This document shows positions 1 to 64,000 of a stretch of DNA of 64,000 bases, one piece after another. Position numbers and translations under genes: made by a program. The stretch comes from Nitrososphaerota archaeon. GTDB lineage: Archaea; Thermoproteota; Nitrososphaeria_A; Caldarchaeales; Calditenuaceae. Positions within the stretch are counted from its first letter, which is position 1; each line of letters begins with the position of its first letter. Under the pieces are notes generated by a model. The model did no database searches and was not told the DNA's origin. It saw nothing but the letters and a program-made list of their open reading frames with translations. Location: positions 602,776-666,775 of the forward strand of contig JBEPYO010000001.1 of NCBI GenBank assembly GCA_041641295.1, written 5' to 3'.

Positions 1-745
1 GGTTGTATCCACGCGCCTTTGCGAAGAGCTGCCCAAGGATCCCTCCAGTCAATACTGCATGGATGCTCTCTGGCCTCTCTTTCAAGAAGCGCTGAAGCAC
101 CTTTACACACTCTACTGGCTTGTTACCTCCTAAGGTGAAGACGATCTTACTGGTTAGGGCGACCATCTTGTTGAGGGCGGAGAGCTCCCTCTCCATAACC
201 CTTCCCGCGTAGGTTGGAAGAAGTGCCGCGAGACCGACGATGGAGGAGTGGGAGCGGTGGGCTACGGAAAACGCGTCTAGGACGAAGATGTCCAGGTGGG
301 GGGCCAGCGTCCGCGGAAGCGTGCTATTAGCATGCTCCTCGGGGGTCTTCTCAACGTCCTCGTCCTCTAGCCGCCTCACGTTGTCCAGTAGTATGGCCTC
401 GCCCTTAGAGAGACCCTTAATCGCGTTTATCGCCTCGGCCCCAACGACATCGGGGATAAACCTTACTTCCTTACCCACAAGGCTTGAGAGTATCTCGGCG
501 TGCTGTCTCAGGTCTGTGAAGTCTGGGTCTCCGCGCCTGCCCTGGTGGGCGAGTATTACCAGTTTCGCACCTCTCTCCATCAGCTCCTTGACTGTTAGCG
601 AGTGGGCCCTGAAACGCTCGTTGAGCTGTATCTTCCCTGTCTGGGGGTCGATGGTGGAGTTGAGGTCCACTCTGAGGGCTACGCGCTTTCCAACTACGTC
701 CACTTGGTCTAGTGTCCTGTACTTAATTTCACCTTGCCCTGCCAC
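1..745 (-). CDS. pgk: Phosphoglycerate kinase, 3'-truncated at the window edge. A GTG start at 745 would overlap the gap stop by 17 nt.
   Basis: The minus-strand translation reads ...VDLNSTIDPQTGKI...ILAHQGRRGDPDF...EEHANSTLPRTLAPHLDIFVLDAFSVAHRSHSSIVGL..., which matches the PGK N-domain and the AHRxHxS signature. The frame is open from 757 downward. The only canonical in-frame start is GTG at 745-743. The + ORF 240..767 is its shadow. Confidence 0.85.
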   Translation of the reverse strand, partial: MAGQGEIKYRTLDQVDVVGKRVALRVDLNSTIDPQTGKIQLNERFRAHSLTVKELMERGAKLVILAHQGRRGDPDFTDLRQHAEILSSLVGKEVRFIPDVVGAEAINAIKGLSKGEAILLDNVRRLEDEDVEKTPEEHANSTLPRTLAPHLDIFVLDAFSVAHRSHSSIVGLAALLPTYAGRVMERELSALNKMVALTSKIVFTLGGNKPVECVKVLQRFLKERPESIHAVLTGGILGQLFAKARGYN

Positions 746-1766
746 GCCCCGACACCATCAGGACTAGGTCAACGAGCCTGTTGCTGTAGCCCCACTCGTT
801 ATCATACCATCCAAAGACCTTGACGAAGTCGCTCTTATCGCCCAAGACAAGTGTCTGGGTGGCGTCGAAGATGCATGAGTGCGGGTTACCTATAATATCG
901 ACGGATACTATGGGGTCCTCTGTGTATTCAACGATGCCCTTCATCCTACCCATGGCCTCCTCCTTGAACACTTGGTTGACCTCCTCGACCGTTACTTGCC
1001 TCTCGAGAACGGCTGAGAGGTCTGTGAGCGACCCGTTCGGTACTGGAACCCTCATGGCAATTCCGTGAAGCTTGCCCTTTACTTCGGGTATGACTTGGTG
1101 GAGGGCGGAGGCTGCTCCTGTAGTGGTGGGGATTATCGATGTGGCTGCTGCCCTAGCCCTTCTCAGGTCTCTGTGGTAGAGGTCTAGGAGCCGCTGGTCG
1201 TTCGTGTACGCGTGGATGGTTGTCATGAAGCCTTTAACCAGTCCGAAGTTGTCGAGCAATATCTTCACCATTGGTGCTAGGCAGTTTGTGGTGCAGGAGG
1301 CACCCGAGATGACGACGTGCTTCGACAGGTCTAGGGCTTGGTCATTCACACCCGGCACTATCGTTACGTCCGCATCGCTGGAGGGGGCCGAGATGATGAC
1401 CTTCTTAACACCATGCTCGAGGTGGCCTGCGGCGTCCTTCCTCTTAGTGAATAGACCGGTCGACTCTACAACCACGTCTACTCCCACCTTATCCCACGGT
1501 ATTTCTGACGGCTTAGAGACAGAGAAGTAGGCGAACTCCCGATTCCCAATCCTGATACCTCCACTCTCGGTTACCTTTACCTCCTCACCCAGCCGGCCGT
1601 GAACAGAGTCGTACTTGATCAGGTGGGCGGTGGTTTTAGCGTCCGCAATATCGTTAAAAGCCACAACCTCGAAAGCCTTTCCATAGAGCGAGTCTTTGAG
1701 GGCGGCGCGGAGGAATAGCCTTCCAATACGCCCCATACCGTTTATTCCGACTCTAACAGGAGCCAC
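729..1766 (-). CDS. gap: Glyceraldehyde-3-phosphate dehydrogenase, archaeal type. The listed ORF runs to 1898; the probable start is GTG at 1766.
   Basis: The NAD-binding motif VRVGINGMGRIGR lies at the N-terminus. Length and overall sequence fit archaeal phosphorylating GAPDH. A TATA-like TTATATTA sits upstream of the GTG at 1766. Confidence 0.85.
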   Translation of the reverse strand: MAPVRVGINGMGRIGRLFLRAALKDSLYGKAFEVVAFNDIADAKTTAHLIKYDSVHGRLGEEVKVTESGGIRIGNREFAYFSVSKPSEIPWDKVGVDVVVESTGLFTKRKDAAGHLEHGVKKVIISAPSSDADVTIVPGVNDQALDLSKHVVISGASCTTNCLAPMVKILLDNFGLVKGFMTTIHAYTNDQRLLDLYHRDLRRARAAATSIIPTTTGAASALHQVIPEVKGKLHGIAMRVPVPNGSLTDLSAVLERQVTVEEVNQVFKEEAMGRMKGIVEYTEDPIVSVDIIGNPHSCIFDATQTLVLGDKSDFVKVFGWYDNEWGYSNRLVDLVLMVSGRGRAR

Positions 1767-1880
1767 GCCTATACAATATGGGTTGTAATATAAGTATGTG
1801 GGGGGCTGAGTGAATATATCTGCGTGGACTTGTATGTTGGGCGTGCTGCGCATTGGAGGGCGGGGAGAATAACTTAAATA
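1767..1880. promoter_or_regulatory. Divergent promoter region shared by gap (minus) and leuA/cimA (plus)
   Basis: AT-rich stretch. TTAAATAT lies about 28 nt upstream of ATG 1881. The reverse strand has TTATATTA upstream of the gap GTG. Both are typical leaderless archaeal TATA spacing. Confidence 0.5.
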
Positions 1881-3497
1881 TTGGCTGGCCTTCAGCATGT
1901 GGCAAGGGGTGTCTCAATCGATTACGTCGAGCTTCTCGATACGACGCTTCGGGACGGCGCCCAGACTAGAGGCGTCTCTCTAAGCCTAAGGGACAAGCTG
2001 AGAATAGCTGAGAAGCTTGACGAACTCGGTATAGACATTATAGAGGCCGGCTGGCCGGGTGCGAATCCAAAGGACTCAGAGTTTTATAAGGCCGTTAAGA
2101 ACGTGTCATTCACGCACAGTAAGCTCGCCGTCTTCGGGAGCACCAAACACAAGAACTCGAGGGTTGACCAAGACCCTATGCTCAAAAGCCTAGTCGAGGC
2201 AGATGTCCCCTACGCCGTCGTGTTCGGTAAGAGCTGGCTACTCCACGTTAGGGAGGTCCTGAGGGCCACGCCAGAAGAGAATCTGGAGATGATCGAGGAG
2301 ACGATAAGCTATCTCAAGGCCCATGGGATGAGGGTGATCTTCGACGCAGAGCACTTCTTCGACGGGTGGAAGGACTCGCCCGACTACGCCCTCTCGGTCC
2401 TGAAGGTGGCCAGCGAGGCTGGGGCGGAGACGCTGGTGCTATGCGACACGAACGGCGGCACCCTACCATCCGAGCTACTAGGCATCGTCAAGAAGGTGAG
2501 GTCCGAGATTAACGCCCGCCTCGGGATACACGCCCATAACGATGCGGGCTGCGCAACCGCAAACAGTCTAGCAGCAGTGGAGGCTGGTGTGCGACATGTC
2601 CAAGGCACATTCATCGGGCTGGGGGAGAGGTGTGGCAACGCAGACTTGGCCCAGATTATACCGGCTCTAAGGCTCAAGATGGGGTTCAAGGTGCTCAAGG
2701 ACGGAGACGTGGAGAGGTTGAAGAAGCTCACCGAGGTTGCAAGGTTCATAGCCGGTGTGACCGGATTCCACCTAGCACCCAACCACCCCTACGTCGGGAG
2801 AAACGCCTTCGCCCATAAAGGGGGAGTCCACATAGACGCCATAATCAAGCACCCGAGAACATACGAGCACATCGACCCCTCGCTCGTCGGAAACGAGAGG
2901 GTCCTCTCCATCTCGGAGCAGGCCGGGAGGTCAGCGCTCATGGACCTGGCCAGACGCATAGGCCTGAACCTCTCTAAGGAGGAGCTGAAGGCGGCGACAG
3001 AGGAGGTAAAGAGGATGGAGTCGCTTGGATACCACTTGGAGCCGGCCGAGGCCACCGTAATCCTCCTCATCCTAAAGCACATAGGCATGTACAGGGAGCT
3101 CTTCGAAGTCAAGAACTGGTGGGTCGAGTCAGTCAACATAGGCAGGAAGATATCCAGAGCCATAGTAACAATATCTGTAAATGGCGACATAGTTACGGCG
3201 ATGGGCGAGGGGGTAGGGCCTGTGCACGCGCTGGACGAGGCTGTCAGGAGCGGAATCTCATCAAGGTTTCCAGCCCTAAGGGACGTCAGCCTCACCGACT
3301 ACAAGGTCCACGTAGTCGACAGCAAGGAGGGGACAGCAGCCTATGTCAGAGTCTTCACAGAGTTTACATGGAGGGAGAGAAGCTGGGTAACAACCAGCGT
3401 CTCCAACAACATAATCGAGGCAAGCCTCTCAGCAATAATCGACGGCTATAGATATCTGCTACTAGCTCTAGAGCCGGGACTATTAAACAACAGATAA
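1881..3497 (+). CDS. leuA: 2-Isopropylmalate synthase or (R)-citramalate synthase, LeuA/CimA family
   Basis: LLDTTLRDGAQ, HAHNDAGCATAN and the C-terminal regulatory domain are present. The protein is 538 aa. Confidence 0.85.
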   Translation: MAGLQHVARGVSIDYVELLDTTLRDGAQTRGVSLSLRDKLRIAEKLDELGIDIIEAGWPGANPKDSEFYKAVKNVSFTHSKLAVFGSTKHKNSRVDQDPMLKSLVEADVPYAVVFGKSWLLHVREVLRATPEENLEMIEETISYLKAHGMRVIFDAEHFFDGWKDSPDYALSVLKVASEAGAETLVLCDTNGGTLPSELLGIVKKVRSEINARLGIHAHNDAGCATANSLAAVEAGVRHVQGTFIGLGERCGNADLAQIIPALRLKMGFKVLKDGDVERLKKLTEVARFIAGVTGFHLAPNHPYVGRNAFAHKGGVHIDAIIKHPRTYEHIDPSLVGNERVLSISEQAGRSALMDLARRIGLNLSKEELKAATEEVKRMESLGYHLEPAEATVILLILKHIGMYRELFEVKNWWVESVNIGRKISRAIVTISVNGDIVTAMGEGVGPVHALDEAVRSGISSRFPALRDVSLTDYKVHVVDSKEGTAAYVRVFTEFTWRERSWVTTSVSNNIIEASLSAIIDGYRYLLLALEPGLLNNR

Positions 3498-3529
3498 TAA
3501 AATAAAAAAGTCTTTGTGGTTGGGATGCT

Positions 3530-4372
3530 TTAGCTTATCGGCTCGAATACATACGTAATGTCAACCGTCACCGTGTATGTTATCTCGCCACTCATTATTG
3601 GTGGTCCGCCAGCACCCTGCCCAGCTACGACCCCGACCTCCGCCCTCGCCATAGGTATGATTCCACCCCCATCTTCAGAGAACAAGACCTGGACCTGCCT
3701 GATTTCTTTAATTCTCATATTTAGGTACTCGGCAATCTTCGAGGCCTTGGCCGTTGCGTCGGCGAACGCCATCTGTAGAGCAGAGTCTCTTAGATTCTTT
3801 CTTGTCTCATCCTTCAGGTCAAACCACGCACCTTGGAAGTTGGTTGCTCCAGCCTGGATGGCGTCGTTAATGATTTTAGGGGCCTCCGATATCAGGCTGT
3901 CCTCGAGCGTCACGGTCACTAGGTTGATGGCGACGTATCCCTCTTGGCGGCATCCGTCTTTGTCGCATATCCAGTTGGGGTTTATCGCTACGTACGATGT
4001 CTTGATGTTCTTCTCATCAACTCCGTTCGCGAGAAGTGAGGCGACGACCCTTCCAGCCACCTCGCTGTTCAGGTTGGAGGCCTCCAACGGTGTTGCGCCT
4101 CGGGTCTCTACTCCGAGCATGAAACTCATCCTGTCCGGCTTTAGCTTGACAGTTCCTATACCCCTGATAGGAACACGAACGCCGGCGACCTCTCCATCTC
4201 CCCCACCATCTCCAGTCTGCAGTGTATACGGAACGCTACTCGCACTGCCTAGCATATTCATCGCGTAGAGGGATGCAGCCAAGACAGCAGCTATCGCCAC
4301 CACTGAGACAGTCAAAGCATATACTGTAGGAATCTCACCCTTGATCCTCCTTATGCCGCTCATGGCTAACAT
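3530..4372 (-). CDS. SIMPL-domain (DUF541) protein with an N-terminal membrane anchor
   Basis: N-terminal TM helix, a Gly-rich linker and a SIMPL/26 kDa periplasmic immunogenic protein-like fold pattern. Confidence 0.6.
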   Translation of the reverse strand: MLAMSGIRRIKGEIPTVYALTVSVVAIAAVLAASLYAMNMLGSASSVPYTLQTGDGGGDGEVAGVRVPIRGIGTVKLKPDRMSFMLGVETRGATPLEASNLNSEVAGRVVASLLANGVDEKNIKTSYVAINPNWICDKDGCRQEGYVAINLVTVTLEDSLISEAPKIINDAIQAGATNFQGAWFDLKDETRKNLRDSALQMAFADATAKASKIAEYLNMRIKEIRQVQVLFSEDGGGIIPMARAEVGVVAGQGAGGPPIMSGEITYTVTVDITYVFEPIS

Positions 4373-4765
4373 GTACCCCCGGACTATATATGTGCCTATG
4401 CCCTATACCCGCGGAGCCCCCAACACCCACACGTCTAAGCTAAATGTGGCTTCGAAGAATCTCTTGGAAACGAGGTTGCTGGAGACACCACTGCTAAACC
4501 TTCCCCCACCCATAGTATAATTTCGAGACCCTTACATTAGTTTAGGTGTCTCAAAGCTTATACGTGGGAGAGTATAAAGCGTGTTACATTAGTGTGTGGT
4601 AGGTGTTAACAGCTGACAATAGAGCAGATAAATACTTGGGAATATGGTGCTAGGCTCATAATAGATGGTGGAATTCCGTACTCCCTACCAGGCAAGGCTG
4701 CTGGGCTGTCGAGAGAGGTTGGAAGAAGTGATCAACGACTATCACCTGAGCTGAAGGATAAGCTT
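4373..4765. other. AT-rich non-coding leader preceding HTH-LAGLIDADG gene 1. Its last ~90 nt are in-frame with and homologous to the N-terminus of paralog 2.
   Basis: Marked GC drop with no ORF of 60 aa or more. The in-frame upstream translation ...PGKAAGLSREVGRSDQRLSPELKDKLMEALE aligns to paralog 2 ...TGKGLGRVRQRMTPEEKKKLMDVLK, but it is closed by TAA at 4607-4609 and has no canonical start. Confidence 0.5.
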
Positions 4766-5926
4766 ATGGAAGCTCTGGAGATTGGGATCCGGAGCGGATT
4801 TAGCTATCATAATGTCTGGAGGATGCTGCGTGGTAGTGGAGTAGAAGTATCGAGGTCTACTGTCAGGAGATATTACTACAAGAGATTTCCTGAGAGGTTG
4901 GGGAAGAGAGGGCCGTGCCTCGACAGGTCTATTAGGATTAAGGTTTTCGGCGAGGTCAAAAGGCTGCGGGGATTGGGACATTCGTACAACAAGATCATAA
5001 GGGAGATAGAAGAGGTGTACGGAGTCCGGCTAAGCAAGTCGCAGGTCAGTGAGTGGTTGAGAGGGATACATAACCCATTCAATGGGTGTAGGATACCGTC
5101 CATAGACTTCCTAGAGAAGACCCCAGAACTCGCATACGTTATAGGGGTTGTCTCTGGCGACGGATGGGCTGTTAGAAAAAGAAAAGGCGATGCTAGGATA
5201 GGGGGCATGGTCAAAGACAGGGAGTTCATAGAAGAATTCTCGAGATGCTTGGGACAGGTTCTTAATAGGTATCCGCCGAAGCCTGCACCAATAGGAAACG
5301 GGTTCTTCCGAGTAATTGTTCAATCAAAGGCTCTCTACGACCTGCTTCGGAAGCCTATCGACATAGAGGTGATAAGACCATTCGTGGAGCATTGTGAAGA
5401 GTGTATGAAGAGCTTTTTGAGAGGATTCTTCGACAGCGAAGGCTCAGTAAGTAGTTATGGCTCTATTACATGCGTCAACACTGACGAAAGACTCATCAAC
5501 TATGTTAAGATGCTTCTAAATAATCTAGGCATCAAAACAACTGGGCCACATCTTCAGATGAAGAGAGGAACACCATTCTTCAGCAAGAAGAGGGGCAAGA
5601 CCTACCGGACAAGAAAGGACGCCTATAGCCTCTACATCAGGACATGCAGCAGGCTAAAATTCTACGAGCTAGTAGGCTTCACAATCAAGAAAAGGCAGCA
5701 AAGATTAGAAGAATACCTGAGGAGACTAGGACGCCTAAACATGCCACCCAGCCAAACCTCCCCCCAAACACTATCCTCAACTCCCATCTCAACCTCCCAC
5801 TCACAATATAGAATATCCGGAATGGCCGCGGGTGGGACTCGAACCCACGATCGCCGGGTCCACAGCCCGGAGTGTTACCAGCTACACCACCGCGGCCACC
5901 GCTACGAGTTCGCAGATTTCAGGTAA
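4766..5926 (+). CDS. HTH-LAGLIDADG homing-endonuclease-like protein, paralog 1. The C-terminal ~50 aa read through the antisense of tRNA-His.
   Basis: Two LAGLIDADG motifs (PELAYVIGVVSGDGWAV and FLRGFFDSEGSVSS) with N-terminal tandem HTH-like segments. It is about 45% identical by eye to ORF 14491..15651. The homologous core ends near 5770; the tail SGMAAGGTRTHDRRVHSPECYQLHH is antisense tRNA. Confidence 0.75.
   Translation: MEALEIGIRSGFSYHNVWRMLRGSGVEVSRSTVRRYYYKRFPERLGKRGPCLDRSIRIKVFGEVKRLRGLGHSYNKIIREIEEVYGVRLSKSQVSEWLRGIHNPFNGCRIPSIDFLEKTPELAYVIGVVSGDGWAVRKRKGDARIGGMVKDREFIEEFSRCLGQVLNRYPPKPAPIGNGFFRVIVQSKALYDLLRKPIDIEVIRPFVEHCEECMKSFLRGFFDSEGSVSSYGSITCVNTDERLINYVKMLLNNLGIKTTGPHLQMKRGTPFFSKKRGKTYRTRKDAYSLYIRTCSRLKFYELVGFTIKKRQQRLEEYLRRLGRLNMPPSQTSPQTLSSTPISTSHSQYRISGMAAGGTRTHDRRVHSPECYQLHHRGHRYEFADFR
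5824..5897 (-). tRNA. tRNA-His (GUG) with a genomically encoded G-1
   Basis: Hand-folded cloverleaf. G-1 pairs with C73. The acceptor is GCCGCGG/CCGCGGC, the D-stem GUGU/ACAC, the anticodon loop CUGUGGA and the T-arm GUGGG-UUCGAGU-CCCAC. No CCA is encoded. Confidence 0.85.
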
Positions 5927-5953
5927 TATATTTGAGGGTGCCGGGTCTTAGAT

Positions 5954-6274
5954 TTAGGCGTATTCCCGCCAAGTGTAGCCGCACTTAGTGCATCTGAAGA
6001 ACTGTGTCATGGGCTCGTCGGCGGATCTTGTCTGGACGCTCCACCAGTAGGCTTCCTGGTTTCCACACTGTGGGCACTGTACGTCGCCGGTCTTCGGCAG
6101 CACCTCCTTCTCAACATCATCGACTATCACTGTTTTCCGCGGCTTCCTCTGTTTGTGGGTGATGATGTCGCCTGTAGGCTTCTTCACATACCCACACTTT
6201 CTACAGACCAGTACTACGCTGTTTGACTTCCGCTCAGTGATTAGGACTGCGTCGCAGCGTGGGCAGAACTCCAT
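5954..6274 (-). CDS. tfs: Transcription factor S / RNA polymerase subunit M (TFIIS-type zinc ribbon)
   Basis: N-terminal CxxC...CxxC and a C-terminal zinc ribbon with QTRSADEPMTQFFRCTKCG. Confidence 0.9.
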   Translation of the reverse strand: MEFCPRCDAVLITERKSNSVVLVCRKCGYVKKPTGDIITHKQRKPRKTVIVDDVEKEVLPKTGDVQCPQCGNQEAYWWSVQTRSADEPMTQFFRCTKCGYTWREYA

Positions 6275-6355
6275 GCCTCATCCTCCACCTCTTACACCGA
6301 GAGAATAGCACCGCACGGTTATTTGATTAACCTTATTCAAGGCCACCCGCCTCTC

Positions 6356-6634
6356 CTATGATAGGAGCTGCTGTATCGACTCTCTCAACCCCTTCGCCCT
6401 TGAGGAGAGTTCGCGTACGCCCTTCAGCAATACGTCGGCGGCTTTATGCCCCTCGCGAGTCCTAAGTATGAACCTTAACGTCCCGATTAGAGGGTGTGTT
6501 AGGGTGACGCCGGCGTATTCAACCTCCTCGAAAGAGTTGAGAACCTCCTGTAGCGAATCAAGGATGCTGAAGTCTATGTCTTTCAGCTCTAGCTCTAAGA
6601 CGTTTTCACCCCTCTCGATTACCTTGACCTCCAG
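6356..6634 (-). CDS. rpoL: DNA-directed RNA polymerase subunit L (Rpb11 homolog). No canonical start codon is present in frame.
   Basis: The minus-frame translation LEVKVIERGENVLELELKDIDFSILDSLQEVLNSFEEVEYAGVTLTHPLIGTLRFILRTREGH... matches RpoL. The frame is open only from 6676. The first in-frame ATG, GTG or TTG is near the C-terminus, so the gene is absent from the ORF track. Confidence 0.75.
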   Translation of the reverse strand: MEVKVIERGENVLELELKDIDFSILDSLQEVLNSFEEVEYAGVTLTHPLIGTLRFILRTREGHKAADVLLKGVRELSSRAKGLRESIQQLLS

Positions 6635-7239
6635 AGCAGACCACCACCCTCCGGTGAAAGCAACCCTCCAAACATCTTAAGGAGCGTATTAACCTTCCCG
6701 TAGTAGGGGACTATCGGCCTGTTAGTATATTTCCTCTTACACCTTGTGCAGAAGAGGGCTCTGCCACTCAGGGTCAGGGGGGCGCCGCATATATCGCAGA
6801 AAGCCTGGAAGACGCCAAGACCACGACCCCTAACCGTGAGGCTGTATATGCCAGAGTAGTCCTCCCGGATCCGCGCTACAATTATGTCTCCCACGGTGAA
6901 GAGTGGTGTTTCGCGGCGTTGTAGGGCTGCCGCTGTCCAGTGGGTCTTGACCGGGTGGCCGGCTGCAGCGAGTATGTCGCAGATAACTAGCTTGTCTTGG
7001 ACCTCTCTAACTTGGCAGAGGACGAGGTCTCCCGTCCTGATCTTTACCGAGGGCTTTGCGGCCTTGACAGAGACCGAGTGTCTCTTCAAGTCGTACTCCG
7101 CAACCCCAGCGACGGTTGCCACCACGGCCCCGTCTTTTAGGACCTCTGCACCCTCACCCGGCATGAACTCCTCCACTACGCAGAGCTTATCGCCTGGAAG
7201 GACTAGCCTGCCTGATGCTTGAAACCTCACTCCGAGCAT
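6619..7239 (-). CDS. csl4: Exosome complex RNA-binding protein Csl4 (S1 domain plus zinc ribbon)
   Basis: S1-like core and the C-terminal zinc ribbon CDICGAPLTLSGRALFCTRC. It is adjacent to rpoL, as in the archaeal exosome superoperon. Confidence 0.8.
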   Translation of the reverse strand: MLGVRFQASGRLVLPGDKLCVVEEFMPGEGAEVLKDGAVVATVAGVAEYDLKRHSVSVKAAKPSVKIRTGDLVLCQVREVQDKLVICDILAAAGHPVKTHWTAAALQRRETPLFTVGDIIVARIREDYSGIYSLTVRGRGLGVFQAFCDICGAPLTLSGRALFCTRCKRKYTNRPIVPYYGKVNTLLKMFGGLLSPEGGGLLWRSR

Positions 7240-7291
7240 AGACTGCTACGGGGAGTAGATAAAGTAGATGTTCCATCATGAGGGGTGTGAG

Positions 7292-7891
7292 ATGGGTGGG
7301 CGGGGGTTGATTGTGGCCATCGAAGGAATTGACGGCGCTGGGAAGACAACCCAGGCTAAGCGGCTTGTGAGATTTCTAAGGTCGAAGGGCGTGGCGGCAG
7401 AGTATACCTCGGAGCCGACCAGCTCCGCCCTCGGAAAGATGATTAAGTCCTACTTGAGGCGGGGAGGAGTGGACCCCCACCTGCTGGCCCTCCTCTTCGC
7501 AGCAGACAGAGTCTACCATCTAAACAAAACTGTCAACCCATTGCTGGAGAGGGGCCGCGTAGTGGTTTGTGACAGATACCTTTACTCGTCCTATGCTTAT
7601 CAGGGCGTGATGACCGGCCATCCCCTTTGGGTCAGGGAGATTAACAGGATGGCCCCACCACCAGATATCGCTGTCCTGCTGGACATCAGCGTTGAAGAAG
7701 CCCTTAGGAGGAAGAAGAGGAGGATAAGGTTCGAGGACCCGGCCTTCCTAGAGGAGGTTAGGAGGGAGTATCTTAGACTGTGCGAGGCTGGGTTGATGGT
7801 AAAGGTAGACGCCGGAGGTGGGGTAGACGCAGTCTTCGTCGAGCTGGTGCGGGTTGTTTCGCCGCGGCTTGGCCTGAGTCCTAGCGCATGA
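7292..7891 (+). CDS. tmk: Thymidylate kinase. The listed ORF starts at 7268; the ATG at 7292 gives a typical N-terminus.
   Basis: P-loop IEGIDGAGKTT and the DRY motif (CDRYLYSSYAYQG). Confidence 0.85.
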   Translation: MGGRGLIVAIEGIDGAGKTTQAKRLVRFLRSKGVAAEYTSEPTSSALGKMIKSYLRRGGVDPHLLALLFAADRVYHLNKTVNPLLERGRVVVCDRYLYSSYAYQGVMTGHPLWVREINRMAPPPDIAVLLDISVEEALRRKKRRIRFEDPAFLEEVRREYLRLCEAGLMVKVDAGGGVDAVFVELVRVVSPRLGLSPSA

Positions 7892-7908
7892 GGGATGCTC
7901 CGTGACTG

Positions 7909-8379
7909 TTATTCTTCACTGCTTCGCAGCATCTTCTTAATCTCCGAGGCCACCGATATGCATGCCTTCTCCACACTTTCAGAGAGGCCTGAGCCCTGCT
8001 CAAATCGCTCACCCTCTATGCCGTAGACAAGTATCCTAGCTGGGAGCATCCTGAGGGAGTCAGCCAAGCCGATAATCTCCGGCAAAGTCATGGTGTGTGT
8101 CGACCTCCACGCAGCCGTCTTTGATAGTTTGTCCGTCGAGTCGAGCCTGTGGATGGTTCCTCCACCAGAGAATTTCTCCATGGCATCGACTATGACCAAG
8201 AGGTCTATGTCGCCTGTCAGGTGGTCTAGAAGCTCGGTGAGCGTCTGAAGCCTGATAACCTCTGCACCAGCCTCTCCCGAGAGCAGGTCGGCGACCCTAT
8301 GCCCAGCCCCATCATCACCCCTAAACGTGTTGCCGATACACGCCACCATTACGCGTCTTCTGCGGCTACTCTTCCTCAA
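7909..8379 (-). CDS. hycI: Hydrogenase maturation endopeptidase (HycI/HyaD family)
   Basis: [15 protein letters not shown] motif, 156 aa. It lies immediately downstream of the hydrogenase large subunit with a 14-nt overlap. Confidence 0.8.
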
Positions 8380-9661
8380 TCTCCAGCTTTAGGAAGTGTG
8401 TCGCACAGGAGATGCATGGGTCGTAGTTTCTTACCGCCTGCTCGAACCGCCAGACTGCCTGGCTACGTGGGAGCCTCACTATCTCGGGGGCTAGGGCCCG
8501 GAGGTCCTCCTCAATCCTCTTCTGGTTCTGGGCTGTGGGGGGCACTATCTTGGCTGAGAGTATCCGGCCCTCGCCATCCACGTCGTATCTGTGGTAGAGT
8601 ATGCCTCTCGGAGCCTCAGTGCATCCGCAACCTCTCCCAGCTCTGACCTGCGGCTCAACCCTAGGACTCGACGGCTCAACATATTCGTCGATAATCCTGA
8701 GAGCCTCCTCAAAGGAGTAGTATGTCTCAGCAACTCGCGCGATTATGCTCTTGAACGGGTTCCTGCAAGGTGTCTTAAAGCCGATTCTCCTTAAGGCCCC
8801 TTTTGTGCGGTCGTGGAGCTTGTCATAGTTAAGGTTGATTCTGGAGAGGGGGCCGACCATGTATGAGCCCCTGCCGACTATGTAGGAGTGTAGCGCATTG
8901 GAGTGTGGGACCTGCTCCTCCGCAAAATAGTCCTCGTACTGGTCAACATCAATGTCCAATCCCTTATTCGACACAATCCTTCCCTCGTTCATCGGATACT
9001 CTTCTGGGTGTCTGAGGGAGACGAACTCGTAGTCCTGCTCAAAAGCAGGGAACTCTAGGTCCGCAACCCACTCCAGCAGGTCTTCAACAGTCGCCATGTT
9101 TTCTACTAGTCGCTCCCTCAGCTCCATTAGCTCGCGCTTAGAAGGCACGCGGTAGAACCCACCTACGCATGCTGAGACAGGGTGAATCTCCCGGCCACCC
9201 AGCAGCGAGACTATATCATTTCCCAGCTTCTTCACCTTGAGGGCATTCTTCACTACTCTGGGGTGTTTCTTAGCCATCTTAATTGCGTCGTCGTATCCTA
9301 GGAAGTCGGGTGCGTGGAGGAGGAAGGCGTGGAGCATGTGGCTCTCTATCCACTCACCACAGTAGTAAAGCCTCCTCAGACTCCTCACCGACGGGGCTAT
9401 GGTTACGCCGAAGAGCCTTTCAAAAGCATGCACCGAGCTCATCTGATAAGCCACAGGGCAAATCCCGCAGATCCTAGCAGTTATATCTGGGGCGTCATAG
9501 TACATCCGGCCCACTAGCAGTGCTTCGAAGAGCCTCGGAGGCTCGAATATCCTGAACTTGACGTCCACCACCTCGCGGCCTCTAAGCTTGATGTAGAGCG
9601 CGCCCTCGCCCTCAACCCTGGCTAGGTAGTCCACACGGTATTCCTTCTCCCTAGCAGTCAA
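8366..9661 (-). CDS. hydA: [NiFe] hydrogenase large (alpha) subunit, group 3b / sulfhydrogenase-like
   Basis: N-terminal [19 protein letters not shown] (RxCGxC...H) and C-terminal DPCISCATH nickel-binding motifs. 431 aa, matching the Pyrococcus HydA size. Confidence 0.85.
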
Positions 9662-10431
9662 GCCTCAGCCTCCACCTCCCTAAAGCCAGGCGCCCAAGCG
9701 TTGAAGAGTCTGAAGGCCATGACGACTTCCTCCCGCCTCCTACCCAGCTCTATGAAACGCTTCATTAGTGACTTAGAGTTAAGCGACTCTTTAGGCCCGT
9801 AGCAGCCATAGCATCCCCTCCCATAGGCTGGGCAGATGGCCCCACAGCCTGCATGAGTCACTGGCCCGAGACATGGAACGCCCCGAGCCACCATTACACA
9901 TGCCGTGCCCCTCAGCTTACACTCGACACAGACGCTCTGGTTGGGAATGCTGGGCGCCCTCCCCGAGAGGTACGCCGAAATCACCTCGAGTAGCTGGTAC
10001 TTGTTTATTGGGCAGCCCCGGAGTTCGAAGTCAACCGGCACGTGGTCTGAGATGGGGGTAGACTTGTCCAGCGTCTCGATGTATTCTGGCTTCGGATAGA
10101 CGTATTTCATAAACTCGGCTGAGCCCCTCCAGTTCCTGAGGGCCTGTATCCCGCCTGCTGTCGCGCACGCGCCTATGGTTATGAGTACTCTGCAGTTCTT
10201 CCTGATCTCTTTGATGAGCTCGGCGTCGTGGGGGGTTGTGATGCTTCCCTCTACTAGGCCGATGTCATATGGGCCCTTAACTACTGCACGGCTTGCCTCC
10301 AAGAAGTACGCGATCTCGAATGTCTCGCCAATTGTTAGCAACTCCTCCTCCAAGTCGAGGATGCTTAGCTGGCAGCCATCACATGACGCGAATTTATAGA
10401 CTGCAATCTTTGGCCTTCTCTTCGCCATCAC
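9658..10431 (-). CDS. hydD: [NiFe] hydrogenase small (delta) subunit. The likely start is [20 protein letters not shown] at 10431, rather than 10542.
   Basis: FASCDGCQ and GCPI Fe-S/NiFe small-subunit motifs. A start at 10431 gives a 4-nt overlap with the hydG stop; the listed longer ORF would overlap hydG by 115 nt. Confidence 0.8.
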
Positions 10432-11285
10432 ACCTCCCTCCGCCCGAAGAAGTTTGAGACTTCTGAGAGGCTGAAGACAGGCCCATCCTTGCAGACGAAG
10501 AACGGGCCGAACTGGCAGTGCCCACATATACCGACGCCACACTTCATATTCCTCTCCATAGAGATGAAAATCCTCTCATCTGGAAGCCCCTGATTCTTCA
10601 ACTCCTGCACGGTAAACCTCATCATTATCTCAGGGCCGCAGACGTATGCATAGGTGTTGTTTGGCTCGAGCCTCAAGTATCTGAACAGTGTTGTGACTAC
10701 GCCTATGTATCCGCGCCACTTCTCATCCCCTCTATCTACAGTGACGAGTAGCTGGGTGTCCAGCCTGCTCCTCCAGACACGCAGTTCTTTCTTATAGAGC
10801 AGGTCGGCTGGCGTGCGGGCCCCATAGAGAACATAGAGCTTCCCATACTTCTCCCTGTTTCTTATTATGTGTTGTATTGCCGGTCTTAGGGGTGCTAAAC
10901 CTATTCCACCCCCAACAATAATTACGTCCTGACCCTCAGCCTCTCTGAGCGGCCACCCCCTACCGAAGGGCCCCCTCAACCCCACGCTCGAACCTATCCG
11001 CGCCGTCGTCAAGGCCTTGGTCACAGGCCCCACCGCCCTCACGGTATGCTCCAGTGTCTGCCCGTTGGAGGAGGCTCCGCTTATGGAGATGGGGACCTCG
11101 CCCACGCCATAGGCGTAGAGCATGTTGAACTGGCCGGGGCTGAAAGCTATCTCGCCACGCCTGAGCGGACGAAGCCTAATGGTGTACGTGTCAGGCGTCT
11201 CTTTATTCCGTCCAACCAATTGGCACCAATCAATCCTGAACGGCTCTAGAGCGGTGGCCGCTCCGAGACTCTGCTCAGTCATCAC
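10428..11285 (-). CDS. hydG: Hydrogenase gamma subunit (FAD/NAD(P)-binding oxidoreductase with a 2Fe-2S cluster, AsrB-like)
   Basis: Ferredoxin-NADP reductase-like fold motifs with the C-terminal [10 protein letters not shown] 2Fe-2S motif. 285 aa. Confidence 0.8.
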
Positions 11286-11767
11286 ACCGCACCAGTCCTC
11301 GGCTCACCGTAGATATCCGCGAGACGCAGCCTAGCAGCCCTAAGCCTGTCAGCGACAACCATCACTATGCGCCGGTAGACCTCGTAGCCGAATTCGATGT
11401 CGCTCTCCATCATCCGCAACATTTTCTCACTGTCGATCGAGATCGCCATCGTGTTCTCAACGGCTACCGCGCCGGCGGTCTTCTTGAAGGGCTCTATGAG
11501 TGAGGACCAGCCCAGAACCTCCCCGCTGCCAATGGTCTCGAACCTGAACTCACCCCGCGGCGGAATATTGAAGTAAAGAGCTACAAGGCCATAGACTATC
11601 AGGTACAGTTTTTTATGCACTTCTCCCTCGCTGAATATCCGCTGCCCCGCTGTGAACCGAACAATGCTAGCGATTGATGCGAGCTCCTTGACCTTCTCCG
11701 CCCGCATGCCCTTGGTGAAGGGGTGGTCGCTCAGCAGTGTTAAGAGCTCGACCTGCTGGCTACTCAT
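11282..11767 (-). CDS. Cyclic nucleotide-binding (CAP effector) domain protein with no DNA-binding domain, embedded in the hydrogenase operon
   Basis: The cNMP-binding beta-roll pattern is present: [20 protein letters not shown]...[12 protein letters not shown]...[13 protein letters not shown]. There are 4-nt overlaps with hydB upstream and hydG downstream. Confidence 0.7.
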
Positions 11768-12948
11768 GTCGCACTCACCTCCAGCACCCTCTGCCTAATC
11801 TTCGCCGCCTCCTCCGTAATATCTATCCCCACTGGGCACCAAGTGATGCACCTGCCACAGCCCACACAGCCCATGACGCCGAACTGGTCAATCCACGTCG
11901 CGAGCTTGTGTGTAAACCACTGACGATACCTGCTCATCCTACTAGACCTGATGGGGCCTCCGTGGATATAGGAGAAGTCGGCATTGAAGCATGAGTCCCA
12001 TCTCCTCCAACGCTCAGCAACATTGCCCGAAAGAGTTGTAACCTCCTCAACAGTCGTGCAGAAGCATGTGGGGCAGACAAGTGTACAGTTAGCGCATGCG
12101 AGACACCTCTCAGCAACCTCTGCGTAGACCGGGCTCTCGAGGTTTTTGTACAACAAGTCCTTCAGACCGTTCACGTCCAGACCCTTCCTAAACAATGTTC
12201 GAGCCCTCTCAATCCTCGCAGCGGCCTCTGAGACTTCCTCGTCAGTCGCCCTCCGCGCACCGATACGCTCTAGGAGGCTCTTGCCAGCACTCGAACCCGC
12301 CTTAGCTACGAAGTAGTGTACACCATCGCCCACTACCTCAGTGAGGCCTATATCGTAGCCCGACCCCGCCTCAGGCCCCGTGCCGACGGATAGGCAGAAG
12401 CAGTTCTCACCCGGCTCGGTACAGTTGACCGCAACTATGAAGACCTCGCGCCTCATTGCCGAGTAGACTGGGTCCACGTATGGGCCGCCCAGCAACACCT
12501 TGTCTAGGACCGAGATGGCGGCGAGCTCACACCCCCTAACCCCTATGAAGGCCAGCTTCTTCCCCAACACGTTGTTGGGGGTGACTTCACCTTTTCTCGA
12601 AACTGTGAAGAGTTTGACGCGGGGTGGATATAGAAACCTCTTCCACGAGTGTGGGCCTACTACGAAGCCGAAGAACGCCTTATCACCTCTCTCCTCTAGC
12701 CTGTAGTATCCTGGCCCCTGCCTATCCCTCAGCCCCACTGGTAGCTGAGAGGCTGACTCAATCTCATCGTACACTATGGCACCCTCCCTGACTACTGGCC
12801 CAATAACAGAGTATCCAAGCCCTCGAAGAGCTGTGATTAGCTCGCCGAGAAGCGGGGGGTCGAGAAGATAATGATCGCTTTGATCTCTAAGTTCCCCCAT
12901 CACATGTTTTAGAGTATTGAAAATCATATAAATATATCGTGCCTTCAT
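11764..12948 (-). CDS. hydB: Hydrogenase beta subunit (4Fe-4S, AsrA-like). An alternative start at 12900 (MGELRD...) would place a TATA box inside the listed first 16 codons.
   Basis: Multiple CxxCxxCxxxCP ferredoxin motifs ([16 protein letters not shown]; [16 protein letters not shown]). It is the first gene of the hydBGDA-type order. Confidence 0.8.
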
Positions 12949-12975
12949 GCTGAAGGTCTATGCTTTCATGCTGAA
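12944..12975. promoter_or_regulatory. Two copies of the inverted-repeat motif TTCA-N3-TGAA (TTCATGCTGAA) spaced 21 nt apart, upstream of hydB. A candidate operator.
   Basis: The sequence is read directly. Copies lie at 12944-12954 and 12965-12975 within the 65-bp AT-rich gap between the mrp stop and the hydB start. Confidence 0.4.
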
Positions 12976-13013
12976 TATTATTGAGATATGTAGACAAGCA
13001 TAAGGGTGTGGAA

Positions 13014-13793
13014 CTAGTCTACACTTAGGCCCGCATTCCTGAGAACGTGTTTGAGCGCATCAGCGAACCGCGTCGAAAGAAGCTCATCCCTCCCCAGCCT
13101 GCCGCTCCGCGAACTCAGCAACGGGTCAAAAGGAATCTCTCCTAGAAACGCAACGCCTTTAGCACGCGCCAGCTCCTTCGTAGGACTCTCAGGGTCGCTG
13201 GTGGACATGTTCTCTACGAGGCCGATTATTTTTAGAGACGCCGACCTCAGAATATCTATGAGTCTTCCGGCCACGTTTACTGCCAAGTGCGTCGGCGTGG
13301 TAATCACGATTGCTCCGCCACTCCTCTTAACGTATTTCGAGATCGTGAGAAGTTCGTCCCCAGTCCCCGGAGGCATGTCTACTAACAGGTAGTCGAGCCT
13401 GCCGAAGGCTGTTAGGGCCAGCATCTCCTTCACGATCTCCTCCTTGGCCTGCCCTGTTAGGGGGAGGGGCCTACCCTTCGAGAAAAGGTCGATGGACATA
13501 ACCTTCAACCCCTCCACCACCGGCGGGACCAGACCCTCTCCCGACTCGACAGGATTGTCCTCAACACCTAGTAGTAGGCATGAAGAGGGGCCATGCAGGT
13601 CGAGGTCGAGCAGCCCTGTCCTATTGGATGCCCGTGAGAGCATGAGGGCGGCGGTGGCGGCTATTAGGCTCTTCCCCACACCACCCTTCCCGCCCGTGAC
13701 CAAGATTATTTGAGAGATTTTTCCTATGTTCTCCTCGATGAGGGAGTCTCTGTAGTCGAGCCGGCCCCCACTATCCCTCGACGCATACGACAT
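13014..13793 (-). CDS. Mrp/MinD/NBP35-family P-loop ATPase (ApbC-like); likely hydrogenase Ni-insertion partner of HypA
   Basis: ILVTGGKGGVGKS deviant Walker A, 259 aa. It overlaps hypA by 23 nt. Confidence 0.8.
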   Translation of the reverse strand: MSYASRDSGGRLDYRDSLIEENIGKISQIILVTGGKGGVGKSLIAATAALMLSRASNRTGLLDLDLHGPSSCLLLGVEDNPVESGEGLVPPVVEGLKVMSIDLFSKGRPLPLTGQAKEEIVKEMLALTAFGRLDYLLVDMPPGTGDELLTISKYVKRSGGAIVITTPTHLAVNVAGRLIDILRSASLKIIGLVENMSTSDPESPTKELARAKGVAFLGEIPFDPLLSSRSGRLGRDELLSTRFADALKHVLRNAGLSVD

Positions 13794-14178
13794 CTCTCAC
13801 ACTCACACCCCGACCCGAGACAATCCTCAAGTCTAGGCTTCCACACCACTTGCAGGCCGCATATGACGCTATCAGATCTGGGAGAAAATGTATCATCTCC
13901 CTCTCCTCCTCGCTGAGACCAGAGATGGCCTCGCCGAAAGTCATAGTGTGGCCGCATGAGCCGCAGCTAATCATAGCAGGCTCAATCTCGATGGAGAACT
14001 CTGCCCCCTTGACCGCGCTGGCCGCGATAAGCCTCTCCAAAGCCTCACGAAGCACACTTGTGTCGAGCATACTCAGCTCACCGACCAAGACCCTAAAGCT
14101 CCTGACACCACAGCCAGACTTTAACGAAAAGTCTCTAACCGACTCGACAACACCCCTCGCGATCGCATACTCATGCAT
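13771..14178 (-). CDS. hypA: Hydrogenase nickel incorporation protein HypA
   Basis: The MHE N-terminus, CGSCGH...CKWCG zinc-finger cysteines and 135-aa length fit HypA. Confidence 0.85.
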   Translation of the reverse strand: MHEYAIARGVVESVRDFSLKSGCGVRSFRVLVGELSMLDTSVLREALERLIAASAVKGAEFSIEIEPAMISCGSCGHTMTFGEAISGLSEEEREMIHFLPDLIASYAACKWCGSLDLRIVSGRGVSVRDVVCVEG

Positions 14179-14490
14179 ATCTCTTAAACAACTACACTAA
14201 CCAACCCATAACCCTTATCCCGGATTTTCAATCCTAACAGTCCAAGGACATCATAGTTTGTTCTTGGACTATTTGTGAATGAGCGATCACTAAAGTATCC
14301 ATATCCTGTGAATTTAGCTTCTATTGTGGCCTATGTGAATGCCTCTGGATTGACTGATCCTCCTCCTTGACTGATAGGCCTTTAGATTGGACGTGAGTGA
14401 CTTATTGGAAATTTAACAATCTTAAACCATAATATACTTTCAGCGAAGTCTCTTAAGAGTTATAAAGCCCCCATACTTGCTATTCTAGTC
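14179..14490. other. AT-rich non-coding leader preceding HTH-LAGLIDADG gene 2
   Basis: GC drops sharply and there are no ORFs. The arrangement is analogous to 4373..4765. Confidence 0.5.
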
Positions 14491-15651
14491 ATGTCTGGAG
14501 AGAGCTGCCCACGCGTAGCGGAGCCTGTAGCAGGGCAGGGAACAGGAGGACTAAATCCCGGTCTTCTCAACGAGCCCGAGGACCAAACAGGGAAAGGATT
14601 AGGAAGAGTCCGGCAGAGAATGACACCGGAGGAAAAGAAGAAGCTCATGGATGTGCTGAAGAGGGAGGCTCTGAGAGGGCTAGGATACGTGAGAATATGG
14701 CGGATGTTAAGGAAGGATGGGGTAAATGTATCGAGGCGGACCGTAGAATACTGGTATCGCAAGTTTTTTCCAGAGAGATTGGGGAGAAGGGGAAAATACC
14801 TTCCACGCGAATTGAGGATAACGCTGTACGAGGAAGTCCTGAGGCTGAGGAGGCAGGGATTAGGTTACAAGAAGATTAGGCGGAGGATTAAAGAATTATA
14901 TGATATCACGCTTGCACCCGCGGTAATTGTTGATTGGTGTAGAGGAATCCATACACCATATGGCGGAATACGAATTCCTACAGTAGACTACCTGAAGCCA
15001 TCCCCAGAGCTAGCTTATGTCATAGGTGTTGTGTGCGGGGATGGATCAGCTGTTAAAACAAGGGGGAGAAGCGGTGAATATGTTATCGGATCTCAAGTTA
15101 AGGATCGAGAGTTTAGCGAGAGATTCGCAGAATGCCTCGGTCGAATACTGAATAGGAGCCCGCCAACGCCGATACTCGTTAGAGGTAAGTTTCAGGTTTG
15201 TGTAAGATCGAGAACTCTTTACCAACTTCTCCGAAAACCAATCGACATAAACAGGATAAAGAATTTCACGGAGCATTGTGAAGACTGCATGAGAAGTTTC
15301 CTAAAAGGCTTCTTCGATAGCGAAGGATCAGTAAGTAAGGAGGGGGAAATTCGCTGTGACAACTCAGACAAACAACTCCTAAACTATGTCAAGACCCTCC
15401 TGAATCGTTTATGCATCGATGTAACAGGGCCGCACTTAGGTGTAAAGAAAGATACGCCCATCTTTAATAAGGATATGCAGAGAATATACATGAGAAAGAA
15501 AGAAGTATATTATCTCAATATCAGGGCTCCATATAGGCTAAAGTATTACGAGCTTGTTGGATTCTCTATTCGAAAGAAACAACAACGAATGGAAAACTAT
15601 TTCAGGAGAAGAGGACTACTGGGGGGTCGCCTACCAGACCACCCCCTATAG
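14491..15651 (+). CDS. HTH-LAGLIDADG homing-endonuclease-like protein, paralog 2
   Basis: LAGLIDADG motifs PELAYVIGVVCGDGSAV and FLKGFFDSEGSVSK with N-terminal HTH-like segments (LGYVRIWRMLRKDGVNVSRRTV; LGYKKIRRRIKELYDI). It is collinear with ORF 4766..5926. Confidence 0.75.
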   Translation: MSGESCPRVAEPVAGQGTGGLNPGLLNEPEDQTGKGLGRVRQRMTPEEKKKLMDVLKREALRGLGYVRIWRMLRKDGVNVSRRTVEYWYRKFFPERLGRRGKYLPRELRITLYEEVLRLRRQGLGYKKIRRRIKELYDITLAPAVIVDWCRGIHTPYGGIRIPTVDYLKPSPELAYVIGVVCGDGSAVKTRGRSGEYVIGSQVKDREFSERFAECLGRILNRSPPTPILVRGKFQVCVRSRTLYQLLRKPIDINRIKNFTEHCEDCMRSFLKGFFDSEGSVSKEGEIRCDNSDKQLLNYVKTLLNRLCIDVTGPHLGVKKDTPIFNKDMQRIYMRKKEVYYLNIRAPYRLKYYELVGFSIRKKQQRMENYFRRRGLLGGRLPDHPL

Positions 15652-15694
15652 TCTCTTTTCACCCCAATCTTGCTGGTGTCTCATTATATAAATG

Positions 15695-15786
15695 CGGGCC
15701 CGGTGGGACTCGAACCCACGGTTTCCGCGCCTTTAACGCTCTGCGGCTTAGGAGGCCGCCGCCTTATCCTTCTAGGCCACGGGCCC
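15695..15786 (-). tRNA. tRNA-Arg (CCU) with an ~18-nt insertion in the variable region, a putative non-canonical intron
   Basis: Hand-folded. The acceptor is GGGCCCG/CGGGCCC, the D-stem GCCU/AGGC, the anticodon stem GCGGC/GCCGC with loop CUCCUAA, and the T-arm GUGGG-UUCGAGU-CCCAC. Total length is 92 nt because 23 nt, not 5, separate the anticodon stem and T-stem. Confidence 0.7.
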
Positions 15787-15821
15787 ATTAACACGCTGTT
15801 TGACGAATTTCAAAAACCTTG

Positions 15822-17639
15822 CTATGGGACTGTTATGGATTTGGCGAGGTTTCGGGGCTTGTCCGGGTCGTGTCCTTTGACGAGGGCTGTGTAGTATGCG
15901 AGGAGCTGGAAGGGGATGGTGTAGGTTGTGGGTGAGAGGAGAGGATGGATCTTCGGCATCTCTATGTAGTAGTCGGCCAGCTGTTTCAGCTCTTGGTCTG
16001 AGGCGTCTCCCACGACGACTGTGTAGGCGCCTCTGGCCTTCATCTCCATTATGCTGCCTATGTTTAGTTTCCGGTACTCGTCTGGCGGCGCCACGAATAT
16101 GACTGGGACACCGCTCTCTACCACGCTTATGGGGCCGTGCTTACTCTCGCCTGCCGGGTAGGTTATGCAGGGGATGTAGGAGAGCTCCATGAGTTTGAGC
16201 CGGCCCTCTAGGGCCGTGCTGTAGGATACTCCGCGGCCGAGGATGAATACTACCCTGCTCTCAGCAATCCTCTCCGCCAGACGCCTTACAGGCTCATGAA
16301 CCCTCGTCAAAGTCTCGGAAACAGCTTGTGGAACCCTCTCCAGCCAAGAGTTGAACTCGTCAATCTCGTACTGGGCTATCTTCCCCCTAAGCCTTGCGAG
16401 GCGGAGGGCAATCTTGGCCAGCACTAATACTTGCGATGTGAAGGTCTTGGTTGCCGCCACCCCTATCTCAGGCCCGGCGTTCTGGAGGACATAGGCTCTC
16501 GAGACCCTCGTCAAAGTTGAGCCGACCGTATTGGTGATTCCGAGTATCGTGCAGGCCCTCATTCGAGCATACTCTAGCGCACTGAGCACGTCGGCGGTCT
16601 CGCCGGACTGGCTTACAGCCAAGATGACAGTGTCGACACCTATGGAGGCTCCATAATTGGGTATGAACTCGGAGGCTATTACGGGAAAGGTGGGGAGCCG
16701 GGCAACCTGTGAGAAGAGGTATGAGCCAGCAACACATGCGTTATACGAGGTCCCCGCACCGAGGAGAAATACTGTGCGCCCCCTGTCGAGGAGCTCCGCT
16801 AGAAGGTCTACATACTCGATCTGGAGTCTGAGGGAGTTCCTAAGAGTCTCAGGCTGTTCAAATATCTCTTTGAGCATGAAGTGTGGGTATCCCTGCTTCT
16901 CAGCCATCTCGACTGTTAGGTCCACTATCTTGACCGGCCTCTCAACAGCCTCACCCGTATCTATCCGTAGGATTCTGTAGCCGCTGCTAGTCAAGACCAC
17001 CATGTCTCCGTCATGCAGGAAGACCATCTCCTTGGTCATGTCTAGGAGGGCGGTGATGTCCGAGGCCACCATGTTAAAGCCCCTCCCAACCCCTATGATG
17101 AGCGGAGCCTCCCTCCTAGCTGCAAGGATTTTCTCCGGGCTCAAAGAGGAGACGAGAGCGACTGCATAGGACCCCTCAAGCCTCTGGAGAGCCTTCCTAA
17201 AAGCCTGCTCCAGCTCCTCACCCCTCCTCAAATACTCCTCGACCAGATGAGCTATGACCTCGCTGTCCGTCCTAGATGCTAGGGCGTGGTCGAGGTCTAG
17301 GAGCTCCTTCTTCAAGGCTAGGTAGTTTTCGATCACTCCGTTGTGAACTATGGCTATCCTTCCGCTGCAGTCGGTGTGGGGGTGTGCGTTCAGTGCCGTT
17401 GGGGCGCCGTGGGTGGCCCATCTCGTGTGGGCTATCCCAAGGGTGCCGGGCATGGAATCCAGCTTCAGCCTCGCATTGATCTCATTAACCCTGCCCGCAT
17501 CCTTCCTAACCACAACCTCACCCGCGTAGACTGTCGCCACTCCGGCCGAGTCGTACCCACGGTATTCAAGCCTCTTCAAAGCCCTCAACAATATAGGCGC
17601 TGCGCTCTCCGCGCCTGCGTAGCCCACAATGCCGCACAT
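15822..17639 (-). CDS. glmS: Glutamine--fructose-6-phosphate aminotransferase
   Basis: N-terminal MCGIVGY catalytic Cys and two SIS domains. 605 aa. Confidence 0.9.
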   Translation of the reverse strand: MCGIVGYAGAESAAPILLRALKRLEYRGYDSAGVATVYAGEVVVRKDAGRVNEINARLKLDSMPGTLGIAHTRWATHGAPTALNAHPHTDCSGRIAIVHNGVIENYLALKKELLDLDHALASRTDSEVIAHLVEEYLRRGEELEQAFRKALQRLEGSYAVALVSSLSPEKILAARREAPLIIGVGRGFNMVASDITALLDMTKEMVFLHDGDMVVLTSSGYRILRIDTGEAVERPVKIVDLTVEMAEKQGYPHFMLKEIFEQPETLRNSLRLQIEYVDLLAELLDRGRTVFLLGAGTSYNACVAGSYLFSQVARLPTFPVIASEFIPNYGASIGVDTVILAVSQSGETADVLSALEYARMRACTILGITNTVGSTLTRVSRAYVLQNAGPEIGVAATKTFTSQVLVLAKIALRLARLRGKIAQYEIDEFNSWLERVPQAVSETLTRVHEPVRRLAERIAESRVVFILGRGVSYSTALEGRLKLMELSYIPCITYPAGESKHGPISVVESGVPVIFVAPPDEYRKLNIGSIMEMKARGAYTVVVGDASDQELKQLADYYIEMPKIHPLLSPTTYTIPFQLLAYYTALVKGHDPDKPRNLAKSITVP

Positions 17640-17783
17640 TTAGCCGCGAGTAGGCTCCCCCCGCATTTAAGTCCTGCTATTTCGAAAGAATAGACGCGCT
17701 TCTCTCCAAGGATTGGAGAGGAAGATGTTGCCAGCTTTTGCTAAGTGTTTTCTTGAGATGGTGGGGAACGCCTCACAGGGGAG

Positions 17784-18071
17784 ATGGTTGTGCGAGAGTT
17801 TACTACGCTGGTGGGGGCGGGCTTGGGCGTAGATTTAAATGTCCCCCCTGGATTTGTGCTGGCTGGTGTCTTCCTAATGGTTAGGCCGAGGCCGCAGCTT
17901 TTTGTGAGGCTGGCTGTCAAGGTGCTCGGAGTAGTAGGCCTAGTCATCTCGGTCCAGATGATGCAGGCGCTCTTCTCCCTCGAGATGGGGGCAATGACTG
18001 TCTTCCCCTACATCGCCATCGCAGTGTTTGCCGCCCTCTTGGTCGCCAGCATCCTTGCAATCCTAGCCTGA
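17784..18071 (+). CDS. Small hydrophobic membrane protein. The likely real start is ATG 17877 (64 aa), preceded by TTTAAAT at 17834-17840.
   Basis: Two predicted TM helices. A TATA-like box lies about 37 nt upstream of the internal ATG. Confidence 0.35.
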   Translation: MVVREFTTLVGAGLGVDLNVPPGFVLAGVFLMVRPRPQLFVRLAVKVLGVVGLVISVQMMQALFSLEMGAMTVFPYIAIAVFAALLVASILAILA

Positions 18072-18087
18072 GCCATAGGTTGAGACG

Positions 18088-19269
18088 GTGCCTCCTCAGG
18101 AGTATCAGCTTGTATGTATAACGTGCGGCGAGACCTACCCCTACAACGAGATAGTATACAGGTGTCGGAGGTGCGGTGATCTATTAGAAGCGAGGATTGA
18201 GGGTGGAGATGTTTTCAGGCTGGACAGTCTTGGGGGACGGGTTCAGAGCATTTGGCGGTATAGGGAGCTGCTGCCCAGCTTTTTCACCCGGATAGTTAGC
18301 CTAGGGGAGGGTTATACTAGGCTCCTGAGGGCTGAGAGGCTCGCGGAGACGGTCGGTGTCAGGGAGCTGTATGTCAAGCTGGAGGGGCTCAACCCTACGG
18401 GGAGCTTCAAGGACCGTGGCATGAGCGTGGGCGTCTCGATGGCCTGCACGCTAGGGGCGAGGAGTGTGGTCTGCGCCTCAACCGGCAACACTTCAGCCTC
18501 CCTAGCCGCCTACGCAGCTAGGGCAGGTCTTGAGTGTAGAGTCTACGTGCCCGAGGGAAAGATAGCTCTGGGAAAGCTCTTCCAGGCTAGGATGTTTGGG
18601 GCCAGAATCCACCAGGTCTCGGGAAGCTTTGACGACGCCTTGAGACTAGTAATAGAGAGGAGTGGCGGCGAGGCCTATATTCTAAACTCGGTGAACCCGT
18701 GGAGGATTGAGGGGCAGAAGACTGCAGCCTTCGAACTCTGGGAGCAGATGGGTGGTGAGACAGACTATGTAGTCGTGCTACCGGTGGGCAACTCTGGAAA
18801 CATCTCCGCCTACTGGAAAGGATTCCGAGAACTCCTCGACCACGGACTCATCAACACGGCACCCAGGCTGGTGGGGGTGCAGGCCGCGGGAGCCGCACCA
18901 ATCGTCGAGATGCTTAGCAGGGGCTTGGACAGGCTCCCAGACTGGCCAAACCCTGAGACGATAGCAACCGCCATCAGGATAGGCAGGCCGATAAACTGGA
19001 AAAAGGGGGTCCGCGCAATAAAGGAGTCAGGTGGAACGGCAGTCAAGGTAAGCGACGAGGAAATCCTCCAAGCCCTGAGGCTCCTAGCAACGACTGAGGG
19101 AATTGCGACCGAGCCCGCGGGAGCCGCACCAATAGCGGGCGTCAAGAGGCTTGTGGAGGAGGGCTGGCTCGGCAGAGACGACAAGGTCATCTGCATAGCC
19201 ACGGGAAACATGCTCAAAGACACCAGCGAGATACTCGTAGCGTGGAACCAGCCCCAGAAACACGTCTAG
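18088..19269 (+). CDS. thrC: Threonine synthase, archaeal type with an N-terminal zinc ribbon
   Basis: CITCGETY...CRRCGD zinc ribbon and the PLP lysine motif TGSFKDRG. Confidence 0.9.
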   Translation: MPPQEYQLVCITCGETYPYNEIVYRCRRCGDLLEARIEGGDVFRLDSLGGRVQSIWRYRELLPSFFTRIVSLGEGYTRLLRAERLAETVGVRELYVKLEGLNPTGSFKDRGMSVGVSMACTLGARSVVCASTGNTSASLAAYAARAGLECRVYVPEGKIALGKLFQARMFGARIHQVSGSFDDALRLVIERSGGEAYILNSVNPWRIEGQKTAAFELWEQMGGETDYVVVLPVGNSGNISAYWKGFRELLDHGLINTAPRLVGVQAAGAAPIVEMLSRGLDRLPDWPNPETIATAIRIGRPINWKKGVRAIKESGGTAVKVSDEEILQALRLLATTEGIATEPAGAAPIAGVKRLVEEGWLGRDDKVICIATGNMLKDTSEILVAWNQPQKHV

Positions 19270-19350
19270 CCCCACCACCCTGGCAGAGCCTAGACACATA
19301 ATCCCATGAACCTACATATACGGCCAGCCCCACGCGAATTTGAAGAGGGT

Positions 19351-19447
19351 GGGCCGGTAGATCAGCGGTAGATCGCCCGCCTCGCAAGCGGAGGCCTCGC
19401 TCCGCCGAGAACGCGGGAGGTCCCGGGTTCGAATCCCGGCCGGTCCA
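19351..19447 (+). tRNA. tRNA-Ala (CGC) with a ~25-nt intron at or next to the canonical 37/38 position
   Basis: Acceptor GGGCCGG/CCGGUCC with the G3:U70 Ala identity pair. The anticodon stem CCCGC pairs perfectly with GCGGG only across a 25-nt insert (19387-19411). The insert itself forms a GCGGAG/CTCCGC hairpin. Confidence 0.75.
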
Positions 19448-19514
19448 AGGTTTTCCAGTTGTTGTGCCGCTCTCAGAGGGGTTTATTTTTAAATATCGGG
19501 GCTGATGCGTCAGA

Positions 19515-20969
19515 TTGGGAGGATTTATTGCCAAGGAATCCGAGAAGTTCGAGCGGTTCAGTGAGTGGTTTGATAACGTCCTCCTAACGGCGCGGATAGC
19601 CGACAACAGGTATCCTGTGAAGGGGTTTATCGTCTACCTTGAGAATGGGTGGTTCGTCATTGAGAGGATTAGGAGGAGGCTTGAGGAGCTCCTCGAGGAG
19701 GACGGACACCTTCCCATGTATTATCCACTAGTAGCTACGCTGGAGAATTTCTCGCGCGAGGCTGAGCACATCAAGGGGTTCATGGGCGAGGTTTTCGCGG
19801 TCGGTAAGCTTCGGACTGGGGAGAGCGAAGTCCAGGAGGAGGCCCCACTCATACTCAGGCCCACCTCAGAGACCATAATGTACCCGATGTTCGCCCTCTG
19901 GATCAACAACCACTCAGACCTTCCACTGAAGGTCCACCAAAGCTGCGCGGTATACCGCTACGAGACAAAGGCTACTAGGGCCCTCTACAGGGTTAGAGAG
20001 ATTCCGTGGAATGAAGCCCACACAGCCCATGCCACTAGGGAGGAGGCAGAGGCGCAGGTGAGGAAGGCCGTCGAGATCTATAGAAAGGTGTTGGACGAGC
20101 TGGGGATTGCCTACCTCACCCTTCGGAGGCCTGACTTCGACAAGTTCGCAGGCGCGGAATACTCTATAGCGTTTGATGCGTGGAATCCTGACGGGAAAGT
20201 CAACCAGGTTGCGACGGTCCACAACCTGGGGACAAACTTCTCCAGGGTCTTCGGCATAGTCTTTGAGAAGAAGGAGGGGGGTAAGGACTATGCCTGGCAG
20301 CTCTGCTATGGCTTCGGCTACAGTAGGGTCCTCGCAGCCATCATTGCACAGCACGGAGACGACCTAGGACCAATCTTCCCGCCCTGGGTGGCGCCAATCC
20401 AGATCGTAATCGTCCCCATACCGTATAAGGGTAGGGAGGCTGAAGTGTATGAGTACGCTAGGGAGGTGTATAGTCTTTTAAGGCCGGGCTACAGGGTGAG
20501 GCTTGACGACCGCGAGGACGCCACGCCGGGTGAGAAGTACTATTATTGGGAGAGGAGGGGTGTGCCGCTGAGGGTTGAGGTGGGTCCGAGGGATGTTGAG
20601 AAGAGGGCCGTGGTGCTTGCGAGGCGGGACACTGGTGAGAAGTTTAGCGCGCCTATTGAGAAGTTGAGGGAGGAGGTTGCAAGGGTACTTGAGGACATAG
20701 CCCGGAACCTCTCTGAGCGCTCGAAGAAGAGGCTCTGGGAGCAGATAGTAGATGCAAAAAGCCTAGAGGAGGGTGCAAAGAGTGTTGATCTGGGCAAGAT
20801 ATGTAGGGTTAGCTGGTGTGGAAGGGAAGAGTGCGCCCTCTCACTAAAGAGTGCAATGGGTGCGGAGGTGCGTGGATATCGCTACGATGTTGACGAGAAG
20901 AGTGATAGGCCCTGTATTGTCTGCGGCTCACCTGGCAGGACTTATCTCTACGTCTCGAGGGCCTACTGA
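19515..20969 (+). CDS. proS: Prolyl-tRNA synthetase, archaeal/eukaryal type, with a TTG start
   Basis: Class II aaRS motifs, RYPVKG, and a C-terminal ...YVSRAY ending in Tyr, which is typical of archaeal ProRS. Confidence 0.85.
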   Translation: MGGFIAKESEKFERFSEWFDNVLLTARIADNRYPVKGFIVYLENGWFVIERIRRRLEELLEEDGHLPMYYPLVATLENFSREAEHIKGFMGEVFAVGKLRTGESEVQEEAPLILRPTSETIMYPMFALWINNHSDLPLKVHQSCAVYRYETKATRALYRVREIPWNEAHTAHATREEAEAQVRKAVEIYRKVLDELGIAYLTLRRPDFDKFAGAEYSIAFDAWNPDGKVNQVATVHNLGTNFSRVFGIVFEKKEGGKDYAWQLCYGFGYSRVLAAIIAQHGDDLGPIFPPWVAPIQIVIVPIPYKGREAEVYEYAREVYSLLRPGYRVRLDDREDATPGEKYYYWERRGVPLRVEVGPRDVEKRAVVLARRDTGEKFSAPIEKLREEVARVLEDIARNLSERSKKRLWEQIVDAKSLEEGAKSVDLGKICRVSWCGREECALSLKSAMGAEVRGYRYDVDEKSDRPCIVCGSPGRTYLYVSRAY

Positions 20970-20983
20970 GGCAGCGATGTATC

Positions 20984-21763
20984 CTATGTCAGCTCGCCCT
21001 GGCTGACCTCTATTAGGCCCTTCTCCTCCAGCCGCCTCAGAACCTCCTCCACCTCCTCCTCAGGTATCCCAAGGGCCCGGGAGCATGTTTCAACCTCAAG
21101 TACCGAGCCCTCAGGGAGGGAGGAGATGTAGTTGTAGATCATGCGTTCTTTGGACGTGAGTGTTGGGACTTCCGGGAAGCTCTCCGCCATCTTCTGCGCA
21201 ATAATGGCCCTAGCCTCGTCAAGTATCCTCATGGCCTCGTCGGAGAGCTCTTCTTGGTCAGCCTCTTGGGAGGGGAGGCTTATCGACATGCCAGAGCCGG
21301 CTATTAGACTGTCTATCGCGCCACTAAGGCTGTCTAGGCTCTCAGCGGCCTCCGGGACAACCTTCACAATCTCCATCCTGACACGCTCCAACAACCCCTT
21401 CAGCACGGGCGCCAGCCCTATGATCTCCCGGAGCTCCAGAAGACTCTCCATCCTTACCCTAACCTGCTCGAGGACTAGGAGGGACTGGAGGACAATCCTC
21501 GCAATCCTACGGAGCTCGGCTATCTCACCGGCATAAATGGCCGCGTAGCCCTCATCACCCATCTGGAGGGCTTGGATACACCGCTCAAAATACTCCCTCC
21601 CACGAGCCTCCAGCCCCGCATACTTGTTCTTCAAACGGTTAATCTGGGTGTTAAGCATCATGAGGGCGGATGATAGTCTCGAACTGTAGGAGTCTGGCGC
21701 CTCCCTTACTCTGCGCCCCCTCCCAAGGGCCCTGGCCCTGATATACTCAATAATCCTAGCCAT
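20984..21763 (-). CDS. cdvB: ESCRT-III/Snf7-family protein with a C-terminal winged helix (CdvB-like)
   Basis: Snf7-like helical hairpin (REYFERCIQALQMGDEGYAAIYAGEIAELRRIARIV...) plus a C-terminal wH (LEVETCSRALGIPEEEVEEVLRRLEEKGLIEV). No cdvA or cdvC lies adjacent. Confidence 0.5.
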   Translation of the reverse strand: MARIIEYIRARALGRGRRVREAPDSYSSRLSSALMMLNTQINRLKNKYAGLEARGREYFERCIQALQMGDEGYAAIYAGEIAELRRIARIVLQSLLVLEQVRVRMESLLELREIIGLAPVLKGLLERVRMEIVKVVPEAAESLDSLSGAIDSLIAGSGMSISLPSQEADQEELSDEAMRILDEARAIIAQKMAESFPEVPTLTSKERMIYNYISSLPEGSVLEVETCSRALGIPEEEVEEVLRRLEEKGLIEVSQGELT

Positions 21764-21910
21764 TGTTCAGAGGCCCTGCCGCCCGTCTCCATAGATAAAT
21801 CCTGAAGGTGGGGGGTCGCGGGGCCATTAACCCGTATTACCTGATAAATCTCCGGGGAGTCCCTGCGACATGCTTGATGGCTGTGAACGGATAAATATGG
21901 GGGCGGATAT

Positions 21911-22096
21911 TTGGGAGGCGTGTCAGGCTCGCGGAGGCGTAGGAGGGAGGCGCCCCTGCCAGCCACTGGGGCAGGGCTACTAAGATTCTTTGAGGAGGAG
22001 ACCAAAGGTATTAAGCTCAAGCCCCAGATAATATTGCTGGCCGGCGGCCTCTTGATAGCAATGGTACTACTGTTTCGAGTCCTCTTCCCAATATAG
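21911..22096 (+). CDS. secG: Preprotein translocase subunit Sec61beta (SecG)
   Basis: AGLLRFFEEETKGIKLKPQ followed by a single C-terminal TM helix. About 60 aa. Confidence 0.75.
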   Translation: MGGVSGSRRRRREAPLPATGAGLLRFFEEETKGIKLKPQIILLAGGLLIAMVLLFRVLFPI

Positions 22097-22173
22097 GGAG
22101 TCCCCCTAAAAACCAGCCTGAAGATGGTGAGGAAAAAATGTAGGAGGTGTATGTGGTAGCGGCAGGGCCTCTT

Positions 22174-22344
22174 CTACTGGCCCTGCTGCGTCTGTGCAGG
22201 CGGCGCCTCTGGAGGAGCTGGCTTCGCGGCAGGCTTCTTGGCCGCAGCCTTCTTCTTGGCTGCAGCCTTCTTCCCCTTCGCGCGCGCCGTCTTCTTTCCA
22301 CCCTTCTTAGCCTTTGCCGACCCCTTAGCTTTTCGCGCCGGCAT
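22174..22344 (-). CDS. Small (56 aa) Lys/Ala-rich basic protein; a candidate chromatin or nucleic-acid-binding protein. It is below the 60-aa cutoff of the ORF track.
   Basis: Hand translation gives MPARKAKGSAKAKKGGKKTARAKGKKAAAKKKAAAKKPAAKPAPPEAPPAQTQQGQ*. The ATG is preceded by CACTATATTTT about 22 nt upstream, and TTATATTA lies further upstream. The opposite-strand ORFs here are Arg/Leu-rich shadows. Confidence 0.6.
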   Translation of the reverse strand: MPARKAKGSAKAKKGGKKTARAKGKKAAAKKKAAAKKPAAKPAPPEAPPAQTQQGQ

Positions 22345-22444
22345 ACCTCACACGCAAAATATAGTGAGATTATCAATAATATAAGAATTTTGCTGTCCCA
22401 GCTATTCCACGAAGGGTTTATACCACCACAGCCACCATGTTTGT

Positions 22445-23041
22445 GTGTTGTCGAGGTTCTCGGTGATTGTTTTAGCAGCGGGTGGGTCGAAGCGGATGGG
22501 GGCGAACAAGCTTCTAACAACACTCTCAGGTAAGCCGCTGGTTTCGTGGAGTGTTGAGGCGGCGCTTGCCTCAGGCTGTGCTGAGGTGGTAGTGGTTGTT
22601 GGACATGAGGCGGAGAGGGTTAGAGAGGTCCTTCCCCCAGGCGTTAGGCCTGTGGTTAACAAGGAGTGGGAGGAGGGGGTTTCAAGCAGTATTAGAAGGG
22701 GTGTGATTGAAGTCTCCCACGACTCGGAGGCGGTGGTCATAATGGTTGCCGACCAGCCCCTAGTCCATCCCTCCATACCAGCGCTCCTAGCCAACCTAGT
22801 GCTTCAGGGAGGGCACCCTCTATCCTGCGCCGCCGTGGGAGGCGAGCCTCGAAACCCGGCCGCCTTCCACAAGAGCCTCTACAACGAGCTGATTGGATTG
22901 GAGGGTGATAGGGGCGCGAAGAGCGTTATTTTCCGGCACCTATCCGAGGCGGCGCTTCTCGAAGTGCCTGAGGAGATGCTTATGGACGTAGATACGCCCG
23001 GGGACTTGGAGAGATTGGCAAAAATCCTGAAACCCAGCTAG
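22445..23041 (+). CDS. MobA-like nucleotidyltransferase (molybdenum cofactor guanylyl/cytidylyltransferase family)
   Basis: N-terminal VIVLAAGGSKRMG NTP-transferase motif. 198 aa. Confidence 0.7.
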   Translation: MLSRFSVIVLAAGGSKRMGANKLLTTLSGKPLVSWSVEAALASGCAEVVVVVGHEAERVREVLPPGVRPVVNKEWEEGVSSSIRRGVIEVSHDSEAVVIMVADQPLVHPSIPALLANLVLQGGHPLSCAAVGGEPRNPAAFHKSLYNELIGLEGDRGAKSVIFRHLSEAALLEVPEEMLMDVDTPGDLERLAKILKPS

Positions 23042-23093
23042 GTAAAATTGATTTATCCACTATGGGGCTCGGATTTGGCGGAGGCTGGACGGT

Positions 23094-23858
23094 TTGGGCA
23101 GGCTTGACGGGCTAGTAGCTCTGGTAACCGGTTCGAGCAGGGGGATTGGTAGGGGCATAGCTGTAGAGATGGCTAGGGAGGGGGCGAAGCTAGCTATACA
23201 CGCGACCCGTATAGAGGGTTTGAGGGAGACTGCTCAGACCCTCACCGAGCTGGGTGCAGACTTTGTGGAGCTTGCAGCAGACCTATCCCGGGCCGAGGCA
23301 TGTGATAGGTTAGTGGACGAGACAGTCGAGAGGATGGGCAGAGTCGACATACTCGTTAATAATGCGGGGGTCAACGTTGCCAAGCCCGCATCGGAGCTAG
23401 GCCTTGACGAGTGGGACTGGGTGTTGGCTGTAAACCTTAAGGCCCCCTTCATCTGCTCGAGGCGCGCCGCCAAATACATGTCAAGTAGGAAGTGGGGTAG
23501 GATTATCAACATAGCCTCGGTGACCTCCTTCATGGGCATCGGGTGCAGAGCGGCCTACGCCTCTTCTAAGTCGGGTATACTGGGTCTGACCCGCACCCTA
23601 GCCCTTGAGTTGGCGCCGCATGGTGTCACGGTCAACGCTATAGCACCGGGATTCATTGCAACCGACATGGTTAAGCGGCGGATAGAGGAGGGGACACTCG
23701 ACCTCGAGAGATTACTCAAGAGAATACCTCTTGGCAGGCTTGGAACCCCAGAGGAGGTGGGGAGGCTGGCGGCGTTCTTGGCAAGCCCCGAGGCCTCCTA
23801 CATCACCGGCCAAGTCTTCGTGATTGACGGCGGGTTCCTAGCCAACGCCACTCCTTGA
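23094..23858 (+). CDS. Short-chain dehydrogenase/reductase (FabG-like)
   Basis: [12 protein letters not shown] Rossmann motif and the YxxxK catalytic motif (YASSK). Confidence 0.85.
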
Positions 23859-23899
23859 AAAACTCGAATACGTTATTAAGCGGGGATTAGCAGTTCTGG

Positions 23900-24505
23900 T
23901 TGAGGATGCCTAAAAAAGGCAGGAATGGAGCGAGCCCCAGAGGAGGGCGCCACAAGCTATCATATCTTGTAGCCCTCATCCCCGCGGCTGTCTTCGTGGG
24001 TCTTATCGTGTTCCTATTATCACAGCCCGCCGCTCAGCCGCCCATCACACAGGTATCCCCTACAGCCGAGAGAAAGGAGGCACCGGACTTCGTATTGAGA
24101 AAGCTCACCCCCAACGGCCTGAGCGATGAGACATTCACCCTTTCATCTGCCAGGGGTAGGGTGGTCTTCCTAGACTTCGCATGGTGGCGGTGCCCACATT
24201 GTAACAACATGGAGCCGGTGATTAAGGACCTCTACTCGGAGTTCAGCGGTCGAGGAGTCGTCTTCGTTACCGTGCTACTCGATGACATGCAGAGCAGTGT
24301 CTCGGATAGTGCCCGCTTCGTCGCCCAGCATGAAATTCCTTGGACGGCTCTCTGGGACGAGGGAGGGAGAGTTTTCAGCCGGTATGGAATAAGGGAGACC
24401 CCCACTTATGTCATAATAAACAGGGAGGGTAAGATTGTCACGGTCGTGAAGGGTGAGCAGCAAAGGCAGGTTCTCGCCGACATTTTGAGATCGGTTCTAG
24501 GGTGA
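23900..24505 (+). CDS. Membrane-anchored thioredoxin-fold thiol:disulfide oxidoreductase (CPHC)
   Basis: N-terminal TM helix and a WRCPHCNNMEP active site with redoxin-family features. Confidence 0.75.
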   Translation: MRMPKKGRNGASPRGGRHKLSYLVALIPAAVFVGLIVFLLSQPAAQPPITQVSPTAERKEAPDFVLRKLTPNGLSDETFTLSSARGRVVFLDFAWWRCPHCNNMEPVIKDLYSEFSGRGVVFVTVLLDDMQSSVSDSARFVAQHEIPWTALWDEGGRVFSRYGIRETPTYVIINREGKIVTVVKGEQQRQVLADILRSVLG

Positions 24506-24957
24506 TAGGTGGCTTGGGCCACTGGTCGCCTCCACGCATGGCGTACCTATCCTCAGCCATCCTCTCAGCCGCAGGTCTCCCCCTCTCGATCTATCTAGTC
24601 TCACCGGGCGAGCTCCCCCAGTTCTGCGAGGTTGGGAGCAGATTCTCCTGCGTGACGGTAATCCACAGCGAGTACTCCAGATTCATGGGCATACCTGTTG
24701 CAGCTGTTGGGGCTTTATGGTTTGGAGGGGCCCTAGCCCTGTCCTTGGCAGCGGTGGCTGGGCTCAGGGTTGGGAACATCCTCCTATACTGGTCGGTCCT
24801 AGGCGTTCTCGGCGCTCTGGCCCTACTCTTCGTCGAGATATTCATGATAGGGAGTATATGCCTGCTCTGCACCTTTGCGCACGCAGCAGGGGCAGGGATC
24901 TTTGCAGCAGCCTACCTAGCACATATCTGGACTCAGCCGCCCATAACCTCTGGGTAG
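24502..24957 (+). CDS. Vitamin K epoxide reductase (VKOR) family protein
   Basis: Loop cysteines FCEVGSRFSC, a TM-embedded CLLC active site and several TM helices. It overlaps the upstream Trx-like gene by 4 nt. Confidence 0.75.
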   Translation: MIGGLGHWSPPRMAYLSSAILSAAGLPLSIYLVSPGELPQFCEVGSRFSCVTVIHSEYSRFMGIPVAAVGALWFGGALALSLAAVAGLRVGNILLYWSVLGVLGALALLFVEIFMIGSICLLCTFAHAAGAGIFAAAYLAHIWTQPPITSG

Positions 24958-25172
24958 AAGTAGAAAGTCTTCCCCACCTCCCTTATGACCTCACCCACCT
25001 CAGCAGCCTCGTCTATCACCTTCCCCCTACCCACAAGTTTAAAGAAGGCTCCAGAGACGCCTATCTCCCTCGAAACCCGGTCTATAAGCTGTTCTACACG
25101 CTCGTTGAGAGACACCTCGATCTTGAACCTCCGCGCAGGGCCTATGAGCGGTATAATCTCGATTACCTCCAT
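24933..25172 (-). CDS. Ubiquitin-like beta-grasp small protein ending in Gly-Gly (MoaD/ThiS/SAMP-like)
   Basis: 79 aa ending ...FYFYPEVMGG, a diglycine C-terminus typical of sulfur-carrier or SAMP proteins. Confidence 0.45.
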   Translation of the reverse strand: MEVIEIIPLIGPARRFKIEVSLNERVEQLIDRVSREIGVSGAFFKLVGRGKVIDEAAEVGEVIREVGKTFYFYPEVMGG

Positions 25173-25350
25173 TCCACCCGCCCTTCCGCACCCCCCATAT
25201 TTTAAGGGAGCAGGATCTAGCGGGTGGGGGATTTCTTGGGTATATAGGGAAAATTATCGGACGCAGCTCGAGGTGGGGTGGAGAAAACTCTATTATCGGT
25301 TAGGGGGGTTTAGCTGTGAGCTGAGGGGCTTGGGAGCTGGGCTGGACGAG

Positions 25351-25770
25351 ATGGATAGAAAAATCATAGAGTTGATGAGGCTTGACGCTAGGAGGAGCTA
25401 TCAGTCAATAGGTAAAGAGCTCGGGGTCTCGGAGGGGACCGTCAGGAAGAGGGTGAAGAGGCTGATAGAGGCTGGAGTCATAAAGCGCTTCACAATTGAG
25501 GTTGAGAAGCCCCAGCAGGTCCAAGCAATATCCATGATCTCTGTAGACCCCTCTGTCCCAACCCCCGTCGTCGCCGAGAAGCTTGCGAAGGTCCGGGGGG
25601 TCGAGAAGGTCTACGAGATCACAGGAGAATATGACGCCTTAGTCATTATCTCTATGGATAGCATCGCAGAGCTTAACAGGTGTATTGAGGAGATTAGGAT
25701 GATTCAGGGTGTGAAGGAAACTAACACGGCGATGGTTCTCAGGGTCGTGACCCCTCAATTAGCCGGATGA
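25351..25770 (+). CDS. Lrp/AsnC family transcriptional regulator. The listed ORF starts at 24985; MDRKIIELMRLD at 25351 is the family-typical start.
   Basis: HTH segment IIELMRLDARRSYQSIGKELGVSEGTVRKRVKRL plus the RAM domain. Confidence 0.8.
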   Translation: MDRKIIELMRLDARRSYQSIGKELGVSEGTVRKRVKRLIEAGVIKRFTIEVEKPQQVQAISMISVDPSVPTPVVAEKLAKVRGVEKVYEITGEYDALVIISMDSIAELNRCIEEIRMIQGVKETNTAMVLRVVTPQLAG

Positions 25771-26248
25771 CCTTCTCGACAGCCTCCTTGGGAGTCTGTG
25801 CAGTGTGTATGAGAGTCTTGTGCCTATCGTCTAAATACTTGCCAGCGTATTCATCCGCTACGCCCCCTGAGCCCACTAAGGCGACGACGGGTTTCTCCTC
25901 CAAGTAGGCCGCCGCGACCTCTATGAGGGTTCCCGCACCTCCGCCAACCACTATGACACCGTCCGCCGACCAGACATTAACCATGTTCCTCATGTGGCTT
26001 AGCCCCGTCGCGATCTTGACAGTGCTATAGGGGTTGGCCTGCGAGGTGTCCTTCTGGGGCAGGATAGATACAGTGATGCCTCCGTGCTCGTAGGCTCCCC
26101 TCGCCGCCGAGGCCATCACTCCACCAAGCCCGCCCGTCAGAAGAATATGTCCACGCCGCGCAACCTCCGCACCCACCTCATAGGCTAAAGCCCTAGCTAC
26201 GTCGGTACAGGAATCCTCGTTATAGCCCACAACAAGTATCTGATACAT
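25739..26248 (-). CDS. LOG/TIGR00725-family Rossmann-fold protein
   Basis: TGGLGGVM and VGGGAGTLIE motifs. Confidence 0.65.
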   Translation of the reverse strand: MYQILVVGYNEDSCTDVARALAYEVGAEVARRGHILLTGGLGGVMASAARGAYEHGGITVSILPQKDTSQANPYSTVKIATGLSHMRNMVNVWSADGVIVVGGGAGTLIEVAAAYLEEKPVVALVGSGGVADEYAGKYLDDRHKTLIHTAQTPKEAVEKVIRLIEGSRP

Positions 26249-26304
26249 GTGTAGCCACCTCCGTAGACTTACACCTTCCTACCATCTCAAAAAATGTGCC
26301 TTTT

Positions 26305-26832
26305 TTAAGGGCGGTGTCGCCTGTGCTTTCCCTCACCCTTGGCCTGGTTCACCGCCGCATCCACGACGTTGGCGTCCATCAGGGCGAGTAGGAGTTCGTC
26401 ATAGTTCTTCTCAATATCCACTAGGGCGCTGTCGGGGGAGGTTATGTCCACCATTCTTTTACATTTCCAGACATACCCACCGCCCTTAAGATTCAGCCTA
26501 GTGAACACACCCACAAGCCTTCTGTCCAAGTCGTAGTTAGGCCACGGCAGGATGTATTCGACAAAGCAGAATCTGTACGCTTTCTCATGGACATCCCCGT
26601 AGAAGGTGTTGAAGTAGAGGTTGAGCGGCTCATCCCTCACATAGGTCTCCCAAGTCGTGTACCGCGTGTAGAATGGGACCCAGCCATCCTCCCGGAGCTC
26701 CATATCCTCCAGGGAGATTGGGCGCTTCCAAGCAGATGGAAAGAACCCGCGCATCTCAAGGAGCGGTAAAATTGCCCTCTGAATAATCCCCTGCCTCATC
26801 AACTCTATCCTCTCCCTGAGGCTAAGATTCAT
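26305..26832 (-). CDS. Hypothetical protein
   Basis: Long ORF with coding-like composition and no recognised motifs. Confidence 0.4.
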   Translation of the reverse strand: MNLSLRERIELMRQGIIQRAILPLLEMRGFFPSAWKRPISLEDMELREDGWVPFYTRYTTWETYVRDEPLNLYFNTFYGDVHEKAYRFCFVEYILPWPNYDLDRRLVGVFTRLNLKGGGYVWKCKRMVDITSPDSALVDIEKNYDELLLALMDANVVDAAVNQAKGEGKHRRHRP

Positions 26833-26956
26833 TCCTCATCACTCGCCAAGCAGCTCGGCCACGACCCGCGAGCCAATCATTCTCCGCCAAACGGACGCTA
26901 AATCTTACTACATAGCGGTTTAAATAACCTTAACTCAGTTATGAGAGAGGGTCAAA

Positions 26957-27736
26957 ATGATAGTCGTAGACGCTAATGAGGCCTCTGAGAACTCTAAGAT
27001 GGTTGAGGCTCTTAAAAAAGTGGTGGAAGTCGCCGTCAAGCCCTTGGAGGCGGGAGACTACCTGATACTCGGCTCGAGGGGACAGGCGCTCATAGAGAGG
27101 AAGAGGATCTTCGACTTTCTAAACAGCTTGAAGGGTAGGCTGTGGGACCAGCTTACCGCCCTCAAGAGCTTCGAGGGTGAGAAGCTGCTTATTCTTGAGG
27201 GCTACCTGGGGCTTTATAGGAAGAGTAAGTGGAATGAGACAGCGGTTCTCGGGCTGATCGACCGGATCGTGCTGGAGTGGGGGATACCGATTATACCCAC
27301 GCCCGACGTAAGGGCCACGCTCACTTATCTGGTGTGGAAGCATAAGAGGCTGGGCGAGGAGGAGAGGCTTAGAGAGTATCCTTTGAGGGTCAGTGGTAGG
27401 GAGATGACACCCCAAGAGCAGGCGCTCTACACGCTTGAGGGCCTCTGCGGACACAAGACAGCCAAGGCCCTCCTAGCCCAGTTCAAGACGCTGGGAAACG
27501 TTATAGCCATCTTCCACAACCGCCCGATACTTGAAGTCGAGAAGGCGCTCAGGGATGTAAAGGTTGGGGGGCGCAGAATACCTTCAACCACGATAAAGAA
27601 GATGCATGTAGCCGTAAACACGGTTTATACGGAGCCCAGCCAAGCTGGTGTGGAGGGTGTCGATGCCCAGTCCAGCAGAGAGAGCGGAGAAGGTGATGGC
27701 AGCAGTCAGGGAGCTCAAGGAGAAGGGGGGTTATGA
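26957..27736 (+). CDS. xpf: ERCC4-type nuclease (short XPF-like) with a C-terminal HhH region
   Basis: GDYLI...ERKRIFDF ERCC4 catalytic motif and a downstream HhH-like GHKTAKALLAQFKTLGNV. The acidic/Gly tail has no obvious PIP box. Confidence 0.6.
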   Translation: MIVVDANEASENSKMVEALKKVVEVAVKPLEAGDYLILGSRGQALIERKRIFDFLNSLKGRLWDQLTALKSFEGEKLLILEGYLGLYRKSKWNETAVLGLIDRIVLEWGIPIIPTPDVRATLTYLVWKHKRLGEEERLREYPLRVSGREMTPQEQALYTLEGLCGHKTAKALLAQFKTLGNVIAIFHNRPILEVEKALRDVKVGGRRIPSTTIKKMHVAVNTVYTEPSQAGVEGVDAQSSRESGEGDGSSQGAQGEGGL

Positions 27737-28085
27737 AAAGGCCTACGAGCTGATAAATCAGATCAAGGACCTATGCCCGCCGGGAATCGAGTGGGGCTTC
27801 GAGCTGGCCAGGGTGGCGGGAATCTCATACATCGCTGAGGGAGGCAGGATAGTGGTCCTGAGCGTATCGAGGGGTGAGTTCGGCCCCTTCATGGATTCGC
27901 GGATGAGGGTGATCTCGGTGGACAATATCCCTGTCAATGCCCTGTCAGGCGTAGTATCTGACCCCGAAGGCTTCCTCGACTCTTTCGTCAACCACCTACA
28001 TCAGTGGCTTAAGAGCTCATCCCCAAACAACCCTCTGCGGTCTGAAGTATTAGAGTTTGTTAAAGCGCTATCCGCTAAGAGGTAG
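27648..28085 (+). CDS. Hypothetical protein; the start is probably at an internal Met (27663 or 27696)
   Basis: ORF only. Confidence 0.35.
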   Translation: MWRVSMPSPAERAEKVMAAVRELKEKGGYEKAYELINQIKDLCPPGIEWGFELARVAGISYIAEGGRIVVLSVSRGEFGPFMDSRMRVISVDNIPVNALSGVVSDPEGFLDSFVNHLHQWLKSSSPNNPLRSEVLEFVKALSAKR

Positions 28086-28094
28086 GCAGCCCAC

Positions 28095-28589
28095 CTACCC
28101 TTTCAGCCGCTTTATTATCTCCTCAGCCTCGAGCTTACCCTTCTCGGAGAGCCTGTAGATCTTCACTCCCGACTGGTCGGTGTCGGCCACGAAGTGGTCC
28201 TTGTAGGGCTTTCTGAAGAACTCGGTGTCAAGCCAGCTCTTCGGCACCTCCTTCCCCAGCTCCCGCGTCCTCTGGTTTATCTGCTCCCTACTCATGGGCC
28301 CCTCATAGTAGAGTAGCAGCTCGACAAGCTCCCTATACGTGAGTGATTCGAGGTGTTGTAGGAGGTCCTGCGGAAACCTCTTGGCTGCCTGCTGGGCCGA
28401 AGGTGCGTGTTCTTGTGCGAGATGCCCCACCGACTGCTGGGCGAGCGCCACGGCCTCCCCCAGCCCCGACGCCTCAACCGAGCCCCGAACCCTAAGCTTC
28501 AGCATCGGCGATAACTGAAGCTCAACCTCCACCTCATACTCTCTATTCTTTTCTCCGTGCTGCATAGCATAAGATGGGCCCAGATACAA
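28095..28589 (-). CDS. Hypothetical protein with a winged-helix-like C-terminal half
   Basis: ORF only. Confidence 0.35.
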   Translation of the reverse strand: MYLGPSYAMQHGEKNREYEVEVELQLSPMLKLRVRGSVEASGLGEAVALAQQSVGHLAQEHAPSAQQAAKRFPQDLLQHLESLTYRELVELLLYYEGPMSREQINQRTRELGKEVPKSWLDTEFFRKPYKDHFVADTDQSGVKIYRLSEKGKLEAEEIIKRLKG

Positions 28590-28597
28590 TAAATCCT

Positions 28598-29179
28598 TTA
28601 ACCGCTTGGACGTGGCTCGGTTTTTCCAAGACTAAGGATCTGTGAGGGCCTGAGTACCGATACTCCAGTGACACCTCCGAGGACCTCTATTAGCACTATC
28701 CAGTCGGGGTTCTCGAGGTTCACTTTGCGGTCCACCCTGGCCGCTACCGCCTCTATCACCTCGCGGCTCGAGAGCTGCGTGTGCCGCTTCTCCACGACCA
28801 CCTTATACGTCGCATCAGGCGGTATCTTGTCCTTCAGCCGGTCTACAGTCGCGGCTATCTCCTCAATCTTGCTTTGGGCCACAAGCTCTACAGGTATCAG
28901 CCTCATGATGCCCTCCACCTTGATGGGCTCCTTGGCTGCAATCTCTCTAGCCCTCTCGACGACCTGGAATGGGTCTAGCCGAGTGTAGGCCGTTAAGACG
29001 CCCTGAATCTTGGTTATCTCCACCTGGGGGTTCTCGTCACCCATCTCGCCCAGGAGGCTTGATAGTGTTGCTACACCCAGGACCTCCTGCCCTCTAAGGG
29101 TTGTCGCTATCAAGTTGAATGGCCTGGTCATCCGGCTAGTAAAGGTGCGCGCAGGGACAAAAACATCTCTCACCACCAT
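28598..29179 (-). CDS. Hypothetical protein, possibly THUMP-like RNA-binding
   Basis: The IVLIEVLGGVTGVSV segment resembles a THUMP strand. The assignment is weak. Confidence 0.35.
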   Translation of the reverse strand: MVVRDVFVPARTFTSRMTRPFNLIATTLRGQEVLGVATLSSLLGEMGDENPQVEITKIQGVLTAYTRLDPFQVVERAREIAAKEPIKVEGIMRLIPVELVAQSKIEEIAATVDRLKDKIPPDATYKVVVEKRHTQLSSREVIEAVAARVDRKVNLENPDWIVLIEVLGGVTGVSVLRPSQILSLGKTEPRPSG

Positions 29180-29341
29180 TAGAGGGGTATCTCGGCTAAC
29201 CTCCTGCCTCGTAGAACGCCTGGCCAGTCGGGCAAACCCCCATCTAAGAGGCTTGCACTATCCAAAACCAGAAAAACCAGCACATACATTTAAACAAATA
29301 GACATCACGGCGAAAATAGTGTAACAAAATAAACCTATCAC

Positions 29342-29557
29342 ATGGGATTCCAGGCATTTACTAAGAACGGAGAGATAGAGCGTGATAATAGCACCGTCAG
29401 CGAGTTTTTGTCATGGGGTCAGAAACATGACCACTGGTTCTCTAAGAAGCATGATTGGTCTCCTTTGCTCAGGATTGAGGCTACGCTTGGCAAGAACTAT
29501 CTTATATTAAGGTGCATCCCAGACTTAGCCATAATACAACACCTACAACCATCCTAG
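29342..29557 (+). CDS. Small hypothetical ORF in a low-GC island
   Basis: TTTAAACA lies about 50 nt upstream. Composition is AT-rich. The call is uncertain. Confidence 0.25.
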   Translation: MGFQAFTKNGEIERDNSTVSEFLSWGQKHDHWFSKKHDWSPLLRIEATLGKNYLILRCIPDLAIIQHLQPS

Positions 29558-30175
29558 AAGGGCCTCCACTAGTGAACTAACGTTACTGCTGTTGCTGATG
29601 AGGATGGAGGGATGTGAATGATCTCCTTCGCGCTCCATCTTAAAGCCTACCTGAGGCGGGTCGAAGTAAGCGGGGTTTCTTACGACCCCTGTCTCTGTAG
29701 TAATCTTATCCAATCCAGCCATTTCCAAGGCCACGAAGAACTTGGAGGTAGCCCCACCTATCATAACTAGCTTCGCACCGCTTAAAGCAGCATTTCTAAG
29801 GAAGACAAGTAGCCTAGGATCACTCAAACTCTTCTCGAACCACTCGCCTCCGAATACGACCAACGTGTTAGCGCTCAGCGCCACATCTCCCGGAATATCT
29901 GCTAAAGATGTTATACGAGCCCCTCTAAATTCAAGCTCTTTAACAACTTCAGACGCCAACTTACCACCGCCTATATGAAGAACCATAAAATTACTTAAAT
30001 CGCGCTGCACGCTCCATCCTCCCGGTGTTTGAATACTCCGTGACCACATTGTTGATAGTAGAAAACTTGAAGATAATATAATGATTAATGCTGATAGTAC
30101 AATCAACCCCAACATAATCATGCTTTTTCTTTCTTTGATCGATAAAAGTTTCCTATCTACATGGATTATCATCAC
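29543..30175 (-). CDS. Membrane-anchored hypothetical protein (low-GC island)
   Basis: N-terminal TM helix followed by an extracytoplasmic domain. AT-rich codon usage. Confidence 0.45.
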   Translation of the reverse strand: MMIIHVDRKLLSIKERKSMIMLGLIVLSALIIILSSSFLLSTMWSRSIQTPGGWSVQRDLSNFMVLHIGGGKLASEVVKELEFRGARITSLADIPGDVALSANTLVVFGGEWFEKSLSDPRLLVFLRNAALSGAKLVMIGGATSKFFVALEMAGLDKITTETGVVRNPAYFDPPQVGFKMEREGDHSHPSILISNSSNVSSLVEALLGWL

Positions 30176-30551
30176 TAAGCTTGTATTGTCAACTTCTACT
30201 TAAGCTTAGTTCATATTCTCATTTAAGGTGGTTGTATCCGCGACAGGCCTGTTACCGAATGGGCTCTCTCATATGCGCTTACATTCTGGAGAGGATTATC
30301 AAGACGGCACCAATCTCTATCAGGCCTAATAAATTGACAAGTGTCCCGACACAGCCCACTTTCACGGTACTGAAGACTGCCTCATTTAAGATGTTGTCGC
30401 TAAAATGCTAACTATACAAAATATGAAGACTCTTAAAAAGGACTGTGATAGACTCCATCAGACCTTAAATGACCTCCCTTATATTTGGACACCACATACC
30501 AAAAAATAAAAGAAAGGTAAGTAATGCTTAGTATATGGAGGGTAGCGGTAT

Positions 30552-31562
30552 TTGAAAAACGTCACCCTCATTTTTGACGATAAATGTGCTATATGTCGGA
30601 GACTTGCCACTGATGTGAAAAAATATTCTTATGGGTTAATAAGGGCATTACCGCTTGACAGCGGCGAATCGAAAGAGTTGCTCCATAAACTATATGGTGA
30701 ACACCCTCCCAACAGCTTCTTTCTAATTCAGCAAGATGGAAGCTATATACAGGTGAGTTATGGTATCAGGGCAGCTTTTAAAATAGCTAGTCTGGTGGGT
30801 CTCAAGAATGCTGTGAGGCTTTTTGCATCTTATCTCGACTATCACAGGGTGCTCAGGAGGTCGTTGAGGTCAAACATATGCTGTAATAATGGAACTATAG
30901 CGATTAATGTGGCTAAACGTCGAACATTAAACTTCCTAATTAGGGGCGGGGTCTTATTAGCATTTTACGCATTGCTAGGGTCTTGGCTTATTCCCAAGAC
31001 TCTCGGAGAACAGCGGGAAAGACCTATAAGAATAATTGAGACAAGACGAGTAGCTGGTGAAGAAAAAAGGAATATCTTAGGGGGTGTCATCTCTGATAAT
31101 GACTTCCTAAATGCAATGCACTGGCTAATCAGAAATTCCTTCACGCCTCAGATCAATGACGCTAGCGTGGAGCATATTTTTGCCCAGGCTGGTGAGACAC
31201 AGCTGGTCTTTCTCAAAGTACAAATACCATTCAGAGGTGAGGGGGACCCCCAACTGCTCTTCATAAGAGGCATAGAGGGTCCGCTGAAGGATGAAAAAGT
31301 GGCTCTAGCGTCTTATATTTCTCCAGATGGCCACCAACACGGATTCGCGAGTAAAGATGGAATAACCAGAGAGGTTACCTATGGGAGCCATGATCCTCTA
31401 GGCTGCGGAATCTGCTTAGCCAGATGCGTGGTGCTCACTTGCTGGACATGTTGGATCGCATGCGCATATGCGTCTACGGGTGTAGGTGTTGCGCTTTGCC
31501 TCGTATGCACCCTAGTATCTTGTCCATTCTGTTTTACGGGGTGTTACTCGTACTGTCGGTAG
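30552..31562 (+). CDS. Fusion protein: N-terminal DCC-family (DUF393) thiol-disulfide oxidoreductase, a TM helix, a central domain and a 12-Cys hydrophobic C-terminal tail. TTG start.
   Basis: LIFDDKCAICRRLA is the DxxCxxC DCC motif. The C-terminus is LGCGICLARCVVLTCWTCWIACAYASTGVGVALCLVCTLVSCPFCFTGCYSYCR. The gene lies in a low-GC region. Confidence 0.6.
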   Translation: MKNVTLIFDDKCAICRRLATDVKKYSYGLIRALPLDSGESKELLHKLYGEHPPNSFFLIQQDGSYIQVSYGIRAAFKIASLVGLKNAVRLFASYLDYHRVLRRSLRSNICCNNGTIAINVAKRRTLNFLIRGGVLLAFYALLGSWLIPKTLGEQRERPIRIIETRRVAGEEKRNILGGVISDNDFLNAMHWLIRNSFTPQINDASVEHIFAQAGETQLVFLKVQIPFRGEGDPQLLFIRGIEGPLKDEKVALASYISPDGHQHGFASKDGITREVTYGSHDPLGCGICLARCVVLTCWTCWIACAYASTGVGVALCLVCTLVSCPFCFTGCYSYCR

Positions 31563-31583
31563 GTTGTCAAACCCTTTTGATAG

Positions 31584-31955
31584 GTGTTAGCGACCATGTC
31601 TATGGATTATGATTGGAAGAGAGCTAGGAGAATTGCAGTATATCACATAATGTTGGGATTGATGTTTTTAATACCTACTTTACTTGGTCCATTTGCTCTG
31701 CTCTTAAACTTAGACGTATATTGGCCTCGTGGTTGGTATTGGTTATATGTAGCTCCGCCGATATACGGGTCTATGGCAGTCCACAACTTCCTTATAGCTT
31801 ATGGTCTACGGAGGAAGAGGCCTTGGGCGTGGCGTGAGACGGCTCTCAAGGACCCAAGATGGTACGCCTCAAGACGCTCAATACTCTCGGCAATAGCAAT
31901 AACAATCATAATAGTTGTGTCAATTATAATATTATTTTTTTCATATGCGGGGTGA
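31584..31955 (+). CDS. Small polytopic membrane protein (low-GC island)
   Basis: Three predicted TM helices. It lies immediately downstream of the Cys-rich fusion gene. Confidence 0.45.
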   Translation: MLATMSMDYDWKRARRIAVYHIMLGLMFLIPTLLGPFALLLNLDVYWPRGWYWLYVAPPIYGSMAVHNFLIAYGLRRKRPWAWRETALKDPRWYASRRSILSAIAITIIIVVSIIILFFSYAG

Positions 31956-32613
31956 TGCTCTCACGTTCCAGCCCCTCACAACCTTGTAGACATACTTGAT
32001 GACCTTATCGTCGAAGGGCCTCCACTATTGTGGATGTGGATGACGCCATAGAACACTCTCTCATCTCTTCAGCAGTATATGAAATATGTATCATCCACCC
32101 ACCTCAGTCTCCTTGGCCTCTAATACTCCAGTGCAAACATCGCCCTCGTCGTCCCTCAGCTCAAACTCCTTCAGCTTGGCAATTCTCTCGGATAGCGGCT
32201 CATCAAACCTGACATAAGTCCGCCAGGGCCTATACCCTTTAGACGAATATTCCAACCACTCACGGTTGCTCGAATTGGGAGTAGTGGATATAAACGGTTG
32301 AGGCCCGACAGAACAGAACACCCCAGATCTAAACAACCAAAATCACTAATGAAGGGAATAATAAGAGAGTGAACAGGAGAATTAGGACAAGAAGGAAAAA
32401 TAGGGGAAGTTGGCCGGGCGGCACTCCACCAGAGAACCCGGAAGATCCAGGCAGCAGTGCTACGACCTAAGCTTGTTGGGGGTTAAAATCCTTATATCTG
32501 ATGGAAGAGTATTGGTATAGTCCACTTTGAGGACAGGGTTATAGAGATTCCCACACAAGCTAAGAAGTTAACAGTTAAATCCCTGGTTGTGTTGATATGA
32601 TTTAAGATGCCTC

Positions 32614-33180
32614 ATGAGTGAAGAATGGTGGCGTAGGAGGAGGTTCTTCCGGCCCTTCGAGTTCATCGATGAGATGATGAGGGAGTTTGAGCGCTGGTTT
32701 GAGGAGGAGTTTAGAAGGTTTGAGAGGGAGTGGCCCAAGGAGCTGGTGAGGGAGGTTAGGACCCCGACTGGGGTGCGGAGGGAGATAGGCCCGATAGTCT
32801 ATGGATACTCAATAACGATAGGCCCTGATGGGCGACCAGTCGTCAGGGAGTTCGGGAACGTCAGGCCGAGCAGGCGCGGAGAACTCCCAGCCCTCACCGT
32901 GGAGAGGGAGCCGCTAGTCGACATGATAGTCGAGGATGAGCAGATAAAAGTGGTAGCCGAGGTCCCAGGCGTCAGGAAGGAGGACATTAACCTGACTGTG
33001 CGCGACTCCAGACTCATCATCAAGGTTGACACAGAGACTAGGAAATATTACAAGGAGCTGGACCTGCCTGAGGAGGTTGAGCCCGAGAAGGCTAAGGCCA
33101 CTTATAACAACGGAGTCCTCGAGGTGGTTTTGCCCAAGAAGGGAGGCGGTCACCCGCCGAAGACCATAAAGGTCGAGTAG
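32614..33180 (+). CDS. Hsp20/alpha-crystallin small heat-shock protein
   Basis: Alpha-crystallin domain pattern (VDMIVEDEQIKVVAEVPGVRKEDINLTV...YNNGVLEVVLPK). Confidence 0.8.
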   Translation: MSEEWWRRRRFFRPFEFIDEMMREFERWFEEEFRRFEREWPKELVREVRTPTGVRREIGPIVYGYSITIGPDGRPVVREFGNVRPSRRGELPALTVEREPLVDMIVEDEQIKVVAEVPGVRKEDINLTVRDSRLIIKVDTETRKYYKELDLPEEVEPEKAKATYNNGVLEVVLPKKGGGHPPKTIKVE

Positions 33181-33211
33181 CTGGGCTCCTGAGCATCCAT
33201 TTTTTTAAACG

Positions 33212-33538
33212 CTAGTCTGGCCAGCTCCAATACTTGTAGAGTATGTATGCTTCGCCGCGCTTGAAGAACCTGTGTTTTACCTCGCTGAACCTGAACCTAG
33301 ATGCCTCGGGGCGCGGAGTCATTCTTTCAACCCCCTCCGACTCGATTATCCTGAATCCTACAACGTCTCCGATCCTAGAGCCGTAAGGGTGAGTGGCACT
33401 CTTCATCATCGTGTCTATAAGGTATGACGCGACGTTCTCGGCCTCCTCTCTCGTCGATAGTCCGCCGCTTAGTCCGAACTCCTCCTGCCCCACCCAGCCC
33501 CTACCCTGGACGAAGAATTCTATCACATAGAGACCCAT
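33212..33538 (-). CDS. Hypothetical protein
   Basis: ORF only. Confidence 0.35.
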   Translation of the reverse strand: MGLYVIEFFVQGRGWVGQEEFGLSGGLSTREEAENVASYLIDTMMKSATHPYGSRIGDVVGFRIIESEGVERMTPRPEASRFRFSEVKHRFFKRGEAYILYKYWSWPD

Positions 33539-33551
33539 TCAGCCTTCACCT

Positions 33552-34025
33552 CTAACCCCGCAGCCCCACCCTCCTGATGGCGGCCTCGTTTATGATGCTT
33601 GAGGCTGCGAGCGCGATTGGGAGGGCTGCGATACCGGCCTCCACTAGCGGCTGCTGGCCTAGGAAGACTATGTGTGCTATTGCAAGTGCTGCGCCAATTC
33701 CCGCCGCTGAGAGGTTTCCCAAGGTCGAGGATGTGATGGAGAGTGCCAATGCTGCGAGGGTAGCAATCACGGCTAGGGGCCAGGGGAGAAGTCGCGCCAC
33801 GGTTATACTGGGATTCAGGATTATGAGGAGTAGATAGGACACCGCTATTATTGGAGGAATATACCCCAAGAGCGCCGGCCTAGTCCTCTTCTCCTCGCTC
33901 GCCACCATGACTAGGGTGAATCCGCTTCTACATGAGGGGCACTCGGCCTTCCATGCTTGGAGATAGACTTCATACCCGCAGTTTGTGCATCTGAAGAGCC
34001 GGAGCCTCTTGCCCACGAAATCCAC
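33552..34025 (-). CDS. Zinc-ribbon plus multi-TM hypothetical membrane protein
   Basis: CTNCG...CPSC ribbon followed by hydrophobic helices. Confidence 0.45.
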   Translation of the reverse strand: MDFVGKRLRLFRCTNCGYEVYLQAWKAECPSCRSGFTLVMVASEEKRTRPALLGYIPPIIAVSYLLLIILNPSITVARLLPWPLAVIATLAALALSITSSTLGNLSAAGIGAALAIAHIVFLGQQPLVEAGIAALPIALAASSIINEAAIRRVGLRG

Positions 34026-34069
34026 GTGTTGCGCTCATGGATATATATGTGAGCAGTGTAACTTAACGT

Positions 34070-35089
34070 GTGATGGAGCCAGAAGCCGCTGACAGCCTAT
34101 ACGACATAGTTATAATCGGGTCCGGACCCGCCGGATACACCGCTGGTATATACGCCGCTAGAGCAAACCTCAAGACGGTTATAATAGCGGGAGTCACGCC
34201 GGGTGGACAGCTCATGTTAACAGGCGTAGTCGAGAATTTTCCCGGATTCCCTGACGGAGTCCAAGGGCCTGACTTGATGGAGAGCATGAGGAGGCAGGCA
34301 GAGAACGCCGGAGTGGAGATCGTATATGACGACGCGGTGGACGTGGATTTCAGCACCTATCCAAGGAAGATAATAACCTCTGATCGGACCTTCCTCGCCA
34401 AGGCCGTGATAATTGCGACTGGAGCGTCGCCGAAGTGGCTCGGGCTTGAGTCTGAGAAGCGCTTGCTAGGGCGCGGCGTATCCAGTTGTGCAACATGTGA
34501 CGGCCCGTTATTCAGGGGGGCGAAGTGTGCCGTCGTTGTTGGCGGCGGCGACTCTGCCATGGAGTATGCCCTCTTCCTATCCAAGCTAGTTGAGAAGGTG
34601 GTGGTTGTCCACAGGAGGGATAAGCTCCGGGCCTCGAAGATTATGCAGGAGAGGGCCCTCTCAAACCCGAAAATAGAGTTTGTGTGGAATAGCGTTGTAG
34701 TGGATGTGTTGGGGAGTGAGAGGGTTGAGGGGGTCAAGGTCAAGAACAAGCTGACGGGTGAGGAGAAGGTTATACCTTGCAACGCAGTGTTCGTCGCAAT
34801 AGGCCACGCGCCTAATACTGAGTTTCTGCGGGGTAAGTTGGAACTAGACGAGGAGGGATACATTAAACTGTATAATAACTTCGAGACGAGTGTTAAGGGT
34901 GTTTTCGCGGCTGGCGATGTCCACGATAAGAGGTATAGGCAGGCGATAACGGCTGCTGGTTTTGGATGCATGGCTGCGATGGAGGCGATAAGATTCATAG
35001 AGGAGGGACATCCAGAGAGGCTTGAGAAGGAGTATCGTGCTGGACGGGTAGAAGTGGTCTCCGGCTCTAACCCCTCAGAGCAATCTTAG
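34070..35089 (+). CDS. trxB: Thioredoxin-disulfide reductase
   Basis: Two FAD/NAD GxGxxG motifs and the CATCDG redox-active motif. Confidence 0.9.
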   Translation: MMEPEAADSLYDIVIIGSGPAGYTAGIYAARANLKTVIIAGVTPGGQLMLTGVVENFPGFPDGVQGPDLMESMRRQAENAGVEIVYDDAVDVDFSTYPRKIITSDRTFLAKAVIIATGASPKWLGLESEKRLLGRGVSSCATCDGPLFRGAKCAVVVGGGDSAMEYALFLSKLVEKVVVVHRRDKLRASKIMQERALSNPKIEFVWNSVVVDVLGSERVEGVKVKNKLTGEEKVIPCNAVFVAIGHAPNTEFLRGKLELDEEGYIKLYNNFETSVKGVFAAGDVHDKRYRQAITAAGFGCMAAMEAIRFIEEGHPERLEKEYRAGRVEVVSGSNPSEQS

Positions 35090-35693
35090 AAATCCTGTGG
35101 GCCTCCTTAAGGGGCGCAATTAGGTCGCACCCCACAGAGTTAACCAGCCTCAACACAGACTCGACATCAACCATGTGGCCCACGCTCACATAGTATCTCC
35201 TACCACCCTTCCCTCTAAGAATTACACCTACCCTCTCTCCTCCAGCCTCAAGATACTCCACACCATCCTCAACCCTAGTCTCACCGTAGAGAAGCGATTT
35301 CGCAACACCCACCGATGGTGTGTCGGCGAGTAGGCCGACGATGCTGGCGAGGCCCGCCTTCCTCGGGTGGGCTAGACCATGACCATCAACTAGGAGTAGA
35401 TGAGGCCTTGTTGACAGCCGCTTGATGGCAGCTAGCATTAAGGGGGCTTCGCGGGCATATAGCAGCCCGGGGATGTAGGGGAAGAAGACATCTCCACGAA
35501 ACGTTACTGTCTCTACCACCTTCCTCCCAGTTTTGGACCATAGGACAGCAGCTGCTACACCCTCCTCCCCCCTGTAGGAGACGTCGAGGCCACACAACAT
35601 CTCAACGCTCCCAACATCCAGCTGTGTGACATGTACCTGTCCAGCCAAGAGTAATTGTATTCCCTTGAAGAAGTCGACTAGATGGGATACCAA
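35067..35693 (-). CDS. nfi: Endonuclease V (deoxyinosine 3' endonuclease)
   Basis: DVSY...LLVDGHGLAHPRKAGLA...GVAKSLL motifs. Confidence 0.8.
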   Translation of the reverse strand: MVSHLVDFFKGIQLLLAGQVHVTQLDVGSVEMLCGLDVSYRGEEGVAAAVLWSKTGRKVVETVTFRGDVFFPYIPGLLYAREAPLMLAAIKRLSTRPHLLLVDGHGLAHPRKAGLASIVGLLADTPSVGVAKSLLYGETRVEDGVEYLEAGGERVGVILRGKGGRRYYVSVGHMVDVESVLRLVNSVGCDLIAPLKEAHRISKIALRG

Positions 35694-35743
35694 TCTAAGT
35701 GGGGATGATGTGTCGGAGGGATATATTTACAGCGGGTGGTGTG

Positions 35744-36958
35744 TTAACGCCTTGCCGGAGCTGGCTCAACCGCACGAACATTCTCTAGGACCATTTCTAT
35801 CGATTTTGAGAGTTCGGCAAGGCTCTCCACCCTTATCGCCGCTCCCTTGACCTCGGCTGGGCCGAGTACGATGAGTGGGATGCCCTGTAGGGCTATTGTC
35901 TCGGCGAGTATTTGGTTCTCTGAGTTCAGGGGGCCTATTGGCGGTGAGGTGTAGATTGCCGCGGCGCAGTCCCGGGCCTCTTCGAGCGCTCGGTGCACGT
36001 TCTCTGGGCTTATGGGTTGGAAAGCCTGCTCGGCAATAATCACCCCTCCGAGCAGGGCCGCTACACAGTAGTCTATGTCTCCCTTGTGTAGCACGCCTGT
36101 AGAGAACTGGTAGCCTAGCCTGGCGAGCATCCTGTAGACTAGAGCCCCGCTCCCACCACCCGCCACCACGAAAAGTCGCGGCTTATCCTCCGCCCCGGGC
36201 CTAAACTCGACTGACATGAGCTCTGGAGAAAAGGTTAGCTGCCCGTCTAGTCCGTAGAGGTGCATGGGGCCGCCAAGAGCTACGAACTCCTCCGGCGAGT
36301 CGTATAACACGACTCTGCCTCCCGACACGATTAATAGACGGTCAGCCATCCTGAGGGCTAGCTCAACCTCGTGGAGCGAGGCTATGACGGCTATTTCCCT
36401 CTCCCTAGCGACCCGCTTAATCGTTAGAAGTATCTCCACCCTCGCCTTCGGGTCGAGGTAGGTTACTGGCTCATCGAGTATGAGGACTTTGGGCTCCTGA
36501 GCCAAGGCCCTCGCTATCATCACCTTCTGCCTCTGCCCGTCGCTGAGCTCGCTTAGCCGCCTGTCCGCCAGGTGTTCGATGCCCGCGTCGGCTAGGGCCC
36601 TCCAGACTTCCCTCCTGTCCCTATCGGTTAGAGTGTGTAGCGAGTTGGTGTAGGGGTATCTGCCTAGCGAGACAGCCTCGAAGACTGTGAGCTGCGTCGG
36701 ACGCAATTGTTCAGTGAGCACAGCCCCCACGAGCCGGGCAATCTCCCTCGCACTCATCCTCGCGGCAGCAGCTCCGTCAACATACACCACGCCACCTAGG
36801 GGCTTCATCAGACGAGCAAGTGTTTTCAGGAGCGTAGTCTTTCCAGCCGCGTTAGGGCCTATCACGGCTACAAACTCGCCACCCCTAACCGAGATGTTAA
36901 CCCCGGCTACGACAGGCCTCCCACCATACCCCGCCGACAGGTTGACAGTCTCGATCAA
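35744..36958 (-). CDS. ABC transporter ATP-binding protein (FecE/FepC-like) with a ~150-aa C-terminal extra domain
   Basis: Walker A GPNAAGKTT, signature LSDGQRQ, Walker B LILDEP. The C-terminal 150 aa are outside the ABC fold. Confidence 0.8.
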   Translation of the reverse strand: MIETVNLSAGYGGRPVVAGVNISVRGGEFVAVIGPNAAGKTTLLKTLARLMKPLGGVVYVDGAAAARMSAREIARLVGAVLTEQLRPTQLTVFEAVSLGRYPYTNSLHTLTDRDRREVWRALADAGIEHLADRRLSELSDGQRQKVMIARALAQEPKVLILDEPVTYLDPKARVEILLTIKRVAREREIAVIASLHEVELALRMADRLLIVSGGRVVLYDSPEEFVALGGPMHLYGLDGQLTFSPELMSVEFRPGAEDKPRLFVVAGGGSGALVYRMLARLGYQFSTGVLHKGDIDYCVAALLGGVIIAEQAFQPISPENVHRALEEARDCAAAIYTSPPIGPLNSENQILAETIALQGIPLIVLGPAEVKGAAIRVESLAELSKSIEMVLENVRAVEPAPARR

Positions 36959-38022
36959 ACCTGTACACCTCGTCCTTTTAGGAGGAGGTAGATTACCAAG
37001 GGCGCGCCGAAGAGTGCTGTTACCGCTGTTATCGGTATCTCGATTGGTTTGAAGGCGAGGCGTGAGAGTAGGTCGGCGGCTGCGGCGAGGGTTGAGCCGA
37101 GGAGGGCTGATGCGGGGATGATTGTGAAGTGGTTTGATGTTCGTGTGAGCTGACGGGCTAAGTAGGGTGCTGAGAGGCCGATGAAGCCTACTGAGCCGGC
37201 TATGGTCGTGACTATCGAGACCGGTAGGGCTGCTGCTGCGACTATAAACATCCTCGCCCTATTCAGGTTCATCCCCATACTCCTCGCATAATCCTCACCC
37301 AAGAGAAGGGCGTTCAGAGGCTTGCAGAGAAATATCGTCGCAAATAGGAAGACAAGAAGGAGGGGTAGGCCTGGGCTTAAGATGCTCCACCTAGCGCCTG
37401 AGAAGCTCCCCATGATCCAGTATGTGAAGGCCCTGAGTCTCTCGATGTCGGCGAAGATCTGGAGGATGCTGGTTATGGCGTATGCGAGATATGAGAACAT
37501 TATGCCCGCAATAAGTATTGTCGTGGTGGTGCGCACGACTCCGGAGAGGGCGACCATGACTATTACCACTGTGAGGGCTCCTATGAAGGCGGCGGTGTAG
37601 AGGGAGTATGGACTTGTTGGCGTCCAGAGGCCGAGTGTCGCTCCCGTGAAGATTGAGATGGCGAGAAAGAGGCTTGAGCCTGCCGAGACACCCAGTATGT
37701 AGGGGTCGGCCAGCGGATTTCTGAAAAGGGCCTGAAGTATGGCCCCGGCTACTCCTAGGGAAGCTCCACCAAGCATCGCAGCCAGAGTCCTAGGAAGCCT
37801 GATGGATTGGACTATGAGCGACTCCTCGGCTCCGCCACCACCAGCCAAAGCCATCAACGCATCCCACGGATGGATTGCGTAGCCGCCGAGAACTATCGAG
37901 GCGATAAATAGTGGTGCGAGGGGGAGGCAGAGGAGAAGCAGCACCCGCCCTCTCCGCTTGGGCTTAAACTCGGCCGCGACACCCAACTCTGTCAAAACCT
38001 TCCGGCTCAATAGTCTCACCAC
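36955..38022 (-). CDS. FecCD/BtuC-family ABC permease
   Basis: Polytopic membrane protein with a 4-nt overlap with the ATPase gene. Confidence 0.8.
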   Translation of the reverse strand: MVRLLSRKVLTELGVAAEFKPKRRGRVLLLLCLPLAPLFIASIVLGGYAIHPWDALMALAGGGGAEESLIVQSIRLPRTLAAMLGGASLGVAGAILQALFRNPLADPYILGVSAGSSLFLAISIFTGATLGLWTPTSPYSLYTAAFIGALTVVIVMVALSGVVRTTTTILIAGIMFSYLAYAITSILQIFADIERLRAFTYWIMGSFSGARWSILSPGLPLLLVFLFATIFLCKPLNALLLGEDYARSMGMNLNRARMFIVAAAALPVSIVTTIAGSVGFIGLSAPYLARQLTRTSNHFTIIPASALLGSTLAAAADLLSRLAFKPIEIPITAVTALFGAPLVIYLLLKGRGVQV

Positions 38023-38024
38023 CC

Positions 38025-39287
38025 TCAGCCTCCCAGCCTCACGAAGTACCTCGCCTCACCACCCGGGTATAGGTTTGGGTAGAGTATGATTGCCAGGCTC
38101 CTAACCCAGCCCTCGGTGTCGTAGTATCCCAGCTGGTATACAGTGGGAGAGTAGGCGTATACTCGCCCCTCCCTGAATGCCTTGATCTCCTTTAATTCGG
38201 GCGCCTCGGACAGGATGTCTGAGAGAGAGGAGACGAAACTGGTCGGATAGACTACGACATCCGCGTCCCTACACCTTGACAGCACCTCTTCGATGTTGAC
38301 CGTGACGCTGCCAGTCGACCTAATATCGGAGAAGGCATACCTAGCACCAAGCATCCTCAGAGCATTGGCTGGGAAGGACTCTCCACCTGCAACATACACG
38401 GTCCCCCTGTAGACCATGAGCCAGCACACGAGCGGGGCACCGAGCCCAGACCTCTGAATATCGTTGACGACGCCACCAACCTCCCTCTCAGCCTCCGCGA
38501 ATACTTTGTATGCCTCCTCGTCTAAGTCGAAGAATGTTGCTATCAGTTTGATCCATTCGAAGCGGCCTAGAGGGCTAGTCTCTAGGTATTCGTTGTCTAC
38601 CACGTATGGTATTTTGAGCTCGTCCAGCCGCTGGGGCAGGTCTGAGCCGGGGAAGGTGTAGATGATGACTAGGTCGGGCTTGAGGGCTATGAGCTCCTCG
38701 AAGTTGGGAGAGTAGTCTGGCCCAACATCCTTTATCACGCCCCTCGAGAGCCGCTCCGCCACCTCCTCAAAATACCATTCATACTGCCCACCCCACATGA
38801 TGCCCACAACCTTGTCAAGTATCCACGGCGCAAACTCTCTGAGCCGCTCAACCAGTGCCACATGCGTGGCAGACATGAGGACAACCCTCTCTACAGGAGT
38901 GTAGACGACCACACCGCTTATGTCCGCGGGCGGCTCGCGGCCACGGGGCACCAGTATTAGCGTCCTATTCAGAGCGTCCCGGACAACCTTATACCCCTCA
39001 AACAGCTTTATCTCAAAAAGCTTAGAGTACTTGACCTCTAGCTCGAGTGGGAGGCGCGGTAGTTGACGAGTCGTTTCAGTCAGCCTGAGAGTAGTTGTTG
39101 CGGTCCACGTGGTCGTCCTTTCTATGGGGACTGTGGTGGTGTAGGCCTCTGTTCTGGTCTGAGTGATGGTGAGAGTGCTGGTGCGTGGGGGAATTATCGG
39201 TGTGGAGGCGGCGACCACTAGACCTGCTATGAACCCTATGACGAGCAAGGCTGTGATTATCGGTATGGTTCTTCGCTCCAGAGACAT
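38025..39287 (-). CDS. Periplasmic-binding-protein-type (FepB/BtuF-like) substrate-binding protein with an N-terminal TM helix and a Thr-rich linker
   Basis: Signal anchor, TTTxT linker and a class III SBP-like fold pattern. Confidence 0.7.
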   Translation of the reverse strand: MSLERRTIPIITALLVIGFIAGLVVAASTPIIPPRTSTLTITQTRTEAYTTTVPIERTTTWTATTTLRLTETTRQLPRLPLELEVKYSKLFEIKLFEGYKVVRDALNRTLILVPRGREPPADISGVVVYTPVERVVLMSATHVALVERLREFAPWILDKVVGIMWGGQYEWYFEEVAERLSRGVIKDVGPDYSPNFEELIALKPDLVIIYTFPGSDLPQRLDELKIPYVVDNEYLETSPLGRFEWIKLIATFFDLDEEAYKVFAEAEREVGGVVNDIQRSGLGAPLVCWLMVYRGTVYVAGGESFPANALRMLGARYAFSDIRSTGSVTVNIEEVLSRCRDADVVVYPTSFVSSLSDILSEAPELKEIKAFREGRVYAYSPTVYQLGYYDTEGWVRSLAIILYPNLYPGGEARYFVRLGG

Positions 39288-39337
39288 TGGATGGATATTC
39301 CATCCAACGGTATTTAAATCTACCCTCTCAAATACCC

Positions 39338-39550
39338 CTACGACCCACTCCCAAGCCGCTCCCTAAGCCGGCCAATCTCCCTACGAACCCTATCAAGCCT
39401 AGCCTCCAATCGTGAAACCCTGTCACCCTCCGAGAACTCGCCAAGAATCCTCTCAGCATACATGAGATCCTCCGGGGTAACGGCTATACGCCTCGGGGGG
39501 CGACCAGTCCTAAGCAGTCGTAAAAGCCATCTCAGCACCATCGAGACCAC
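39338..39550 (-). CDS. Small hypothetical ORF (70 aa)
   Basis: ORF only; doubtful. Confidence 0.2.
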   Translation of the reverse strand: MVSMVLRWLLRLLRTGRPPRRIAVTPEDLMYAERILGEFSEGDRVSRLEARLDRVRREIGRLRERLGSGS

Positions 39551-39676
39551 GCCTCTGATGCAGGTTATGATGGTTCTCCAGCCCTATTAAAACTGGGCTT
39601 GAAGCCTAGGGACCCGGCTATCCTTAGGGAATACCTAGAGTCTGATGGTCTAAGCCTTAGGTAACACACTTATGGG

Positions 39677-40393
39677 ATGGCTAGGCAGCGGGCTTGTGGG
39701 AGGATGTTGGAGGGTAGTAGGGATCTCGAGGCTGTTGTCAGGGTGGCTGTTGAGAGGGTTACTGGCCTTGGCCGTGGAGTCGTCCTAGGGCTTGGAAGCG
39801 GGAGGACAGCGGCAGCCTTCATCAAGTCGCTGGCCGCATCTGGAGGGGCTCGGACAGTTGAGGCCGTGATTCCGACCTCACTTCAGGCGGAGGCGGCGGC
39901 ATCGGAGAACGGCTTCAGGATTGGAAGCCTCTACAACTACGAGGACCTAGACATCTACGTCGACAGTTTCGACCAATGCAGTCTCGCAGGCGACCTAGTT
40001 AAGGGGATGGGTGGAGCCTTGGCCAGGGAGAAGCTGCTGATGAGGCTGGCTAGGTTCGTCCTCTTGATAGGGACTGAGGAGAAGCTGGCCGAGAAGCTTT
40101 CTGCACCGATACCGCTTGAGACCATACCATACGCTGCACCCACACTGCCGAGGCTGCTGCGAGGTAAGGGGTGGAGTGTGAGGGCCAAGATCTCCGAAGG
40201 AAAGGCCGGCCCGGTCGTGACTGATAATGGAAACGTCTTAATGCTTGTTGAGGTTGGCGTGGTGGATGACCCGCCCCTCCTTGAGAGGGAGTTGAAGATG
40301 ATTCCCGGAGTTGTAGAGGTTGGTGTCTTCCCAAACAGGGGGTATAAGGTCATTATAGGGATGAGAGACGGCACAATTAGGGAAATAACATAG
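39677..40393 (+). CDS. rpiA: Ribose-5-phosphate isomerase A
   Basis: GLGSGRTAAAF and DSFDQ...KGMGGALAREK motifs. Confidence 0.8.
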   Translation: MARQRACGRMLEGSRDLEAVVRVAVERVTGLGRGVVLGLGSGRTAAAFIKSLAASGGARTVEAVIPTSLQAEAAASENGFRIGSLYNYEDLDIYVDSFDQCSLAGDLVKGMGGALAREKLLMRLARFVLLIGTEEKLAEKLSAPIPLETIPYAAPTLPRLLRGKGWSVRAKISEGKAGPVVTDNGNVLMLVEVGVVDDPPLLERELKMIPGVVEVGVFPNRGYKVIIGMRDGTIREIT

Positions 40394-40541
40394 GAGGACC
40401 TGCCCGCCGCAGCCAGCCACTCCCAACAACCCCCTACCCGGCACCCCCAGAGACTGTTAAAACGGTCAGAAACAGTCATGAACCACGATACGCAGGATTC
40501 TAATTTAGGAAGGCTTTTACCCCCCACAGCAGTCGTTCACA

Positions 40542-41390
40542 GTGATGATCAGCCACAAGATCCAGCTTCCCGCCACACTCCTCACCCTCATGCTCCTAAT
40601 CGCCACGGGGGTGTTTTCCCATGTGGCAGCCGCACAGGAGGAGCAGGAGGAGACGGAAGATCTGCCGCTCGGACTCCAGCTAACCGAGACACTACACACG
40701 ATAATAGAGGAGCACAAGCAGGCAATTCAGAACGTGATACTGGAGTTCAAGCTGGAGCATGAGGAGTTGATAGAGAATAAGACAGAGCTGATCAGGAGCT
40801 TTATCGAGGCGAGGTTTAACAGGACCTTAGAGATAAAGGAGGCCATACGGGAGCTTAACATGCTATACGCGGCGGGGAACATTACGCGGGAGGAATACTT
40901 GGCGAGGCTCAGCATGTTGAGGAGCGAGTTAAAGGCATTGGCAAAGTCATCGGAGAAGCTCGGCAAACTCCTCCACGAATTTGCGTCGGAGATGAAGGAG
41001 ATTGTTAAGGAGAAGGTCGAGAGGCTGAGGGAGATTAACAGGGAGTTTGGGAAGAGGGTCTCGGAGGAGGCGAGAGAGATAGGGAAACGAATGAGAGATG
41101 AGCTGAGAAGAGGAGAGGAGTCAAACACAACAACTACCACAACAACCCCCCAACCCCCGAGTAGTGAGAATAGAGGGCGGGGTAGGGGCGGCCCCCACTC
41201 CTCTAATACAACAGCCACACAGACAGAAGAGGTCGAGGGGCAGCATAGAGGTAATGGGCATGAAAACCGGGGAAGAGGCCATGCATCAACTTCGACATAC
41301 ACCACCGCCGTAGACGTTGATGAAGAGGAGGGTAGGGGTAGAGGAGAGGGGCGGGGACGATCCTCCAGCGAGAGGATGGGAGGAAGATAG
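40542..41390 (+). CDS. Secreted coiled-coil protein with a Thr-rich and RG-repeat C-terminus
   Basis: Signal peptide, long heptad-like helical region, and TTTTTTTP / GRGRG low complexity. Confidence 0.45.
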   Translation: MMISHKIQLPATLLTLMLLIATGVFSHVAAAQEEQEETEDLPLGLQLTETLHTIIEEHKQAIQNVILEFKLEHEELIENKTELIRSFIEARFNRTLEIKEAIRELNMLYAAGNITREEYLARLSMLRSELKALAKSSEKLGKLLHEFASEMKEIVKEKVERLREINREFGKRVSEEAREIGKRMRDELRRGEESNTTTTTTTPQPPSSENRGRGRGGPHSSNTTATQTEEVEGQHRGNGHENRGRGHASTSTYTTAVDVDEEEGRGRGEGRGRSSSERMGGR

Positions 41391-41478
41391 TCGGAATACA
41401 GAAACGCGGCGGCACGAAACAATTATGTGATGCCGATAGGATGGATAGTCATCGCCAGCCAAACTGCAGGGGATAGGA

Positions 41479-42348
41479 ATGCTGTGGATTATTGCGCTTG
41501 CAATGGCCTTAGCGCTGCCCTCCTACACCGTGTATCACATAACCATTCTCCCCGACGGCTCCGCCGTCTGGGTTATCGAGCACAGATTCCCCCTCTCTAC
41601 GGCTGATGAGATTGAGATATTCAAGAATATGGTGTCCCACCCCGAGAACCTCACCGCCGACTACGAATCGAGAATCGAAGCCATAGTCGCTGACACCTCT
41701 CGGGTTCTTGGACGTGGCATGTCAATTGAAGGCTTCAGGGTGGGAGTGGATACAGTTGAGACCGTGAGCGGTAGGATGGGGCTTATCAGGATTGAATTTA
41801 CTTGGCGGGGCTTCGGGAAAACAACACCCACAGGCGCGGTTGAGCTGGGAGACGTCTTCATAGGCGGCTTCTACCTATCCGAGGGCGAGACCCTCAGAGT
41901 CAAGATTCCTGCATCATTCGAAGTGGCTGAGGCCAGACCAGCGCCAGATAGCCGGGGGGCCGACTATGTCGAGTGGCGGGGAAAGATAGTCTTCACAGAC
42001 GGAGAGCCCCGACTCGTGATAAAGCCCACCACCGCTCAGCCTCCAGCCCCAACCCTGCTATGGGGCGAGCCTACCTTACTCTATGTGGCAGGCGGGGCAG
42101 CAGCCTCGATCCCAGTACTATATGCGGCCTATAGGTTGAGGGGTAGGAGGAGGCCGAGGGAGAGCGAGCTGGACATGGTGATCAGAATCATTAAGAAGCA
42201 TGGTGGCGTGGTTTACCAGTCCCAGATTGTGCGGGAGAGCGGCCTGTCAAAATCCACTGTCAGCACAATTCTCAAGATGTTGGAGTCTGAGGGCAGGGTT
42301 ACGCGGGTGAGGGAGGGCAGGGAAAACATAGTCAGGCTTATGCGGTAA
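41479..42348 (+). CDS. Membrane protein with an extracytoplasmic domain, a TM helix and a C-terminal winged-helix DNA-binding domain
   Basis: Signal peptide. A C-terminal MarR-like wH: IIKKHGGVVYQSQIVRESGLSKSTVSTILKMLESEGRVTRV. Confidence 0.5.
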   Translation: MLWIIALAMALALPSYTVYHITILPDGSAVWVIEHRFPLSTADEIEIFKNMVSHPENLTADYESRIEAIVADTSRVLGRGMSIEGFRVGVDTVETVSGRMGLIRIEFTWRGFGKTTPTGAVELGDVFIGGFYLSEGETLRVKIPASFEVAEARPAPDSRGADYVEWRGKIVFTDGEPRLVIKPTTAQPPAPTLLWGEPTLLYVAGGAAASIPVLYAAYRLRGRRRPRESELDMVIRIIKKHGGVVYQSQIVRESGLSKSTVSTILKMLESEGRVTRVREGRENIVRLMR

Positions 42349-42414
42349 GAGAGAAGATGCTTCGGCGCTAGCATTTATTCTAGAACTCCCTGCTCTGATG
42401 AGAGTGATTGAGGT

Positions 42415-43854
42415 ATGGCTTTCCGACTCGGCAGGCTTAGGGGCGAGATGCCGCGGGATGTCGCCGAGTACACATCGTCTCTCAAATTTGACCGAGAGAT
42501 TTACGGCGAAGTTATTGTGATAAATGCCGTTCATCTCAAGTTGCTGGCGAGGCTCGGCCACCTCAGCGGCGACGCACTGACAAGGGGGCTCGCAGCCCTC
42601 AGGGAGGCTTATGACAACCCGTTGGAGATGGAGGATCCGAGCCTCGAAGATGTCCACATGGTTGTCGAGGACTATCTCGTCAAGACTGTACCTGAGGCCG
42701 GCGAGAACCTCGCCCTCGGCAAGAGCAGGAATGACTCGGTTGCAACAGCCATTAGGATGAGGGCTAAGTCTTGGGCTTTGACTTTGATGGAGTCGTCGCT
42801 AGGGCTTGTTGAGGCCCTTCTGGTGAGGGCGTATGGCGAGGCAGAGACAGTCTACCCGGCAACAACTCACCAGCAGACGGCAGCACCCGCAACCTTCGGC
42901 TTCACACTCACACACTATGCCTCTAGGCTATTATCAGCCCTCGGAAGCCTAGCTAAGGCCTACGAGGAGCTGGACCAATGCCCCCAAGGCGCGGCAGCCT
43001 GCTGCGGCTCCACCCTACCAATAGACAGAAGGTGGCTTGCGGAGCAGCTAGGCTTTAAGCGGGTTCTGGAGCACGCACTCGACGCGTCCTCTAGCCGCGA
43101 CTTCGCCGTCGACATTCTCTCGGCAGTGCTGAAGCTCCTCGTAGTTGTATCAGATATGGCCGAGTGGCTGATACACGACTTCACGCTGGGGTTGCTGGAC
43201 ATGGGAGACGAGTTTTGCTCGACCAGTAGCATAATGCCCCAGAAGAGGAATCCAGTTGTCCTCGAGGTTGCGCGAACTAAGGTGTCTGAGGCGCTGGGTG
43301 AGGTTGTCAGGGTCTCTTCAATGATTCAGAGGAGGGTGGGGGGCTATGTCCTCGACCTGCAGCAGGTTACTCCCTCAATCTGGAGGCTGCTCGGGGAGGC
43401 GGAGAGCACCATGAGGGTGCTGTCCAAGCTTGTGGGGACGCTGAGTGTCGACGCGGAGGCCGCTCTTAAGAGGTGTGGGATGGAGGCGGGGATGGTGGAG
43501 CTCGCAAACTACTTGACCTTGAAGTATGGCGTCGGCTTTAGGCGGGCCCACAGGGTCTGTGGCAGGATTGCGCGGATGCTCGCAGAGGGAAGCCTCACAG
43601 AGGAGGCTCTATGGCGAGTGTTTGAAGAAGAGGGGATACCTGCTAAGCTCACCCTAGAGGAGGTTTCCAAGATCCTTGACCCGCGCACGATTGTATCCAA
43701 CTACGCCACCCTCGGGTCTGCTAACCCCAGCGAGGTTAGGAGGATGGTTGAGGAGATGGGGCGTAGAGTGGAAGAACTTAGGACATGGGTCTCGGAGAAA
43801 AGGAGAGTGCTCGAGGCTGTGGTGGAGAAGACCTTTAACGCTCAGGCCCTTTAG
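42415..43854 (+). CDS. argH: Argininosuccinate lyase
   Basis: Fumarase/aspartase family signature GSSIMPQKRNP. Confidence 0.9.
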   Translation: MAFRLGRLRGEMPRDVAEYTSSLKFDREIYGEVIVINAVHLKLLARLGHLSGDALTRGLAALREAYDNPLEMEDPSLEDVHMVVEDYLVKTVPEAGENLALGKSRNDSVATAIRMRAKSWALTLMESSLGLVEALLVRAYGEAETVYPATTHQQTAAPATFGFTLTHYASRLLSALGSLAKAYEELDQCPQGAAACCGSTLPIDRRWLAEQLGFKRVLEHALDASSSRDFAVDILSAVLKLLVVVSDMAEWLIHDFTLGLLDMGDEFCSTSSIMPQKRNPVVLEVARTKVSEALGEVVRVSSMIQRRVGGYVLDLQQVTPSIWRLLGEAESTMRVLSKLVGTLSVDAEAALKRCGMEAGMVELANYLTLKYGVGFRRAHRVCGRIARMLAEGSLTEEALWRVFEEEGIPAKLTLEEVSKILDPRTIVSNYATLGSANPSEVRRMVEEMGRRVEELRTWVSEKRRVLEAVVEKTFNAQAL

Positions 43855-44902
43855 AGGTTGTACCGAGGAACTCTTCCACGGCCCCAGCTATTACTTTGGC
43901 GGCGAATTCAAGCTCCGATATGCTTACCGCCTCCTCAGACGTGTGTGCTAGGAGGGAGTTTCCGGGACCGTAGGCAGCTATGTTTCGCGTAAGCCTGTAT
44001 AGTATGTTCATGTCGCTTGCACCCGTCTTCTTCAGTATTCGCGGCTTTCCACCCTGCCTTAGGATTGAGCGGGTGAGCGCCCTGACGATTGGTGAGGAGA
44101 GCCGGGTCTCGACTGGCTCCGTCAGGTCCAGCACCTCCATCCTGCAGCGGTGAAGAGTGACGGCAGCCTCAACTCTCTCCAGTATCGCGGAGGCCTCGAC
44201 GCCAGGCGGGTATCGGACGTTTACTACTGCCTCAGCGGCCTCGGGGAGCTTGGTAGGCCAATCACCTGCGCGTATCATTGTTACGGCGGATGTGGGGTTT
44301 TCGTAGCTTTTCCCCGCGAAGCTCATTCTGATGTCTTGTATCGCGTCGAGTAGCTTGTCCAGTGCCGATTCGCCCATGTATGGGGCTGAGCTGTGGCCGC
44401 CCCTTGCGGTGGCATAGATTTTTACGGTTAGGCTGCCCCTGTAGCTCACCGCTATTCCGTTGCCGCCTGTAGGCTCTCCTATGATGACGCCATCCGGTCT
44501 CAACCCTCTGCCCAGCATCTCCTGCGCCCCTCTACCCTCACCCTCCTCATCAACCAGCCCCGCAACAATCACCGTCGCGGCGTCGGGGTCAATCCTAGCT
44601 TTGGACGCGCCCACGAGCATGGCCGCAAGCGGGCCCTTAGCATCCACAGCACCCCTGCCATAGACCTCCGAGCCCCTCAGACCATACTCCAACTCCCCTG
44701 GAACCGTGTCTACGTGGCCAGCCAGCAATAGCAACCTCGGACCACTCCCCCTCCTAAAAATATAGTTCCCTGCATTGTCTATCTCGAGCGAGTCATAGCC
44801 AAGCCTGCGGGCCAGTACATCCATGGTCTCGGCGAGCCTCCGCTCCATACCGGTCGGAGTGTATTTGCTGAGAAGTTCTAGGAGTACCTCTTCAACCCTC
44901 AA
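43835..44902 (-). CDS. lysK: M20-family deacylase: [LysW]-lysine/ornithine hydrolase (LysK/ArgE)
   Basis: M20 metal-binding motifs (LLLAGHVDTV). The position in the lysW cluster supports the call. Confidence 0.8.
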   Translation of the reverse strand: MRVEEVLLELLSKYTPTGMERRLAETMDVLARRLGYDSLEIDNAGNYIFRRGSGPRLLLLAGHVDTVPGELEYGLRGSEVYGRGAVDAKGPLAAMLVGASKARIDPDAATVIVAGLVDEEGEGRGAQEMLGRGLRPDGVIIGEPTGGNGIAVSYRGSLTVKIYATARGGHSSAPYMGESALDKLLDAIQDIRMSFAGKSYENPTSAVTMIRAGDWPTKLPEAAEAVVNVRYPPGVEASAILERVEAAVTLHRCRMEVLDLTEPVETRLSSPIVRALTRSILRQGGKPRILKKTGASDMNILYRLTRNIAAYGPGNSLLAHTSEEAVSISELEFAAKVIAGAVEEFLGTTSKGPER

Positions 44903-46065
44903 CCAGCGCCACCCCTAGCAGACTGCTGAAGGACCTTTTCCAAGGCAGAGATAGCCACACTAACATCTTCTTCGTTTATCAGGTATGGAGGTAGGAATCT
45001 CACAACAATGAGCCCGGCCCTGAGAGCTAGGACACCCTCCTCCTGGAGACCGGTGATCACGGAGGAGGCCTTCACCTTGAGCTCGACCCCAATCATCAAC
45101 CCCTTACACCTAACCTCCCTCACAACGCCTGAAAACTCAGAGGCCACTTCTCCCAGACGTGAGGCGATAATCCCTCCCATCCTGACAGCCGCCTCCGGAA
45201 CATTCTCACGCTCAAGCGCCTCGACGCCACCGACGACCGCAGCCAACGCTAATGGATTTCCCCCATGCGTCGAGCCATGCTCACCCTCCTCCACCCTCGC
45301 CGCCACCTCTTCCGAGACCGCAACAACGCTGACTGGAAACCCACCGCCAATCGACTTCCCAGCCACCAAGATGTCGGGCCTGACGCCGTGCTCCGTGTGG
45401 CTCCACACGCGACCAGTCCTGCCGAATCCTGCCTGAACCTCGTCAACTATGAGGTAGGCGCCCACCTCCCGACACCTCTCCTCCAAAGCCCTCATGAACT
45501 CGCGCGTGGCTATGTGTATCCCACCCTCGCCTTGGACAGGCTCAACTATCACGGCCGAAACCCTCTCATCAATGGCCCTGAGGGCGTCGACGTTGTTGAA
45601 GGGTAGGAAGAGTGTCTCGCCTGGGAATGGGTCGTAGCCCTGCCTGTATCTCGGGTTGTGCGTTACGCTGAGGGCGGCCATCGTCCTGCCATGGAAGGCT
45701 CCGGTAAAGGAGACGTAGACCTTCCTGCCACTCCGCTTCCTCGCAAGCTTTAAGGCGAGCTCCACCGCTTCGCTGCCACTGTTCATGAAGAATAAGTGTC
45801 CGAGATGGCTTGGCAGTATCCTACCCATACTCTTCAAAGCCTCCTCAAGTATATCAGTATCAAAGATGGGGGGCAGACAGGTTATCGACTCTAGCTGACT
45901 TCTAAGCCTGGCGACAACGTATCTGTTTCTGTGGCCTAGGAACGCGGCTCCATGCCCAGTATGGAGGTCTAGGTATCTCCTCCCCGAAGCATCCCATACA
46001 TACTGCCCCTCAGCCCTAGAGACCTTCAGGCCCCTGGGGGCAGAGAATCTCAGGAGGGCCGGCAT
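44899..46065 (-). CDS. lysJ: Class III aminotransferase: LysJ/ArgD (acetylornithine or LysW-aminoadipate semialdehyde aminotransferase)
   Basis: PLP-dependent AT-III fold motifs. Cluster context supports the call. Confidence 0.8.
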   Translation of the reverse strand: MPALLRFSAPRGLKVSRAEGQYVWDASGRRYLDLHTGHGAAFLGHRNRYVVARLRSQLESITCLPPIFDTDILEEALKSMGRILPSHLGHLFFMNSGSEAVELALKLARKRSGRKVYVSFTGAFHGRTMAALSVTHNPRYRQGYDPFPGETLFLPFNNVDALRAIDERVSAVIVEPVQGEGGIHIATREFMRALEERCREVGAYLIVDEVQAGFGRTGRVWSHTEHGVRPDILVAGKSIGGGFPVSVVAVSEEVAARVEEGEHGSTHGGNPLALAAVVGGVEALERENVPEAAVRMGGIIASRLGEVASEFSGVVREVRCKGLMIGVELKVKASSVITGLQEEGVLALRAGLIVVRFLPPYLINEEDVSVAISALEKVLQQSARGGAG

Positions 46066-46073
46066 AGGGCACT

Positions 46074-46922
46074 CTAGCTCCTCAGCACGCGGATGGTCTC
46101 CTCGACAATCTTCCCAGCCAAGTCGTAGCCGGTCACCTGCACCGTGTTCCTAAACTCGACGACCGCGTTAACCTCGCTGACAAGGGTCTCACCCTCACGA
46201 GTCTCTAAGAGGTCTATTCCTAGGACCCCTCCACCCATAGCCTCTCCCGCCCGAATAACCAGGTCTACCTGTTCCTCCGTGAGGTTGGCGGGTGCTGCCT
46301 TGCCTCCCAGGGCTGTGTTTGTCTTCCAGCGCTGGCTAATCCTGTAGATGGCTGTGGGGACCTCGCCCCACACGTAGAAGGCCCTGATGTCGCGGCCCGG
46401 CTTCTCCACATACTGCTGGATGTAGTGTATCTTGAAGTGGGGGGAGCTCATAGCTTCTCTGAAGTCCATTATGTCGAGGAGGTCGTCCTCACTCTTGGCT
46501 CGCGCTATCATCCGCCCCCAGCTTCCCATGATTGGCTTGACCACGACAGGGTAGCCGATCTCGCGCGCAGCCATGAGCGCACCCTCCCTGCTGTACGCTA
46601 TCGCTGTCCTCGGAACCTTCACGCCTCTACTCACAAGCCTAGCCGTTGTGACGAGCTTGTCCCCACTATCCCTGATCGTCTCGTAAGAGTTTACGACCCT
46701 TATCCCCCGCGACTCGAGTATCGCGGTGGTGGCCAGGGCCCTGTAGTGGCTCACACACCTCTGGAAGACGAAGTCGACGTCATCGCCCTTACTGTCAGCA
46801 CCTAGGAAGTCTATCTTCTCAGGTATGAAGACTAGCCTCAGTCCTAGGCCACGGCTCCTGATAGCCTCTATAAGCATCCTCTCCTCGTGCCGCAGCAGGT
46901 CGTAGACTAGGCCAATTATCAC
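46074..46922 (-). CDS. lysX: RimK-type ATP-grasp ligase ([LysW]-aminoadipate/glutamate ligase)
   Basis: ATP-grasp motifs. It lies immediately downstream of lysW. Confidence 0.75.
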   Translation of the reverse strand: MIIGLVYDLLRHEERMLIEAIRSRGLGLRLVFIPEKIDFLGADSKGDDVDFVFQRCVSHYRALATTAILESRGIRVVNSYETIRDSGDKLVTTARLVSRGVKVPRTAIAYSREGALMAAREIGYPVVVKPIMGSWGRMIARAKSEDDLLDIMDFREAMSSPHFKIHYIQQYVEKPGRDIRAFYVWGEVPTAIYRISQRWKTNTALGGKAAPANLTEEQVDLVIRAGEAMGGGVLGIDLLETREGETLVSEVNAVVEFRNTVQVTGYDLAGKIVEETIRVLRS

Positions 46923-46926
46923 TACC

Positions 46927-47109
46927 CTACTCTCCCCAGTCCTCCCCCACTTCCTCGGCCAGCCTCAGAGTCCTAGAACCGTTGCTTGTGACTAGTTCGA
47001 GTTGGGCTCCACACTCTTCATGCTCGAAAAGCTCGCCGTCAAGGGCGTCGTCGGGGATTTTGACGGCGCCGAAGCAGACGGGACACTTGAGTTCCGGCAA
47101 TAGGCTCAC
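46927..47109 (-). CDS. lysW: Amino-group carrier protein LysW
   Basis: Zinc-finger CPVC...EHEECG and the diagnostic C-terminal EDWGE. GTG start. Confidence 0.85.
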   Translation of the reverse strand: MSLLPELKCPVCFGAVKIPDDALDGELFEHEECGAQLELVTSNGSRTLRLAEEVGEDWGE

Positions 47110-47161
47110 CTATTCCGTACCTAAGACACCTGAATTCTTATTGATAAACGTATCTCGACTG

Positions 47162-47186
47162 CCGTAACTCGTATTTCCGGTTACGG
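47162..47186. promoter_or_regulatory. Perfect 7-bp inverted repeat CCGTAAC-N11-GTTACGG between the lysZ stop and the lysW start
   Basis: Sequence read directly. It lies in the internal promoter region of the lys/arg cluster. Confidence 0.3.
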
Positions 47187-47216
47187 GTATAGTATCCTCA
47201 AATCCTCTATGCGGCG

Positions 47217-48041
47217 TCAAGTGCTGACCACCGTCCCTCTGCCCGATAAGGCCACTGAGATGGGGTCGTCGCCGAGCCCGCTAGCTATCAACACCCTCTT
47301 TACGCCACCCAGTGCCGCTTCAGAGGCAAGTGCAAGCTTCCTGTTCATACCGGGGCCAATCTTCTTAGCCAGCTCAGACGCCTCGCCGGGAGAGAGCCTC
47401 TCCACAACCTTCCCATCCACAATTACGCCCTCCACGTCGCTGAGAAAGACAAGCATCTCGGCGCCGATCCCTCGAGCTATCCATGAGGCAGCCTGGTCCC
47501 CATCGACATTCAGAATCTCCCCCTCTGTTCCGAGGGCTAGAGGGGCTATTACTGGGAGATACCCTGCCTGCAGTATCTGGGCTATCAGGGATGCATTAAC
47601 CGACCTTATGCTTCCAGTATATCCACCGGGAATTATCCTCTTCCTACCCCGCTCATCCACGATGATTATCTTCTTTTTTCTTTCAGCAACTAGTAGTCCG
47701 CCGTCGACGCCCGAGAGCCCGACCGCCCTGCCACCATACCGCTGAACCGCCGAGACTATCTCCTTGTTTATCTTCCCGGCCATCGCCATCACGTAGACCT
47801 CCAGCTCCCTCTCATCCGTGTATCTGCTCCGGATTCCCGAGGGTGACGTGACTATGGTGGGCGTCACTCCAAGCCTCTTAGAATATTCGGTCACTATGTC
47901 TCCGCCCCCGTGGACGAAGACTATCCCTTCACCACTGCTGCGGGCCAAGCTCTTCGCGATGTTCTCCATATTGCTCTGAAGAGCCCGACCACCTGCCTTA
48001 ACAACAATCACCATACCACGCCCTTCACCCCATCCACTCAC
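47217..48041 (-). CDS. lysZ: Amino-acid kinase family: [LysW]-aminoadipate / acetylglutamate kinase (LysZ/ArgB)
   Basis: VVKAGG and HGGG motifs. Confidence 0.8.
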   Translation of the reverse strand: MSGWGEGRGMVIVVKAGGRALQSNMENIAKSLARSSGEGIVFVHGGGDIVTEYSKRLGVTPTIVTSPSGIRSRYTDERELEVYVMAMAGKINKEIVSAVQRYGGRAVGLSGVDGGLLVAERKKKIIIVDERGRKRIIPGGYTGSIRSVNASLIAQILQAGYLPVIAPLALGTEGEILNVDGDQAASWIARGIGAEMLVFLSDVEGVIVDGKVVERLSPGEASELAKKIGPGMNRKLALASEAALGGVKRVLIASGLGDDPISVALSGRGTVVST

Positions 48042-49093
48042 ACAGGGCTTATGGGCAGCATGTTCAGCCCCTCCCTCTCATCAAGCCCGAGCATAATGTT
48101 CATGCACTGGACCGCCTGGCCTGCAGCCCCCTTCATCAGGTTATCTATGGCAGCGAATAAGGCTGCCCTCCTCCTAGAAGGCTCAACCGCGAACCCCACA
48201 TCGCAGAAGTTGCTTCCAATCACGTATTTCGGGTCCGGATACTTTACTGGGCCGGAGCGGACTATACGTATGAAGGGTTCCTTACCGTAGTGTCTTGCAT
48301 AGGCCCTCCATATGGTGGTCTCGTCTAGAGAGTCTGCGAGCCAGACGTGGGCGGTTGCCAGGGCGCCCCTAACGTTGCCGACCGCGTGGGGGACCATGGC
48401 TATCTGAAGCCTTCTGCCGCAGAGGAGTGAGAGCTCCTGCTCAACCTCCGCCACATGCCTATGCCCTTCCGCCTCGTAAGGTCTGATTACGTTGGCTCTC
48501 TCGGGGTGGTGGGTTCCTTGACTGGGCTGCCGCCCAGCCTCGCTGCTCCCCACTTTAACGTCCACGGCAATGTGCTCTACTTCTATAAGCCCCTCCCTCA
48601 CCGCTGGGGCTAGAGCGAGTATAGCTGCTGTCGCGTTACACCCCGGACAAGCCACTACCCGCGCATTCCTTATCTCGTCCCTGTGAATCTCGGGCAGCCC
48701 ATAAACACTCTCCGACAGCAGTTCAGGGTCTCCGTGCGTAAACCCATACCACTCCTCGTAGAGCCGAGGGTCTCTAAGCCTGAAGTCTGGGCTTAAGTCC
48801 ACAACCCTTAAACCGGCCTCAACCAGCCGCCGAGCCATCGTGTGAGATACGCCCGAAGGGACGCTCAGGAAGACCAGCTCGGCCTCGGAGACTATCTTCT
48901 CCAAGTTGAGTTCGGAGAACTTCATCGTGCCCAATACTGAGCGGAGATTTAGGTGAACAGCTGCTACAGGTTTTCCGGCATACTCGCGTGAGGTAGCTGC
49001 GACGATCTCGACGCGTGGGTGGGTCGCTAGGAGTCTTAAGGCCTCGCCGCCAGTATAGCCGCTCGCACCTATTATCGCAACCCTTGTGGTCAT
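48038..49093 (-). CDS. lysY: N-acetyl-gamma-glutamyl-phosphate / LysW-aminoadipyl-phosphate reductase (LysY/ArgC)
   Basis: VAIIGASGYTG Rossmann motif and an active-site Cys region. Confidence 0.85.
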   Translation of the reverse strand: MTTRVAIIGASGYTGGEALRLLATHPRVEIVAATSREYAGKPVAAVHLNLRSVLGTMKFSELNLEKIVSEAELVFLSVPSGVSHTMARRLVEAGLRVVDLSPDFRLRDPRLYEEWYGFTHGDPELLSESVYGLPEIHRDEIRNARVVACPGCNATAAILALAPAVREGLIEVEHIAVDVKVGSSEAGRQPSQGTHHPERANVIRPYEAEGHRHVAEVEQELSLLCGRRLQIAMVPHAVGNVRGALATAHVWLADSLDETTIWRAYARHYGKEPFIRIVRSGPVKYPDPKYVIGSNFCDVGFAVEPSRRRAALFAAIDNLMKGAAGQAVQCMNIMLGLDEREGLNMLPISPV

Positions 49094-49935
49094 CGCTTCA
49101 TCACCGAGACCACATACTTTGCGAGCTCGTCAGCAACACTTATCCCAGTCGCCTCCATGAACCCCTTAAACTCCGGCACACCATTCACTTCATTCAGATA
49201 GAGTTGCCCGCTGCTCTTATCCTCAAGGATGTCAATTGATATGAACTCGCCGCCGACTGTCTTGGCAGCCTTGATGCTTAGCTCGGCTATCTCGCCATTA
49301 ACCTTGATCGGCTCAGTCTTACCTCCGAGCGCTACATTAGTCCTCCACTCGTCCCCTACGCTCTTCCTAACCACAGCGCCAATCACCTCTCCGCCTATTA
49401 CTATTGTCCTAATATCCCTCCCCCCACTCTCTATGTATTCTTGGACGATGTGTGTTCGCAGCTGCTGGCTCTGCATCATCTGCCTGTGCTCTAGGACGCT
49501 TCTCCAAGTGTTCTTATCCTTCACGAGGGTTACGAGCCTGCCCCAGCTCCCGATGGGGGGCTTATCGACGAAGGGTTTGGGGAAACGCCTATACGCTACT
49601 TCCGCAGACTCCGCTCCCAATACAACCATGCTTCGAGGTATCTTGAGGCCTTGAGCCTTCAGCTTGCTCAGTGTTAGTATTTTATCGCCGCAGAGCATGA
49701 GTGTTGTGGAGCTGTTTATCGCTATTGCGCCTGCCGCCTCCCTGATGGCGGCGGAGTAGAGGGCCTTCTGCATCGAGACAACCCTGACTAGAGCAACCCC
49801 TGCGGCCAGCTCTCCTATCAGCAATGGCATGGTGTTGACGTTGGTTAGCTTGACCTCTACCCCCCTCTGCCTAAAGCTCTCTATCATCAGCTTCTCCTCA
49901 AGCCTCGGCATATCGTAGAGCAGCTCAACCTCCAT
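49090..49935 (-). CDS. argX: Second RimK-type ATP-grasp ligase (ArgX-like, LysW-glutamate ligase)
   Basis: ATP-grasp motifs. It is a paralog of 46074..46922 and the first gene of the cluster. Confidence 0.65.
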   Translation of the reverse strand: MEVELLYDMPRLEEKLMIESFRQRGVEVKLTNVNTMPLLIGELAAGVALVRVVSMQKALYSAAIREAAGAIAINSSTTLMLCGDKILTLSKLKAQGLKIPRSMVVLGAESAEVAYRRFPKPFVDKPPIGSWGRLVTLVKDKNTWRSVLEHRQMMQSQQLRTHIVQEYIESGGRDIRTIVIGGEVIGAVVRKSVGDEWRTNVALGGKTEPIKVNGEIAELSIKAAKTVGGEFISIDILEDKSSGQLYLNEVNGVPEFKGFMEATGISVADELAKYVVSVMKR

Positions 49936-50072
49936 CCCCTTTTCTACACCCTCCCCGCCACGACCATTCCAGCGCTACTGCATGATGATAAGCCTAAATA
50001 AAAACCCATTCCAAAACTAAAGAAAATTAAGAATAAATGGCCTGTTTCTAAAGAATCTACAGGCACACAGGC

Positions 50073-50807
50073 TCACCTAATCAGCGGGAAAATACTAGTG
50101 ACTATGTAGTCGATGAACTCGGACTCGGGCATCTTTGTGAAAGCGGTTACAACAGCATTCCTTGTCAAGCCTATGATCTTCCCACCGGTCCGCGTCGTGT
50201 AGACGATGTACCATATCTTCCCGTGGCTGAGGTATTCTTGGTATAGAGCCGTGTCCATGAGCGAGGGGCCGGCAAGCGCTAGCTTGTCCACACCCGGTAT
50301 GTCGACCTGGTCGAACCAGATCAGCTTTGTCCCCTCTGGGTTGGACTCGTGTATCTGCTGCATGTTCTCTGGGGGGATATAGGCCTCGACGATGCTCTTA
50401 TAGTTGAGGAAGAGGGCGTTTGAGAGTGTGGTTGCTGCAGAGTTTGCGAAGTGCTTCTCCTGGGCTATTGTTAGAAGTATCTTATCACCTCTGTTCCGAA
50501 ACTCCACATAGGCCTCGATCGTCTTCACAATTGGCAGCTGTTTTCCCCTCTGCTTGATTCTGACGAGCTTATCCCTGCTGAATATCCCGGAGATGTAGTC
50601 CTTTCCCGCATGAATGTCCCGAACATCTGTTAGGAGCTCAATCTCCCTATCCTCCTCCTTAACCAGCTGCCTCTCCTTAAACTCGCCCAGCTTGGCCGCT
50701 ATCGTGGCTAGAGAGACCTCCTCCCTAACCTCGAAGATCTTCGCAGTAAGTACCATCGACTCCATGACAGACGGGTTATGGCCGTATTTAAGAGATGATG
50801 AGCACAC
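50073..50807 (-). CDS. Hypothetical protein in a lower-GC region
   Basis: ORF only. Confidence 0.4.
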   Translation of the reverse strand: MCSSSLKYGHNPSVMESMVLTAKIFEVREEVSLATIAAKLGEFKERQLVKEEDREIELLTDVRDIHAGKDYISGIFSRDKLVRIKQRGKQLPIVKTIEAYVEFRNRGDKILLTIAQEKHFANSAATTLSNALFLNYKSIVEAYIPPENMQQIHESNPEGTKLIWFDQVDIPGVDKLALAGPSLMDTALYQEYLSHGKIWYIVYTTRTGGKIIGLTRNAVVTAFTKMPESEFIDYIVTSIFPLIR

Positions 50808-50925
50808 ATGCTCTGCCGCGTTGTCTAGTTGGTTGGATTGTAGGGTAGATATTGAAGTCTATGGGATTGTTTTCGTAGTAGGGTAGGCATCTGTATGAGT
50901 CGAGGCTCCGACCCGGTGCAGCGGG

Positions 50926-52719
50926 GTGGCTGACATCATGCTACGAGTTGCAGTCATAGATCTTGACCACTGCCAGCCAACAAAGTGTGGGACACCGTGC
51001 ATAGCCTTCTGCCCGCCAGTCAGGAATAAGATAGAGGCCATCAAGATGGGTGAGAACGGGTTTCCAATAATCAATGAGGAGCTCTGCATCGGCTGCGGCA
51101 TATGTGTTGCTAAGTGCCCCTTCGAGGCGATAGCCATAGTCAACCTGCCATCGGAGCTCGGAGGCGACCTCATACACCAGTATGGCGTTAACTCGTTTAG
51201 GCTCTATAGGCTGCCCTACGCCGAGCCAGGGACGGTCACAGGGCTTCTCGGGAGAAACGGTATAGGGAAATCCACGGCCCTATCGATTCTGGCTGGGCAG
51301 CTCAAACCCAACCTAGGAAAACTTGAAGACGGGTATGGTTGGGAGGAGGTTGCGAAGAGGTTCCGAGGAACACTGATTCAGGACTACTTCAAAAAGATGT
51401 CAGCCGGTATGCTCCGAGTGACCTACAAGCCGCAGAACATTACTCAAATCCCCCGAGCAGTGAAGGGGAGGGTCCGCGAGGTTCTAACCCGAGTCGCAGG
51501 CTCCAAGCCGATAGACGATGTCGTCAAGAGGCTTGAGTTAGAACACCTCTTGGATAGGGAGGTCTCCGCTCTGAGTGGTGGCGAGCTCCAGCGTCTAGCA
51601 ATCGCGGCGGCCATATTGAGGGGCGGGGACTGCTATATTTTCGACGAGCCCTCCAGCTTCCTAGACGTCAGGCAGAGGGTGAGGGCGGCATCGGCCATTC
51701 GAAGCCTGGTAGGAGAGGGGGCTCGGGTCTTCGTCGCAGACCATGACCTCTCATTCCTAGACTATGTCTCCGACACCATATTCATCTTTTACGGCGAGCC
51801 AGGAGTCTATGGAATAGTCTCAGGCCCCTACAGTCTAAGCGAGGGTGTCAATACTTATCTCGAGGGCTATGCACCGCTTGAGAACGTTAGGTTCAGGAGA
51901 TATGAGATAGCCTTCTCAGCACATAGCCCCCCAGCACCTGACTCTGCCGGAGGGCCGTCCATCTACTGGTATCGGATGACGAAGACGTATGGGTCTTTTA
52001 GACTGGTAGTTGAGGAGGGTAGCGCCAAGATGGGGGAGGTGGTGGGCATAGTGGGGCCGAATGGCATAGGCAAATCCACATTCATCAAGCTTCTAGCAGG
52101 AATCGAGTCGGACGACTCTGGCAACAGGATAGAGTATAGGTCGCTCAGCTACAAGCCCCAGCACCCGGAGCCGAGAGACGAGATAGTAGCCGACGCCTTG
52201 AGGAGGGCGGCTGGAAAGGACTTCGACACAGAGCTCTACCGGTCGGAGCTGCTGAAACCCCTCGGCCTCGACAGGCTCCTAGACAGAAACATGATGGACC
52301 TCAGTGGTGGAGAGCTACAGCGCGTAGCTATTGCTGAGGCACTGTCAAAAGAGGCCGAGATCTATCTCTTAGACGAGCCGAGCGCCTTCCTAGACGTAGA
52401 GGAGAGATACGTTGTTGCGCGGCTCCTCAAGAGGCTGGCCAGGGAGAAGGGCGCCTACATATTCCTGGTGGAGCATGACTTGATGCTGATTGACTTCGCC
52501 GCTACTAGGCTGATGGTTTTCACAGGCCAGCCTGGGATAGAGGGGCATGCCCTACCGCCGATGGGTATGAGGGAGGGGTTCAACAGATTCCTCTCGGAGC
52601 TAGGCATAACATTTAGGCGCGACAGGAAAAGCAATAGGCCCCGCGTAAACAAGCCAGACTCGAGGCTTGACCGCATCCAGAAGGAGATGGGAGAGTACTA
52701 CTATGTTGAGGCGGGGTAG
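50926..52719 (+). CDS. abcE1: ABCE1/RLI ribosome-recycling ATPase (N-terminal 4Fe-4S domain plus two ABC domains)
   Basis: CGTPCIAFCP and CIGCGICVAKCP ferredoxin motifs; two Walker A sites (GRNGIGKST and GPNGIGKST); LSGGELQR signatures. Confidence 0.9.
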   Translation: MADIMLRVAVIDLDHCQPTKCGTPCIAFCPPVRNKIEAIKMGENGFPIINEELCIGCGICVAKCPFEAIAIVNLPSELGGDLIHQYGVNSFRLYRLPYAEPGTVTGLLGRNGIGKSTALSILAGQLKPNLGKLEDGYGWEEVAKRFRGTLIQDYFKKMSAGMLRVTYKPQNITQIPRAVKGRVREVLTRVAGSKPIDDVVKRLELEHLLDREVSALSGGELQRLAIAAAILRGGDCYIFDEPSSFLDVRQRVRAASAIRSLVGEGARVFVADHDLSFLDYVSDTIFIFYGEPGVYGIVSGPYSLSEGVNTYLEGYAPLENVRFRRYEIAFSAHSPPAPDSAGGPSIYWYRMTKTYGSFRLVVEEGSAKMGEVVGIVGPNGIGKSTFIKLLAGIESDDSGNRIEYRSLSYKPQHPEPRDEIVADALRRAAGKDFDTELYRSELLKPLGLDRLLDRNMMDLSGGELQRVAIAEALSKEAEIYLLDEPSAFLDVEERYVVARLLKRLAREKGAYIFLVEHDLMLIDFAATRLMVFTGQPGIEGHALPPMGMREGFNRFLSELGITFRRDRKSNRPRVNKPDSRLDRIQKEMGEYYYVEAG

Positions 52720-52727
52720 GGGCATCC

Positions 52728-53144
52728 TTATCTCTTCAACATTATCTCGTGCCGATTTTCCCAGCTATGCCTGACAGCGGCAGCCACCTCATTACATGCA
52801 ACCAACATTAGGGCTTTCTCAAACTTCCGAAACATCTTAGCAACTTCTCTCTGCTTCATCTTCAAGACCTTCGCAGCCTTATCCAAATCATATCCAATAG
52901 GTGTGGAAAACTGGGATAGGTCGAAGGGCGGCCGCGGCTTGTAGTCTCTGACGCGGTAACATGCCTCAAGCCAAGTGGAAGCCTCCTCCTTCGACGCAAC
53001 ATGCCTATCGCTCCAGAGCCTCAAGACACCGCTCTTCTCCGGCATTAGCTCGCAGACCAGCTCTGTTAAAGCTTCCCAGACTATGAAGCTCCGCCTATCA
53101 GAGAAAGCCACACCCTCATCGATACAGACAATATAGCTCGTCAT
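52728..53144 (-). CDS. Hypothetical protein
   Basis: ORF only. Confidence 0.35.
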   Translation of the reverse strand: MTSYIVCIDEGVAFSDRRSFIVWEALTELVCELMPEKSGVLRLWSDRHVASKEEASTWLEACYRVRDYKPRPPFDLSQFSTPIGYDLDKAAKVLKMKQREVAKMFRKFEKALMLVACNEVAAAVRHSWENRHEIMLKR

Positions 53145-53214
53145 ACCTCCTAGGCCCTAAGCCCTATCCATCCTTAGTTTTTACTTATAGTGTTTCCCAC
53201 TTAACACCAATCTC

Positions 53215-53979
53215 TCAGTTAGTGGACGGTGATTCTCCCAGCCTGCTCCTAAGCCGTCTCAGAAACCGCTCCGTTCTCTCCCTCCTCGGCCGCTCTAGGA
53301 CTTGACGGGCATCACCCTCCTCAACGATCTGACCCTCATCTATGAAGACGACACGGTCTGCCGCCGCCTCGGCAAAGTCCAACTCATGTGTGACGATGAG
53401 CATTGACCTGCCCTGCTTCGCGACTTGGTATAGGGTCTCGACAACCTCGTATCTCAGCTCGGGGTCCAGTGCAGAGGTAGGCTCATCTAGTAGGAGTAGT
53501 TTGGGGTCAATCGCTAGAGCCCTCGCTATAGCGGCTCTCTGCTGCTGGCCACCCGAGAGCTCCAGAGGATACTTTCCGGCTAATTCTCCGAGGCCGAGCA
53601 TGTCAAGAACGGACTTAGCCGTCTCCTCTGCCTCTCGTCTACTCATCCCCTTACTAAGCTCTAGTGGAAGGGCCACATTCCTGATAATGGTCATGTGGGG
53701 AAAAAGGTTGTATTGCTGGAAGACAAACCCTGTATTCGCTCTTATTCTTCTGAGGACCGCCGGGTCAGGGCTCACAGTGAGCCCGTCTATGCGAATCTCC
53801 CCACTCCAAGGCCTCACCAAGTATGGAATACATTTCAGGAGCGTGCTCTTGCCCGAGCCACTCGGGCCGAGAATAACGACTTTCTCGCCCCTCTTGACGC
53901 GCAGGTCTATGCCCCTCAAGACCTCAACCTTCCCATAGCCAGCCCTTAACCCGTTAATTTGCAGCAGCTCCTCGCTCAA
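53215..53979 (-). CDS. Polar amino-acid ABC transporter ATP-binding protein (GlnQ-like)
   Basis: Walker A GPSGSGKST, signature LSGGQQQR, Walker B LLLDEPTSALD. Confidence 0.85.
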   Translation of the reverse strand: MSEELLQINGLRAGYGKVEVLRGIDLRVKRGEKVVILGPSGSGKSTLLKCIPYLVRPWSGEIRIDGLTVSPDPAVLRRIRANTGFVFQQYNLFPHMTIIRNVALPLELSKGMSRREAEETAKSVLDMLGLGELAGKYPLELSGGQQQRAAIARALAIDPKLLLLDEPTSALDPELRYEVVETLYQVAKQGRSMLIVTHELDFAEAAADRVVFIDEGQIVEEGDARQVLERPRRERTERFLRRLRSRLGESPSTN

Positions 53980-54644
53980 ACTAGAGCCCTCTTATAACCG
54001 GGAATAGCATATCGCGTCTCCAGCATCTTAGAAAACTGCGACGTGGGCAGACAGATGGCGAGATAAATCGCAGCGGCCAGCAAGTATATCTCGGGCATAA
54101 ACGTGTAGGAGACCATATACTCGGTCCTTCTAAACAGCTCGGCAACACCAATAATCGAGGCGAGCGACGTATACTTGATGAGGGCTACAAACTCGTTGAC
54201 TAGCGCGGGGGTGGCAACCCGGATTGCCTGCGGAAATATGATGAACCGGTAGGTCTGGACAGTCGTCATCCCAAGCGACTCCGCGGCAAGATACTGCTCC
54301 TCAGGAATACCCTTAATCGCAGAGCGGAGGATCTCGGCCTGATAAGCCGCGCTATTGAGGCCGATCGCTATCACAGAGGCTGTGAAAGCGTCCAGCCTAA
54401 TACCAACCGTGGGAAGACCAAAGTAGATAAAGAATATCTGCACGAGTAGCGGTGTTCCGCGGAAGAACTCGATGTACGAGCGGGAAATAATCGAAAGTGG
54501 CTTAGAGCCAAAAACTCTTGCCGCGGCTAAGACGGCCCCCAGTGCTAAGCCGAGAGCGAAGGAGAGAAGTGTCAGCTGCATCGTTACGGGTATGCCCTCC
54601 AGCAAGTAGGGGAGGATCTGGAACAAAAAACGACTAATGTCCAA
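53976..54644 (-). CDS. Amino-acid ABC transporter permease (HisM/GlnP family)
   Basis: EAA-like loop and polytopic TM. 4-nt overlap with the ATPase gene. Confidence 0.8.
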   Translation of the reverse strand: MDISRFLFQILPYLLEGIPVTMQLTLLSFALGLALGAVLAAARVFGSKPLSIISRSYIEFFRGTPLLVQIFFIYFGLPTVGIRLDAFTASVIAIGLNSAAYQAEILRSAIKGIPEEQYLAAESLGMTTVQTYRFIIFPQAIRVATPALVNEFVALIKYTSLASIIGVAELFRRTEYMVSYTFMPEIYLLAAAIYLAICLPTSQFSKMLETRYAIPGYKRALV

Positions 54645-54657
54645 CTCCTAAAACCGT

Positions 54658-55488
54658 TTATTGCCCAAGCCACTTATTAATTTCTTCCTCGAAGATCCGG
54701 CTCATCTCGCCGCTTGACGTAAGATCTTCTATCACCTTGTTGACGATGTATTTCAGCTCCTCTTCACCCTGTGGGATTCCTATAGCAGCACCGCTTAGAC
54801 TCCCAATCTTCAGGACTACAGCCAGCTCAGGGTCGCGGGATGCAAGCACGGTAGCGATTATGTCTCCCACGATTATCGCGTCGAGGTCTCCCCTCTTTAG
54901 CGTCATGACCATCTCGGGGTAGACCCGGTCATAAGAGACTATGTTAGCCTTTCCCCCCAGGTTCTCCTTGGCCCACTCCTCCTGTATCGTGCCCTGCTGG
55001 ACACCTATGTTTTTGCCGACCAGCGCTGACTCTGAGGTGATTTGAGACGCCTTACTCTTAAGCACCACGACCGCGGCGTCGTATGCCACATAGTATCCCT
55101 TAGAGAAGTCGATCTCTCTTTCACGCTCCGCCGTGTGGTGGAGATCTGCCAAGATAAGGTCGATCTGCCCAGCCTTCAAGGCCTGAATCAAAGCACCAAA
55201 CTTCATGTCGCGGATCTCAAGTTTGACACCGATCTCCCGCGCAATCCTATCAGCAATCACGATGTCTATGCCAGCGAAGTTGCCCTGCGCGTCTATGTAT
55301 TCGAAGGGCGGCCAGTCTGCGCTCGTACCAACTATTAGCACACCTCGACTCTTAATTGTGTCGAGAAGAGACGGCTTGGCCGGTGGAGTCATAAGTGAGG
55401 AGGCTGCATAAAACCCACCGGCACCAATAACAACACCTACAACCAATGCGACTGCAATCCAAACGGCACCAACACTTTTAGCCGCCAT
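54658..55488 (-). CDS. Amino-acid ABC transporter substrate-binding protein
   Basis: N-terminal TM/signal and a type II SBP fold pattern. Confidence 0.75.
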   Translation of the reverse strand: MAAKSVGAVWIAVALVVGVVIGAGGFYAASSLMTPPAKPSLLDTIKSRGVLIVGTSADWPPFEYIDAQGNFAGIDIVIADRIAREIGVKLEIRDMKFGALIQALKAGQIDLILADLHHTAEREREIDFSKGYYVAYDAAVVVLKSKASQITSESALVGKNIGVQQGTIQEEWAKENLGGKANIVSYDRVYPEMVMTLKRGDLDAIIVGDIIATVLASRDPELAVVLKIGSLSGAAIGIPQGEEELKYIVNKVIEDLTSSGEMSRIFEEEINKWLGQ

Positions 55489-55674
55489 GTTCGGTCAAAG
55501 TAAGGAAGTGGCCTGTTTAAAGACTTTTTTATAACACCGCAATACAGGCAGTTTTTACAACTTAAGACAGGCCATTTGGTTGAATTCTTTAAGTGGGGTG
55601 CTGTAGACAATATCTGCGACTCATATTTTTCTACGATAAGAAGATATATATTGAGGGGAAAGGCTGGAATAAGC

Positions 55675-56013
55675 ATGACACGTTATAAGGCCCCCGATCT
55701 TCCAGCCGAGAAGGTTACCCCGGAGCTGGTTAGAGATGAGCTACTGAAGTGTTTTGAGAGCGCCAACAAAGAGTTCATGGAGATCCTCGGCCAGCCCTAT
55801 CAGGACGAGGTCTTAAAGCAGCAGGTCCGCCAATTCCTCGAGGGCGTGTTTAAACAGTGTGGGGTAAGCATCGAGAGGCCGACTAAGGAGGGGCTCTTGA
55901 TGGCGATAGAGGCCTGTAAGGCCAATGCTGAAAAGATGATGGGAGAGAAGGGCGCAGCAGTTATCAGACACCACTATGAAGAAATGATGAAGCTGATTAG
56001 CAAGCTCCGCTAA
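55675..56013 (+). CDS. Hypothetical helical protein. The listed ORF starts at 55576; MTRYKAPDL at 55675 is the more likely start.
   Basis: ORF only. Confidence 0.35.
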   Translation: MTRYKAPDLPAEKVTPELVRDELLKCFESANKEFMEILGQPYQDEVLKQQVRQFLEGVFKQCGVSIERPTKEGLLMAIEACKANAEKMMGEKGAAVIRHHYEEMMKLISKLR

Positions 56014-56081
56014 GACACGCCCTACCTACAAAATAACTAAAAAATTACTGGGTCTTAGGAGACTATCTCTCTTAAACTCTT

Positions 56082-56339
56082 TTAAGCCAAGAGTTCAGCC
56101 TTAACCAACGCATCTACAAGCTCTTTTATAGGCTCTCGAAGCTCATCTGGGTTTATCTCTGATATGTCTGCAACCTCCTGTATTACCTCCTCAACAGTCT
56201 TCTCCTCAAACCTATCCCAGATGGCTACAATCGACTCGTTCACAAGATACGCAACTCCTTTCTCGTTGACTAGGAGGAGCTCACCCTCCCCGGTCTGCGT
56301 GAGATATCCCTTCTTGTTTAGACGCTTTTCCTCAGCCAA
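56082..56339 (-). CDS. PqqD-family protein (RiPP recognition element-like peptide chaperone)
   Basis: 85 aa. LLLVNEKGVAYLVNESIVAIWDRFEEKTVEEVIQEVADIS...EPIKELVDALVKAELL matches the PqqD/RRE pattern. Confidence 0.55.
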   Translation of the reverse strand: MAEEKRLNKKGYLTQTGEGELLLVNEKGVAYLVNESIVAIWDRFEEKTVEEVIQEVADISEINPDELREPIKELVDALVKAELLA

Positions 56340-56426
56340 TTCAGCTATAGACTGGACCGCGCCTTATAACCCTTTACTGACTATTTCAAGCGAACTCGAA
56401 ATAAAAACTGGCAACGAGGGGCATTA

Positions 56427-57275
56427 ATGACATATATCGGCGATGCGCTGTTTTTCTCGATGGTCCCGGCCGGGCAGAACACGTCTTGGGGGTTGAGGAA
56501 CAGGCTCTCGAGGATAATTAAGCCGAAGGATGGCAGGACACTTATGCTTGCTGTAGACCACGGATATTTTCTGGGCCCTATCCGCGGCCTCGAGAACCCA
56601 AGGAGGACGATAACACCACTCCTTCCATACGTGGATGCGGTGATGCTTACGCGCGGTGTTCTAAGAACCTCGATAGACCCGGAGTATGATGTTCCCGTGG
56701 TCTTGAGGGTTTCAGGAGGGAATACGATTGATGGCCCCGCACTTGGTGATGAGGAGATTGTAACGTCGATGGAGGATGCTATCAGGCTTAACGCCTCCGC
56801 CCTCGCATTCTCAATATACGTAGGTACACAGTTCGAGCATCAGACACTCAAGTCGCTAGCTAGGCTTGTGGACGCTGGTGAGAGGTATGGGATACCTATT
56901 CTAGCGGTCACGGCTGTGGGGCGTGAGCTGGAGAAGAGGACTGCAAAATACATCGGGCTCGCATGCAGGGTCGCAGCTGAGCTGGGAGCGCACTTCATCA
57001 AGACATACTATACAGAGGACTTCCACAGGGTTGTGGACTCTGTCCCTGTACCGCTCGTGATTGCGGGCGGGCCTAAACTAGAGTCGGACCTAGATGTCTT
57101 ACAGCTCGCATACAACGCTGTATCAGAGGGCGCGGCGGGCATAGACTTCGGCCGCAACGTCTTCCAGAACCCCAACCCAATAGGCATGATCAAGGCGCTA
57201 CGGGGAATAATCCACGAAAACATGACACCGCAAGAGGCTGCAGAACTACTAAAGCCGGAGAAGATAAAAGCATAG
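56427..57275 (+). CDS. fba: Class I fructose-bisphosphate aldolase, archaeal DhnA family
   Basis: LMLAVDHGYFLGP motif and a Schiff-base Lys region (HFIKTYY). Confidence 0.7.
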   Translation: MTYIGDALFFSMVPAGQNTSWGLRNRLSRIIKPKDGRTLMLAVDHGYFLGPIRGLENPRRTITPLLPYVDAVMLTRGVLRTSIDPEYDVPVVLRVSGGNTIDGPALGDEEIVTSMEDAIRLNASALAFSIYVGTQFEHQTLKSLARLVDAGERYGIPILAVTAVGRELEKRTAKYIGLACRVAAELGAHFIKTYYTEDFHRVVDSVPVPLVIAGGPKLESDLDVLQLAYNAVSEGAAGIDFGRNVFQNPNPIGMIKALRGIIHENMTPQEAAELLKPEKIKA

Positions 57276-57487
57276 AGAATTTTGTAATCGGTATCGCGGT
57301 AGCAATCCTCTATCCTTTTTCTGTGATACTCGACGCTACGCTAAAAAGCATAGGTGTTGAGATAGCTACTTCTAGCTGGAGGTGAGACTTGTTTACCCTG
57401 CGCAGCCCTGTCATATACGCGACCTATTCTTTTATGCGTTAATCTATATAAAAAGCATATTAACCTGTTCATTTCCGTTAAGAAGCA

Positions 57488-59842
57488 ATGACGTTAACTA
57501 AGCTGTTCGGCGCTAAGGTTCGGCGTAAAGAGGACCCACGGCTCTTGACCGGCCGTGGAAAATTTACGGCCGACATACATCTTCCCGGGACTTGCTATGC
57601 CGTTTTTGTTAGAAGCATGCGCGCCCATGCCCGGATCAAATCTGTTGACGTCTCGGATGCGCTTAGAATGGAGGGCGTGATAGCTGCCTTGACAGGTCAG
57701 GATATTAAAGATGCGTTAGGGGCAGTGCCTACTGCTTGGCTGCTACCCGGAGCCGAGCTCAAAGTGCCTAGGTATATGCCGTTGGCGGTGGACCGGGTAA
57801 GGTATGTTGGAGACCCTTATGCTGTGGTTGTAGCCAGTTCGCCCTACATAGCGGTCGATGCTGCTGAGCGTGTCAAGGCTGAGTTTGAACCCCTTCCTTC
57901 AGTAACCAATCCTGAGAGGGCGGTCCAGCCCGGTGCGCCACAGCTCTATGACGATGTCCCAAATAATACTGCGCTTGTCTGGAGGGCCTCTGGCGGAGAT
58001 GTTGATGAAGTGTTTTCACGCGCAGATGTTATAGTCAAGCAGAAGATGTTTATTAATAGACTTCAGCCTACGCCGATAGAGACTAGGGGCGTTTTAGCCG
58101 TCTATGACAGGTATGCCGAGAAGGCCACCGTCTATATAACCAGCCAGTTTCCACACGTCCACAGGCTTCTTCTATCGGAGATTACAGGCATACCCGAACA
58201 CCGGCTCCGCGTGGTCTCCTACGACGTGGGAGGGGGATTCGGTTCAAAGGGTCACTGTTACGGAACAGAGGCAGTGGTCCTGTATTTGGCTATGAGGCTG
58301 GGAATTCCAATCAAGTGGATTGAGACGAGGGAGGAGAACTTTAAGTCGACTATCCATGCGAGGGAACGTGTCGTATATGCAGAGGCTGCGGCGGCTAGGG
58401 ACTGCAGGGTTCTGGGTCTTCGGGTGAAGTGTTACGCCAACTTGGGCGCCTATCTCTCTACATTTGCCCCCGGCATAGCTTCCTTAGTGTTTGGGGGCAC
58501 GTTCCCGGGCCCCTACAACATCCAAGCCGTCTCGGTCGAAGTAGTTGGGGCTTTGACCAATACAGCACCGGTTGATGCGTACAGGGGGGCTGGCATGCCT
58601 GAGGGCACATATGTTCTCGAACGCTTGATTGACTTGATTGCTAAGGAACTCAACATGGACCCTGCAGATGTTAGGGCGCGCAACTTTATTCCTAGAGATG
58701 CATTCCCATACCGCACACCCATGGGGCTTACCTATGATAGCGGTGACTATGAGAAGGCTTTCAGAAAGGCTCTCGAACTTGCAGAGTATTGGCGCTGGCG
58801 CGAAGAGCAAGAGCGCGGCAGGGCTGCAGGGCGGCTGATCGGAGTCGGTATCTCGAGCTTCGTGGAGCTCAGTGGGCTGGGGCCGTCGGCGGCTATGAGG
58901 GCTGTGGGGTTAAGCTTGGGATTCTGGGAGAGCGCAGTTGTGAGGGTTCACCCGACTGGAAAGGTTACAGTCTTCACCGGTGGTCATCCGCATGGGCAGG
59001 GTGAGGAGACCACCTTCGCCCAAATAGTTGCCGATAAGCTGGGAGTGTCTATCGAGGATGTTGATGTCGTCCACGGGGATACGGAACTCACCCCGTTTGG
59101 GCTGGGCACGTACGGTAGCAGGACAGCAACGGTCGGAGGCGGAGCCATAGCACTAGCATGTGACAGAATAATCGAGAAGGGAAGGAAGATCGCGGCCCAC
59201 TTGCTAGAGGTGCGTGAGGAGGACGTTGCATTTGAGGCGGGCAGATACTACGTGAAGGAGCTACCCGAGAGGCAGAAGAGTATACAGGAGGTGGCCCGCG
59301 CAGCCTACGCAGCCGGCGTCAACGAACTCCCACAAGGAGTAGAGCCAAGCCTAGAGGCCACGGCCTTCTACGACCCATCAAACTTCACGTTCCCATTCGG
59401 CACACACGTCTGCGTAGTCGAGGTCGACCCGGAGACCGGCCAAGTCAAGATTCTGAAATACGTGGCTGTAGATGATTGTGGAAACCAGATAAACCCGATG
59501 ATTGTTGAGGGACAGATTCATGGAGGAGTGTTGCAAGGGCTTGCTCAGGCGCTCTACGAGGAGGCGGTTTATGATGAGAGCGGCAACCTGCTGACCTCAA
59601 CGCTCGCCGACTACTTGGTGCCAACGACCGTAGAAGCACCTGACATCATCACAGATTTCACAGTCACTCCCTCCCCCCACAATCCACTGGGCGTTAAGGG
59701 TGTAGGTGAGGCCGGAACCATAGCCTCCACATCGGCAGTAGCCAATGCTGTTCTAGACGCCCTCACACACCTCGGGGTCAGACACATAGACATTCCACTC
59801 ACACCCGAGAAGATTTTGAGAGCGCTAGGAAAGATTCAATAA
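57488..59842 (+). CDS. Xanthine dehydrogenase/CO dehydrogenase family molybdopterin-binding large subunit
   Basis: 784 aa with XDH-family motifs (GGGFGSK and the C-terminal dimerisation region). No adjacent FAD or 2Fe-2S subunit genes. Confidence 0.75.
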
Positions 59843-59913
59843 TGTGCTAGGACTCCCGCTAGTCAGCCGACGTATTTACTGGTATGGAGAGGCTGACAAC
59901 TTAGAACCCGTGT

Positions 59914-60738
59914 TTAATCTCCGACGATTATCCTTCCTTCCATACCTTGCTCGCGGTGCCCAGGGATGGAGCAGTAGAACGTATAGGTGCCTACCTGATC
60001 GAATGTAAGCACTCCCAAGGATGTGGACCGCTGAGGATTGTTTAGCTTGAAGCCAAGCTCGTCTATTGTGATGTCGTGCAGTTGGTTGTCAAAGTTCTTC
60101 ACCACTAGTACAATGTTATCTCCCCTGTCGACGGTGAACTCTTTAGTAGTTTTGTAGTTAACGCTCTCCTCCTCGATGTACAGCGTCGCGCCGGGTGAAC
60201 CACTAGCTAGGGGCCAGCCCGAGCCGCCTGGTGAGGCTGATGATAGGTAGGCAGTGAAGAGTGATCCCACCATCACGCCGAAGACTATCAGAGAAACTGC
60301 GTTAAGCTTGGAGACTTTAAGTGGTGTGATAGGTATCCTGCCCCTAATTTCTCGGAAGCCCTGTATAGCAAAGACGACTGAGAGGGGCGCGCCTAAAAGA
60401 AATGTAAGCGCAATTATGAATGAGTCTGGCTGGCTGCTAGGCCGTGAAAGTATTCCCAATATCTCTGTCACAAAGAGTGCTAGCGTGACCATCAGGCTTG
60501 CTGACCCCGCTAGAAAGCCCCACAACCTACCACGCAGTACCGCTATGAGCGAGGCTATGTAGGCTAGTATGAAGACGATGAAGGGTATTGCTGGAAACGG
60601 AAATCCAAAGCCGCCGAAAGCGATAAGGAAATAGGCGAAATATACTGAGCCGAGTGCCAGAATAACCGACATCGATATTTTGTTTATCGACCACCTGTGC
60701 ATAGTCTTAGAATGCTCTTCTGACATGATATTTTCCAT
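59914..60738 (-). CDS. Polytopic membrane protein with a C-terminal cupredoxin (blue copper) domain
   Basis: The Type-1 Cu ligand pattern ...YTFYCSIPGHREQGMEG (C, H, M) is present. Confidence 0.6.
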   Translation of the reverse strand: MENIMSEEHSKTMHRWSINKISMSVILALGSVYFAYFLIAFGGFGFPFPAIPFIVFILAYIASLIAVLRGRLWGFLAGSASLMVTLALFVTEILGILSRPSSQPDSFIIALTFLLGAPLSVVFAIQGFREIRGRIPITPLKVSKLNAVSLIVFGVMVGSLFTAYLSSASPGGSGWPLASGSPGATLYIEEESVNYKTTKEFTVDRGDNIVLVVKNFDNQLHDITIDELGFKLNNPQRSTSLGVLTFDQVGTYTFYCSIPGHREQGMEGRIIVGD

Positions 60739-60779
60739 GAGGGTAATATAAAATAGTTATGTGAATAACATAGTTCTGG

Positions 60780-61253
60780 TTGTCTCACATAGACTTATTA
60801 AGGTCATCTCCTATGAGTGTGGTCATGACAGCTGAACAGAACAAGACTGTCGTCAGAAAAATAATTGAAGAGGTGAATCGCGACCACAGCATTAGTAACA
60901 TAGACAACATACTAAGAAAATTCTATAATGATGAAATGGTTTACCATGGCACTGGCACAGGCGAGACACTTGATAAGAATGGTATGAAAGAGTTTTTCAG
61001 CATCTATTTTGCAGCTTTCCCCGACATGAAATTTGAGATCCAAGACCTCGTCGCAGAGGGCGACAAAGTGGTATACCGCATGACTGCAAAGGGCACGCAT
61101 AAAGGAGAATTGATGGGAATACCTGCTACAGGCAGAACTTTCTCGGTCAGGACGATTGGAATAATGCGGTTTAAGGATGGTAAGGTTGTGGAAGAGTGGG
61201 AAAACTTTGACGAGCTTGGTGTATTTCGACAGTTGGGCCTAGTCAAAGAATAG
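60780..61253 (+). CDS. SnoaL-like (NTF2-fold) ester/polyketide cyclase family protein; lower-GC gene
   Basis: SnoaL-like pattern (VYRMTAKGTHKGELMGIPATGRTFSVRTIGIMRFKDGKVVEEWENFD). Confidence 0.55.
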   Translation: MSHIDLLRSSPMSVVMTAEQNKTVVRKIIEEVNRDHSISNIDNILRKFYNDEMVYHGTGTGETLDKNGMKEFFSIYFAAFPDMKFEIQDLVAEGDKVVYRMTAKGTHKGELMGIPATGRTFSVRTIGIMRFKDGKVVEEWENFDELGVFRQLGLVKE

Positions 61254-61560
61254 AATAATGAAGTCAATATATTGACCTCACTTTAGCCCTGTAACACCGA
61301 GCATACGCTAGTATATTTGGCCGGCTCAAAAGTTATCCGCCATCTTTTTTACCAACATTTACTCTTGCATACGACCTAGTACAACTTGACAGTCACTGCC
61401 TCGCCCTGATAAAGGTTCTAAGAGCGCCTAGGGAGATTTGATGGGTTGTTAGGACCGTCGCGTATTCCGCTTTGAGTGTTAAAGTTCTTTAATAGAGGCA
61501 CCCTCAGGATTTATTGTTGGGGTAGTCCGTAGGCTTTTGTGGGGAGGGGTTTAGGGGCCA

Positions 61561-62694
61561 TTGAGGTTCTTCGCAACCACTGTGACTGGGCTTGAGGATG
61601 TAGCGGCTGCGGAGATCTCGAGGCTTCTTGGCGTAGATGTGGTTACCGATGTCTCGAAGGTCTTCTTCGATGCGTCGCCTGAGGGGTGTGCCCTCCTCAA
61701 CTACTCGGCCAAGAGTGTGAACAAGGTCTATCTGCTTGTGGCGCGGGGTGAGGCTACGGGTCTAGCCGAGATAGAAGGACTCGCGGCTGCGCCGAGCCTA
61801 GTTGAGCTTATCGATAGGGGGCAGAGTTTTGCGGTGAGAGCGGAGAGGCATGGTGAGCATGACTTCACCAGCTTGGACATAGCGGCGGCTGTGGGGGAGG
61901 CTATAATAGAGTCATACAAGAGTGCGACCGGCGTTAGGTTGAGGGTTGACCTCAACGACCCTGATGTCGAGTTTCTAGCCATCCTGAGGGATAGCGACTT
62001 TATCCTAGGTCTCAACACTACCGGCCTATCACTCCACCACAGATACTACAGGGTCCGACACCATAGGGCCGGCCTCTCCCCAACCGTCGCGTACTCGATG
62101 TTGATGATTGCTGGCTGGCAGCCAAGCGAATCCTTGCTAGACCCGTTCTGCGGCTCAGGAACAATCCCGATAGAGGCGGCAATACATGCCCTCAACATCC
62201 ACCCGGGAATAAGGATGGAAAACCTCGCGATGACGAGGCTTAGGATCTTCAGCCCCGCTATGCTTCGCCAGCTTAAGGAGAGGCTGATGAGTGAGGAGGA
62301 GTCTCCCAAGCCTCTGGATATAGCTGGGATAGATGCATCACCAAAAGCTCTCGCAGACGCGGAGACGAATCTAGAGATGGCCGGCTTAAAGGGGTGTGTA
62401 AATCTATCATTGGGAGACGCTCTGAATCTCGAGAAGTTCATCAAGAAGCCCTTCAGCAAGATCGTCTGCAACCCTCCATTCGGAGTGAGGATGGGGCTCC
62501 GCGACCCCTACAGCTTCTACACCAAGGCATTCTCATCTATGAGACGTGCCTCGCCGGGCGCGAGTCTCACACTTATTGCGAGTAAGCCTGTAGTTGTTGC
62601 CCGGGCCCTAGAAGATGTGGGCTGGACCGTGACGGGGGAGAGGAGGATAATGCTCGGCTCGATAGCCGCCCATATAATAAAAGCAGAGCAGTAA
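61561..62694 (+). CDS. trm14: THUMP-domain tRNA (guanine-N2) methyltransferase (Trm14/TrmN-like)
   Basis: N-terminal THUMP. Class I MTase motifs DPFCGSGTIPIEAA and CNPPFG. Confidence 0.75.
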   Translation: MRFFATTVTGLEDVAAAEISRLLGVDVVTDVSKVFFDASPEGCALLNYSAKSVNKVYLLVARGEATGLAEIEGLAAAPSLVELIDRGQSFAVRAERHGEHDFTSLDIAAAVGEAIIESYKSATGVRLRVDLNDPDVEFLAILRDSDFILGLNTTGLSLHHRYYRVRHHRAGLSPTVAYSMLMIAGWQPSESLLDPFCGSGTIPIEAAIHALNIHPGIRMENLAMTRLRIFSPAMLRQLKERLMSEEESPKPLDIAGIDASPKALADAETNLEMAGLKGCVNLSLGDALNLEKFIKKPFSKIVCNPPFGVRMGLRDPYSFYTKAFSSMRRASPGASLTLIASKPVVVARALEDVGWTVTGERRIMLGSIAAHIIKAEQ

Positions 62695-62700
62695 ACCCTG

Positions 62701-63345
62701 CTAAACTATCTGCTGATATTCCTCGCCTGGGACGGGCTGGGCGGTGAATTGCTCGATGGTCAGGGATGATAGGAGTTCAGGGGTGGCCTCTCCCCGCTCA
62801 ATCAGGTATCTTCGCGCGAGATACCAGAAGGCGAATGGGAGGGAGGTTCTGCCCCTATTATTCATGGGGATTATGAGGTCTATATTGTTGCAAACGTTGT
62901 CGGTGCTGCACATAGCTATTACCGGCTTCCTAGCGATCGAGGCCTCAACCACTGCCTGCAAGTCGTAGCGAGGGTCGGAAACCAGCACGACCTCTGGCTC
63001 GACATAGTATTTTAGTGTCCTATTTGTCAGGATTCCGGCCGGTATCTTGCCGGCGACGGGGATGCAGCCAGTAACCTCGCAGAACCTCTGAACAGCCCTT
63101 ATCCCATAGACGTGTGTTGAGACGACCAAGATTTTTGAGGGTTCGAACAGGGCCATGAACCGGGCCGCTATGTTCAGCCGCTCTAGGAGCTTCCTAGCCT
63201 CGAATAGGTATACCCCGTCCGGCCTCATCCTATATATGAAGCGCTCCATGTGGGCAACCTTTACCTTGGCTCCAAGATGCACTCCACTCTTAACGAGGAG
63301 CTCCTGAAGCTCCACGTCAGGTGAGAGATAGTCCCTAGCCTCCAA
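62701..63345 (-). CDS. rpsB: 30S ribosomal protein S2
   Basis: uS2 family pattern (VHLGAKVK...VVSTH...PVIAMCSTD). It is adjacent to eno, as in the conserved archaeal cluster. Confidence 0.85.
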   Translation of the reverse strand: MEARDYLSPDVELQELLVKSGVHLGAKVKVAHMERFIYRMRPDGVYLFEARKLLERLNIAARFMALFEPSKILVVSTHVYGIRAVQRFCEVTGCIPVAGKIPAGILTNRTLKYYVEPEVVLVSDPRYDLQAVVEASIARKPVIAMCSTDNVCNNIDLIIPMNNRGRTSLPFAFWYLARRYLIERGEATPELLSSLTIEQFTAQPVPGEEYQQIV

Positions 63346-63451
63346 GCATCATCACCGGGATAGCCACCCTCAAGCCTACCTCGCACAAGATATGGACAAT
63401 TCTGTATTCATATACCTTTACAGAGCCCTCCCCACACGCATCGAGAAGGGT

Positions 63452-64000
63452 TTAGGCAATCCTCCTGACCCTTGAGGCCCCAACTTCTTCGCTGATCCTG
63501 ACCAGCTCGTTGGCCTTGGCAATCCTTTCACCTCCCAGAACACCAGCCTTAATCACCTTACACCCCATTCCAACCGCAAGGTGCGAGAGATAGGCGTCGG
63601 TTGTCTCGCCTGACCTGTGGGAAGCGACAGGCACGGCACCACCCTTTAGGCAGGCCTCTACGGCGCCCCAAGTCTGGTATAGGCTCCCAACCTGGTTGGG
63701 CTTGATGATGGCCGCGTTGATAGCTCCCTTCTTGAGGCAGTCCTCGATCAGTTCTCGCCGCGTAACAACTAGGTCGTCGCCGCAGATTAGAGTGTTGGGT
63801 AGGCGTTTTCTCAGTTCGGCGAAGGCGTCTGGGTCATCCTCCAAGAATGGATCCTCTATGTATACTAGGTTTGCCTTTCCCGCCAACTCTTCGATGTAGT
63901 TTATGAATCCTTCACGGTCCAAGTAGAGGCCCTGGCTCTTCAAGACATATCTCCGCGAGGACTCATCATATATGCTCCCAGCAGCAACATCTAAGCCCAC
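63452..64000 (-). CDS. eno: Enolase, 5'-truncated at the window edge; only the C-terminal 182 aa are present
   Basis: IKPNQVGS and the SHRSGETTDAYLSHLAV enolase signature. Confidence 0.9.
   Translation of the reverse strand: MGLDVAAGSIYDESSRRYVLKSQGLYLDREGFINYIEELAGKANLVYIEDPFLEDDPDAFAELRKRLPNTLICGDDLVVTRRELIEDCLKKGAINAAIIKPNQVGSLYQTWGAVEACLKGGAVPVASHRSGETTDAYLSHLAVGMGCKVIKAGVLGGERIAKANELVRISEEVGASRVRRIA

Follow-up and report, generated by a model that had tools for sequence, protein, structure and literature searches.

Two tRNA-adjoining insertions

The window (the whole 64-kb stretch of DNA that was analysed) carries a LAGLIDADG gene, copy A, next to tRNA-His, and a second copy, copy B, next to tRNA-Arg. 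ORF A encodes 386 aa from an ATG (4766..5926, plus strand), with helix-turn-helix (HTH) bundles at about 4766..5060, a double-LAGLIDADG core at about 5129..5737 and a non-conserved tail that runs antisense through tRNA-His. The ORF call, Pfam and the AlphaFold2 (AF2) model of the paralogue agree with the first-pass annotation of a 386-aa ORF with two LAGLIDADG motifs and N-terminal HTH-like segments. tRNA-His(GTG), the target of element A, is encoded on the minus strand (5824..5896, edges at 5823/4 and 5896/7; ARAGORN; Rfam, 66.8 bits). As the ORF stop is at 5924..5926, ORF A crosses the entire tRNA in antisense, which had been described correctly.

In eight related loci (L088-L095), TFS, tRNA-His and SIMPL are only about 220 nt apart without the endonuclease gene, and the SIMPL orthologues are 62–85% identical. 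tRNA-His is present without the element in L089-L095. In L088 it was recognised by sequence, where ARAGORN mis-types this intron-containing tRNA as tRNA-Gly(TCC). The comparison with empty loci, which had been suggested for finding the insertion boundaries, therefore defined a 1377-nt insertion (element A, 4447..5823, plus strand; complete against L088 and L089) that contains a single gene and ends at the tRNA discriminator base. Homology of the left flank with the empty sites runs to ...GCTAAATG, whose last base is 4446; the conserved SIMPL promoter flank (4373..4446) lies outside the element. The right junction reads ...CCGGAAT|G, in which G 5824 corresponds to discriminator C73 on the complementary strand. 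tRNA-His is intact beside the element, and the insertion point is its 3' end. The element lies directly after the discriminator base and is convergent with the tRNA.

The non-coding 5' part of element A (4447..4591, plus strand) was delimited by DNA alignment with copy B, and a degenerate TATA-like box at about 4554..4564 aligns with the TTATAAAG box of copy B. The right end (5738..5823, plus strand) is a C-rich tract, which codes for Pro/Ser/Thr, followed by an A/T-rich terminus ...CACAATATAGAATATCCGGAAT adjoining the tRNA. The same layout was seen across 45 loci of a junction catalogue. The mobile unit is probably 1.0–1.5 kb long and composed of a short promoter-bearing leader, one HTH-HTH-LAGLIDADG gene and a right end that is first C-rich and then A/T-rich. 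The GC content of element A is 46.8% versus 54.1% for the window, at about the 5th percentile among 1.4-kb windows. The first-pass annotation had spoken of a high-GC genome, which does not fit 54.1%, and of an AT-rich leader. The leader exists, but its contrast was overstated, since the 393-nt block has 47.3% GC and only 4447..4765 of it is derived from the element. The distance of 55 bp given between the homologous core and the tRNA is right only when the semi-conserved Pro/Ser tail is included; homology to copy B stops at 5719-5737, which is 86–104 nt from the tRNA 3' end.

Homology upstream of the annotated ATG had also been reported and was found again. It begins at 4676, 90 nt upstream, and this in-frame N-terminal stretch (4676..4765, plus strand) is outside any ORF with a start codon. 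The ancestral start is a GTG at 4592, in frame with 4766 and aligned to the ATG of copy B, and it is closed five codons later by a premature TAA at 4607..4609 (4592..4609 as a whole, plus strand). In BLASTP, the translation from 4610 onward aligned with the family protein P0004 from residue 23 (E 1e-18). Judged from these sequence features, copy A is decaying, with a nonsense codon near its N-terminus and its stop codon lost, and ORF A reads through tRNA-His because its own stop codon was lost. Translation of copy A may restart at the equivalent of Met53. For dN/dS between copies A and B, synonymous sites are saturated.

Element B (14224..15693, plus strand, about 1470 nt) consists of a leader, an intact ORF and a right end. 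Its left boundary is accurate to about ±5 nt and was placed where the HypA upstream flank loses homology to L097, L100 and L102, at about 14224. The leader (14224..14490) has 38% GC and carries the TTATAAAG box 25 nt ahead of the ATG. ORF B (14491..15651, plus strand, 386 aa) is a paralogue of full length and encodes both HTH bundles and the LAGLIDADG core. Its homology to ORF A, noticed in the first-pass annotation, amounts to 55% identity over 320 aa (E 2e-121), and copy B looks intact. The stop of ORF B is 43 nt from the intron-containing tRNA-Arg(CCT), the target of element B (15695..15786, minus strand, with the 3' edge at 15694/5; ARAGORN and Rfam), and the junction reads ...TATATAAATG|C(disc)GGGCCCG. 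A third family copy in the same genome adjoins tRNA-Ile. The window also provides an unoccupied control, the intron-containing tRNA-Ala(CGC) (19351..19447, plus strand; Rfam, 58.2 bits). tblastn found no copies in the 64-kb window besides these two, and none at the 3' end of tRNA-Ala(CGC). With 3 tRNAs in 64 kb, the chance of finding two gene ends no more than about 100 nt from the 3' end of a convergent tRNA is about 5e-6.

Fold and catalytic residues of the protein

Pfam LAGLIDADG_3 matches were obtained with E 4e-17 for ORF A and also with 1.5e-13. Motif 1 of ORF A is LAYVIGVVSGDG (5129..5164) and motif 2 is FLRGFFDSEGSV (5414..5449). By alignment, the catalytic Asp lies within GDG (5156..5164) and the catalytic Glu within SEG (5435..5443); copy A retains both residues, D132 and E225. 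In the family alignment of 32 sequences, G183-D184-G185 and D276/E278 (copy B numbering) are invariant. The family sequence profile matched I-DmoI with E 1e-8, aligning the Asp of the family GDG with the Asp of LIIGDG and the Glu of SEG with the Glu of VAEG, which are the catalytic D21 and E117 of I-DmoI. Each LAGLIDADG helix ends in an acidic residue, both in the 32-sequence alignment and in the alignment to I-DmoI.

The AF2 model of copy B (pLDDT 84.8) has two N-terminal three-helix bundles followed by the LAGLIDADG core at residues 172–373, whose helices and strands come in the order expected for a LAGLIDADG motif at the head of each alpha-beta-beta-alpha-beta-beta-alpha half-domain. In Foldseek the best match was I-DmoI (TM-score 0.75, E 1e-9), and WhiA was among the weaker matches. 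The two LAGLIDADG motifs lie in one chain, as in the monomeric I-DmoI type, according to Pfam, AF2 and Foldseek alike. The I-DmoI-like fold that had been proposed as a check on the ORF is thus borne out by the profile, the model and the invariant acids. By sequence and model, the protein is of the I-DmoI fold type with both catalytic acidic residues conserved. LAGLIDADG endonucleases cleave sites of about 20–22 bp and leave 4-nt 3' overhangs.

I-DmoI is a monomeric enzyme encoded in the 23S rRNA intron of Desulfurococcus mobilis. In both sequence and fold it is the closest match to the family, with which it shares a single chain, two motifs with Asp in the first and Glu in the second, and an archaeal, thermophilic origin. 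It differs in being intron-encoded, about 190 aa long, without an extra DNA-binding domain and with one rRNA target, whereas the family protein is free-standing, has an N-terminal extension of about 170 residues folded into two HTH bundles, and is encoded outside its many tRNA targets. The gene is not inside an intron or intein; it is intergenic, convergent with the tRNA and outside it. This location makes it a free-standing variant and leaves its membership in the protein family unaffected.

The HTH module was also modelled alone (pLDDT 80.6). Foldseek of this module against the PDB gave nothing significant, the best match being the ISCth4 transposase (E 0.9), so the DNA target of the module is a guess. 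Matches of the HTH region to IS630, IS3 and IS6 models were sub-threshold in the proteins of the window. The label "transposase-like HTH" was not kept, as its basis is sub-threshold or precomputed Pfam matches and the fold search was non-significant. By analogy, the protein may resemble I-TevI, in which specificity comes from a separate HTH module that positions a sequence-tolerant nuclease; I-TevI differs in its GIY-YIG domain, its C-terminal HTH and its location in an intron.

tRNA association, spread and turnover of the family

The family was tallied in about 30 Nitrososphaerota genomes, at the 79 loci whose downstream sequence is available. It occurs in Caldarchaeales and other Nitrososphaerota, in hot-spring and soil archaea. 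A convergent tRNA lies 17–270 nt away in 55–57 of the 79 loci, where about 0.3 would be expected by chance, and about 18 of the 79 have no downstream tRNA. Copies elsewhere in the genome and in relatives, to which the first-pass annotation had looked for the tRNA association, show it in these 55–57 informative loci. The adjoining tRNAs cover at least 18 amino-acid specificities, and a median of 77 nt separates the tRNA 3' end from the point where the protein match stops. PSS.bin.6 has ten copies with 78–93% nucleotide identity, and their homology ends 0–3 nt before the discriminators of ten different tRNAs. Left ends are modular and unlike between subfamilies. The left end AGAAACGCCGCCGAGAATC is common to five PSS.bin.6 copies (L050, L052, L058, L062 and L073), and unique flanks precede it in L050, L052 and L062. 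CCAGCCAAACC was rejected as a family-wide cis element of the right end, being present in only about 12 of 83 loci.

Occupancy varies between relatives at other sites as well. At the tRNA-Pro that follows PGK, L088, L089 and L052 carry an element and L090, L091 and L093 do not; the tRNA-Arg(CCT) site is without the gene in L097, L100 and L102. Presence and absence at a defined site between relatives, which is the mark of mobility, was observed for tRNA-His, tRNA-Pro and tRNA-Arg. A 570-nt AT-rich block between HypA and tRNA-Arg in L097 (HR02) was considered as an ORF-less derivative; this is unproven, as BLAST gave no clear match to the element ends. A scan of metagenome DNA for the predicted empty tRNA-His allele and a scan for the SIMPL-promoter 18-mer returned nothing or chance matches only, and exact-protein look-ups of TFS and HypA returned the same strain only. 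The tandem tRNA-Val of L004 was discarded as a target duplication, because it is a scaffold-gap artefact with an N-run and a repeated edge.

Copies group by genome and not by tRNA, and those beside different tRNAs of one genome are most closely related to one another. The nearest neighbour is in the same genome for 34 of 55 copies (2.2 expected), and only one of eight typed pairs shares the same tRNA. Copy number per genome ranges from 0 to more than 16. Frames are interrupted in 24 of 80 loci (about 30% pseudogenes). Intact pairs have dN/dS of 0.15–0.47, and intact copies are under purifying selection. In the Nitrososphaerales-type lineages L057, L059, L070 and L082 the gene sits at one syntenic, intron-rich tRNA locus, which could reflect long-term retention rather than active mobility.

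Mode of insertion and significance

We consider it likely, from the sequences compared here, that this is a free-standing homing-endonuclease element that generically targets the 3' ends of tRNA genes. A homing-endonuclease gene that homes into tRNA 3' flanks was what the first-pass annotation had suggested, and the fold, the tRNA association and the empty sites support it; from these we infer cleavage and homing. No description of tRNA-abutting LAGLIDADG genes in archaea was found in the searchable literature, and the family is apparently undescribed.

In the proposed mechanism, the enzyme would recognise tRNA genes as DNA. Its HTH bundles would probably bind the conserved T-arm/acceptor region (the GGTTCGAATCC box), at a fixed 12 nt from position 73, and the LAGLIDADG core would cut the 3' boundary of the tRNA gene, a position suggested by where the insertions lie. 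The break would be repaired by copying the occupied locus. Among the cells of a population, such repair would proceed precisely at the allelic site, and now and then it would act ectopically and bring the element to a further tRNA gene. The A/T-rich end of the element may then take over from the native tRNA trailer, so that the tRNA would stay functional and the insertion would be tolerated. The ectopic route speaks against homing, since it calls for homology on both flanks, and different tRNA loci have in common only about 20–30 nt of tRNA sequence, on one flank. Recombination within this shared stretch would also produce chimeric acceptor stems. Copying might proceed through strand-annealing repair that captures microhomology, through end-joining of an excised copy, or by another route.

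It is conceivable, though we rather doubt it, that the protein is a new insertion enzyme that reads the universal tRNA-gene architecture as double-stranded DNA and places the 1–1.5-kb element after the discriminator of nearly any tRNA gene, with no need for flanking homology. The tRNA fragments, duplicates and disruptions at L009, L048, L071 and L073 would be its by-products.

A related alternative is that the HTH-LAGLIDADG protein itself excises or copies the element and joins it at the tRNA 3' cut without homologous recombination, the N-terminal HTH pair serving as a transposase-style domain for binding ends and target. This transposon-like route would suit the many non-allelic tRNA genes occupied per genome, which are hard to fit to homology-dependent homing, as well as the exact right junction and the defined left end AGAAACGCCGCCGAGAATC of five PSS.bin.6 copies, three of them with unique flanks. 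Precomputed Pfam matches to the transposase-type HTH_32, HTH_21, HTH_23 and HTH_38 in some members point the same way, but the HTH matches of the window proteins are below the curated cut-offs and the fold search was non-significant. AATG stands at both junctions of element A and has the length of a LAGLIDADG 4-nt overhang. It is ambiguous, being either microhomology or coincidence, and neither element B nor those PSS.bin.6 copies whose left ends are defined show a comparable 4-nt duplication. No terminal inverted repeats were found at the element ends, and searches around both copies for att or inverted repeats gave short chance-level matches only; the recognised transposase with inverted repeats that characterises a DNA transposon was not found. 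To our knowledge, no LAGLIDADG protein is known for strand transfer or joining. We regard this alternative as unlikely.

Still less likely is a domesticated, host-beneficial partner of the tRNA, such as a DNA-binding regulator, a terminator factor or a protein guarding against integrating viruses and plasmids whose att sites lie in tRNA 3' halves, with loss as the cause of presence and absence. Syntenic retention by one intron-rich tRNA in L057, L059, L070 and L082 and the purifying selection on intact copies would agree with it. WhiA, a transcription factor with LAGLIDADG and HTH domains, is a precedent and one of the weaker fold matches. WhiA has lost the LAGLIDADG catalytic residues. It shares the double LAGLIDADG scaffold and an HTH with the family, but its HTH is C-terminal and it is a conserved single-copy protein, whereas the family has N-terminal HTHs, invariant catalytic acids and a polymorphic, multicopy gene. 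The catalytic loss, single copy and fixed synteny of a WhiA-like protein are therefore not what was seen, given the invariant acids and the 0 to more than 16 copies per genome. The GC content below that of the host and the close relatives that function without the gene at the same tRNA also argue against it. Of the "mobile or domesticated" family first proposed, mobility stands, and domestication is disfavoured because roughly 30% of copies are pseudogenes, copies group according to genome and not tRNA, and the element is polymorphic for presence and absence.

In archaea, att sites classically lie at tRNA 3' ends, and the gene might be cargo or a remnant of a tyrosine-integrase element of the SSV/pNOB8 type whose other genes were deleted. 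The arrangement at L009 resembles an attL and attR, though ambiguously: a 33-nt 3' fragment of tRNA-Ala precedes 3 kb with iterons and the endonuclease gene and then a full tRNA-Ala. L071 and L073 also have tRNA 3' fragments, and tRNA-Pro is duplicated at L048. Such an origin is highly improbable, because the L009 33-mers mismatch at about 6 positions and their tRNAs carry different anticodons, copy homology stops at the discriminator base and not within the tRNA, no family relatives were found on IMG/VR viral contigs, and the tRNA-His insertion is only 1377 nt of leader and gene, with no att repeat, no tyrosine recombinase in element A and only housekeeping neighbours in the gene tables. The lack of a nearby integrase and of a duplicated tRNA 3' end (none in 4200..6000 or 14000..15900) had already been noticed in the first pass.

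The homing-endonuclease reading can be set beside known systems. Homing endonuclease genes are usually tied to one target through an intron or intein. Phage T4 SegB, a free-standing endonuclease encoded amid tRNA genes, cleaves the DNA of such genes and favours inheritance of its own region. The family is like SegB in having a free-standing endonuclease gene amid tRNA genes, and unlike it in that SegB is a phage-borne GIY-YIG enzyme at one locus, with no precise tRNA 3' junction, and is not multicopy in a cellular genome. tRNA genes are known targets of integrases and retrotransposons. Ty3 of yeast, TRE5/TRE3 of Dictyostelium and elements of the SSV1/pNOB8 type likewise use many tRNA genes as safe havens and keep the tRNA functional. 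They do so with integrases or reverse transcriptases, through Pol III factors or through recombination in the tRNA 3' half that leaves att repeats, whereas the family element lacks integrase, reverse transcriptase and att repeats alike and joins exactly at position 73/74. SegB and tRNA are discussed in PMC13096335.

If the homing-endonuclease reading is true, the family would be a third, independent solution for using tRNA genes as a safe haven, and it would show in nature how fused HTH modules can retarget a LAGLIDADG scaffold, a point of interest to nuclease engineers. The family accounts for the fragmentation of MAGs at tRNA loci and for called proteins with tRNA-antisense tails, for example GGTRTHD and AGFEPA. 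Through it, pressure from mobile elements can be connected, in a way open to testing, with the tRNA genes that are fragmented or duplicated in these archaea. If the element is inserted independently of homology by its own enzyme, it would be a force behind the disruption of archaeal tRNA genes.

Two paralogous endonuclease genes and their fold

ORF A (4766..5926, + strand) encodes a protein of 386 aa, with its stop codon at 5924..5926. Its Pfam match to LAGLIDADG_3 is significant, and its first 100 residues give sub-threshold HTH matches. A tRNA-His(GTG) was located by ARAGORN on the minus strand at 5823/4..5896/7 (Rfam, 66.8 bits); given the position of the stop codon, the final ~34 codons of ORF A therefore overlap or pass this tRNA in antisense. 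Its paralogue ORF B (14491..15651; 55% identity over 320 aa, E 2e-121) is convergent with the intron-containing tRNA-Arg(CCT) (15694/5..15786), whose 3' end is 43 nt from the stop of ORF B. Only these two family copies, A and B, were found in the window by tblastn. The third tRNA of the window, an intron-containing tRNA-Ala(CGC) (19351..19447, + strand) detected by Rfam and missed by ARAGORN, has no element.

The N-terminal decay that the first-pass annotation suspected for copy A was confirmed. In copy A, homology with other family members begins at 4676, 90 nt before the ATG, and at the DNA level the ATG of copy B aligns with an in-frame GTG of copy A (4592). Because TAA 4607..4609 follows this aligned start, the N-terminus of copy A was lost to a nonsense mutation. 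The leader had also been described as AT-rich within a high-GC genome. The 393-nt block upstream of ORF A is indeed lower in GC than the window (47.3% versus 54.1%), but the size of the contrast was overstated; the whole insertion has 46.8% GC, about the 5th percentile among 1.4-kb windows. Predicted membrane or Cys-rich proteins are encoded in the lowest-GC stretch of the window (about 29000..30500, 41%), which has no relation to the element.

A 32-member family profile matches I-DmoI, a double-LAGLIDADG homing endonuclease, in the PDB (E 1e-8). The Asp of the family GDG motif aligns with the Asp of I-DmoI LIIGDG and the Glu of the family SEG motif with the Glu of VAEG, which are D21 and E117 of I-DmoI, and both residues are invariant across the family alignment. 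The AlphaFold2 model of copy B (pLDDT 84.8) has a disordered N-terminus, two three-helix bundles (46-92; 106-151) and, at 172-373, the double LAGLIDADG core. The top Foldseek match of this model is I-DmoI (TM-score 0.75 on target, E 1e-9), followed by PI-PfuI, other intein endonucleases, WhiA, I-Tsp061I and I-SceI. The family thus has the expected I-DmoI-like fold with conserved active-site residues. When modelled by itself, the HTH module had no significant structural neighbour.

Insertion boundaries and empty sites

Empty tRNA-His loci were reached via orthologues of the left neighbour of element A, a SIMPL-domain protein (62-85% identity). At the eight loci reached, L088-L095, which belong to several related genomes, the flanking gene TFS, tRNA-His and SIMPL all lie within ~220 nt and the endonuclease gene is absent from this interval, of which the window counterpart is 1582 nt. 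The empty-site junction of L089 reads ...CACCCACACATCCAGGCTAAATGG|GCCGCGGGTGGG..., and element A in the window has the left junction ...CACCCACACGTCTAAGCTAAATG|TGGCTTCGAAGAATC... and the right junction ...ATATCCGGAAT|G GCCGCGGGTGGG..., in which G 5824 complements the discriminator C73 of tRNA-His. Element A is therefore a precise insertion of 1377 nt (4447..5823), exactly at the tRNA-His end. AATG is present at both junctions and may reflect microhomology or a duplication of 4 nt; a repeat of this type was not reproduced at the junctions of other copies.

The insertion is polymorphic at other tRNA genes as well. At element B, the HypA flank ceases to match relatives at about 14224, and the HypA-to-tRNA-Arg(CCT) interval of the relatives has no endonuclease gene. 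Three genomes carry the element at the tRNA-Pro site that follows PGK, and in others this site is empty. In HR02 (L097 5439..6000), HypA and tRNA-Arg(CCT) are separated, at the position of element B, by a non-coding, AT-rich block of 570 nt, which terminates in a C-rich and then A/T-rich motif resembling an element right end; its relationship to the element was unconfirmed by BLAST.

The left side of the elements is less regular than the right. In PSS.bin.6, a MAG rich in family copies, the copies have ~955-985 nt in common measured from the tRNA junction, preceded by one of two leader modules, one of which starts AGAAACGCCGCCGAGAATC and adjoins unique DNA. These modules are also found solo and inverted at other places; modules of 100-400 nt occur away from endonuclease ORFs in both orientations (L031 2664..3342, L080 6720..7373, L066 about 6080..6190; PSS.bin.6), and behave like small non-autonomous repeats. 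The long-form subfamily of L003 and L006 has ~480 nt of leader in common. At most right ends, the final 5-15 nt before the tRNA are TATA-box-like, for example TTATATAAA or TATATAAA (window 15680..15693, L012, L025, L030, L033, L037), and could serve the tRNA as a new terminator, act as a promoter in one or the other direction, or belong to the cleavage site.

Distribution, spread and decay of the family

A protein search with the family query gave 277 clusters. The named NCBI entries are Nitrososphaerota, Aigarchaeota or 'archaeon HR01' MAGs, the named JGI metagenome entries are mostly 'intein-encoded DNA endonuclease-like protein', and the databases give the members a generic LAGLIDADG endonuclease label. 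No relative was found in viral contigs. Several predicted C-termini are GGTRTHD, GGIRTLD or AGFEPATSAV, which are tRNA T-arms translated antisense. P0002, a third paralogue of the same genome, ends 3 nt from tRNA-Ile. A scan of one genome per GTDB species yielded 188 relatives, and 80 of these loci were taken for analysis, all from Nitrososphaerota and mostly Caldarchaeales; at least 17 loci belong to PSS.bin.6 and at least 8 to another MAG, and many copies are located at contig ends.

Among 83 loci in total, a convergent tRNA was found by ARAGORN with introns allowed in 45 (3' end 17-270 nt past the protein match, median 77 nt), by Rfam in 3 more, and by eye, as intron-rich tRNAs, in a further 7-9. 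A tRNA 3' fragment or remnant alone was present in 3-4 loci, about 18 had no tRNA, and 4 had no downstream sequence. The chance expectation for the convergent arrangement is ~0.3 loci (~46 tRNAs per 1.5-Mb genome). The association proposed in the first-pass annotation holds for most further copies and extends to many kinds of tRNA: the adjoining tRNAs include His, Arg, Ile, Val, Thr, Ala, Tyr, Ser, Asp, Glu, Met, Pro, Asn, Gln, Lys, Cys and Gly, among others. A 5S rRNA gene at one locus and an SRP RNA gene at another (L035 1484..1602, L064 3236..3550) lie beyond the abutting tRNA, a few hundred nt from the endonuclease gene; family elements sit in stable-RNA gene clusters. Two related genomes collinear with window 1..4352 (L048 7267.., L052 6244..) have an endonuclease copy and tRNA-Pro(TGG) ~560 nt upstream of the position that corresponds to window position 1, and judged from this collinearity the window genome probably has a further copy or remnant just to the left.

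The PSS.bin.6 copies at Pro, Asn, Met, Lys, Arg, Ser, Ile, Ala, Thr and Glu tRNAs share 78-93% DNA identity and are conserved up to ...AATAACTAATAT, where the alignment breaks 0-3 nt before each discriminator. Across the whole family, nearest neighbours were from the same genome in 34/55 cases (2.2 expected), and only 1/8 typed nearest-neighbour pairs had the same tRNA identity. Within individual genomes, copies have therefore proliferated across different tRNA genes. Decay is also common: reading frames are interrupted at 24/80 loci, including most PSS.bin.6 copies, and dN/dS of intact pairs is 0.15-0.47. A selfish endonuclease gene passing through invasion, fixation and then decay would be expected to show such a pattern.

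Several loci have damaged or duplicated tRNA genes. In L009, from a related MAG, a 33-nt 3' fragment (3071..3103; positions about 41-73), with its break at the junction of anticodon stem and intron, is all that is left of the orthologue of the window tRNA-Ala(CGC); it represents either a dispensable isoacceptor that has been disrupted or one half of a split tRNA. It is followed by ~3 kb with the endonuclease gene and six iteron-like repeats GGACAGCCACTTGGTTGAC (4268..4530, spacing about 30-60 nt), located in a ~1.8-kb non-coding stretch upstream of that gene, and then by a complete tRNA-Ala(UGC). L048 (3900..6720) has two decayed endonuclease copies in tandem with an intact tRNA-Pro(TGG) between them; after the second copy comes an internally deleted, degenerate tRNA-Pro with a 5' flank similar to that of the intact one, and at about 3950 an inverted element right end adjoins another (+)-strand tRNA. 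Fragments of tRNA 3' ends lie past the element right end in L071 (24 nt) and L073 (13 nt). Aberrant break repair at tRNA genes could account for these cases, although they do not establish a mechanism. An apparent tandem tRNA-Val(CAC) duplication (L004 6276..6372) was rejected as a scaffolding artefact, an N-run with identical sequence on both sides.

A proposed homing-endonuclease element of tRNA 3' boundaries

In the best-supported reading, the family is a free-standing LAGLIDADG homing-endonuclease element that inserts at the 3' boundary of tRNA genes generally. The enzyme would cut at the tRNA 3' end, and the cut position would be fixed in any tRNA because the HTH pair would recognise the conserved T-arm/acceptor region; the element would then be copied through break repair. 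Homology-dependent repair alone does not readily explain ectopic spread, and a transposon-like, homology-independent route of spread is a live alternative. A classical integrase element is disfavoured; as the first-pass annotation had noted for integrase and att-like duplicates, no integrase gene lies near the element, and no tRNA-derived direct repeat or terminal inverted repeat was found. A domesticated regulator is likewise disfavoured.

The literature searched contained no account of archaeal LAGLIDADG genes that abut tRNAs, and the sole homing endonuclease mentioned in the Caldiarchaeum genome paper is an rRNA-intron one. For the proposed homing-endonuclease element of tRNA 3' boundaries, the catalytic family is already known; what is new is the target class, together with the domain fusion and the genomic lifestyle.

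Follow-up and report, generated by a model that had tools for sequence, protein, structure and literature searches.

A [NiFe]-hydrogenase operon on the minus strand of the DNA analysed here (a stretch of 64,000 nucleotides, called the window throughout) carries one extra gene, designated X, between the genes for the beta and gamma subunits. The product of X has the fold of a cyclic-nucleotide-binding (cNMP) domain, and the position of the gene raises the question of whether the protein is a component of the enzyme or a regulator inserted into the operon, and whether the hydrogenase might be under cyclic-nucleotide control. The original prediction, made from the DNA sequence alone, favoured a stoichiometric accessory subunit and possible control by a cyclic nucleotide.

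Reading frame and junctions of X

Gene X (11282-11767, minus strand) is an ATG-to-TGA open reading frame for a stand-alone cNMP-binding-fold protein of 161 amino acids. Its sole Pfam match was PF00027 (cNMP_binding; 52.1 bits against a cut-off of 27.5, E = 6.4e-14), which was located at residues 36-123 and spanned positions 2-89 of the 89 in the profile. Searches against NCBIfam gave weak partial matches alone, all to the cNMP domains of larger proteins. An HTH family was absent from X in the Pfam search, and 161 amino acids leave no space for one.

At the junction of beta and X (...GGAGGTGAgtgcgacATGAgt), the beta stop codon TGA shares 4 nt (ATGA) with the ATG of X, and the Shine-Dalgarno sequence GGAGGTGA is located 7 nt 5′ of that ATG. 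The junction of X and gamma (gcggtGTGATGact) is either a 4-nt GTGA overlap, if gamma is read from GTG, or a 1-nt TGATG overlap, if gamma is read from ATG. Overlaps of 4 nt of the ATGA type had been claimed on both sides of X; the tight coupling and the ATGA at beta were found as described, and the gamma side has to be corrected to GTGA or TGATG. Because the gamma/delta (TGATG) and delta/alpha (4 nt) junctions are of the same type as those of X, X is packed exactly as the catalytic subunits are.

Composition of the hydrogenase operon

The operon was read in the order HypA-Mrp-beta-X-gamma-delta-alpha-HycI, all on the minus strand. The beta subunit (11764-12948, minus strand), a HydB/ShyB/AsrA-like Fe-S protein with a Fer4_22 match, was aligned with the beta chain of sulfhydrogenase 1 (PDB 9nez_B, E = 1.6e-36); its true start is probably M17 at 12900, which would give a protein of 378 aa, and its relatives have 375-380 aa. 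The gamma subunit (10428-11285, minus strand) is a FAD/NAD(P)-binding, [2Fe-2S] protein like HydG/ShyC/AsrB and matched PDB 9nez_C (E = 3e-47). For the delta (small) subunit (9658-10428, minus strand; Oxidored_q6), the start was taken at the ATG at 10428, which is preceded by GGAGGGAGGTG and gives a protein of 256 aa; a longer delta frame reaching 10542 was rejected as an extension produced by ORF calling, the delta subunits of relatives having 253-259 aa. The alpha (large, [NiFe]) subunit (8366-9661, minus strand) was identified by NCBIfam and Pfam and has DPCISCATH at its C-terminus. Both CxxC pairs for the NiFe site, RICGIC (C65 and C68) and DPCISC (C416 and C419), were invariant across the alignment.

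Three maturation genes, likewise on the minus strand, flank the structural genes. Downstream is a HycI-type hydrogenase maturation protease (7909-8379; Pfam, NCBIfam), and upstream are a Mrp/NUBPL-type P-loop NTPase for Fe-S/Ni delivery (13014-13793; Pfam), whose upstream position is kept in Caldarchaeales, and the nickel metallochaperone HypA (13771-14178; Pfam). The top NCBIfam matches of the genes flanking X were ShyB/HydB, ShyC/HydG, HydD/ShyD and ShyA/HydA, with scores under the equivalog cut-offs of these models, which are very high (460-880 bits). With homologues of alpha, delta, gamma and beta and a HycI-type protease found by Pfam and NCBIfam in one operon, the enzyme encoded is, by its gene content, a group 3b [NiFe]-hydrogenase, and the prediction of a sulfhydrogenase-type beta-X-gamma-delta-alpha operon with one extra gene was borne out.

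The gene order hydBGDA of Pyrococcus furiosus is, as we take it, that of the window minus X. To our knowledge, the only group 3b enzymes that have been purified or solved are those of Thermococcales, which are without X. Sulfhydrogenase I of P. furiosus (PDB 9nez/9nf0), the sole solved relative found for beta and gamma, consists of four subunits, which are homologous to beta, gamma, delta and alpha of the window, and has no cNMP-domain subunit. X matched no chain of 9nez/9nf0 in a PDB sequence search; a literature search yielded no publication on the 9nez structure.

Predicted fold and ligand pocket

An AlphaFold2 model of X was built from 68 sequences and reached a mean pLDDT of 91.6 and a pTM of 0.85. 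It consists of N-terminal helices, a beta-roll, a short cassette helix (87-90) and two further helices (113-122 and 124-153), the last of which is a C-helix of 30 residues. In a Foldseek search against PDB, the top matches were the cAMP-binding domains of GlxR and Mycobacterium tuberculosis CRP (E ~ 1e-13, TM 0.71-0.75), and TM values of 0.71-0.77 were obtained against solved cNMP domains, so that both the beta-roll and the flanking helices of CAP are present in the model. The check by structure prediction that had been proposed for the beta-roll thus gave a positive answer. Because the protein stops 8 residues past the long C-helix, X has no DNA-binding domain, and the description of X as a cNMP domain alone, without an HTH, was confirmed by the model as well as by the Pfam match. 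CRP/FNR factors such as GlxR and M. tuberculosis CRP are the best matches in both sequence and structure to the effector domain and C-helix of X, but they have a winged-helix DNA-binding domain and the cAMP-contacting Glu and Arg, all three of which X lacks. In contrast to theirs, the genomic setting of X is tied to an enzyme operon.

In cNMP-binding proteins, the Gly-Glu of the phosphate-binding cassette contacts the ribose, and its Arg-Ser/Thr contacts the phosphate. The cassette of the window X reads G86-W87-S88...K96-T97, and a HMMER alignment to GlxR placed G86-W87 at Gly-Glu and K96-T97 at Arg-Thr. In the 75 operon-linked X proteins, G86 was invariant, and W87 and S88 were found in 72 and 73 proteins, respectively; position 96 was Trp in 59 and Lys in 8 of these 75, and was never conserved as Arg. 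The consensus of the bacterial cassettes was GWSWLxPPYxWxFDARA, and the KKTA of the Caldarchaeal X corresponds to WxF in the bacterial X. The canonical combination of Gly-Glu and Arg-Ser/Thr was accordingly not found in X, and because the Glu and the Arg of the cassette are replaced, canonical cyclic-nucleotide binding by X is unlikely. From these substitutions, a different ligand, or a role of the pocket surface in protein contact, appears more plausible. For the Caldarchaeal X, in which Lys-Thr is kept at the Arg-Thr/Ser site, a phosphate-containing ligand, even an atypically bound cyclic nucleotide, is conceivable.

These observations bear directly on the explanation that X is a true receptor for cAMP, cGMP or a cyclic dinucleotide that switches the hydrogenase allosterically. 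The fold and the nearest solved relatives, which are the cAMP-binding domains of GlxR and CRP, agree with it, as does the Lys96-Thr97 retained by the Caldarchaeal protein. Against it stand the Trp that occupies the Glu position in nearly all of the operon-linked proteins, the Trp or Lys at the Arg position, and the bacterial stretch GWSWLxPPYxWxF, which is an aromatic patch and no phosphate cassette. We regard such a receptor as quite improbable, and the possible cyclic-nucleotide control that had been suggested was not supported, Glu being changed to Trp and Arg to Lys here and mostly to Trp elsewhere.

Distribution, synteny and selection

The nearest X proteins (64-93% identical) were those of Caldarchaeales/Aigarchaeota, and not of Pyrodictiaceae or Desulfurococcaceae, in which relatives had been expected. 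The X protein of Candidatus Caldarchaeum subterraneum was 76% identical by alignment (79% by BLASTP) and is annotated as 'Crp/Fnr family transcriptional regulator'. For alpha of the window, one database entry was 100% identical, and relatives of 83-93% identity were labelled Nitrososphaerota or Caldarchaeum. The source of the window is a member of Caldarchaeales (Aigarchaeota) and not of Pyrodictiaceae. Ca. Caldarchaeum subterraneum, like further members of Caldarchaeales, has the identical block HypA-Mrp-beta-X-gamma-delta-alpha-HycI.

A scan of 185,579 GTDB species genomes, anchored on alpha, gave 596 confirmed relatives, from which the best 80 were kept; these 80 loci were annotated by phmmer and hmmsearch with the window proteins and an X-family HMM, and 74 of them spanned beta to gamma. 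The order beta-X-gamma-delta-alpha was present in 70 of the 74 evaluable loci (95%) among these best 80 of 596 relatives. These loci belonged to Acidobacteriota, Bacteroidota, Ignavibacteriota, anammox Planctomycetota, Zixibacteria, Nitrospinota, Chloroflexota, SAR324, Binatia, Sumerlaeota, Bathyarchaeia and others. The insert, which had been presented as unusual, is rather the majority architecture within this sample, and its absence from all related operons, named beforehand as evidence against a functional role, was not what was found. X was missing in four of the 74 loci (L044, L059, L068 and L076; three from Chloroflexota and one from Bryobacteraceae). The possibility that it was hidden there as a fusion was rejected, and the absence is taken as genuine, because no match to the X HMM was obtained and no room is left between beta and gamma. 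Since these four related operons have none, the core hydrogenase can exist without X.

The coupling seen in the window was also general, with a median gap of -4 nt for both beta-X and X-gamma in 75 operons and gene overlap in 44 (beta-X) and 57 (X-gamma) of these. Two cultured bacteria, Burkholderia thailandensis and Rhodococcus sp. BH4, have the same five genes on plasmids, where they are annotated, in order, as 4Fe-4S, cyclic nucleotide-binding, FAD/NAD(P)-binding, oxidoreductase and large subunit. The X genes of these plasmids and of the 70 scanned operons are of the same family as that of the window and lie, like it, after the 4Fe-4S (beta) gene and before the FAD/NAD(P) (gamma) gene. The Caldarchaeal X is about 35-37% identical to bacterial X, as compared with 61%, 53%, 55% and 65% for alpha, beta, gamma and delta, respectively, and the window X lacks three Cys that are conserved in bacterial X (at window X positions 32, 115 and 120).

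X-type genes have been mentioned in passing in Frankia, as a 'small transcriptional regulator' (PMC11879354), in Rhodococcus equi (PMC13332983) and, under the name HoxI, in an alphaproteobacterial methanotroph (PMC12319191), the placement in each case being that given in the paper. For Hyd3 of M. smegmatis, in which beta is MSMEG_3931 and gamma is MSMEG_3930, no numbered gene is left for X, as judged by the numbering alone (PMC2799521). From these comparisons, this type of soluble hydrogenase has X as a conserved fifth gene in many bacterial phyla and some archaea. The arrangement is widespread and already annotated, and the window contributes an archaeal example of it.

Selection on X was estimated as dN/dS in comparisons with three relatives from Caldarchaeales, whose amino-acid identities were 93%, 84% and 76%. 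The values for X were 0.051, 0.061 and 0.057, compared with 0.063-0.068 for beta and 0.075-0.089 for gamma. Relaxed selection on X, as in a decaying insert, was ruled out by these values of about 0.05, which are like those of the catalytic subunits. Given orthologues of 64-93% identity in other Caldarchaeales and a dN/dS of 0.05-0.06, the reading frame of X is not due to chance. Between operons, the pairwise distances of X and of each hydrogenase subunit (alpha, beta, gamma, delta) were correlated with r = 0.45-0.55, a range that also takes in the value for beta against gamma (r = 0.48).

Stand-alone relatives of X with 36-42% identity were also observed in Anaerolineae; their cassette, GWSS...RKTAGA, is the one seen in the Caldarchaeal X. 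They are always located after an operon for HdrD-like, EtfB, EtfA and membrane Fe-S-CCG proteins and before genes for a Cache-histidine kinase and a response regulator. The X family thus occurs there beside another flavin/Fe-S enzyme system, and a signalling role would also fit this setting, which counts as one independent observation because a single lineage is involved.

Fusions of X to the beta subunit

A profile search of 1.84 billion representatives yielded a protein of 542 aa (P0328) in which beta and X are fused, with the X domain at residues 391-540 and with the first 373 residues 48% identical to beta of the window (E = 4e-130). A second variant of the fusion, also of 542 aa, came from another assembly (P0343), and the fusion was kept in at least 11 further 90%-identity clusters, whose members have 539-546 aa, contain PF17179 and PF00027 and are 49-76% identical to P0328. 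One complete operon (L095) has the order [beta-X], a second, free X-family gene, gamma, delta, alpha, HycI and HypF; both of its X copies matched the X HMM (3e-66 and 6e-53), and two X copies were likewise present at L073. Two other loci, L096 (with a 720-aa product) and L097, were left out of the evidence, their delta and alpha genes being broken or missing.

Because the beta-X fusions persist down to 49% identity, X stays on mature beta in the lineages that have them. Together with the two-copy operons and the CRP-like C-helix, the fusions suggest a dimer of X that docks on beta. X is probably dimeric, and it is most likely an accessory subunit physically attached to the beta/gamma electron-transfer module. 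The claim of a stoichiometric accessory subunit, as opposed to an inserted regulator, is favoured by the synteny in 70 of 74 loci, the overlaps, the purifying selection and the fusions.

X might instead be a transient assembly or maturation factor for beta and gamma, serving in Fe-S or FAD loading or in holding beta until gamma binds, and be missing from the finished enzyme. We know of no cNMP fold that acts as a cofactor-insertion chaperone, which is counted against this explanation. The gene for a dedicated chaperone could equally well occupy this slot between beta and gamma, be coupled to its neighbours and be strongly conserved. HoxI of the soluble hydrogenase (SH) of Cupriavidus necator itself readily dissociates from its enzyme (PMC3189943). 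The retention of X on beta in fusions as divergent as 49% identity argues against a transient role, and we consider an assembly factor unlikely.

Upstream motif and possible transcriptional role

Two identical 11-mers, TTCAGCATGAA, of the form TTCA-N3-TGAA and 21 bp apart, are located on the minus strand at 12944-12954 and 12965-12975. They are the only matches to TTCA-N3-TGAA in the 64-kb window and lie directly upstream of the TATA-like sequence ATATATTTATAT (12926-12937); the ORF-called start of beta at 12948 falls within the copy at 12944-12954. The pair is possibly a regulator site or a promoter element. No such pair precedes beta in the related loci L001, L002, L090 and L006, and for this reason the pair stays an unconfirmed local feature. 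Of the tandem operator proposed at 12944-12975, the motif pair was found, and its conservation was not.

A transcription-related role, in which X would rely on another protein to bind DNA, perhaps at the TTCA-N3-TGAA pair, has some points in its favour: the database name 'Crp/Fnr family transcriptional regulator' and the wording used for Frankia, the tandem palindromic half-sites upstream of the operon, and the histidine kinase and response regulator genes that adjoin the Anaerolineae paralogues. These are outweighed by the lack of a DNA-binding domain in X, by its place among overlapping structural genes in many phyla, by the dozen or so lineages in which it is fused to the Fe-S subunit and by the lack of conservation of the motif in related Caldarchaeales, and a role of this kind is judged very improbable.

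Comparison with HoxI and proposed role

The closest functional parallel was found in HoxI of C. necator (Ralstonia eutropha) H16 (group 3d, pHG1 PHG093), a protein of 167 aa with a cNMP fold and no DNA-binding domain. High salt and alkaline pH lead to the loss of HoxI. [quoted passage not shown] Like X, it is a small stand-alone cNMP-fold protein encoded in a structural hydrogenase operon, and its cassette (GELGFIDQTPHSLSVRA), like that of X, is without the canonical Arg. HoxI retains Gly-Glu, whereas X has Gly-Trp at this site. The hosts differ, being the group 3d HoxFUYH enzyme for HoxI and the group 3b beta/gamma/delta/alpha enzyme for X, and so do the gene positions, hoxI being located after hoxW and X between beta and gamma. 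The comparison of X with HoxI gave 9.5 bits in phmmer, E = 0.005 with 23% identity over 66 aa in BLASTP and a probability of 94% in hhalign; HoxI was a distant outgroup to X in a rough NJ tree, and X was nearer to GlxR (44 bits) than to HoxI (9.5 bits). Orthology of X and HoxI was rejected, the similarity being at the domain level alone, and HoxI was retained as an analogue. Because X is no sequence orthologue of HoxI, the functional analogy between them is indirect.

With moderate confidence, X is proposed to be a conserved fifth component in a large group 3b clade of cytoplasmic, NAD(P)-linked enzymes, sitting as a dimer on beta and gamma and serving as a sensor or docking module, not responsive to a cyclic nucleotide, that tunes the enzyme. 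Its synthesis would be matched to that of beta and gamma. Its dimer, formed through the long C-terminal helix, would bind the beta/gamma electron-transfer ('diaphorase-like') module and touch beta. The CAP/cNMP-binding fold would be used there as a sensor or docking module and not as a cyclic-nucleotide receptor; in its pocket, neither the Glu nor the Arg that would hold the ribose and the cyclic phosphate is left. HoxI2 of the C. necator soluble hydrogenase serves as the model for the likely role of X, which would be to bind another small molecule and thereby tune or reactivate the enzyme, and the leading guess for this ligand is a pyridine nucleotide such as NADPH. The analysis shows that the gene is real and establishes its fold, the missing DNA-binding domain, the conserved position, the coupling, the selection, the fusions and the non-canonical pocket; the contact with beta, the dimer state, the ligand and the regulatory effect are inferred.

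A broader proposal is put forward tentatively, as possible but somewhat doubtful. The typical group 3b enzyme outside Thermococcales would be a five-component enzyme, in which a 'GWS-motif' CAP-fold dimer on beta gates activity through a non-cyclic ligand or redox state. This dimer would have been recruited independently of the group 3d HoxI, and its relatives would serve other flavin/Fe-S complexes, such as that of the Etf/HdrD-like operon in Anaerolineae. If this five-component reading were true, X would represent a general, unrecognised class of regulatory subunits for soluble redox enzymes.

In soils, sediments and hot springs, group 3b enzymes rank with the most widespread hydrogenases, and inferences about fermentative H2 production and redox balancing are drawn from them; their biochemistry has been modelled on the four-subunit Pyrococcus enzyme. 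X itself is a case of the CAP fold as an enzyme subunit with a remodelled pocket, and cultured Burkholderia, Rhodococcus or Frankia would allow a direct test of its ligand. If most group 3b enzymes carry a sensor-like subunit, their cofactor specificity, activation and regulation may depart from the Pyrococcus model, and heterologous expression for biotechnology should then include the X gene.

Translational starts in the hydrogenase operon

Two identical 11-mers (TTCAGCATGAA as read on the minus strand), 21 bp apart, were located at window 12944-12975, directly upstream of a TATA-like element, ATATATTTATAT (12926-12937). The second copy of the 11-mer contains the ORF-called start of beta (12948), and the true start of beta is probably M17 at 12900. 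The mechanically called delta ORF (window 9658-10542, minus strand) encodes 294 aa, of which 38 codons reach upstream into gamma. The likely start of delta is the ATG at 10428, giving a 256-aa product; this ATG is preceded by GGAGGGAGGTG and forms a TGATG junction with gamma. The hydrogenase/hyp cluster is adjoined by a free-standing 386-aa ORF (window 14491-15651, plus strand) with LAGLIDADG_3 and N-terminal HTH-like domains.

Divergence of Caldarchaeal X

In X encoded in bacterial hydrogenase operons (loci L009-L088), three cysteines (positions 32, 115, and 120 of the window X) are kept in 85-88% of the proteins, and the phosphate-binding cassette has the aromatic form GWSWLxPPYxWxF, whereas Caldarchaeal X contains no cysteine and carries KKTA in the cassette. 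Identity between the window proteins and these bacterial counterparts was 37% for X, and 61%, 53%, 55%, and 65% for alpha, beta, gamma, and delta, respectively. Judged on sequence identity, the divergence of Caldarchaeal X is thus out of proportion to that of the four hydrogenase subunits of the same operons.

In a rough NJ tree, Caldarchaeal X clustered with the Anaerolineae clade on a short branch. Stand-alone cNMP-fold proteins of Anaerolineae, encoded at approximately 6001-6480 in L003-L005, L093, and L094 and at 2586-3059 in L092, share 36-42% identity with X. Their genes always lie about 19 bp from an upstream HdrD-like/EtfB/EtfA/membrane Fe-S-CCG operon and are followed by genes for a Cache-histidine kinase and a response regulator.

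Fusion, second copies, and absence of X

Natural fusions of beta to X, approximately 542 aa long, make up about a dozen clusters at 90% identity (P0328, P0343, and P0346-P0356). At L095:6001-8184, such a fusion precedes a second, free X-family gene, after which the order continues as gamma-delta-alpha-HycI-HypF. Two X-family genes are also present in a Chthonomonadaceae locus, one preceding beta and the other between beta and gamma (L073:4220-4681 and L073:5792-6325). A Verrucomicrobiae locus encodes an alpha homologue (L085:9346-11448, minus strand) without beta, gamma, or delta upstream, and two cNMP-domain ORFs lie downstream of it on the opposite strand.

X was absent from four otherwise similar operons, three from Chloroflexota and one from Bryobacteraceae (L044, L059, L068, and L076). 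Because beta directly adjoins gamma in these operons, X must be either dispensable or lost in some lineages.

Follow-up and report, generated by a model that had tools for sequence, protein, structure and literature searches.

A LAGLIDADG endonuclease element family docked at the 3' ends of tRNA genes in Caldarchaeales and related archaea

In the textbook picture, a homing endonuclease is a parasite of introns or inteins with a single target site. In the 64,000-nucleotide stretch of archaeal DNA analyzed here (the window), two genes encoding LAGLIDADG proteins with N-terminal helix-turn-helix (HTH) modules lie at two unrelated loci, one next to tfs (copy 1) and one next to hypA (copy 2), and each converges on the 3' end of a tRNA gene. 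The first-pass annotation of this DNA took the repeated geometry as a sign of targeted insertion rather than chance, which raises the question of what kind of element could be inserted in this manner and how. We consider the best explanation to be a small selfish element whose sole gene is a LAGLIDADG endonuclease, that is, a free-standing homing element which targets the 3' boundary of tRNA genes generally, and we place the probability of this reading at about 0.75. The features of both copies are presented in Table 1.

Table 1. Features of the two element copies and their tRNA targets (window coordinates)
Feature	Position	Strand	Remarks
Whole inserted element, copy 1	4451..5821	+	~1.37 kb, between SIMPL gene and tRNA-His
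ORF, copy 1	4766..5926	+	Both catalytic motifs intact
tRNA-His(GTG)	5823..5897	-	Intact; docking target of copy 1; Rfam 66.8 bits
Native hypA upstream flank	14179..14220	-	Outside element; marks distal insertion boundary
Whole inserted element, copy 2	14221..15694	+	~1.47 kb; leader, endonuclease gene and tail
AT-rich 5' leader, copy 2	14221..14490	+	GC 0.385
Archaeal BRE/TATA-like box AAGAGTTATAAAGC	14455..14468	+	23 nt before ATG 14491
Endonuclease gene, copy 2	14491..15651	+	386 aa
Low-complexity N-terminal extension, copy 2 protein	14491-14619	+	
HTH module 1, copy 2	~14626-14766	+	
HTH module 2, copy 2	~14806-14940	+	
Double-LAGLIDADG core, copy 2	~15004-15609	+	
LAGLIDADG motif 1 LAYVIGVVCGDG	15010..15045	+	Catalytic Asp in GDG
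LAGLIDADG motif 2 FLKGFFDSEG	15298..15327	+	Catalytic Glu
3' tail, copy 2	15652..15694	+	C-rich motif, then AT-rich terminus CATTATATAAAT abutting tRNA
tRNA-Arg(CCT)	15694..15786	-	Intact; docking target of copy 2; 93 nt; Rfam 59.5 bits

The product of copy 2 is predicted to be a free-standing, monomeric, double-motif LAGLIDADG endonuclease of the I-DmoI type. The Pfam profile PF14528 (LAGLIDADG_3, curated cutoff 22.5 bits) matched copy 2 with 51.3 bits and copy 1 with 62.6 bits, and the two motifs, LAYVIGVVCGDG and FLKGFFDSEG, were present in all three paralogs of the genome. In an alignment of 40 homologs (A1) the G-D-G of motif 1 was invariant, as were the D, E and G of the motif 2 DSEG, with the S nearly so. 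The AlphaFold2 model of the copy 2 protein (pLDDT 89.4) contained two three-helix HTH modules followed by the double-LAGLIDADG core, and together with Foldseek analysis it displayed the duplicated alpha-beta-beta-alpha-beta-beta-alpha fold with a DNA-binding saddle. I-DmoI was the best PDB match by sequence (E 3e-5) and also the best Foldseek match by fold (E 9e-10, target-normalised TM-score 0.75), with WhiA among the weaker fold matches. When the N-terminal HTH domain was used alone no significant Foldseek match was obtained, and matches of the N-terminal modules to transposase-type HTH profiles were all below threshold. The top non-significant Foldseek matches of this domain were to the Pax paired domain and to the bipartite HTH domains of Tc3, Mos1 and Mu, which we regard as a lead only. 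The corresponding database protein (P0001) begins at M44 of the ORF (position 14620) and is 343 aa in length; the 386-aa form is favoured because of the TATA-like box located upstream of ATG 14491.

The boundaries of the copy 2 element are accurate to +/-3 nt, and its GC content was 0.446 compared with a window mean of 0.541 (sd 0.035). The first-pass annotation had described an AT-rich leader, a 386-aa HTH and double-LAGLIDADG ORF and a convergent tRNA-Arg 44 bp away; the ORF and the convergent tRNA were as described, while the distance from the stop codon to the 3' end of tRNA-Arg(CCT) was 42 bp. The leader contains a local 12-bp hairpin (14239-14270). RNA folding of the leader on both strands gave no significant structure (z -0.65 and -0.82), so a leader ncRNA is not supported for the window copy. 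An Rfam search of leaders and tails returned nothing besides the tRNAs, and the leaders and tails of the window copies had no DNA similarity to the other loci (L001-L081). The BRE/TATA-like box is a putative promoter, and from its position a leaderless mRNA is predicted; copy 1 has the same box (GGAGAGTATAAAGC) at the same spacing upstream of GTG 4603. At the opposite end of copy 2 the C-rich motif (~15625-15675) starts within the last codons of the ORF, and the terminus of the tail reads ATTTATATAATG on the tRNA strand. The C-rich motif and the AT-rich end are kept across the family, whether coding or not, and the AT-rich end, a candidate terminator, is missing from empty sites. Conservation of the tail exceeded that of the ORF only modestly (0.79 vs 0.72), and the proposal of a much stronger constraint on the tail was dropped. 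The target tRNA-Arg(CCT) carries an insert of ~18 nt in its variable region, and its last nucleotides are repeated as CCG (tRNA strand) at 14221-14223.

Close relatives, with flanking proteins 93-95% identical, keep both syntenies without the element. The gene order glmS-tRNA-Arg-hypA was found without copy 2 in L093 and L094 (GlmS 95% and 94% identical, respectively), where the hypA upstream sequence starts directly at the 3' end of tRNA-Arg, and the order SIMPL-tRNA-His-tfs was found without copy 1 in L097 (CimA 94% identical), where the gap of 204 bp between SIMPL and tfs holds tRNA-His alone. Both window copies are therefore polymorphic for presence and absence at orthologous sites, and the comparison defines both as insertions placed 0-1 nt after the discriminator base. 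The empty tRNA-Arg(CCT)/hypA junction is available from GCA_038741355.1 and GCA_038885955.1, and the empty tRNA-His site from ERZ6864471 c_000000400695. In empty-site genomes tRNA-Arg and hypA share a strand, with the tRNA ~47-50 bp ahead of hypA, and the ~42 bp just upstream of hypA are conserved; the window sequence 14179-14220 aligns with that directly following tRNA-Arg in L093, L094 and L096. It follows from this arrangement and the native flank that the insertion moved hypA 1.47 kb away from glmS and tRNA-Arg and left its proximal upstream region unchanged. Of the leader in its first outline, 14179-14490 (312 bp, GC ~0.39-0.43), the part 14221-14490 is inserted and the ~42 bp proximal to hypA are native. 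The insertion may have rewired hypA expression, as the first-pass annotation suggested, or may have left it as it was.

Short repeats of the tRNA terminus were observed at the distal junctions: GCC(A) for copy 1, where GGC at 4448-4450 repeats the tRNA-His 3' terminus, CCG for copy 2 and CG for a filler sequence in HR02. As candidate target-site duplications they are too short to be decisive or statistically firm. Repeats of this size (2-4 nt) are the sole hint of the 4-nt 3'-overhang cleavage typical of LAGLIDADG endonucleases. The filler in HR02 is 515 bp long, occupies the same site and is a repeat found elsewhere in that genome; only its first ~55 nt weakly resemble an element tail, and it is a possible element remnant. 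In L093 an insertion which splits tRNA-Arg carries a 260-aa ORF, for which no Pfam match was found. A metagenome search with the 28-nt 3' end of tRNA-Arg recovered unrelated tRNA-Arg(CCG) loci only, without the endonuclease gene or synteny.

Copy 1 (element GC 0.469) and copy 2 are paralogs, as first annotated, with 55% amino acid identity over 326 aa (E 2e-123). Their DNA is barely alignable (59% nucleotide identity; pS 0.79, saturated; pN 0.30), in agreement with the earlier view that they had diverged at the nucleotide level and were either old or fast-evolving; since synonymous sites are saturated, the two copies are old. That they share the same configuration is true in that both meet a convergent tRNA 3' end, but copy 1 has lost its stop codon, so that its ORF reads antisense through tRNA-His. 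In addition GTG 4603, which occupies the promoter-predicted start position of copy 1, is out of frame with the main ORF. Judged on its frameshifted start and lost stop, copy 1 appears to be starting to decay; copy 2 looks intact. A third paralog in the same genome has its called stop codon 2 bp from a convergent tRNA-Ile. Both window paralogs are ancient single copies and may have lost their mobility.

To define the family we used an alignment-based search of genome contigs, which gave 75 homologous copies from Caldarchaeales/Nitrososphaeria genomes; the same kind of search with a single protein as query gave no matches. A convergent tRNA was located within 150 nt of 45 of the 75 copies, where 0.28 were expected (binomial P ~2e-89), and a T-arm-like motif was found at 5 further copies. 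The docked tRNAs span 28 isoacceptors. No adjacent tRNA was detectable at ~25-30 copies, the copy at L006 points in the same direction as its tRNA and toward the 5' end of that gene, and at L029 the tRNA is on the leader side. The tRNA proximity first noticed in the window therefore recurs in other family members, and with the third paralog at tRNA-Ile, the 45-50 of 75 homologs at tRNAs, the 28 isoacceptors and the orthologous empty sites, the first-pass argument for targeted insertion is strongly supported. Many genomes of Caldarchaeales ('Aigarchaeota') and other Nitrososphaeria carry several copies, and family members are found at tRNAs of nearly every specificity.

The junctions of the family are precise on the tRNA side. 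The AT-rich element end always meets the tRNA 0-1 nt past the discriminator base, where AT-rich sequence changes abruptly to GC-rich, and the offset from T-loop to junction was 13-14 nt in 42 of the 45 T-loop-anchored junctions. Copies within one genome at different tRNAs were 75-93% identical up to the discriminator base. The protein tree groups copies mostly by genome, with sister copies at different tRNAs, indicating spread within the genome. The ORF is under purifying selection (dN/dS 0.21-0.51 between same-genome pairs of recent paralogs), and family elements are low in GC. This genome has 3 copies, PSS.bin.6 has no fewer than 13 and BF2 bin 8 no fewer than 7; counts in other genomes reach 14 or more, and pseudogenes occur. 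The distribution is patchy and includes degenerating copies, as seen from fragmented HSPs, the frameshifted copy 1 and a solo-tail remnant beside tRNA-Ser in L038. The leaders of different copies form mosaics, different occupied tRNAs have a mean identity of 72% over their first 40 nt, and degenerate tRNA 3' fragments are found between element and tRNA in L039, L055 and L068. Searches of IMG/VR viral contigs, GenBank phages and PLSDB plasmids revealed no relatives that might carry the element between hosts.

Several known systems share part of this arrangement. I-DmoI, encoded by the 23S rRNA intron of Desulfurococcus mobilis, and the endonuclease domain of the intein PI-PfuI have the same archaeal monomeric double-motif fold, and both catalytic acidic residues are common to these enzymes and the element protein. 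They are, however, contained within an intron or intein and each has one conserved site in a single gene, whereas the element protein is free-standing, has an additional N-terminal tandem HTH of ~125 aa, and is encoded outside the 3' end of many tRNAs. Free-standing homing endonucleases occur in T-even phages, for example SegB in the T4 tRNA gene cluster, which cuts the allele lacking its gene and is then copied in by repair. The SegB gene resembles the element in being an intron-less, intergenic homing gene beside tRNA genes, but SegB is a GIY-YIG enzyme of a phage, restricted to one locus which is not at a tRNA boundary, and is not known to target tRNA genes generally. Conserved safe landing sites are provided by tRNA genes for SSV/pNOB8-type archaeal elements, eukaryotic Ty3 and Dictyostelium TRE, and the Ty3 and TRE retrotransposons accept any tRNA gene. 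These elements depend on tyrosine recombinases and att repeats inside the tRNA, or on integrases tethered to Pol III factors, whereas the present element has a LAGLIDADG nuclease, lacks an att repeat and joins the tRNA at the discriminator base. The bacterial transcription factor WhiA also combines a double-LAGLIDADG scaffold with an HTH, although its HTH is C-terminal, its catalytic residues are lost, and it is single-copy, conserved and not mobile.

A putative transposable element of ~1.4-1.9 kb, 'a+b', was described in Caldiarchaeum subterraneum by Sugahara et al. in 2012 (PMC3293823). It consists of a non-coding region followed by an 813-bp ORF predicted to be DNA-binding, has 7 protein paralogs per genome, adjoins tRNA-Thr genes and is of atypical composition (PMC3293823). 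Compared by description only, 'a+b' and the present family agree in size, copy number, host lineage and tRNA adjacency, and the family member at L029, which comes from a MAG of C. subterraneum, matches 'a+b' in size and layout. In that work the LAGLIDADG nuclease was unrecognised, the association was with tRNA-Thr only and integrase-type recombination was proposed (PMC3293823); the same element was probably seen in Caldiarchaeum without its nuclease or the general tRNA rule being recognised. Our literature search found no paper linking LAGLIDADG proteins to these lineages or to tRNA flanks, and the archaeal element family is large and essentially undescribed.

The number of docked copies among the 75 already refutes a chance juxtaposition of an ordinary free-standing LAGLIDADG ORF and a tRNA gene, to which we give a negligible probability. 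It is unlikely, if conceivable, that the element spread by recombination without endonuclease targeting, the LAGLIDADG protein being a passenger or having another role. Such spread could be driven by the tRNA 3' 40 nt, which are ~70% identical, or could reflect that only insertions behind tRNAs are harmless, and the sequence identity among occupied tRNAs, the mosaic leaders and the degenerate tRNA 3' fragments are in its favour. Nevertheless, the nearly fixed T-loop offset would be hard to obtain by selection alone, homology is present on one side only, and purifying selection together with invariant catalytic residues is as expected if the nuclease drives its own spread. An intron- or intein-encoded endonuclease was rejected as the ORF is outside the tRNA, on the opposite strand, and has no host gene or intein flanks.

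We consider it quite improbable that the protein is a domesticated, WhiA-like LAGLIDADG/HTH DNA-binding protein which regulates the neighbouring tRNA or hypA and tfs, despite a domain combination which recalls WhiA and window copies that are old, intact and long constrained. This class was rejected because the catalytic Asp and Glu are kept, the locus is polymorphic among close relatives and the gene is multi-copy, other genomes having as many as 14 or more copies as well as pseudogenes and a solo tail; furthermore, the neighbours are unrelated apart from the tRNA. Very little weight is given to descent from an insertion sequence or a tyrosine-integrase element of the SSV or pNOB8 type which used the tRNA gene as attachment site, even though att sites in archaea are classically located at tRNA 3' ends, there is a weak resemblance between the N-terminal HTH modules and those of transposases, and this origin was proposed for the probably related Caldiarchaeum element (Sugahara et al., PMC3293823). 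No integrase or transposase gene is present in or near the element, which is just 1.4-1.5 kb and was inserted outside the tRNA rather than recombined within it. Neither terminal inverted repeats nor att-like direct repeats were detected in a repeat search of the element, and direct repeats of tRNA sequence at the junctions did not exceed 4 nt (the att criterion is usually 15 nt or more). A tyrosine-integrase element was rejected for want of an integrase domain and a long repeat, and an insertion sequence or transposon because the sole ORF encodes the LAGLIDADG protein and terminal inverted repeats are lacking.

For the reading we prefer, a homing element directed at the tRNA-gene 3' boundary, we infer a cleavage site and copying mechanism from the sequences as follows. 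The endonuclease would recognize features common to the 3' part of tRNA genes, where the HTH modules possibly read the near-invariant T-arm box at its fixed distance of 13-14 nt from the junction, and would make a staggered cut at the 3' boundary of the gene. Repair of the break would then use an occupied tRNA locus as template and copy the element in, giving a precise junction on the tRNA side and a distal junction which retains the 2-4-nt repeat of the tRNA terminus. As the insertion would replace the downstream half of the target, the site would be immunised, and we propose that the T-rich element end supplies a new terminator and so keeps the tRNA functional. Several points count against this reading: a single protein lineage would have to accept many different downstream flanks; an element copied ectopically into another tRNA locus would find little homology on the distal side; and there are the copies without an adjacent tRNA or in another orientation, the shortness of the junction repeats, the possible immobility of the window paralogs and the lack of relatives in the viral and plasmid collections. 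More tentatively, at somewhat less than even odds, the specificity may be for a gene class, the bipartite HTH reading the near-universal T-arm box of any tRNA gene and the core cutting at the discriminator base; every tRNA gene in the genome would then be a potential landing pad.

If this reading is true, a free-standing LAGLIDADG lineage that docks behind at least 28 different tRNA genes, precise to the nucleotide, would represent a new targeting logic for this enzyme class. Retrotransposons and integrases that target tRNA genes as safe havens would have a parallel here in an element using a DNA nuclease. Were the division of labour between HTH and nuclease real, the protein would be a candidate compact thermostable nuclease recognizing tRNA genes. 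Hundreds of proteins annotated only as 'LAGLIDADG family homing endonuclease' are brought together into one coherent mobile-element family, which accounts for assembly breaks at tRNA loci in these genomes. The family is also a concrete candidate, open to testing, for what causes the heterogeneity of tRNA loci in Caldiarchaeum and related archaea, and its activity, through breaks at tRNA genes, partial tRNA duplications and mosaic leaders, could be one driver of the unusual tRNA gene disruption, fragmentation and intron gain in these archaea.

The copy 2 ORF, which the first-pass annotation had described as an HTH plus double-LAGLIDADG gene of 386 aa with a ~310-bp AT-rich leader, was found as described, the core being identified by Pfam and the HTH by an AlphaFold2 model; the leader measured 312 bp, and the gap from stop codon to tRNA-Arg 3' end was corrected from 44 to 42 bp. 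The proteins of copy 2 and of its paralog in the window, copy 1, gave Pfam LAGLIDADG_3 matches well above threshold and N-terminal HTH matches below threshold. The database protein of copy 2 (P0001, 343 aa) begins at M44 of the ORF. A BRE/TATA-like box (AAGAGTTATAAAGC) lies 23 nt upstream of ATG 14491 and the same box precedes GTG 4603 of copy 1 at the same spacing, so the 386-aa, leaderless form is favoured on sequence grounds over the 343-aa form. The AlphaFold2 model, built on an alignment of 40 homologs (mean pLDDT 89.4), contained two three-helix HTH modules (residues 3-49 and 63-107, 343-aa numbering) and a double alpha-beta-beta-alpha-beta-beta-alpha core (residues 129-330, same numbering). 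The best solved relative of the core was the archaeal intron endonuclease I-DmoI, by sequence search (E 3e-5) and by fold search, where it came first (E 9e-10, TM-score 0.75 relative to target) and was followed by PI-PfuI. A fold search with the N-terminal domain alone gave no significant match, the non-significant top matches being the bipartite HTH of Pax paired and of the Tc3, Mos1 and Mu transposases. All three paralogs of the source genome had both catalytic motifs, GDG and DSEG, and GDG and the D, E and G of DSEG were invariant in the 40 homologs.

Coordinates of the features described, in the window or, where an L-number is given, in loci fetched from other genomes
Feature	Coordinates	Strand	Details
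Copy 2 ORF	14491-15651	+	386 aa
Copy 2 element	~14221-15694
AT-rich interval	14179-14490		between copy 2 ORF and hypA start
tRNA-Arg(CCT)	15694-15786	-	convergent with copy 2 ORF; Rfam 59.5 bits
Copy 1 element	~4451-5821
Copy 1 ORF	4766-5926
Copy 1 start region	4603-4766
Copy 1 3' region	5738-5926
tRNA-His	5823-5897
tRNA-Ala(CGC)	19350-19448	+	25-nt intron; Rfam 58.2 bits
C-rich motif	15625-15675; 5740-5800; L034:4840-4900
Lowest-GC island	29200-31900		GC ~0.42 vs 0.54
Filler in HR02	L096:6835-7360		BEHE01000015.1
Split tRNA-Arg(CCT)	L093:3890-5540		GCA_038741355.1, JAVYLC010000019.1
tRNA-Arg(CCT) lacking insert	L094:7430-7545		76-nt gene
Insertion behind glmS	L094:6826-7430		~600 bp
Copy near tRNA-Gly(GCC)	L029:3637-4927
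Copy near tRNA-Ser(TGA)	L006:208-1371
130-bp duplication	L002:5065-5194; L002:5292-5421
tRNA 3'-end fragments	L039:4900-4950; L068:1455-1490; L055:4845-4875
Solo element tail	L038:1915-2130

Close relatives were found by GlmS and CimA searches. Two of them, L093 (the closest relative, GlmS 95% identical) and L094 (94%), keep the order glmS, tRNA-Arg(CCT), hypA and have, directly after the tRNA 3' end, sequence matching window position 14220 and leftwards. With junctions marked by slashes, the site reads ...CGGGCCCG/A/GGATAGGATTATGGGTTGG...ATG (hypA) in L093 and ...CGGGCCCG C/ATTTATATAATGAG...(1.47 kb)...GAAAATCCG/GGATAAGGGTTATGGGTTGG in the window. In L097 (CimA 94% identical) SIMPL and tfs are separated by 204 bp containing tRNA-His, vs 1,581 bp in the window, where the copy 1 junctions are GCTAAATG/TGGC TTCGAAG... 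and ...CCGGAA/TGGCCGCGGG. These empty sites in L093, L094 and L097 delimit the two elements, both of which were inserted 0-1 nt after the discriminator base, leaving the tRNAs intact. Both are low in GC (0.446 for copy 2 and 0.469 for copy 1, vs a window mean of 0.541, sd 0.035). Their distal junctions carry a 2-4-nt repeat of the tRNA terminus (GCC(A) in copy 1, CCG in copy 2); LAGLIDADG enzymes make staggered cuts, and the repeats, too short to be firm, would fit such a cut at the tRNA end.

The leader had also been taken as the upstream region of hypA. The nearest ~42 bp upstream of hypA are native and conserved in empty-site genomes; there hypA follows ~47-50 bp after tRNA-Arg, both on one strand, so the element now parts hypA from the glmS/tRNA-Arg transcription unit. 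This may, as first suggested, have altered hypA expression.

Other differences were seen around this site. In HR02 a 515-bp filler sits exactly at the copy 2 site; it starts ATTTTAATAATTATGG...GGGGGTAAA, and its first ~55 nt weakly resemble an element tail. The remainder recurs at another place in HR02 (middle part at L017:2519-2729). An element with an internal deletion and an unrelated small repeat are the two possibilities. In L093, where tRNA-Arg(CCT) is not followed by an endonuclease gene, ~1.54 kb of inserted DNA interrupts the anticodon stem of the tRNA: the 5' part ends ...AAGGCGGCGG and the 3' 67 nt resume 1.5 kb on. The inserted DNA contains a 260-aa ORF, oriented like the tRNA and without a Pfam match; a giant intron or a different mobile element are the candidates. 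The insertion between glmS and tRNA-Arg in L094, absent from the window, L093 and HR02, contains a 119-aa ORF without a Pfam match. The window tRNA-Arg(CCT), 93 nt long, has an ~18-nt insert in the variable region (AGAGCGTTAAAGGCGCGGAAAC, vs AGAT in L094), probably a non-canonical intron. The HR02 gene (98 nt) also has an insert, as does the BF2 gene in its 3' part, and L094 has none.

The source genome, a 1.55-Mb contig placed in Calditenuaceae by flanking-protein similarity to HR02, has a third paralog (P0002), and 2 bp separate its called stop codon from a convergent tRNA-Ile(GAT). Scanning one genome per species with an alignment as query gave 80 loci, in MAGs of Caldarchaeales, Geocrenenecus, Wolframiiraptor, Calditenuis, Nitrososphaerales and Bathyarchaeia; many genomes had several copies (up to at least 13 in one MAG), often at contig ends. 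Among the 75 copies whose C-terminus is intact and which have 200 nt or more of sequence downstream, a convergent tRNA was found in 45, its 3' end 38-144 nt (median 73) beyond the protein homology, a T-arm-like motif missed by aragorn in another 5, and a same-orientation tRNA in only 1; about 25-30 had no detectable tRNA. Background tRNA density of the same loci predicts 0.28 convergent cases (binomial P 2e-89), which excludes chance adjacency of ORF and tRNA and strongly supports the first-pass proposal of targeted insertion; the tRNA proximity sought in other family members recurs at P0002 and across 28 different isoacceptors. In a T-loop-anchored alignment the junction fell at a fixed 13-14 nt, with ~18 nt of 70-90% AT switching sharply to the GC-rich acceptor stem, and same-genome copies by different tRNAs shared 75-93% DNA identity up to the discriminator base.

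Some support exists for recombination or selection without targeting by the nuclease, since different occupied tRNAs share 72% identity at their 3' ends, leaders are mosaic between copies, and in L039, L068 and L055 the element tail is separated from an intact tRNA by degenerate fragments of a tRNA 3' end (T-arm plus acceptor-like sequence), suggesting partial tRNA duplication or co-conversion during insertion; however, it explains neither the single-nucleotide precision nor the conserved catalytic site. Retention of the catalytic residues, polymorphic presence and multiple copies contradict a domesticated WhiA-like regulator. Origin as an integrase or IS remnant is likewise contradicted, as recombinase and repeats are both absent: copies 1 and 2 have no integrase, transposase, terminal inverted repeat or att-type repeat.

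Two family copies had exceptional geometry. In L029, from a C. subterraneum MAG, a tRNA-Gly(GCC) is found on the side of the leader, oriented like the endonuclease gene, and the leader start (GCTTCGAAAAAAT) resembles the left end of copy 1 (GGCTTCGAAGAAT); in L006 the gene 3' end faces the 5' end of a tRNA-Ser(TGA). Behind the copy in L002 a perfect direct duplication covers tRNA-Val(CAC). The third window tRNA, tRNA-Ala(CGC), was missed by the default tRNA scan, found by aragorn with the intron option and confirmed by Rfam; it has no adjoining endonuclease gene, so that two of the three window tRNAs are occupied.

The two window ORFs are homologous (55% identity over 326 aa, E 2e-123), while the loci can scarcely be aligned as DNA and synonymous sites are saturated (pS 0.79; pN 0.30), so the copies are old, in agreement with the nucleotide divergence first reported. 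Same-genome pairs of family copies gave dN/dS of 0.21-0.51, which places the protein under selection. Copy 1 does not share the configuration ascribed to it, with the ORF ending short of the tRNA: its stop codon is lost and the ORF runs 60 codons antisense through tRNA-His. GTG 4603, where the promoter predicts the start, is not in the frame of the main ORF, although that frame can still be read through the N-terminal extension from ~4660. The frameshifted start and lost stop point to a copy in early decay. Decay products were also seen as fragmented HSPs in several family copies, and the solo tail in L038, with the last ~100 nt of the ORF directly behind tRNA-Ser(AGA), is a decayed copy. In the protein tree copies group mostly by genome, with sister copies at different tRNAs, which indicates that the element reaches new tRNA genes by spreading inside a genome; some clades track one tRNA across genomes, e.g., five soil MAGs with tRNA-Cys(GCA). 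The island of lowest GC in the window, with hypothetical membrane and Cys-rich ORFs (210, 336 and 123 aa), may be foreign DNA; it is unrelated to the tRNA-docking element.

In Caldiarchaeum subterraneum, Sugahara et al. 2012 (PMC3293823) reported an insertion of ~1.9 kb by tRNA-Thr, made up of region 'a', conserved and non-coding, and ORF 'b' of 813 bp, with 7 protein paralogs, atypical composition and one more copy by another tRNA-Thr; ORF 'b' was termed a putative DNA recombinase and integrase-type integration was proposed. Compared by description only, this element matches the present family, which includes L029, in size, host, copy number and layout, and is probably the same; its LAGLIDADG nature, generic tRNA targeting and discriminator-base junction were missed. 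A search of the accessible literature found no paper tying LAGLIDADG genes to these archaeal lineages or to tRNA flanks.

The simplest model, we infer, is a free-standing homing endonuclease element. The nuclease would recognise a feature common to the 3' part of all tRNA genes, an obvious candidate target of the tandem HTH being the T-arm box, whose spacing from the junction is fixed. The nuclease would cut at the tRNA gene boundary, the element then being copied in from an occupied locus. Insertion would replace the downstream half-site and so give immunity, and the element end, T-rich on the tRNA strand, could act as a new tRNA terminator. On the endonuclease-gene strand a C-rich motif (consensus CCaCCCAACCAaCCcTCCCC), often followed by a T-run and read 'PPNQPSP' when in frame, occurs in both window copies and in the tails of most family loci (e.g., L034), conserved as DNA family-wide whether inside the ORF or past the stop codon. 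With the T-run it may terminate the endonuclease gene; other roles for the motif, such as that of a binding site, are conceivable too. The first-pass observation stands, and reflects a phenomenon of the whole family, a LAGLIDADG mobile element docking at tRNA 3' ends. The element is a free-standing homing endonuclease gene whose insertion specificity, for a class of genes, is the new feature.

Follow-up and report, generated by a model that had tools for sequence, protein, structure and literature searches.

A conserved small gene for a lysine- and alanine-rich polycation in Calditenuaceae archaea and its possible role in nucleic acid binding

A number of very basic proteins are relevant to the gene described here. 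Lysine-, alanine-, and proline-rich proteins resembling histone H1 are found in bacteria, and these include Hc1 and Hc2 of Chlamydia and the C-terminal tail of mycobacterial HupB. Alba, Cren7, Sul7d, and CC1 are abundant DNA-binding proteins of thermophilic archaea. Very small, highly basic ribosomal proteins, such as eL41 and eL39, are present in archaea and eukaryotes. In kinetoplastids, single-domain H1 proteins consist of the H1 C-terminal-type domain only, according to a passage of PMC10919886 that cites Kasinsky et al. (2001). A histone is present in the archaeon Caldiarchaeum subterraneum (PMC6136690). An H1-tail-like polycation is a known kind of protein, and the one reported here is new in a group from which none had been described earlier. 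Literature searches turned up no account of such a protein from Aigarchaeota or from other archaea, and the small gene is mentioned neither in PMC4681859 nor in the main text of PMC12979851.

The gene lies in a 64,000-nucleotide stretch of a Nitrososphaerota archaeon genome (GCA_041641295.1, JBEPYO010000001.1:602776-666775), which is called the window here. Positions 22174-22344 on the minus strand hold an ATG...TAG frame of 56 codons, with the stop codon TAG at 22176-22174. The translation is MPARKAKGSAKAKKGGKKTARAKGKKAAAKKKAAAKKPAAKPAPPEAPPAQTQQGQ, an exact match to the minus-strand product in a preliminary description of this DNA. That product had been called Lys/Ala-rich with a pI above 11, and the computed pI is 11.51. 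The protein has a net charge of +17, with 18 lysine and arginine residues versus one aspartate or glutamate, as well as 17 alanines and seven prolines. By its computed composition, it has no aromatic residues and no I, L, V, F, W, or C. Residues 1-41 form a basic Lys/Arg/Ala block. This is followed by a KPAP hinge and an uncharged Pro/Ala/Gln/Glu tail, and the C-terminal peptide is (K)PAPTEAPPAQPQQGQ. An 18-nt tandem duplication was identified inside the coding sequence at 22234..22273 by Tandem Repeats Finder (2.2 copies, 95% match). The repeated unit encodes KKAAAK. Two close relatives do not have part of this stretch, with 18 nt fewer in L002 and 15 nt fewer in L004, and the duplication is the source of in-frame length differences among the orthologs.

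The small ORF is convergent with Sec61beta (21911-22096, plus strand) and divergent from a MocA/MobA-like nucleotidyltransferase gene (22445-23041, plus strand). Beyond Sec61beta are a gene for a CdvB/ESCRT-III-like protein with a C-terminal winged helix (20984-21763, minus strand) and ProRS (19515-20969, plus strand). A short-chain dehydrogenase gene (23094-23858, plus strand) follows on the other side. The 3.5 kb around the small ORF contains 31 ORFs of 30 aa or longer, and in every ortholog four of the six frames are open through the purine-rich stretch that the small ORF occupies. A 56-codon open frame alone is not significant here. It is the composition and the conservation that exceed chance. 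The six-frame translation of the window contains no other Lys-rich low-complexity ORF. The gene uses AAG for 15 of its 16 lysine codons versus 79% genome-wide, a difference that is not significant, and this codon bias therefore provides no evidence on expression level.

In every related locus that was retrieved, the same position, convergent with Sec61beta, is taken by an ortholog of 43-56 aa. Orthologs are present in seven GTDB species representatives (L002-L008), in which ProRS is 73-93% and the MocA-like protein 55-87% identical to those of the window. Seven metagenome contigs with the ortholog (L010-L016) were found via the conserved upstream DNA motif. The ortholog of L025/L026 has a 49-aa product. 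Two distant low-GC lineages (42-47%), L027 and L028, encode MSAKKKKAKAKKAKKTRRSVKKAAKPAPAIEEKLAEGGGETSA and MPAKKKAKKGKKAKKSTRPRKAAKKAAKPAPAAEEKPAESKAEGAGAGTTTA; their DNA is largely changed and the protein architecture is retained. In these two lineages the CdvB-like neighbour is 51-52% identical and the upstream neighbour is GlmS in place of the MocA-like gene. Thus, the small gene stays linked to the Sec61beta/CdvB side. The orthologs run from ATG to stop in a single frame despite their different lengths.

The closest genomes are MAGs labelled Archaeon HR02, Candidatus Calditenuaceae, Candidatus Caldarchaeales, and Nitrososphaerota. The host had been taken for a crenarchaeon, and these genomes place it in Calditenuaceae/Caldarchaeales ('Aigarchaeota') instead. 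On present evidence, the small gene is confined to Calditenuaceae and close relatives within Caldarchaeales. Synteny around it is lost in Caldarchaeum-like loci, and no Lys/Ala-rich ORF was found within 10 kb on either side in those loci, a result that covers only that interval of the genomes. Because of low complexity, homologs are elusive to sequence searches. The CdvB relatives P0012-P0014 (41-48% identity) were considered as a route to distant Caldarchaeales and were set aside, as they are canonical CdvB proteins adjoining Vps4 in a different genomic context.

The gene had been described as unannotated. The exact 56-aa product is in fact on record on four contigs, and it has no family assignment there. 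These contigs include a 1.26-Mb contig of NCBI GCA_009889515.1 and JGI metagenome 3300038392. The four were found through a gene-position index, and the protein was absent from an exact-sequence cluster look-up. For the identical DNA of L025 and L026 (around 9454-9872), the JGI-sourced record lists a 49-aa Lys/Ala-rich gene and Sec61beta, and the NCBI-sourced record lists neither. This discrepancy shows that the annotation of such small genes is inconsistent.

Several kinds of evidence indicate that the small ORF is a protein-coding gene. A codon-usage log-odds score was trained on 36 long ORFs of the window. The frame of the small ORF scored highest of the six at +8.6 bits, and the other frames scored from +1.0 to -30.8. 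Indels and divergence were counted in a MAFFT nucleotide alignment, which is blind to reading frame. All 14 distinct gap runs inside the coding sequence are multiples of three (3, 6, 12, 15, 18, and 30 nt), and gaps of 1, 2, and 7 nt are present in the flanks in the same alignment. Pairwise divergence at codon positions 1, 2, and 3 is 0.27, 0.26, and 0.45 in this alignment, and 0.24, 0.23, and 0.48 in a protein-guided alignment. The pN/pS of the small ORF frame is 0.37 overall (0.14-0.44 in individual pairs). Four other frames have values of 1.17-1.77, and the antisense frame with shared wobble positions has 0.475. Judging from these substitutions, the small gene is under purifying selection.

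Other frames were explored as possible genes. The antisense frame that shares the wobble position has no conserved start and opposes the orientation of the promoter and terminator. The plus-strand ORF at 22147-22533 (128 aa, Leu/Arg-rich) has a negative coding score and a pN/pS above 1, and it is the artefact that it had been taken for. An Arg-rich minus-strand ORF at 22017-22523 (168 aa) also has a negative coding score and a pN/pS above 1 and is likewise an artefact. The small ORF combines the general features of a protein-coding gene, which are a conserved frame, in-frame indels, a synonymous excess, and a start, stop, and promoter in consistent orientation. The preliminary description had proposed a genuine minus-strand gene, and ortholog conservation, coding-type substitutions, and in-frame indels all agree with this. 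Among the observations that would speak against the gene, it had also named a lack of conservation in related genomes and codon statistics favouring the opposite strand. The ORF is conserved in related genomes, and both codon and substitution statistics favour its own strand and frame. The small ORF is very probably a real gene.

Searches with the protein itself returned little. Pfam-A (hmmscan) and NCBIfam gave no family for the 56-aa protein at E<=1, in agreement with the earlier statement that it does not match the known chromatin-protein families. No match was found in PHROGs. A profile of eight orthologs had no hits at E<=10 among all PDB chains, which include those of archaeal ribosomes. 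No homolog was found among 5.8 billion proteins, either with the single sequence or with the eight-ortholog profile at E<=1, and the true orthologs were missed as well. Likewise, phmmer found no homolog among 1.84 billion representative proteins. The HMMER negatives are weak because composition correction lowers the scores of a 56-aa low-complexity query. There was no Rfam match at the locus even at E<=1, and the predicted transcript folds marginally better than its shuffles (z = -2.15).

The region before the small ORF had been described as promoter-like, and two boxes are indeed conserved there, with 4-5% divergence within DNA that is 33-48% divergent. Box 1, AAAATTCTTATATTAT / AAAAYTCTTATAYTAT, is at 22376..22391 on the minus strand, and its divergence is 0.04 across nine lineages. 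It contains TTATATTA at 22384-22377, which is -40..-33 from the ATG. Box 1 is a probable BRE plus TATA box, and L027 and L028, though distant and low in GC, still have its CTTATAY. Box 2, ACTATATTTTGCG / ACTATATYTYGCG, is at 22353..22365 on the minus strand (-21..-9) with a divergence of 0.05. It contains TATATTTT at 22363-22356, or -19..-12 counted from the A of the ATG. Divergence outside the boxes is 0.48 between them, 0.37 farther upstream, and 0.33 over the 8 nt next to the ATG. Conservation upstream of the gene is lowest at -31..-22, with a divergence of 0.48.

Archaeal TATA boxes have their centre about 26-27 nt before the transcription start site. With a centre near -15.5, TATATTTT is too near the ATG for a TATA role, since transcription would then start inside the ORF. 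Box 2 is more likely to be an AT-rich proximal promoter element and initiator region, with a predicted transcription start near G22353. Two TATA-like elements and a leaderless start had been proposed for this gene. Both elements are present, but TATATTTT is at -19..-12 and not at about -22. The leaderless start does not fit this geometry, as the boxes are centred at about -36.5 and -15.5 and the position that a TATA box would occupy for a leaderless start is the least conserved. A leader of about 9 nt, predicted from the upstream box centred near -36.5, is likelier. There is no convincing Shine-Dalgarno sequence in this predicted leader; a GAGGT abuts the ATG and is not conserved. The TATA-like boxes of other genes in the window are mostly centred 24-36 nt before their start codons, in a small and noisy sample.

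A conserved T6 run at 22133..22138 on the minus strand, 36-41 nt past the stop codon, is a candidate oligo-T terminator. A T6-T7 run is present about 35-45 nt past the stop in all orthologous loci, and its divergence is 0.26 versus 0.53 in the preceding 35 nt. These signals fit a predicted monocistronic RNA of about 220 nt that would end at the oligo-T terminator. Given how well the promoter-like region is conserved, high expression of the small gene would be plausible. A hairpin, GGGCC-N9-GGCCC, spans the stop codon at 22163-22185 (minus strand). It was set aside, as it is kept, with changes, only in L002-L004 and not in the distant orthologs.

Other features of the window were also noted. 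The CdvB/ESCRT-III-like gene beside Sec61beta is a paralog with a TrmB-like winged-helix hit, and no Vps4/CdvC gene lies next to it. In Caldarchaeum-like genomes (L019-L024), relatives 41-48% identical to it directly adjoin the Vps4 AAA-ATPase. In public gene calls, the MocA-like gene starts at ATG 22496 (181 aa), which removes the N-terminal VIVLAAGGSKRMG nucleotide-binding motif. An alternative start, GTG 22445, has TTTATA at -28..-23 (22417-22422), and this GGTATAAA box is conserved in most orthologs. GTG 22445 looks like the true start, and the MocA-like gene is probably leaderless. At 23900-24957 (plus strand) there is a gene for a thioredoxin/AhpC-TSA-fold protein (201 aa, with an N-terminal hydrophobic segment), followed with a 4-nt overlap by one for a VKOR-family membrane protein. 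The two are kept in related loci and are likely an extracytoplasmic disulfide-formation pair.

In addition, the window contains two paralogous 386-aa ORFs, 4766-5926 and 14491-15651 (both plus strand), that are 55% identical over 320 aa. No DNA-level repeat linking the two copies was found. ORF 14491-15651 carries a LAGLIDADG_3 hit (gene at L001 12113-12780). tRNA-His(GTG) at 5823-5897 (minus strand) overlaps the 3' end of ORF 4766-5926. tRNA-Arg(CCT) at 15694-15786 (minus strand) lies 43 nt past ORF 14491-15651; at 93 nt, it is too long for a plain tRNA and possibly contains an intron. The two ORFs may be free-standing homing-endonuclease-like genes at tRNA loci. Another tRNA, at 19351-19447 (plus strand, 97 nt), lies about 70 nt upstream of ProRS. 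It was identified by Rfam only (58 bits), was missed by ARAGORN, and may also contain an intron.

The features of the protein family can indicate what is maintained by selection. The 14 family members compared are 43-56 aa long, have a pI of 10.5-12.0, and carry a net charge between +11 and +19. None has an aromatic residue, and each has 0-3 hydrophobic ones. They start with MPA(R/K)K, except for one member with MSAKK. A basic block of 30-40 residues follows, almost all of them Lys, Arg, Ala, and Gly. The hinge is of the (K)KP...KPAP type, and the tail of 12-25 residues is neutral to slightly acidic and rich in P, A, E, Q, T, and G. The sequence of the basic block drifts among orthologs, and its length varies in-frame. 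A C-terminal GGQ/Pup-like or ubiquitin-like conjugation signal was ruled out, as the last residues are not conserved.

In an AlphaFold2 prediction of moderate confidence, run with no alignment (pLDDT 72, pTM 0.32), residues 3-36 form a single helix, the tail is coil, and there is no globular fold. A fixed helix is unlikely because orthologs carry proline and glycine inside the basic block. Lacking aromatic residues and having three hydrophobic ones at most, the protein cannot build a hydrophobic core. Alone, it would be expected to be disordered or to form no more than one helix. Charge and composition are kept while the sequence drifts and expands by the 18-nt duplication, which is the pattern to be expected of selection on bulk charge. 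From the sequences compared, selection appears to act on charge and composition and not on fold.

The possible function of the protein can be considered from its composition. The basic block would neutralise phosphate charge through electrostatic binding to nucleic acid that is not sequence-specific, in the way of the C-terminal domain of histone H1 and the bacterial H1-like proteins. The neutral tail would remain exposed. DNA rather than RNA would most likely be the target, although the composition is equally compatible with RNA/ribosome or polyphosphate binding, and the binding could serve compaction or thermal stabilisation of the nucleoid in a thermophile. The neighbourhood is uninformative on function because the gene is not in an operon, being convergent with Sec61beta and divergent from MocA-like/GlmS. 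Taken jointly, a real gene and a nucleic-acid-binding polycation are modestly favoured. A more specific proposal can be offered only tentatively and is more doubtful than the general one. The protein might be a stand-alone archaeal analogue of a linker-histone- or protamine-like basic tail, abundant beside histone chromatin in Caldarchaeales and compacting DNA at 70-85 C.

A different possibility is that the protein is a lineage-specific mini-protein associated with ribosomes or RNA, such as an extra ribosomal protein, a hibernation-type factor, or an RNA chaperone. Its size and charge place it in the class of the small basic ribosomal proteins, its promoter stands alone and is strongly conserved, and it would be disordered unless bound to a partner. 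The gene is also 1.2 kb from ProRS and adjoins Sec61beta, a weak point since it is convergent and not co-transcribed with Sec61beta. However, no ribosomal-protein model in Pfam/NCBIfam and no PDB chain was matched, and the gene is outside ribosomal-protein operons. Variable length and tolerated tandem duplications would be unusual for a protein seated in an rRNA pocket, and the neutral Pro/Gln/Glu tail is atypical of ribosomal proteins. This role appears unlikely.

The polycation could instead be meant for another polyanion or could act as a general shield, either organising polyphosphate granules or protecting against aggregation as a heat-resistant disordered protein. Its composition is like that of the AlgP-type Lys/Ala/Pro-rich proteins, and its hosts live in hot springs. 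AlgP, the H1-like protein of Pseudomonas, localises to polyphosphate granules (PMC9239181). Yet AlgP is ten times as long as the archaeal protein, in which a regular array of KPAA repeats is lacking, and nothing in the locus suggests polyphosphate metabolism. The argument for such a role is also purely compositional, and the role is judged improbable. If the protein were ribosomal or a general polyanion binder, it would extend the list of lineage-specific small proteins only modestly.

That there is no protein at all, and the locus instead holds a non-coding small RNA, a gene read from another frame or strand, or an ORF that arose by chance in a spacer rich in purines, is very improbable: the four open frames in all orthologs, the slightly better folding of the transcript than of shuffles, the pN/pS of 0.475 in the wobble-sharing antisense frame, and the empty HMMER-based searches could be read in this way, but every indel is in-frame with non-triplet indels in the flanks, substitutions have a three-base periodicity with the lowest pN/pS in the ORF frame, the ATG and first residues (MPA) are conserved with a stop in the same frame, the promoter boxes upstream and oligo-T downstream are in the orientation of the ORF, Rfam gave no match, and the architecture is kept in the 42-47% GC lineages despite their largely changed DNA.

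The reading of a DNA-binding, H1-tail-like polycation, if true, would bring a new class of nucleoid-associated protein to the archaea, one hidden from homology searches by its shortness and low complexity. If the protein is expressed and binds DNA, an intrinsically disordered type would join the short list of archaeal chromatin proteins, and H1-tail-like charge neutralisers would be known from an archaeal lineage close to Thaumarchaeota. The idea is directly testable, since Calditenuis ramacidaminiphagus has been cultivated and metaproteome data exist for it (PMC12979851). The small-gene family also evades length cut-offs and composition-biased homology filters, and it was recoverable only through synteny.

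Compared with the C-terminal domain of histone H1, the archaeal protein is alike in being Lys/Ala/Pro-rich, very basic, and of low complexity with no sequence-specific motif. Both are predicted to be disordered, or helical only when bound, and both have short in-frame repeats that vary their length. A Lys/Ala/Pro-rich basic disordered tail is found in the 56-aa protein and in 14 orthologs, a feature that alone does not define membership of H1. The archaeal protein differs from linker histone H1/H5 (PF00538) in having no winged-helix globular domain (GH1/GH5) and only 43-56 aa. It also differs in its neutral Pro/Gln/Glu tail and its archaeal host. The resemblance to H1 is most likely convergence, as homology of low-complexity sequence is neither demonstrable nor excludable.

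Hc1/Hc2, AlgP, and the HupB tail are alike in being prokaryotic and dominated by lysine, alanine, and proline repeats, and they bind DNA (polyphosphate for AlgP) electrostatically. The archaeal protein differs from Hc1 (PF07432) in having no Pfam/NCBIfam match at E<=1, in being much shorter, and in standing alone. In place of the KPAA arrays of the AlgP type, it has only one 18-nt unit in 2.2 copies. The MPA(R/K)K start, the KPAP hinge, and the neutral tail are specific to the archaeal family as compared with the bacterial H1-like proteins.

Alba, Cren7, Sul7d, and CC1 are likewise small and basic, and the same role is proposed here as for them. They are folded, with SH3-like or Alba folds and hydrophobic cores, whereas the archaeal polycation has 0-3 hydrophobic residues. 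No match to these proteins or to histone-fold models was found in Pfam, NCBIfam, or the PDB profile search at E<=10. The archaeal polycation differs from eL41 and eL39 in being Ala-rich rather than Arg-rich, variable in length, and provided with a neutral tail, and it has no ribosomal operon and no model or PDB match. What it shares with these two ribosomal proteins is size, charge, and the need for a nucleic-acid partner in order to be structured.
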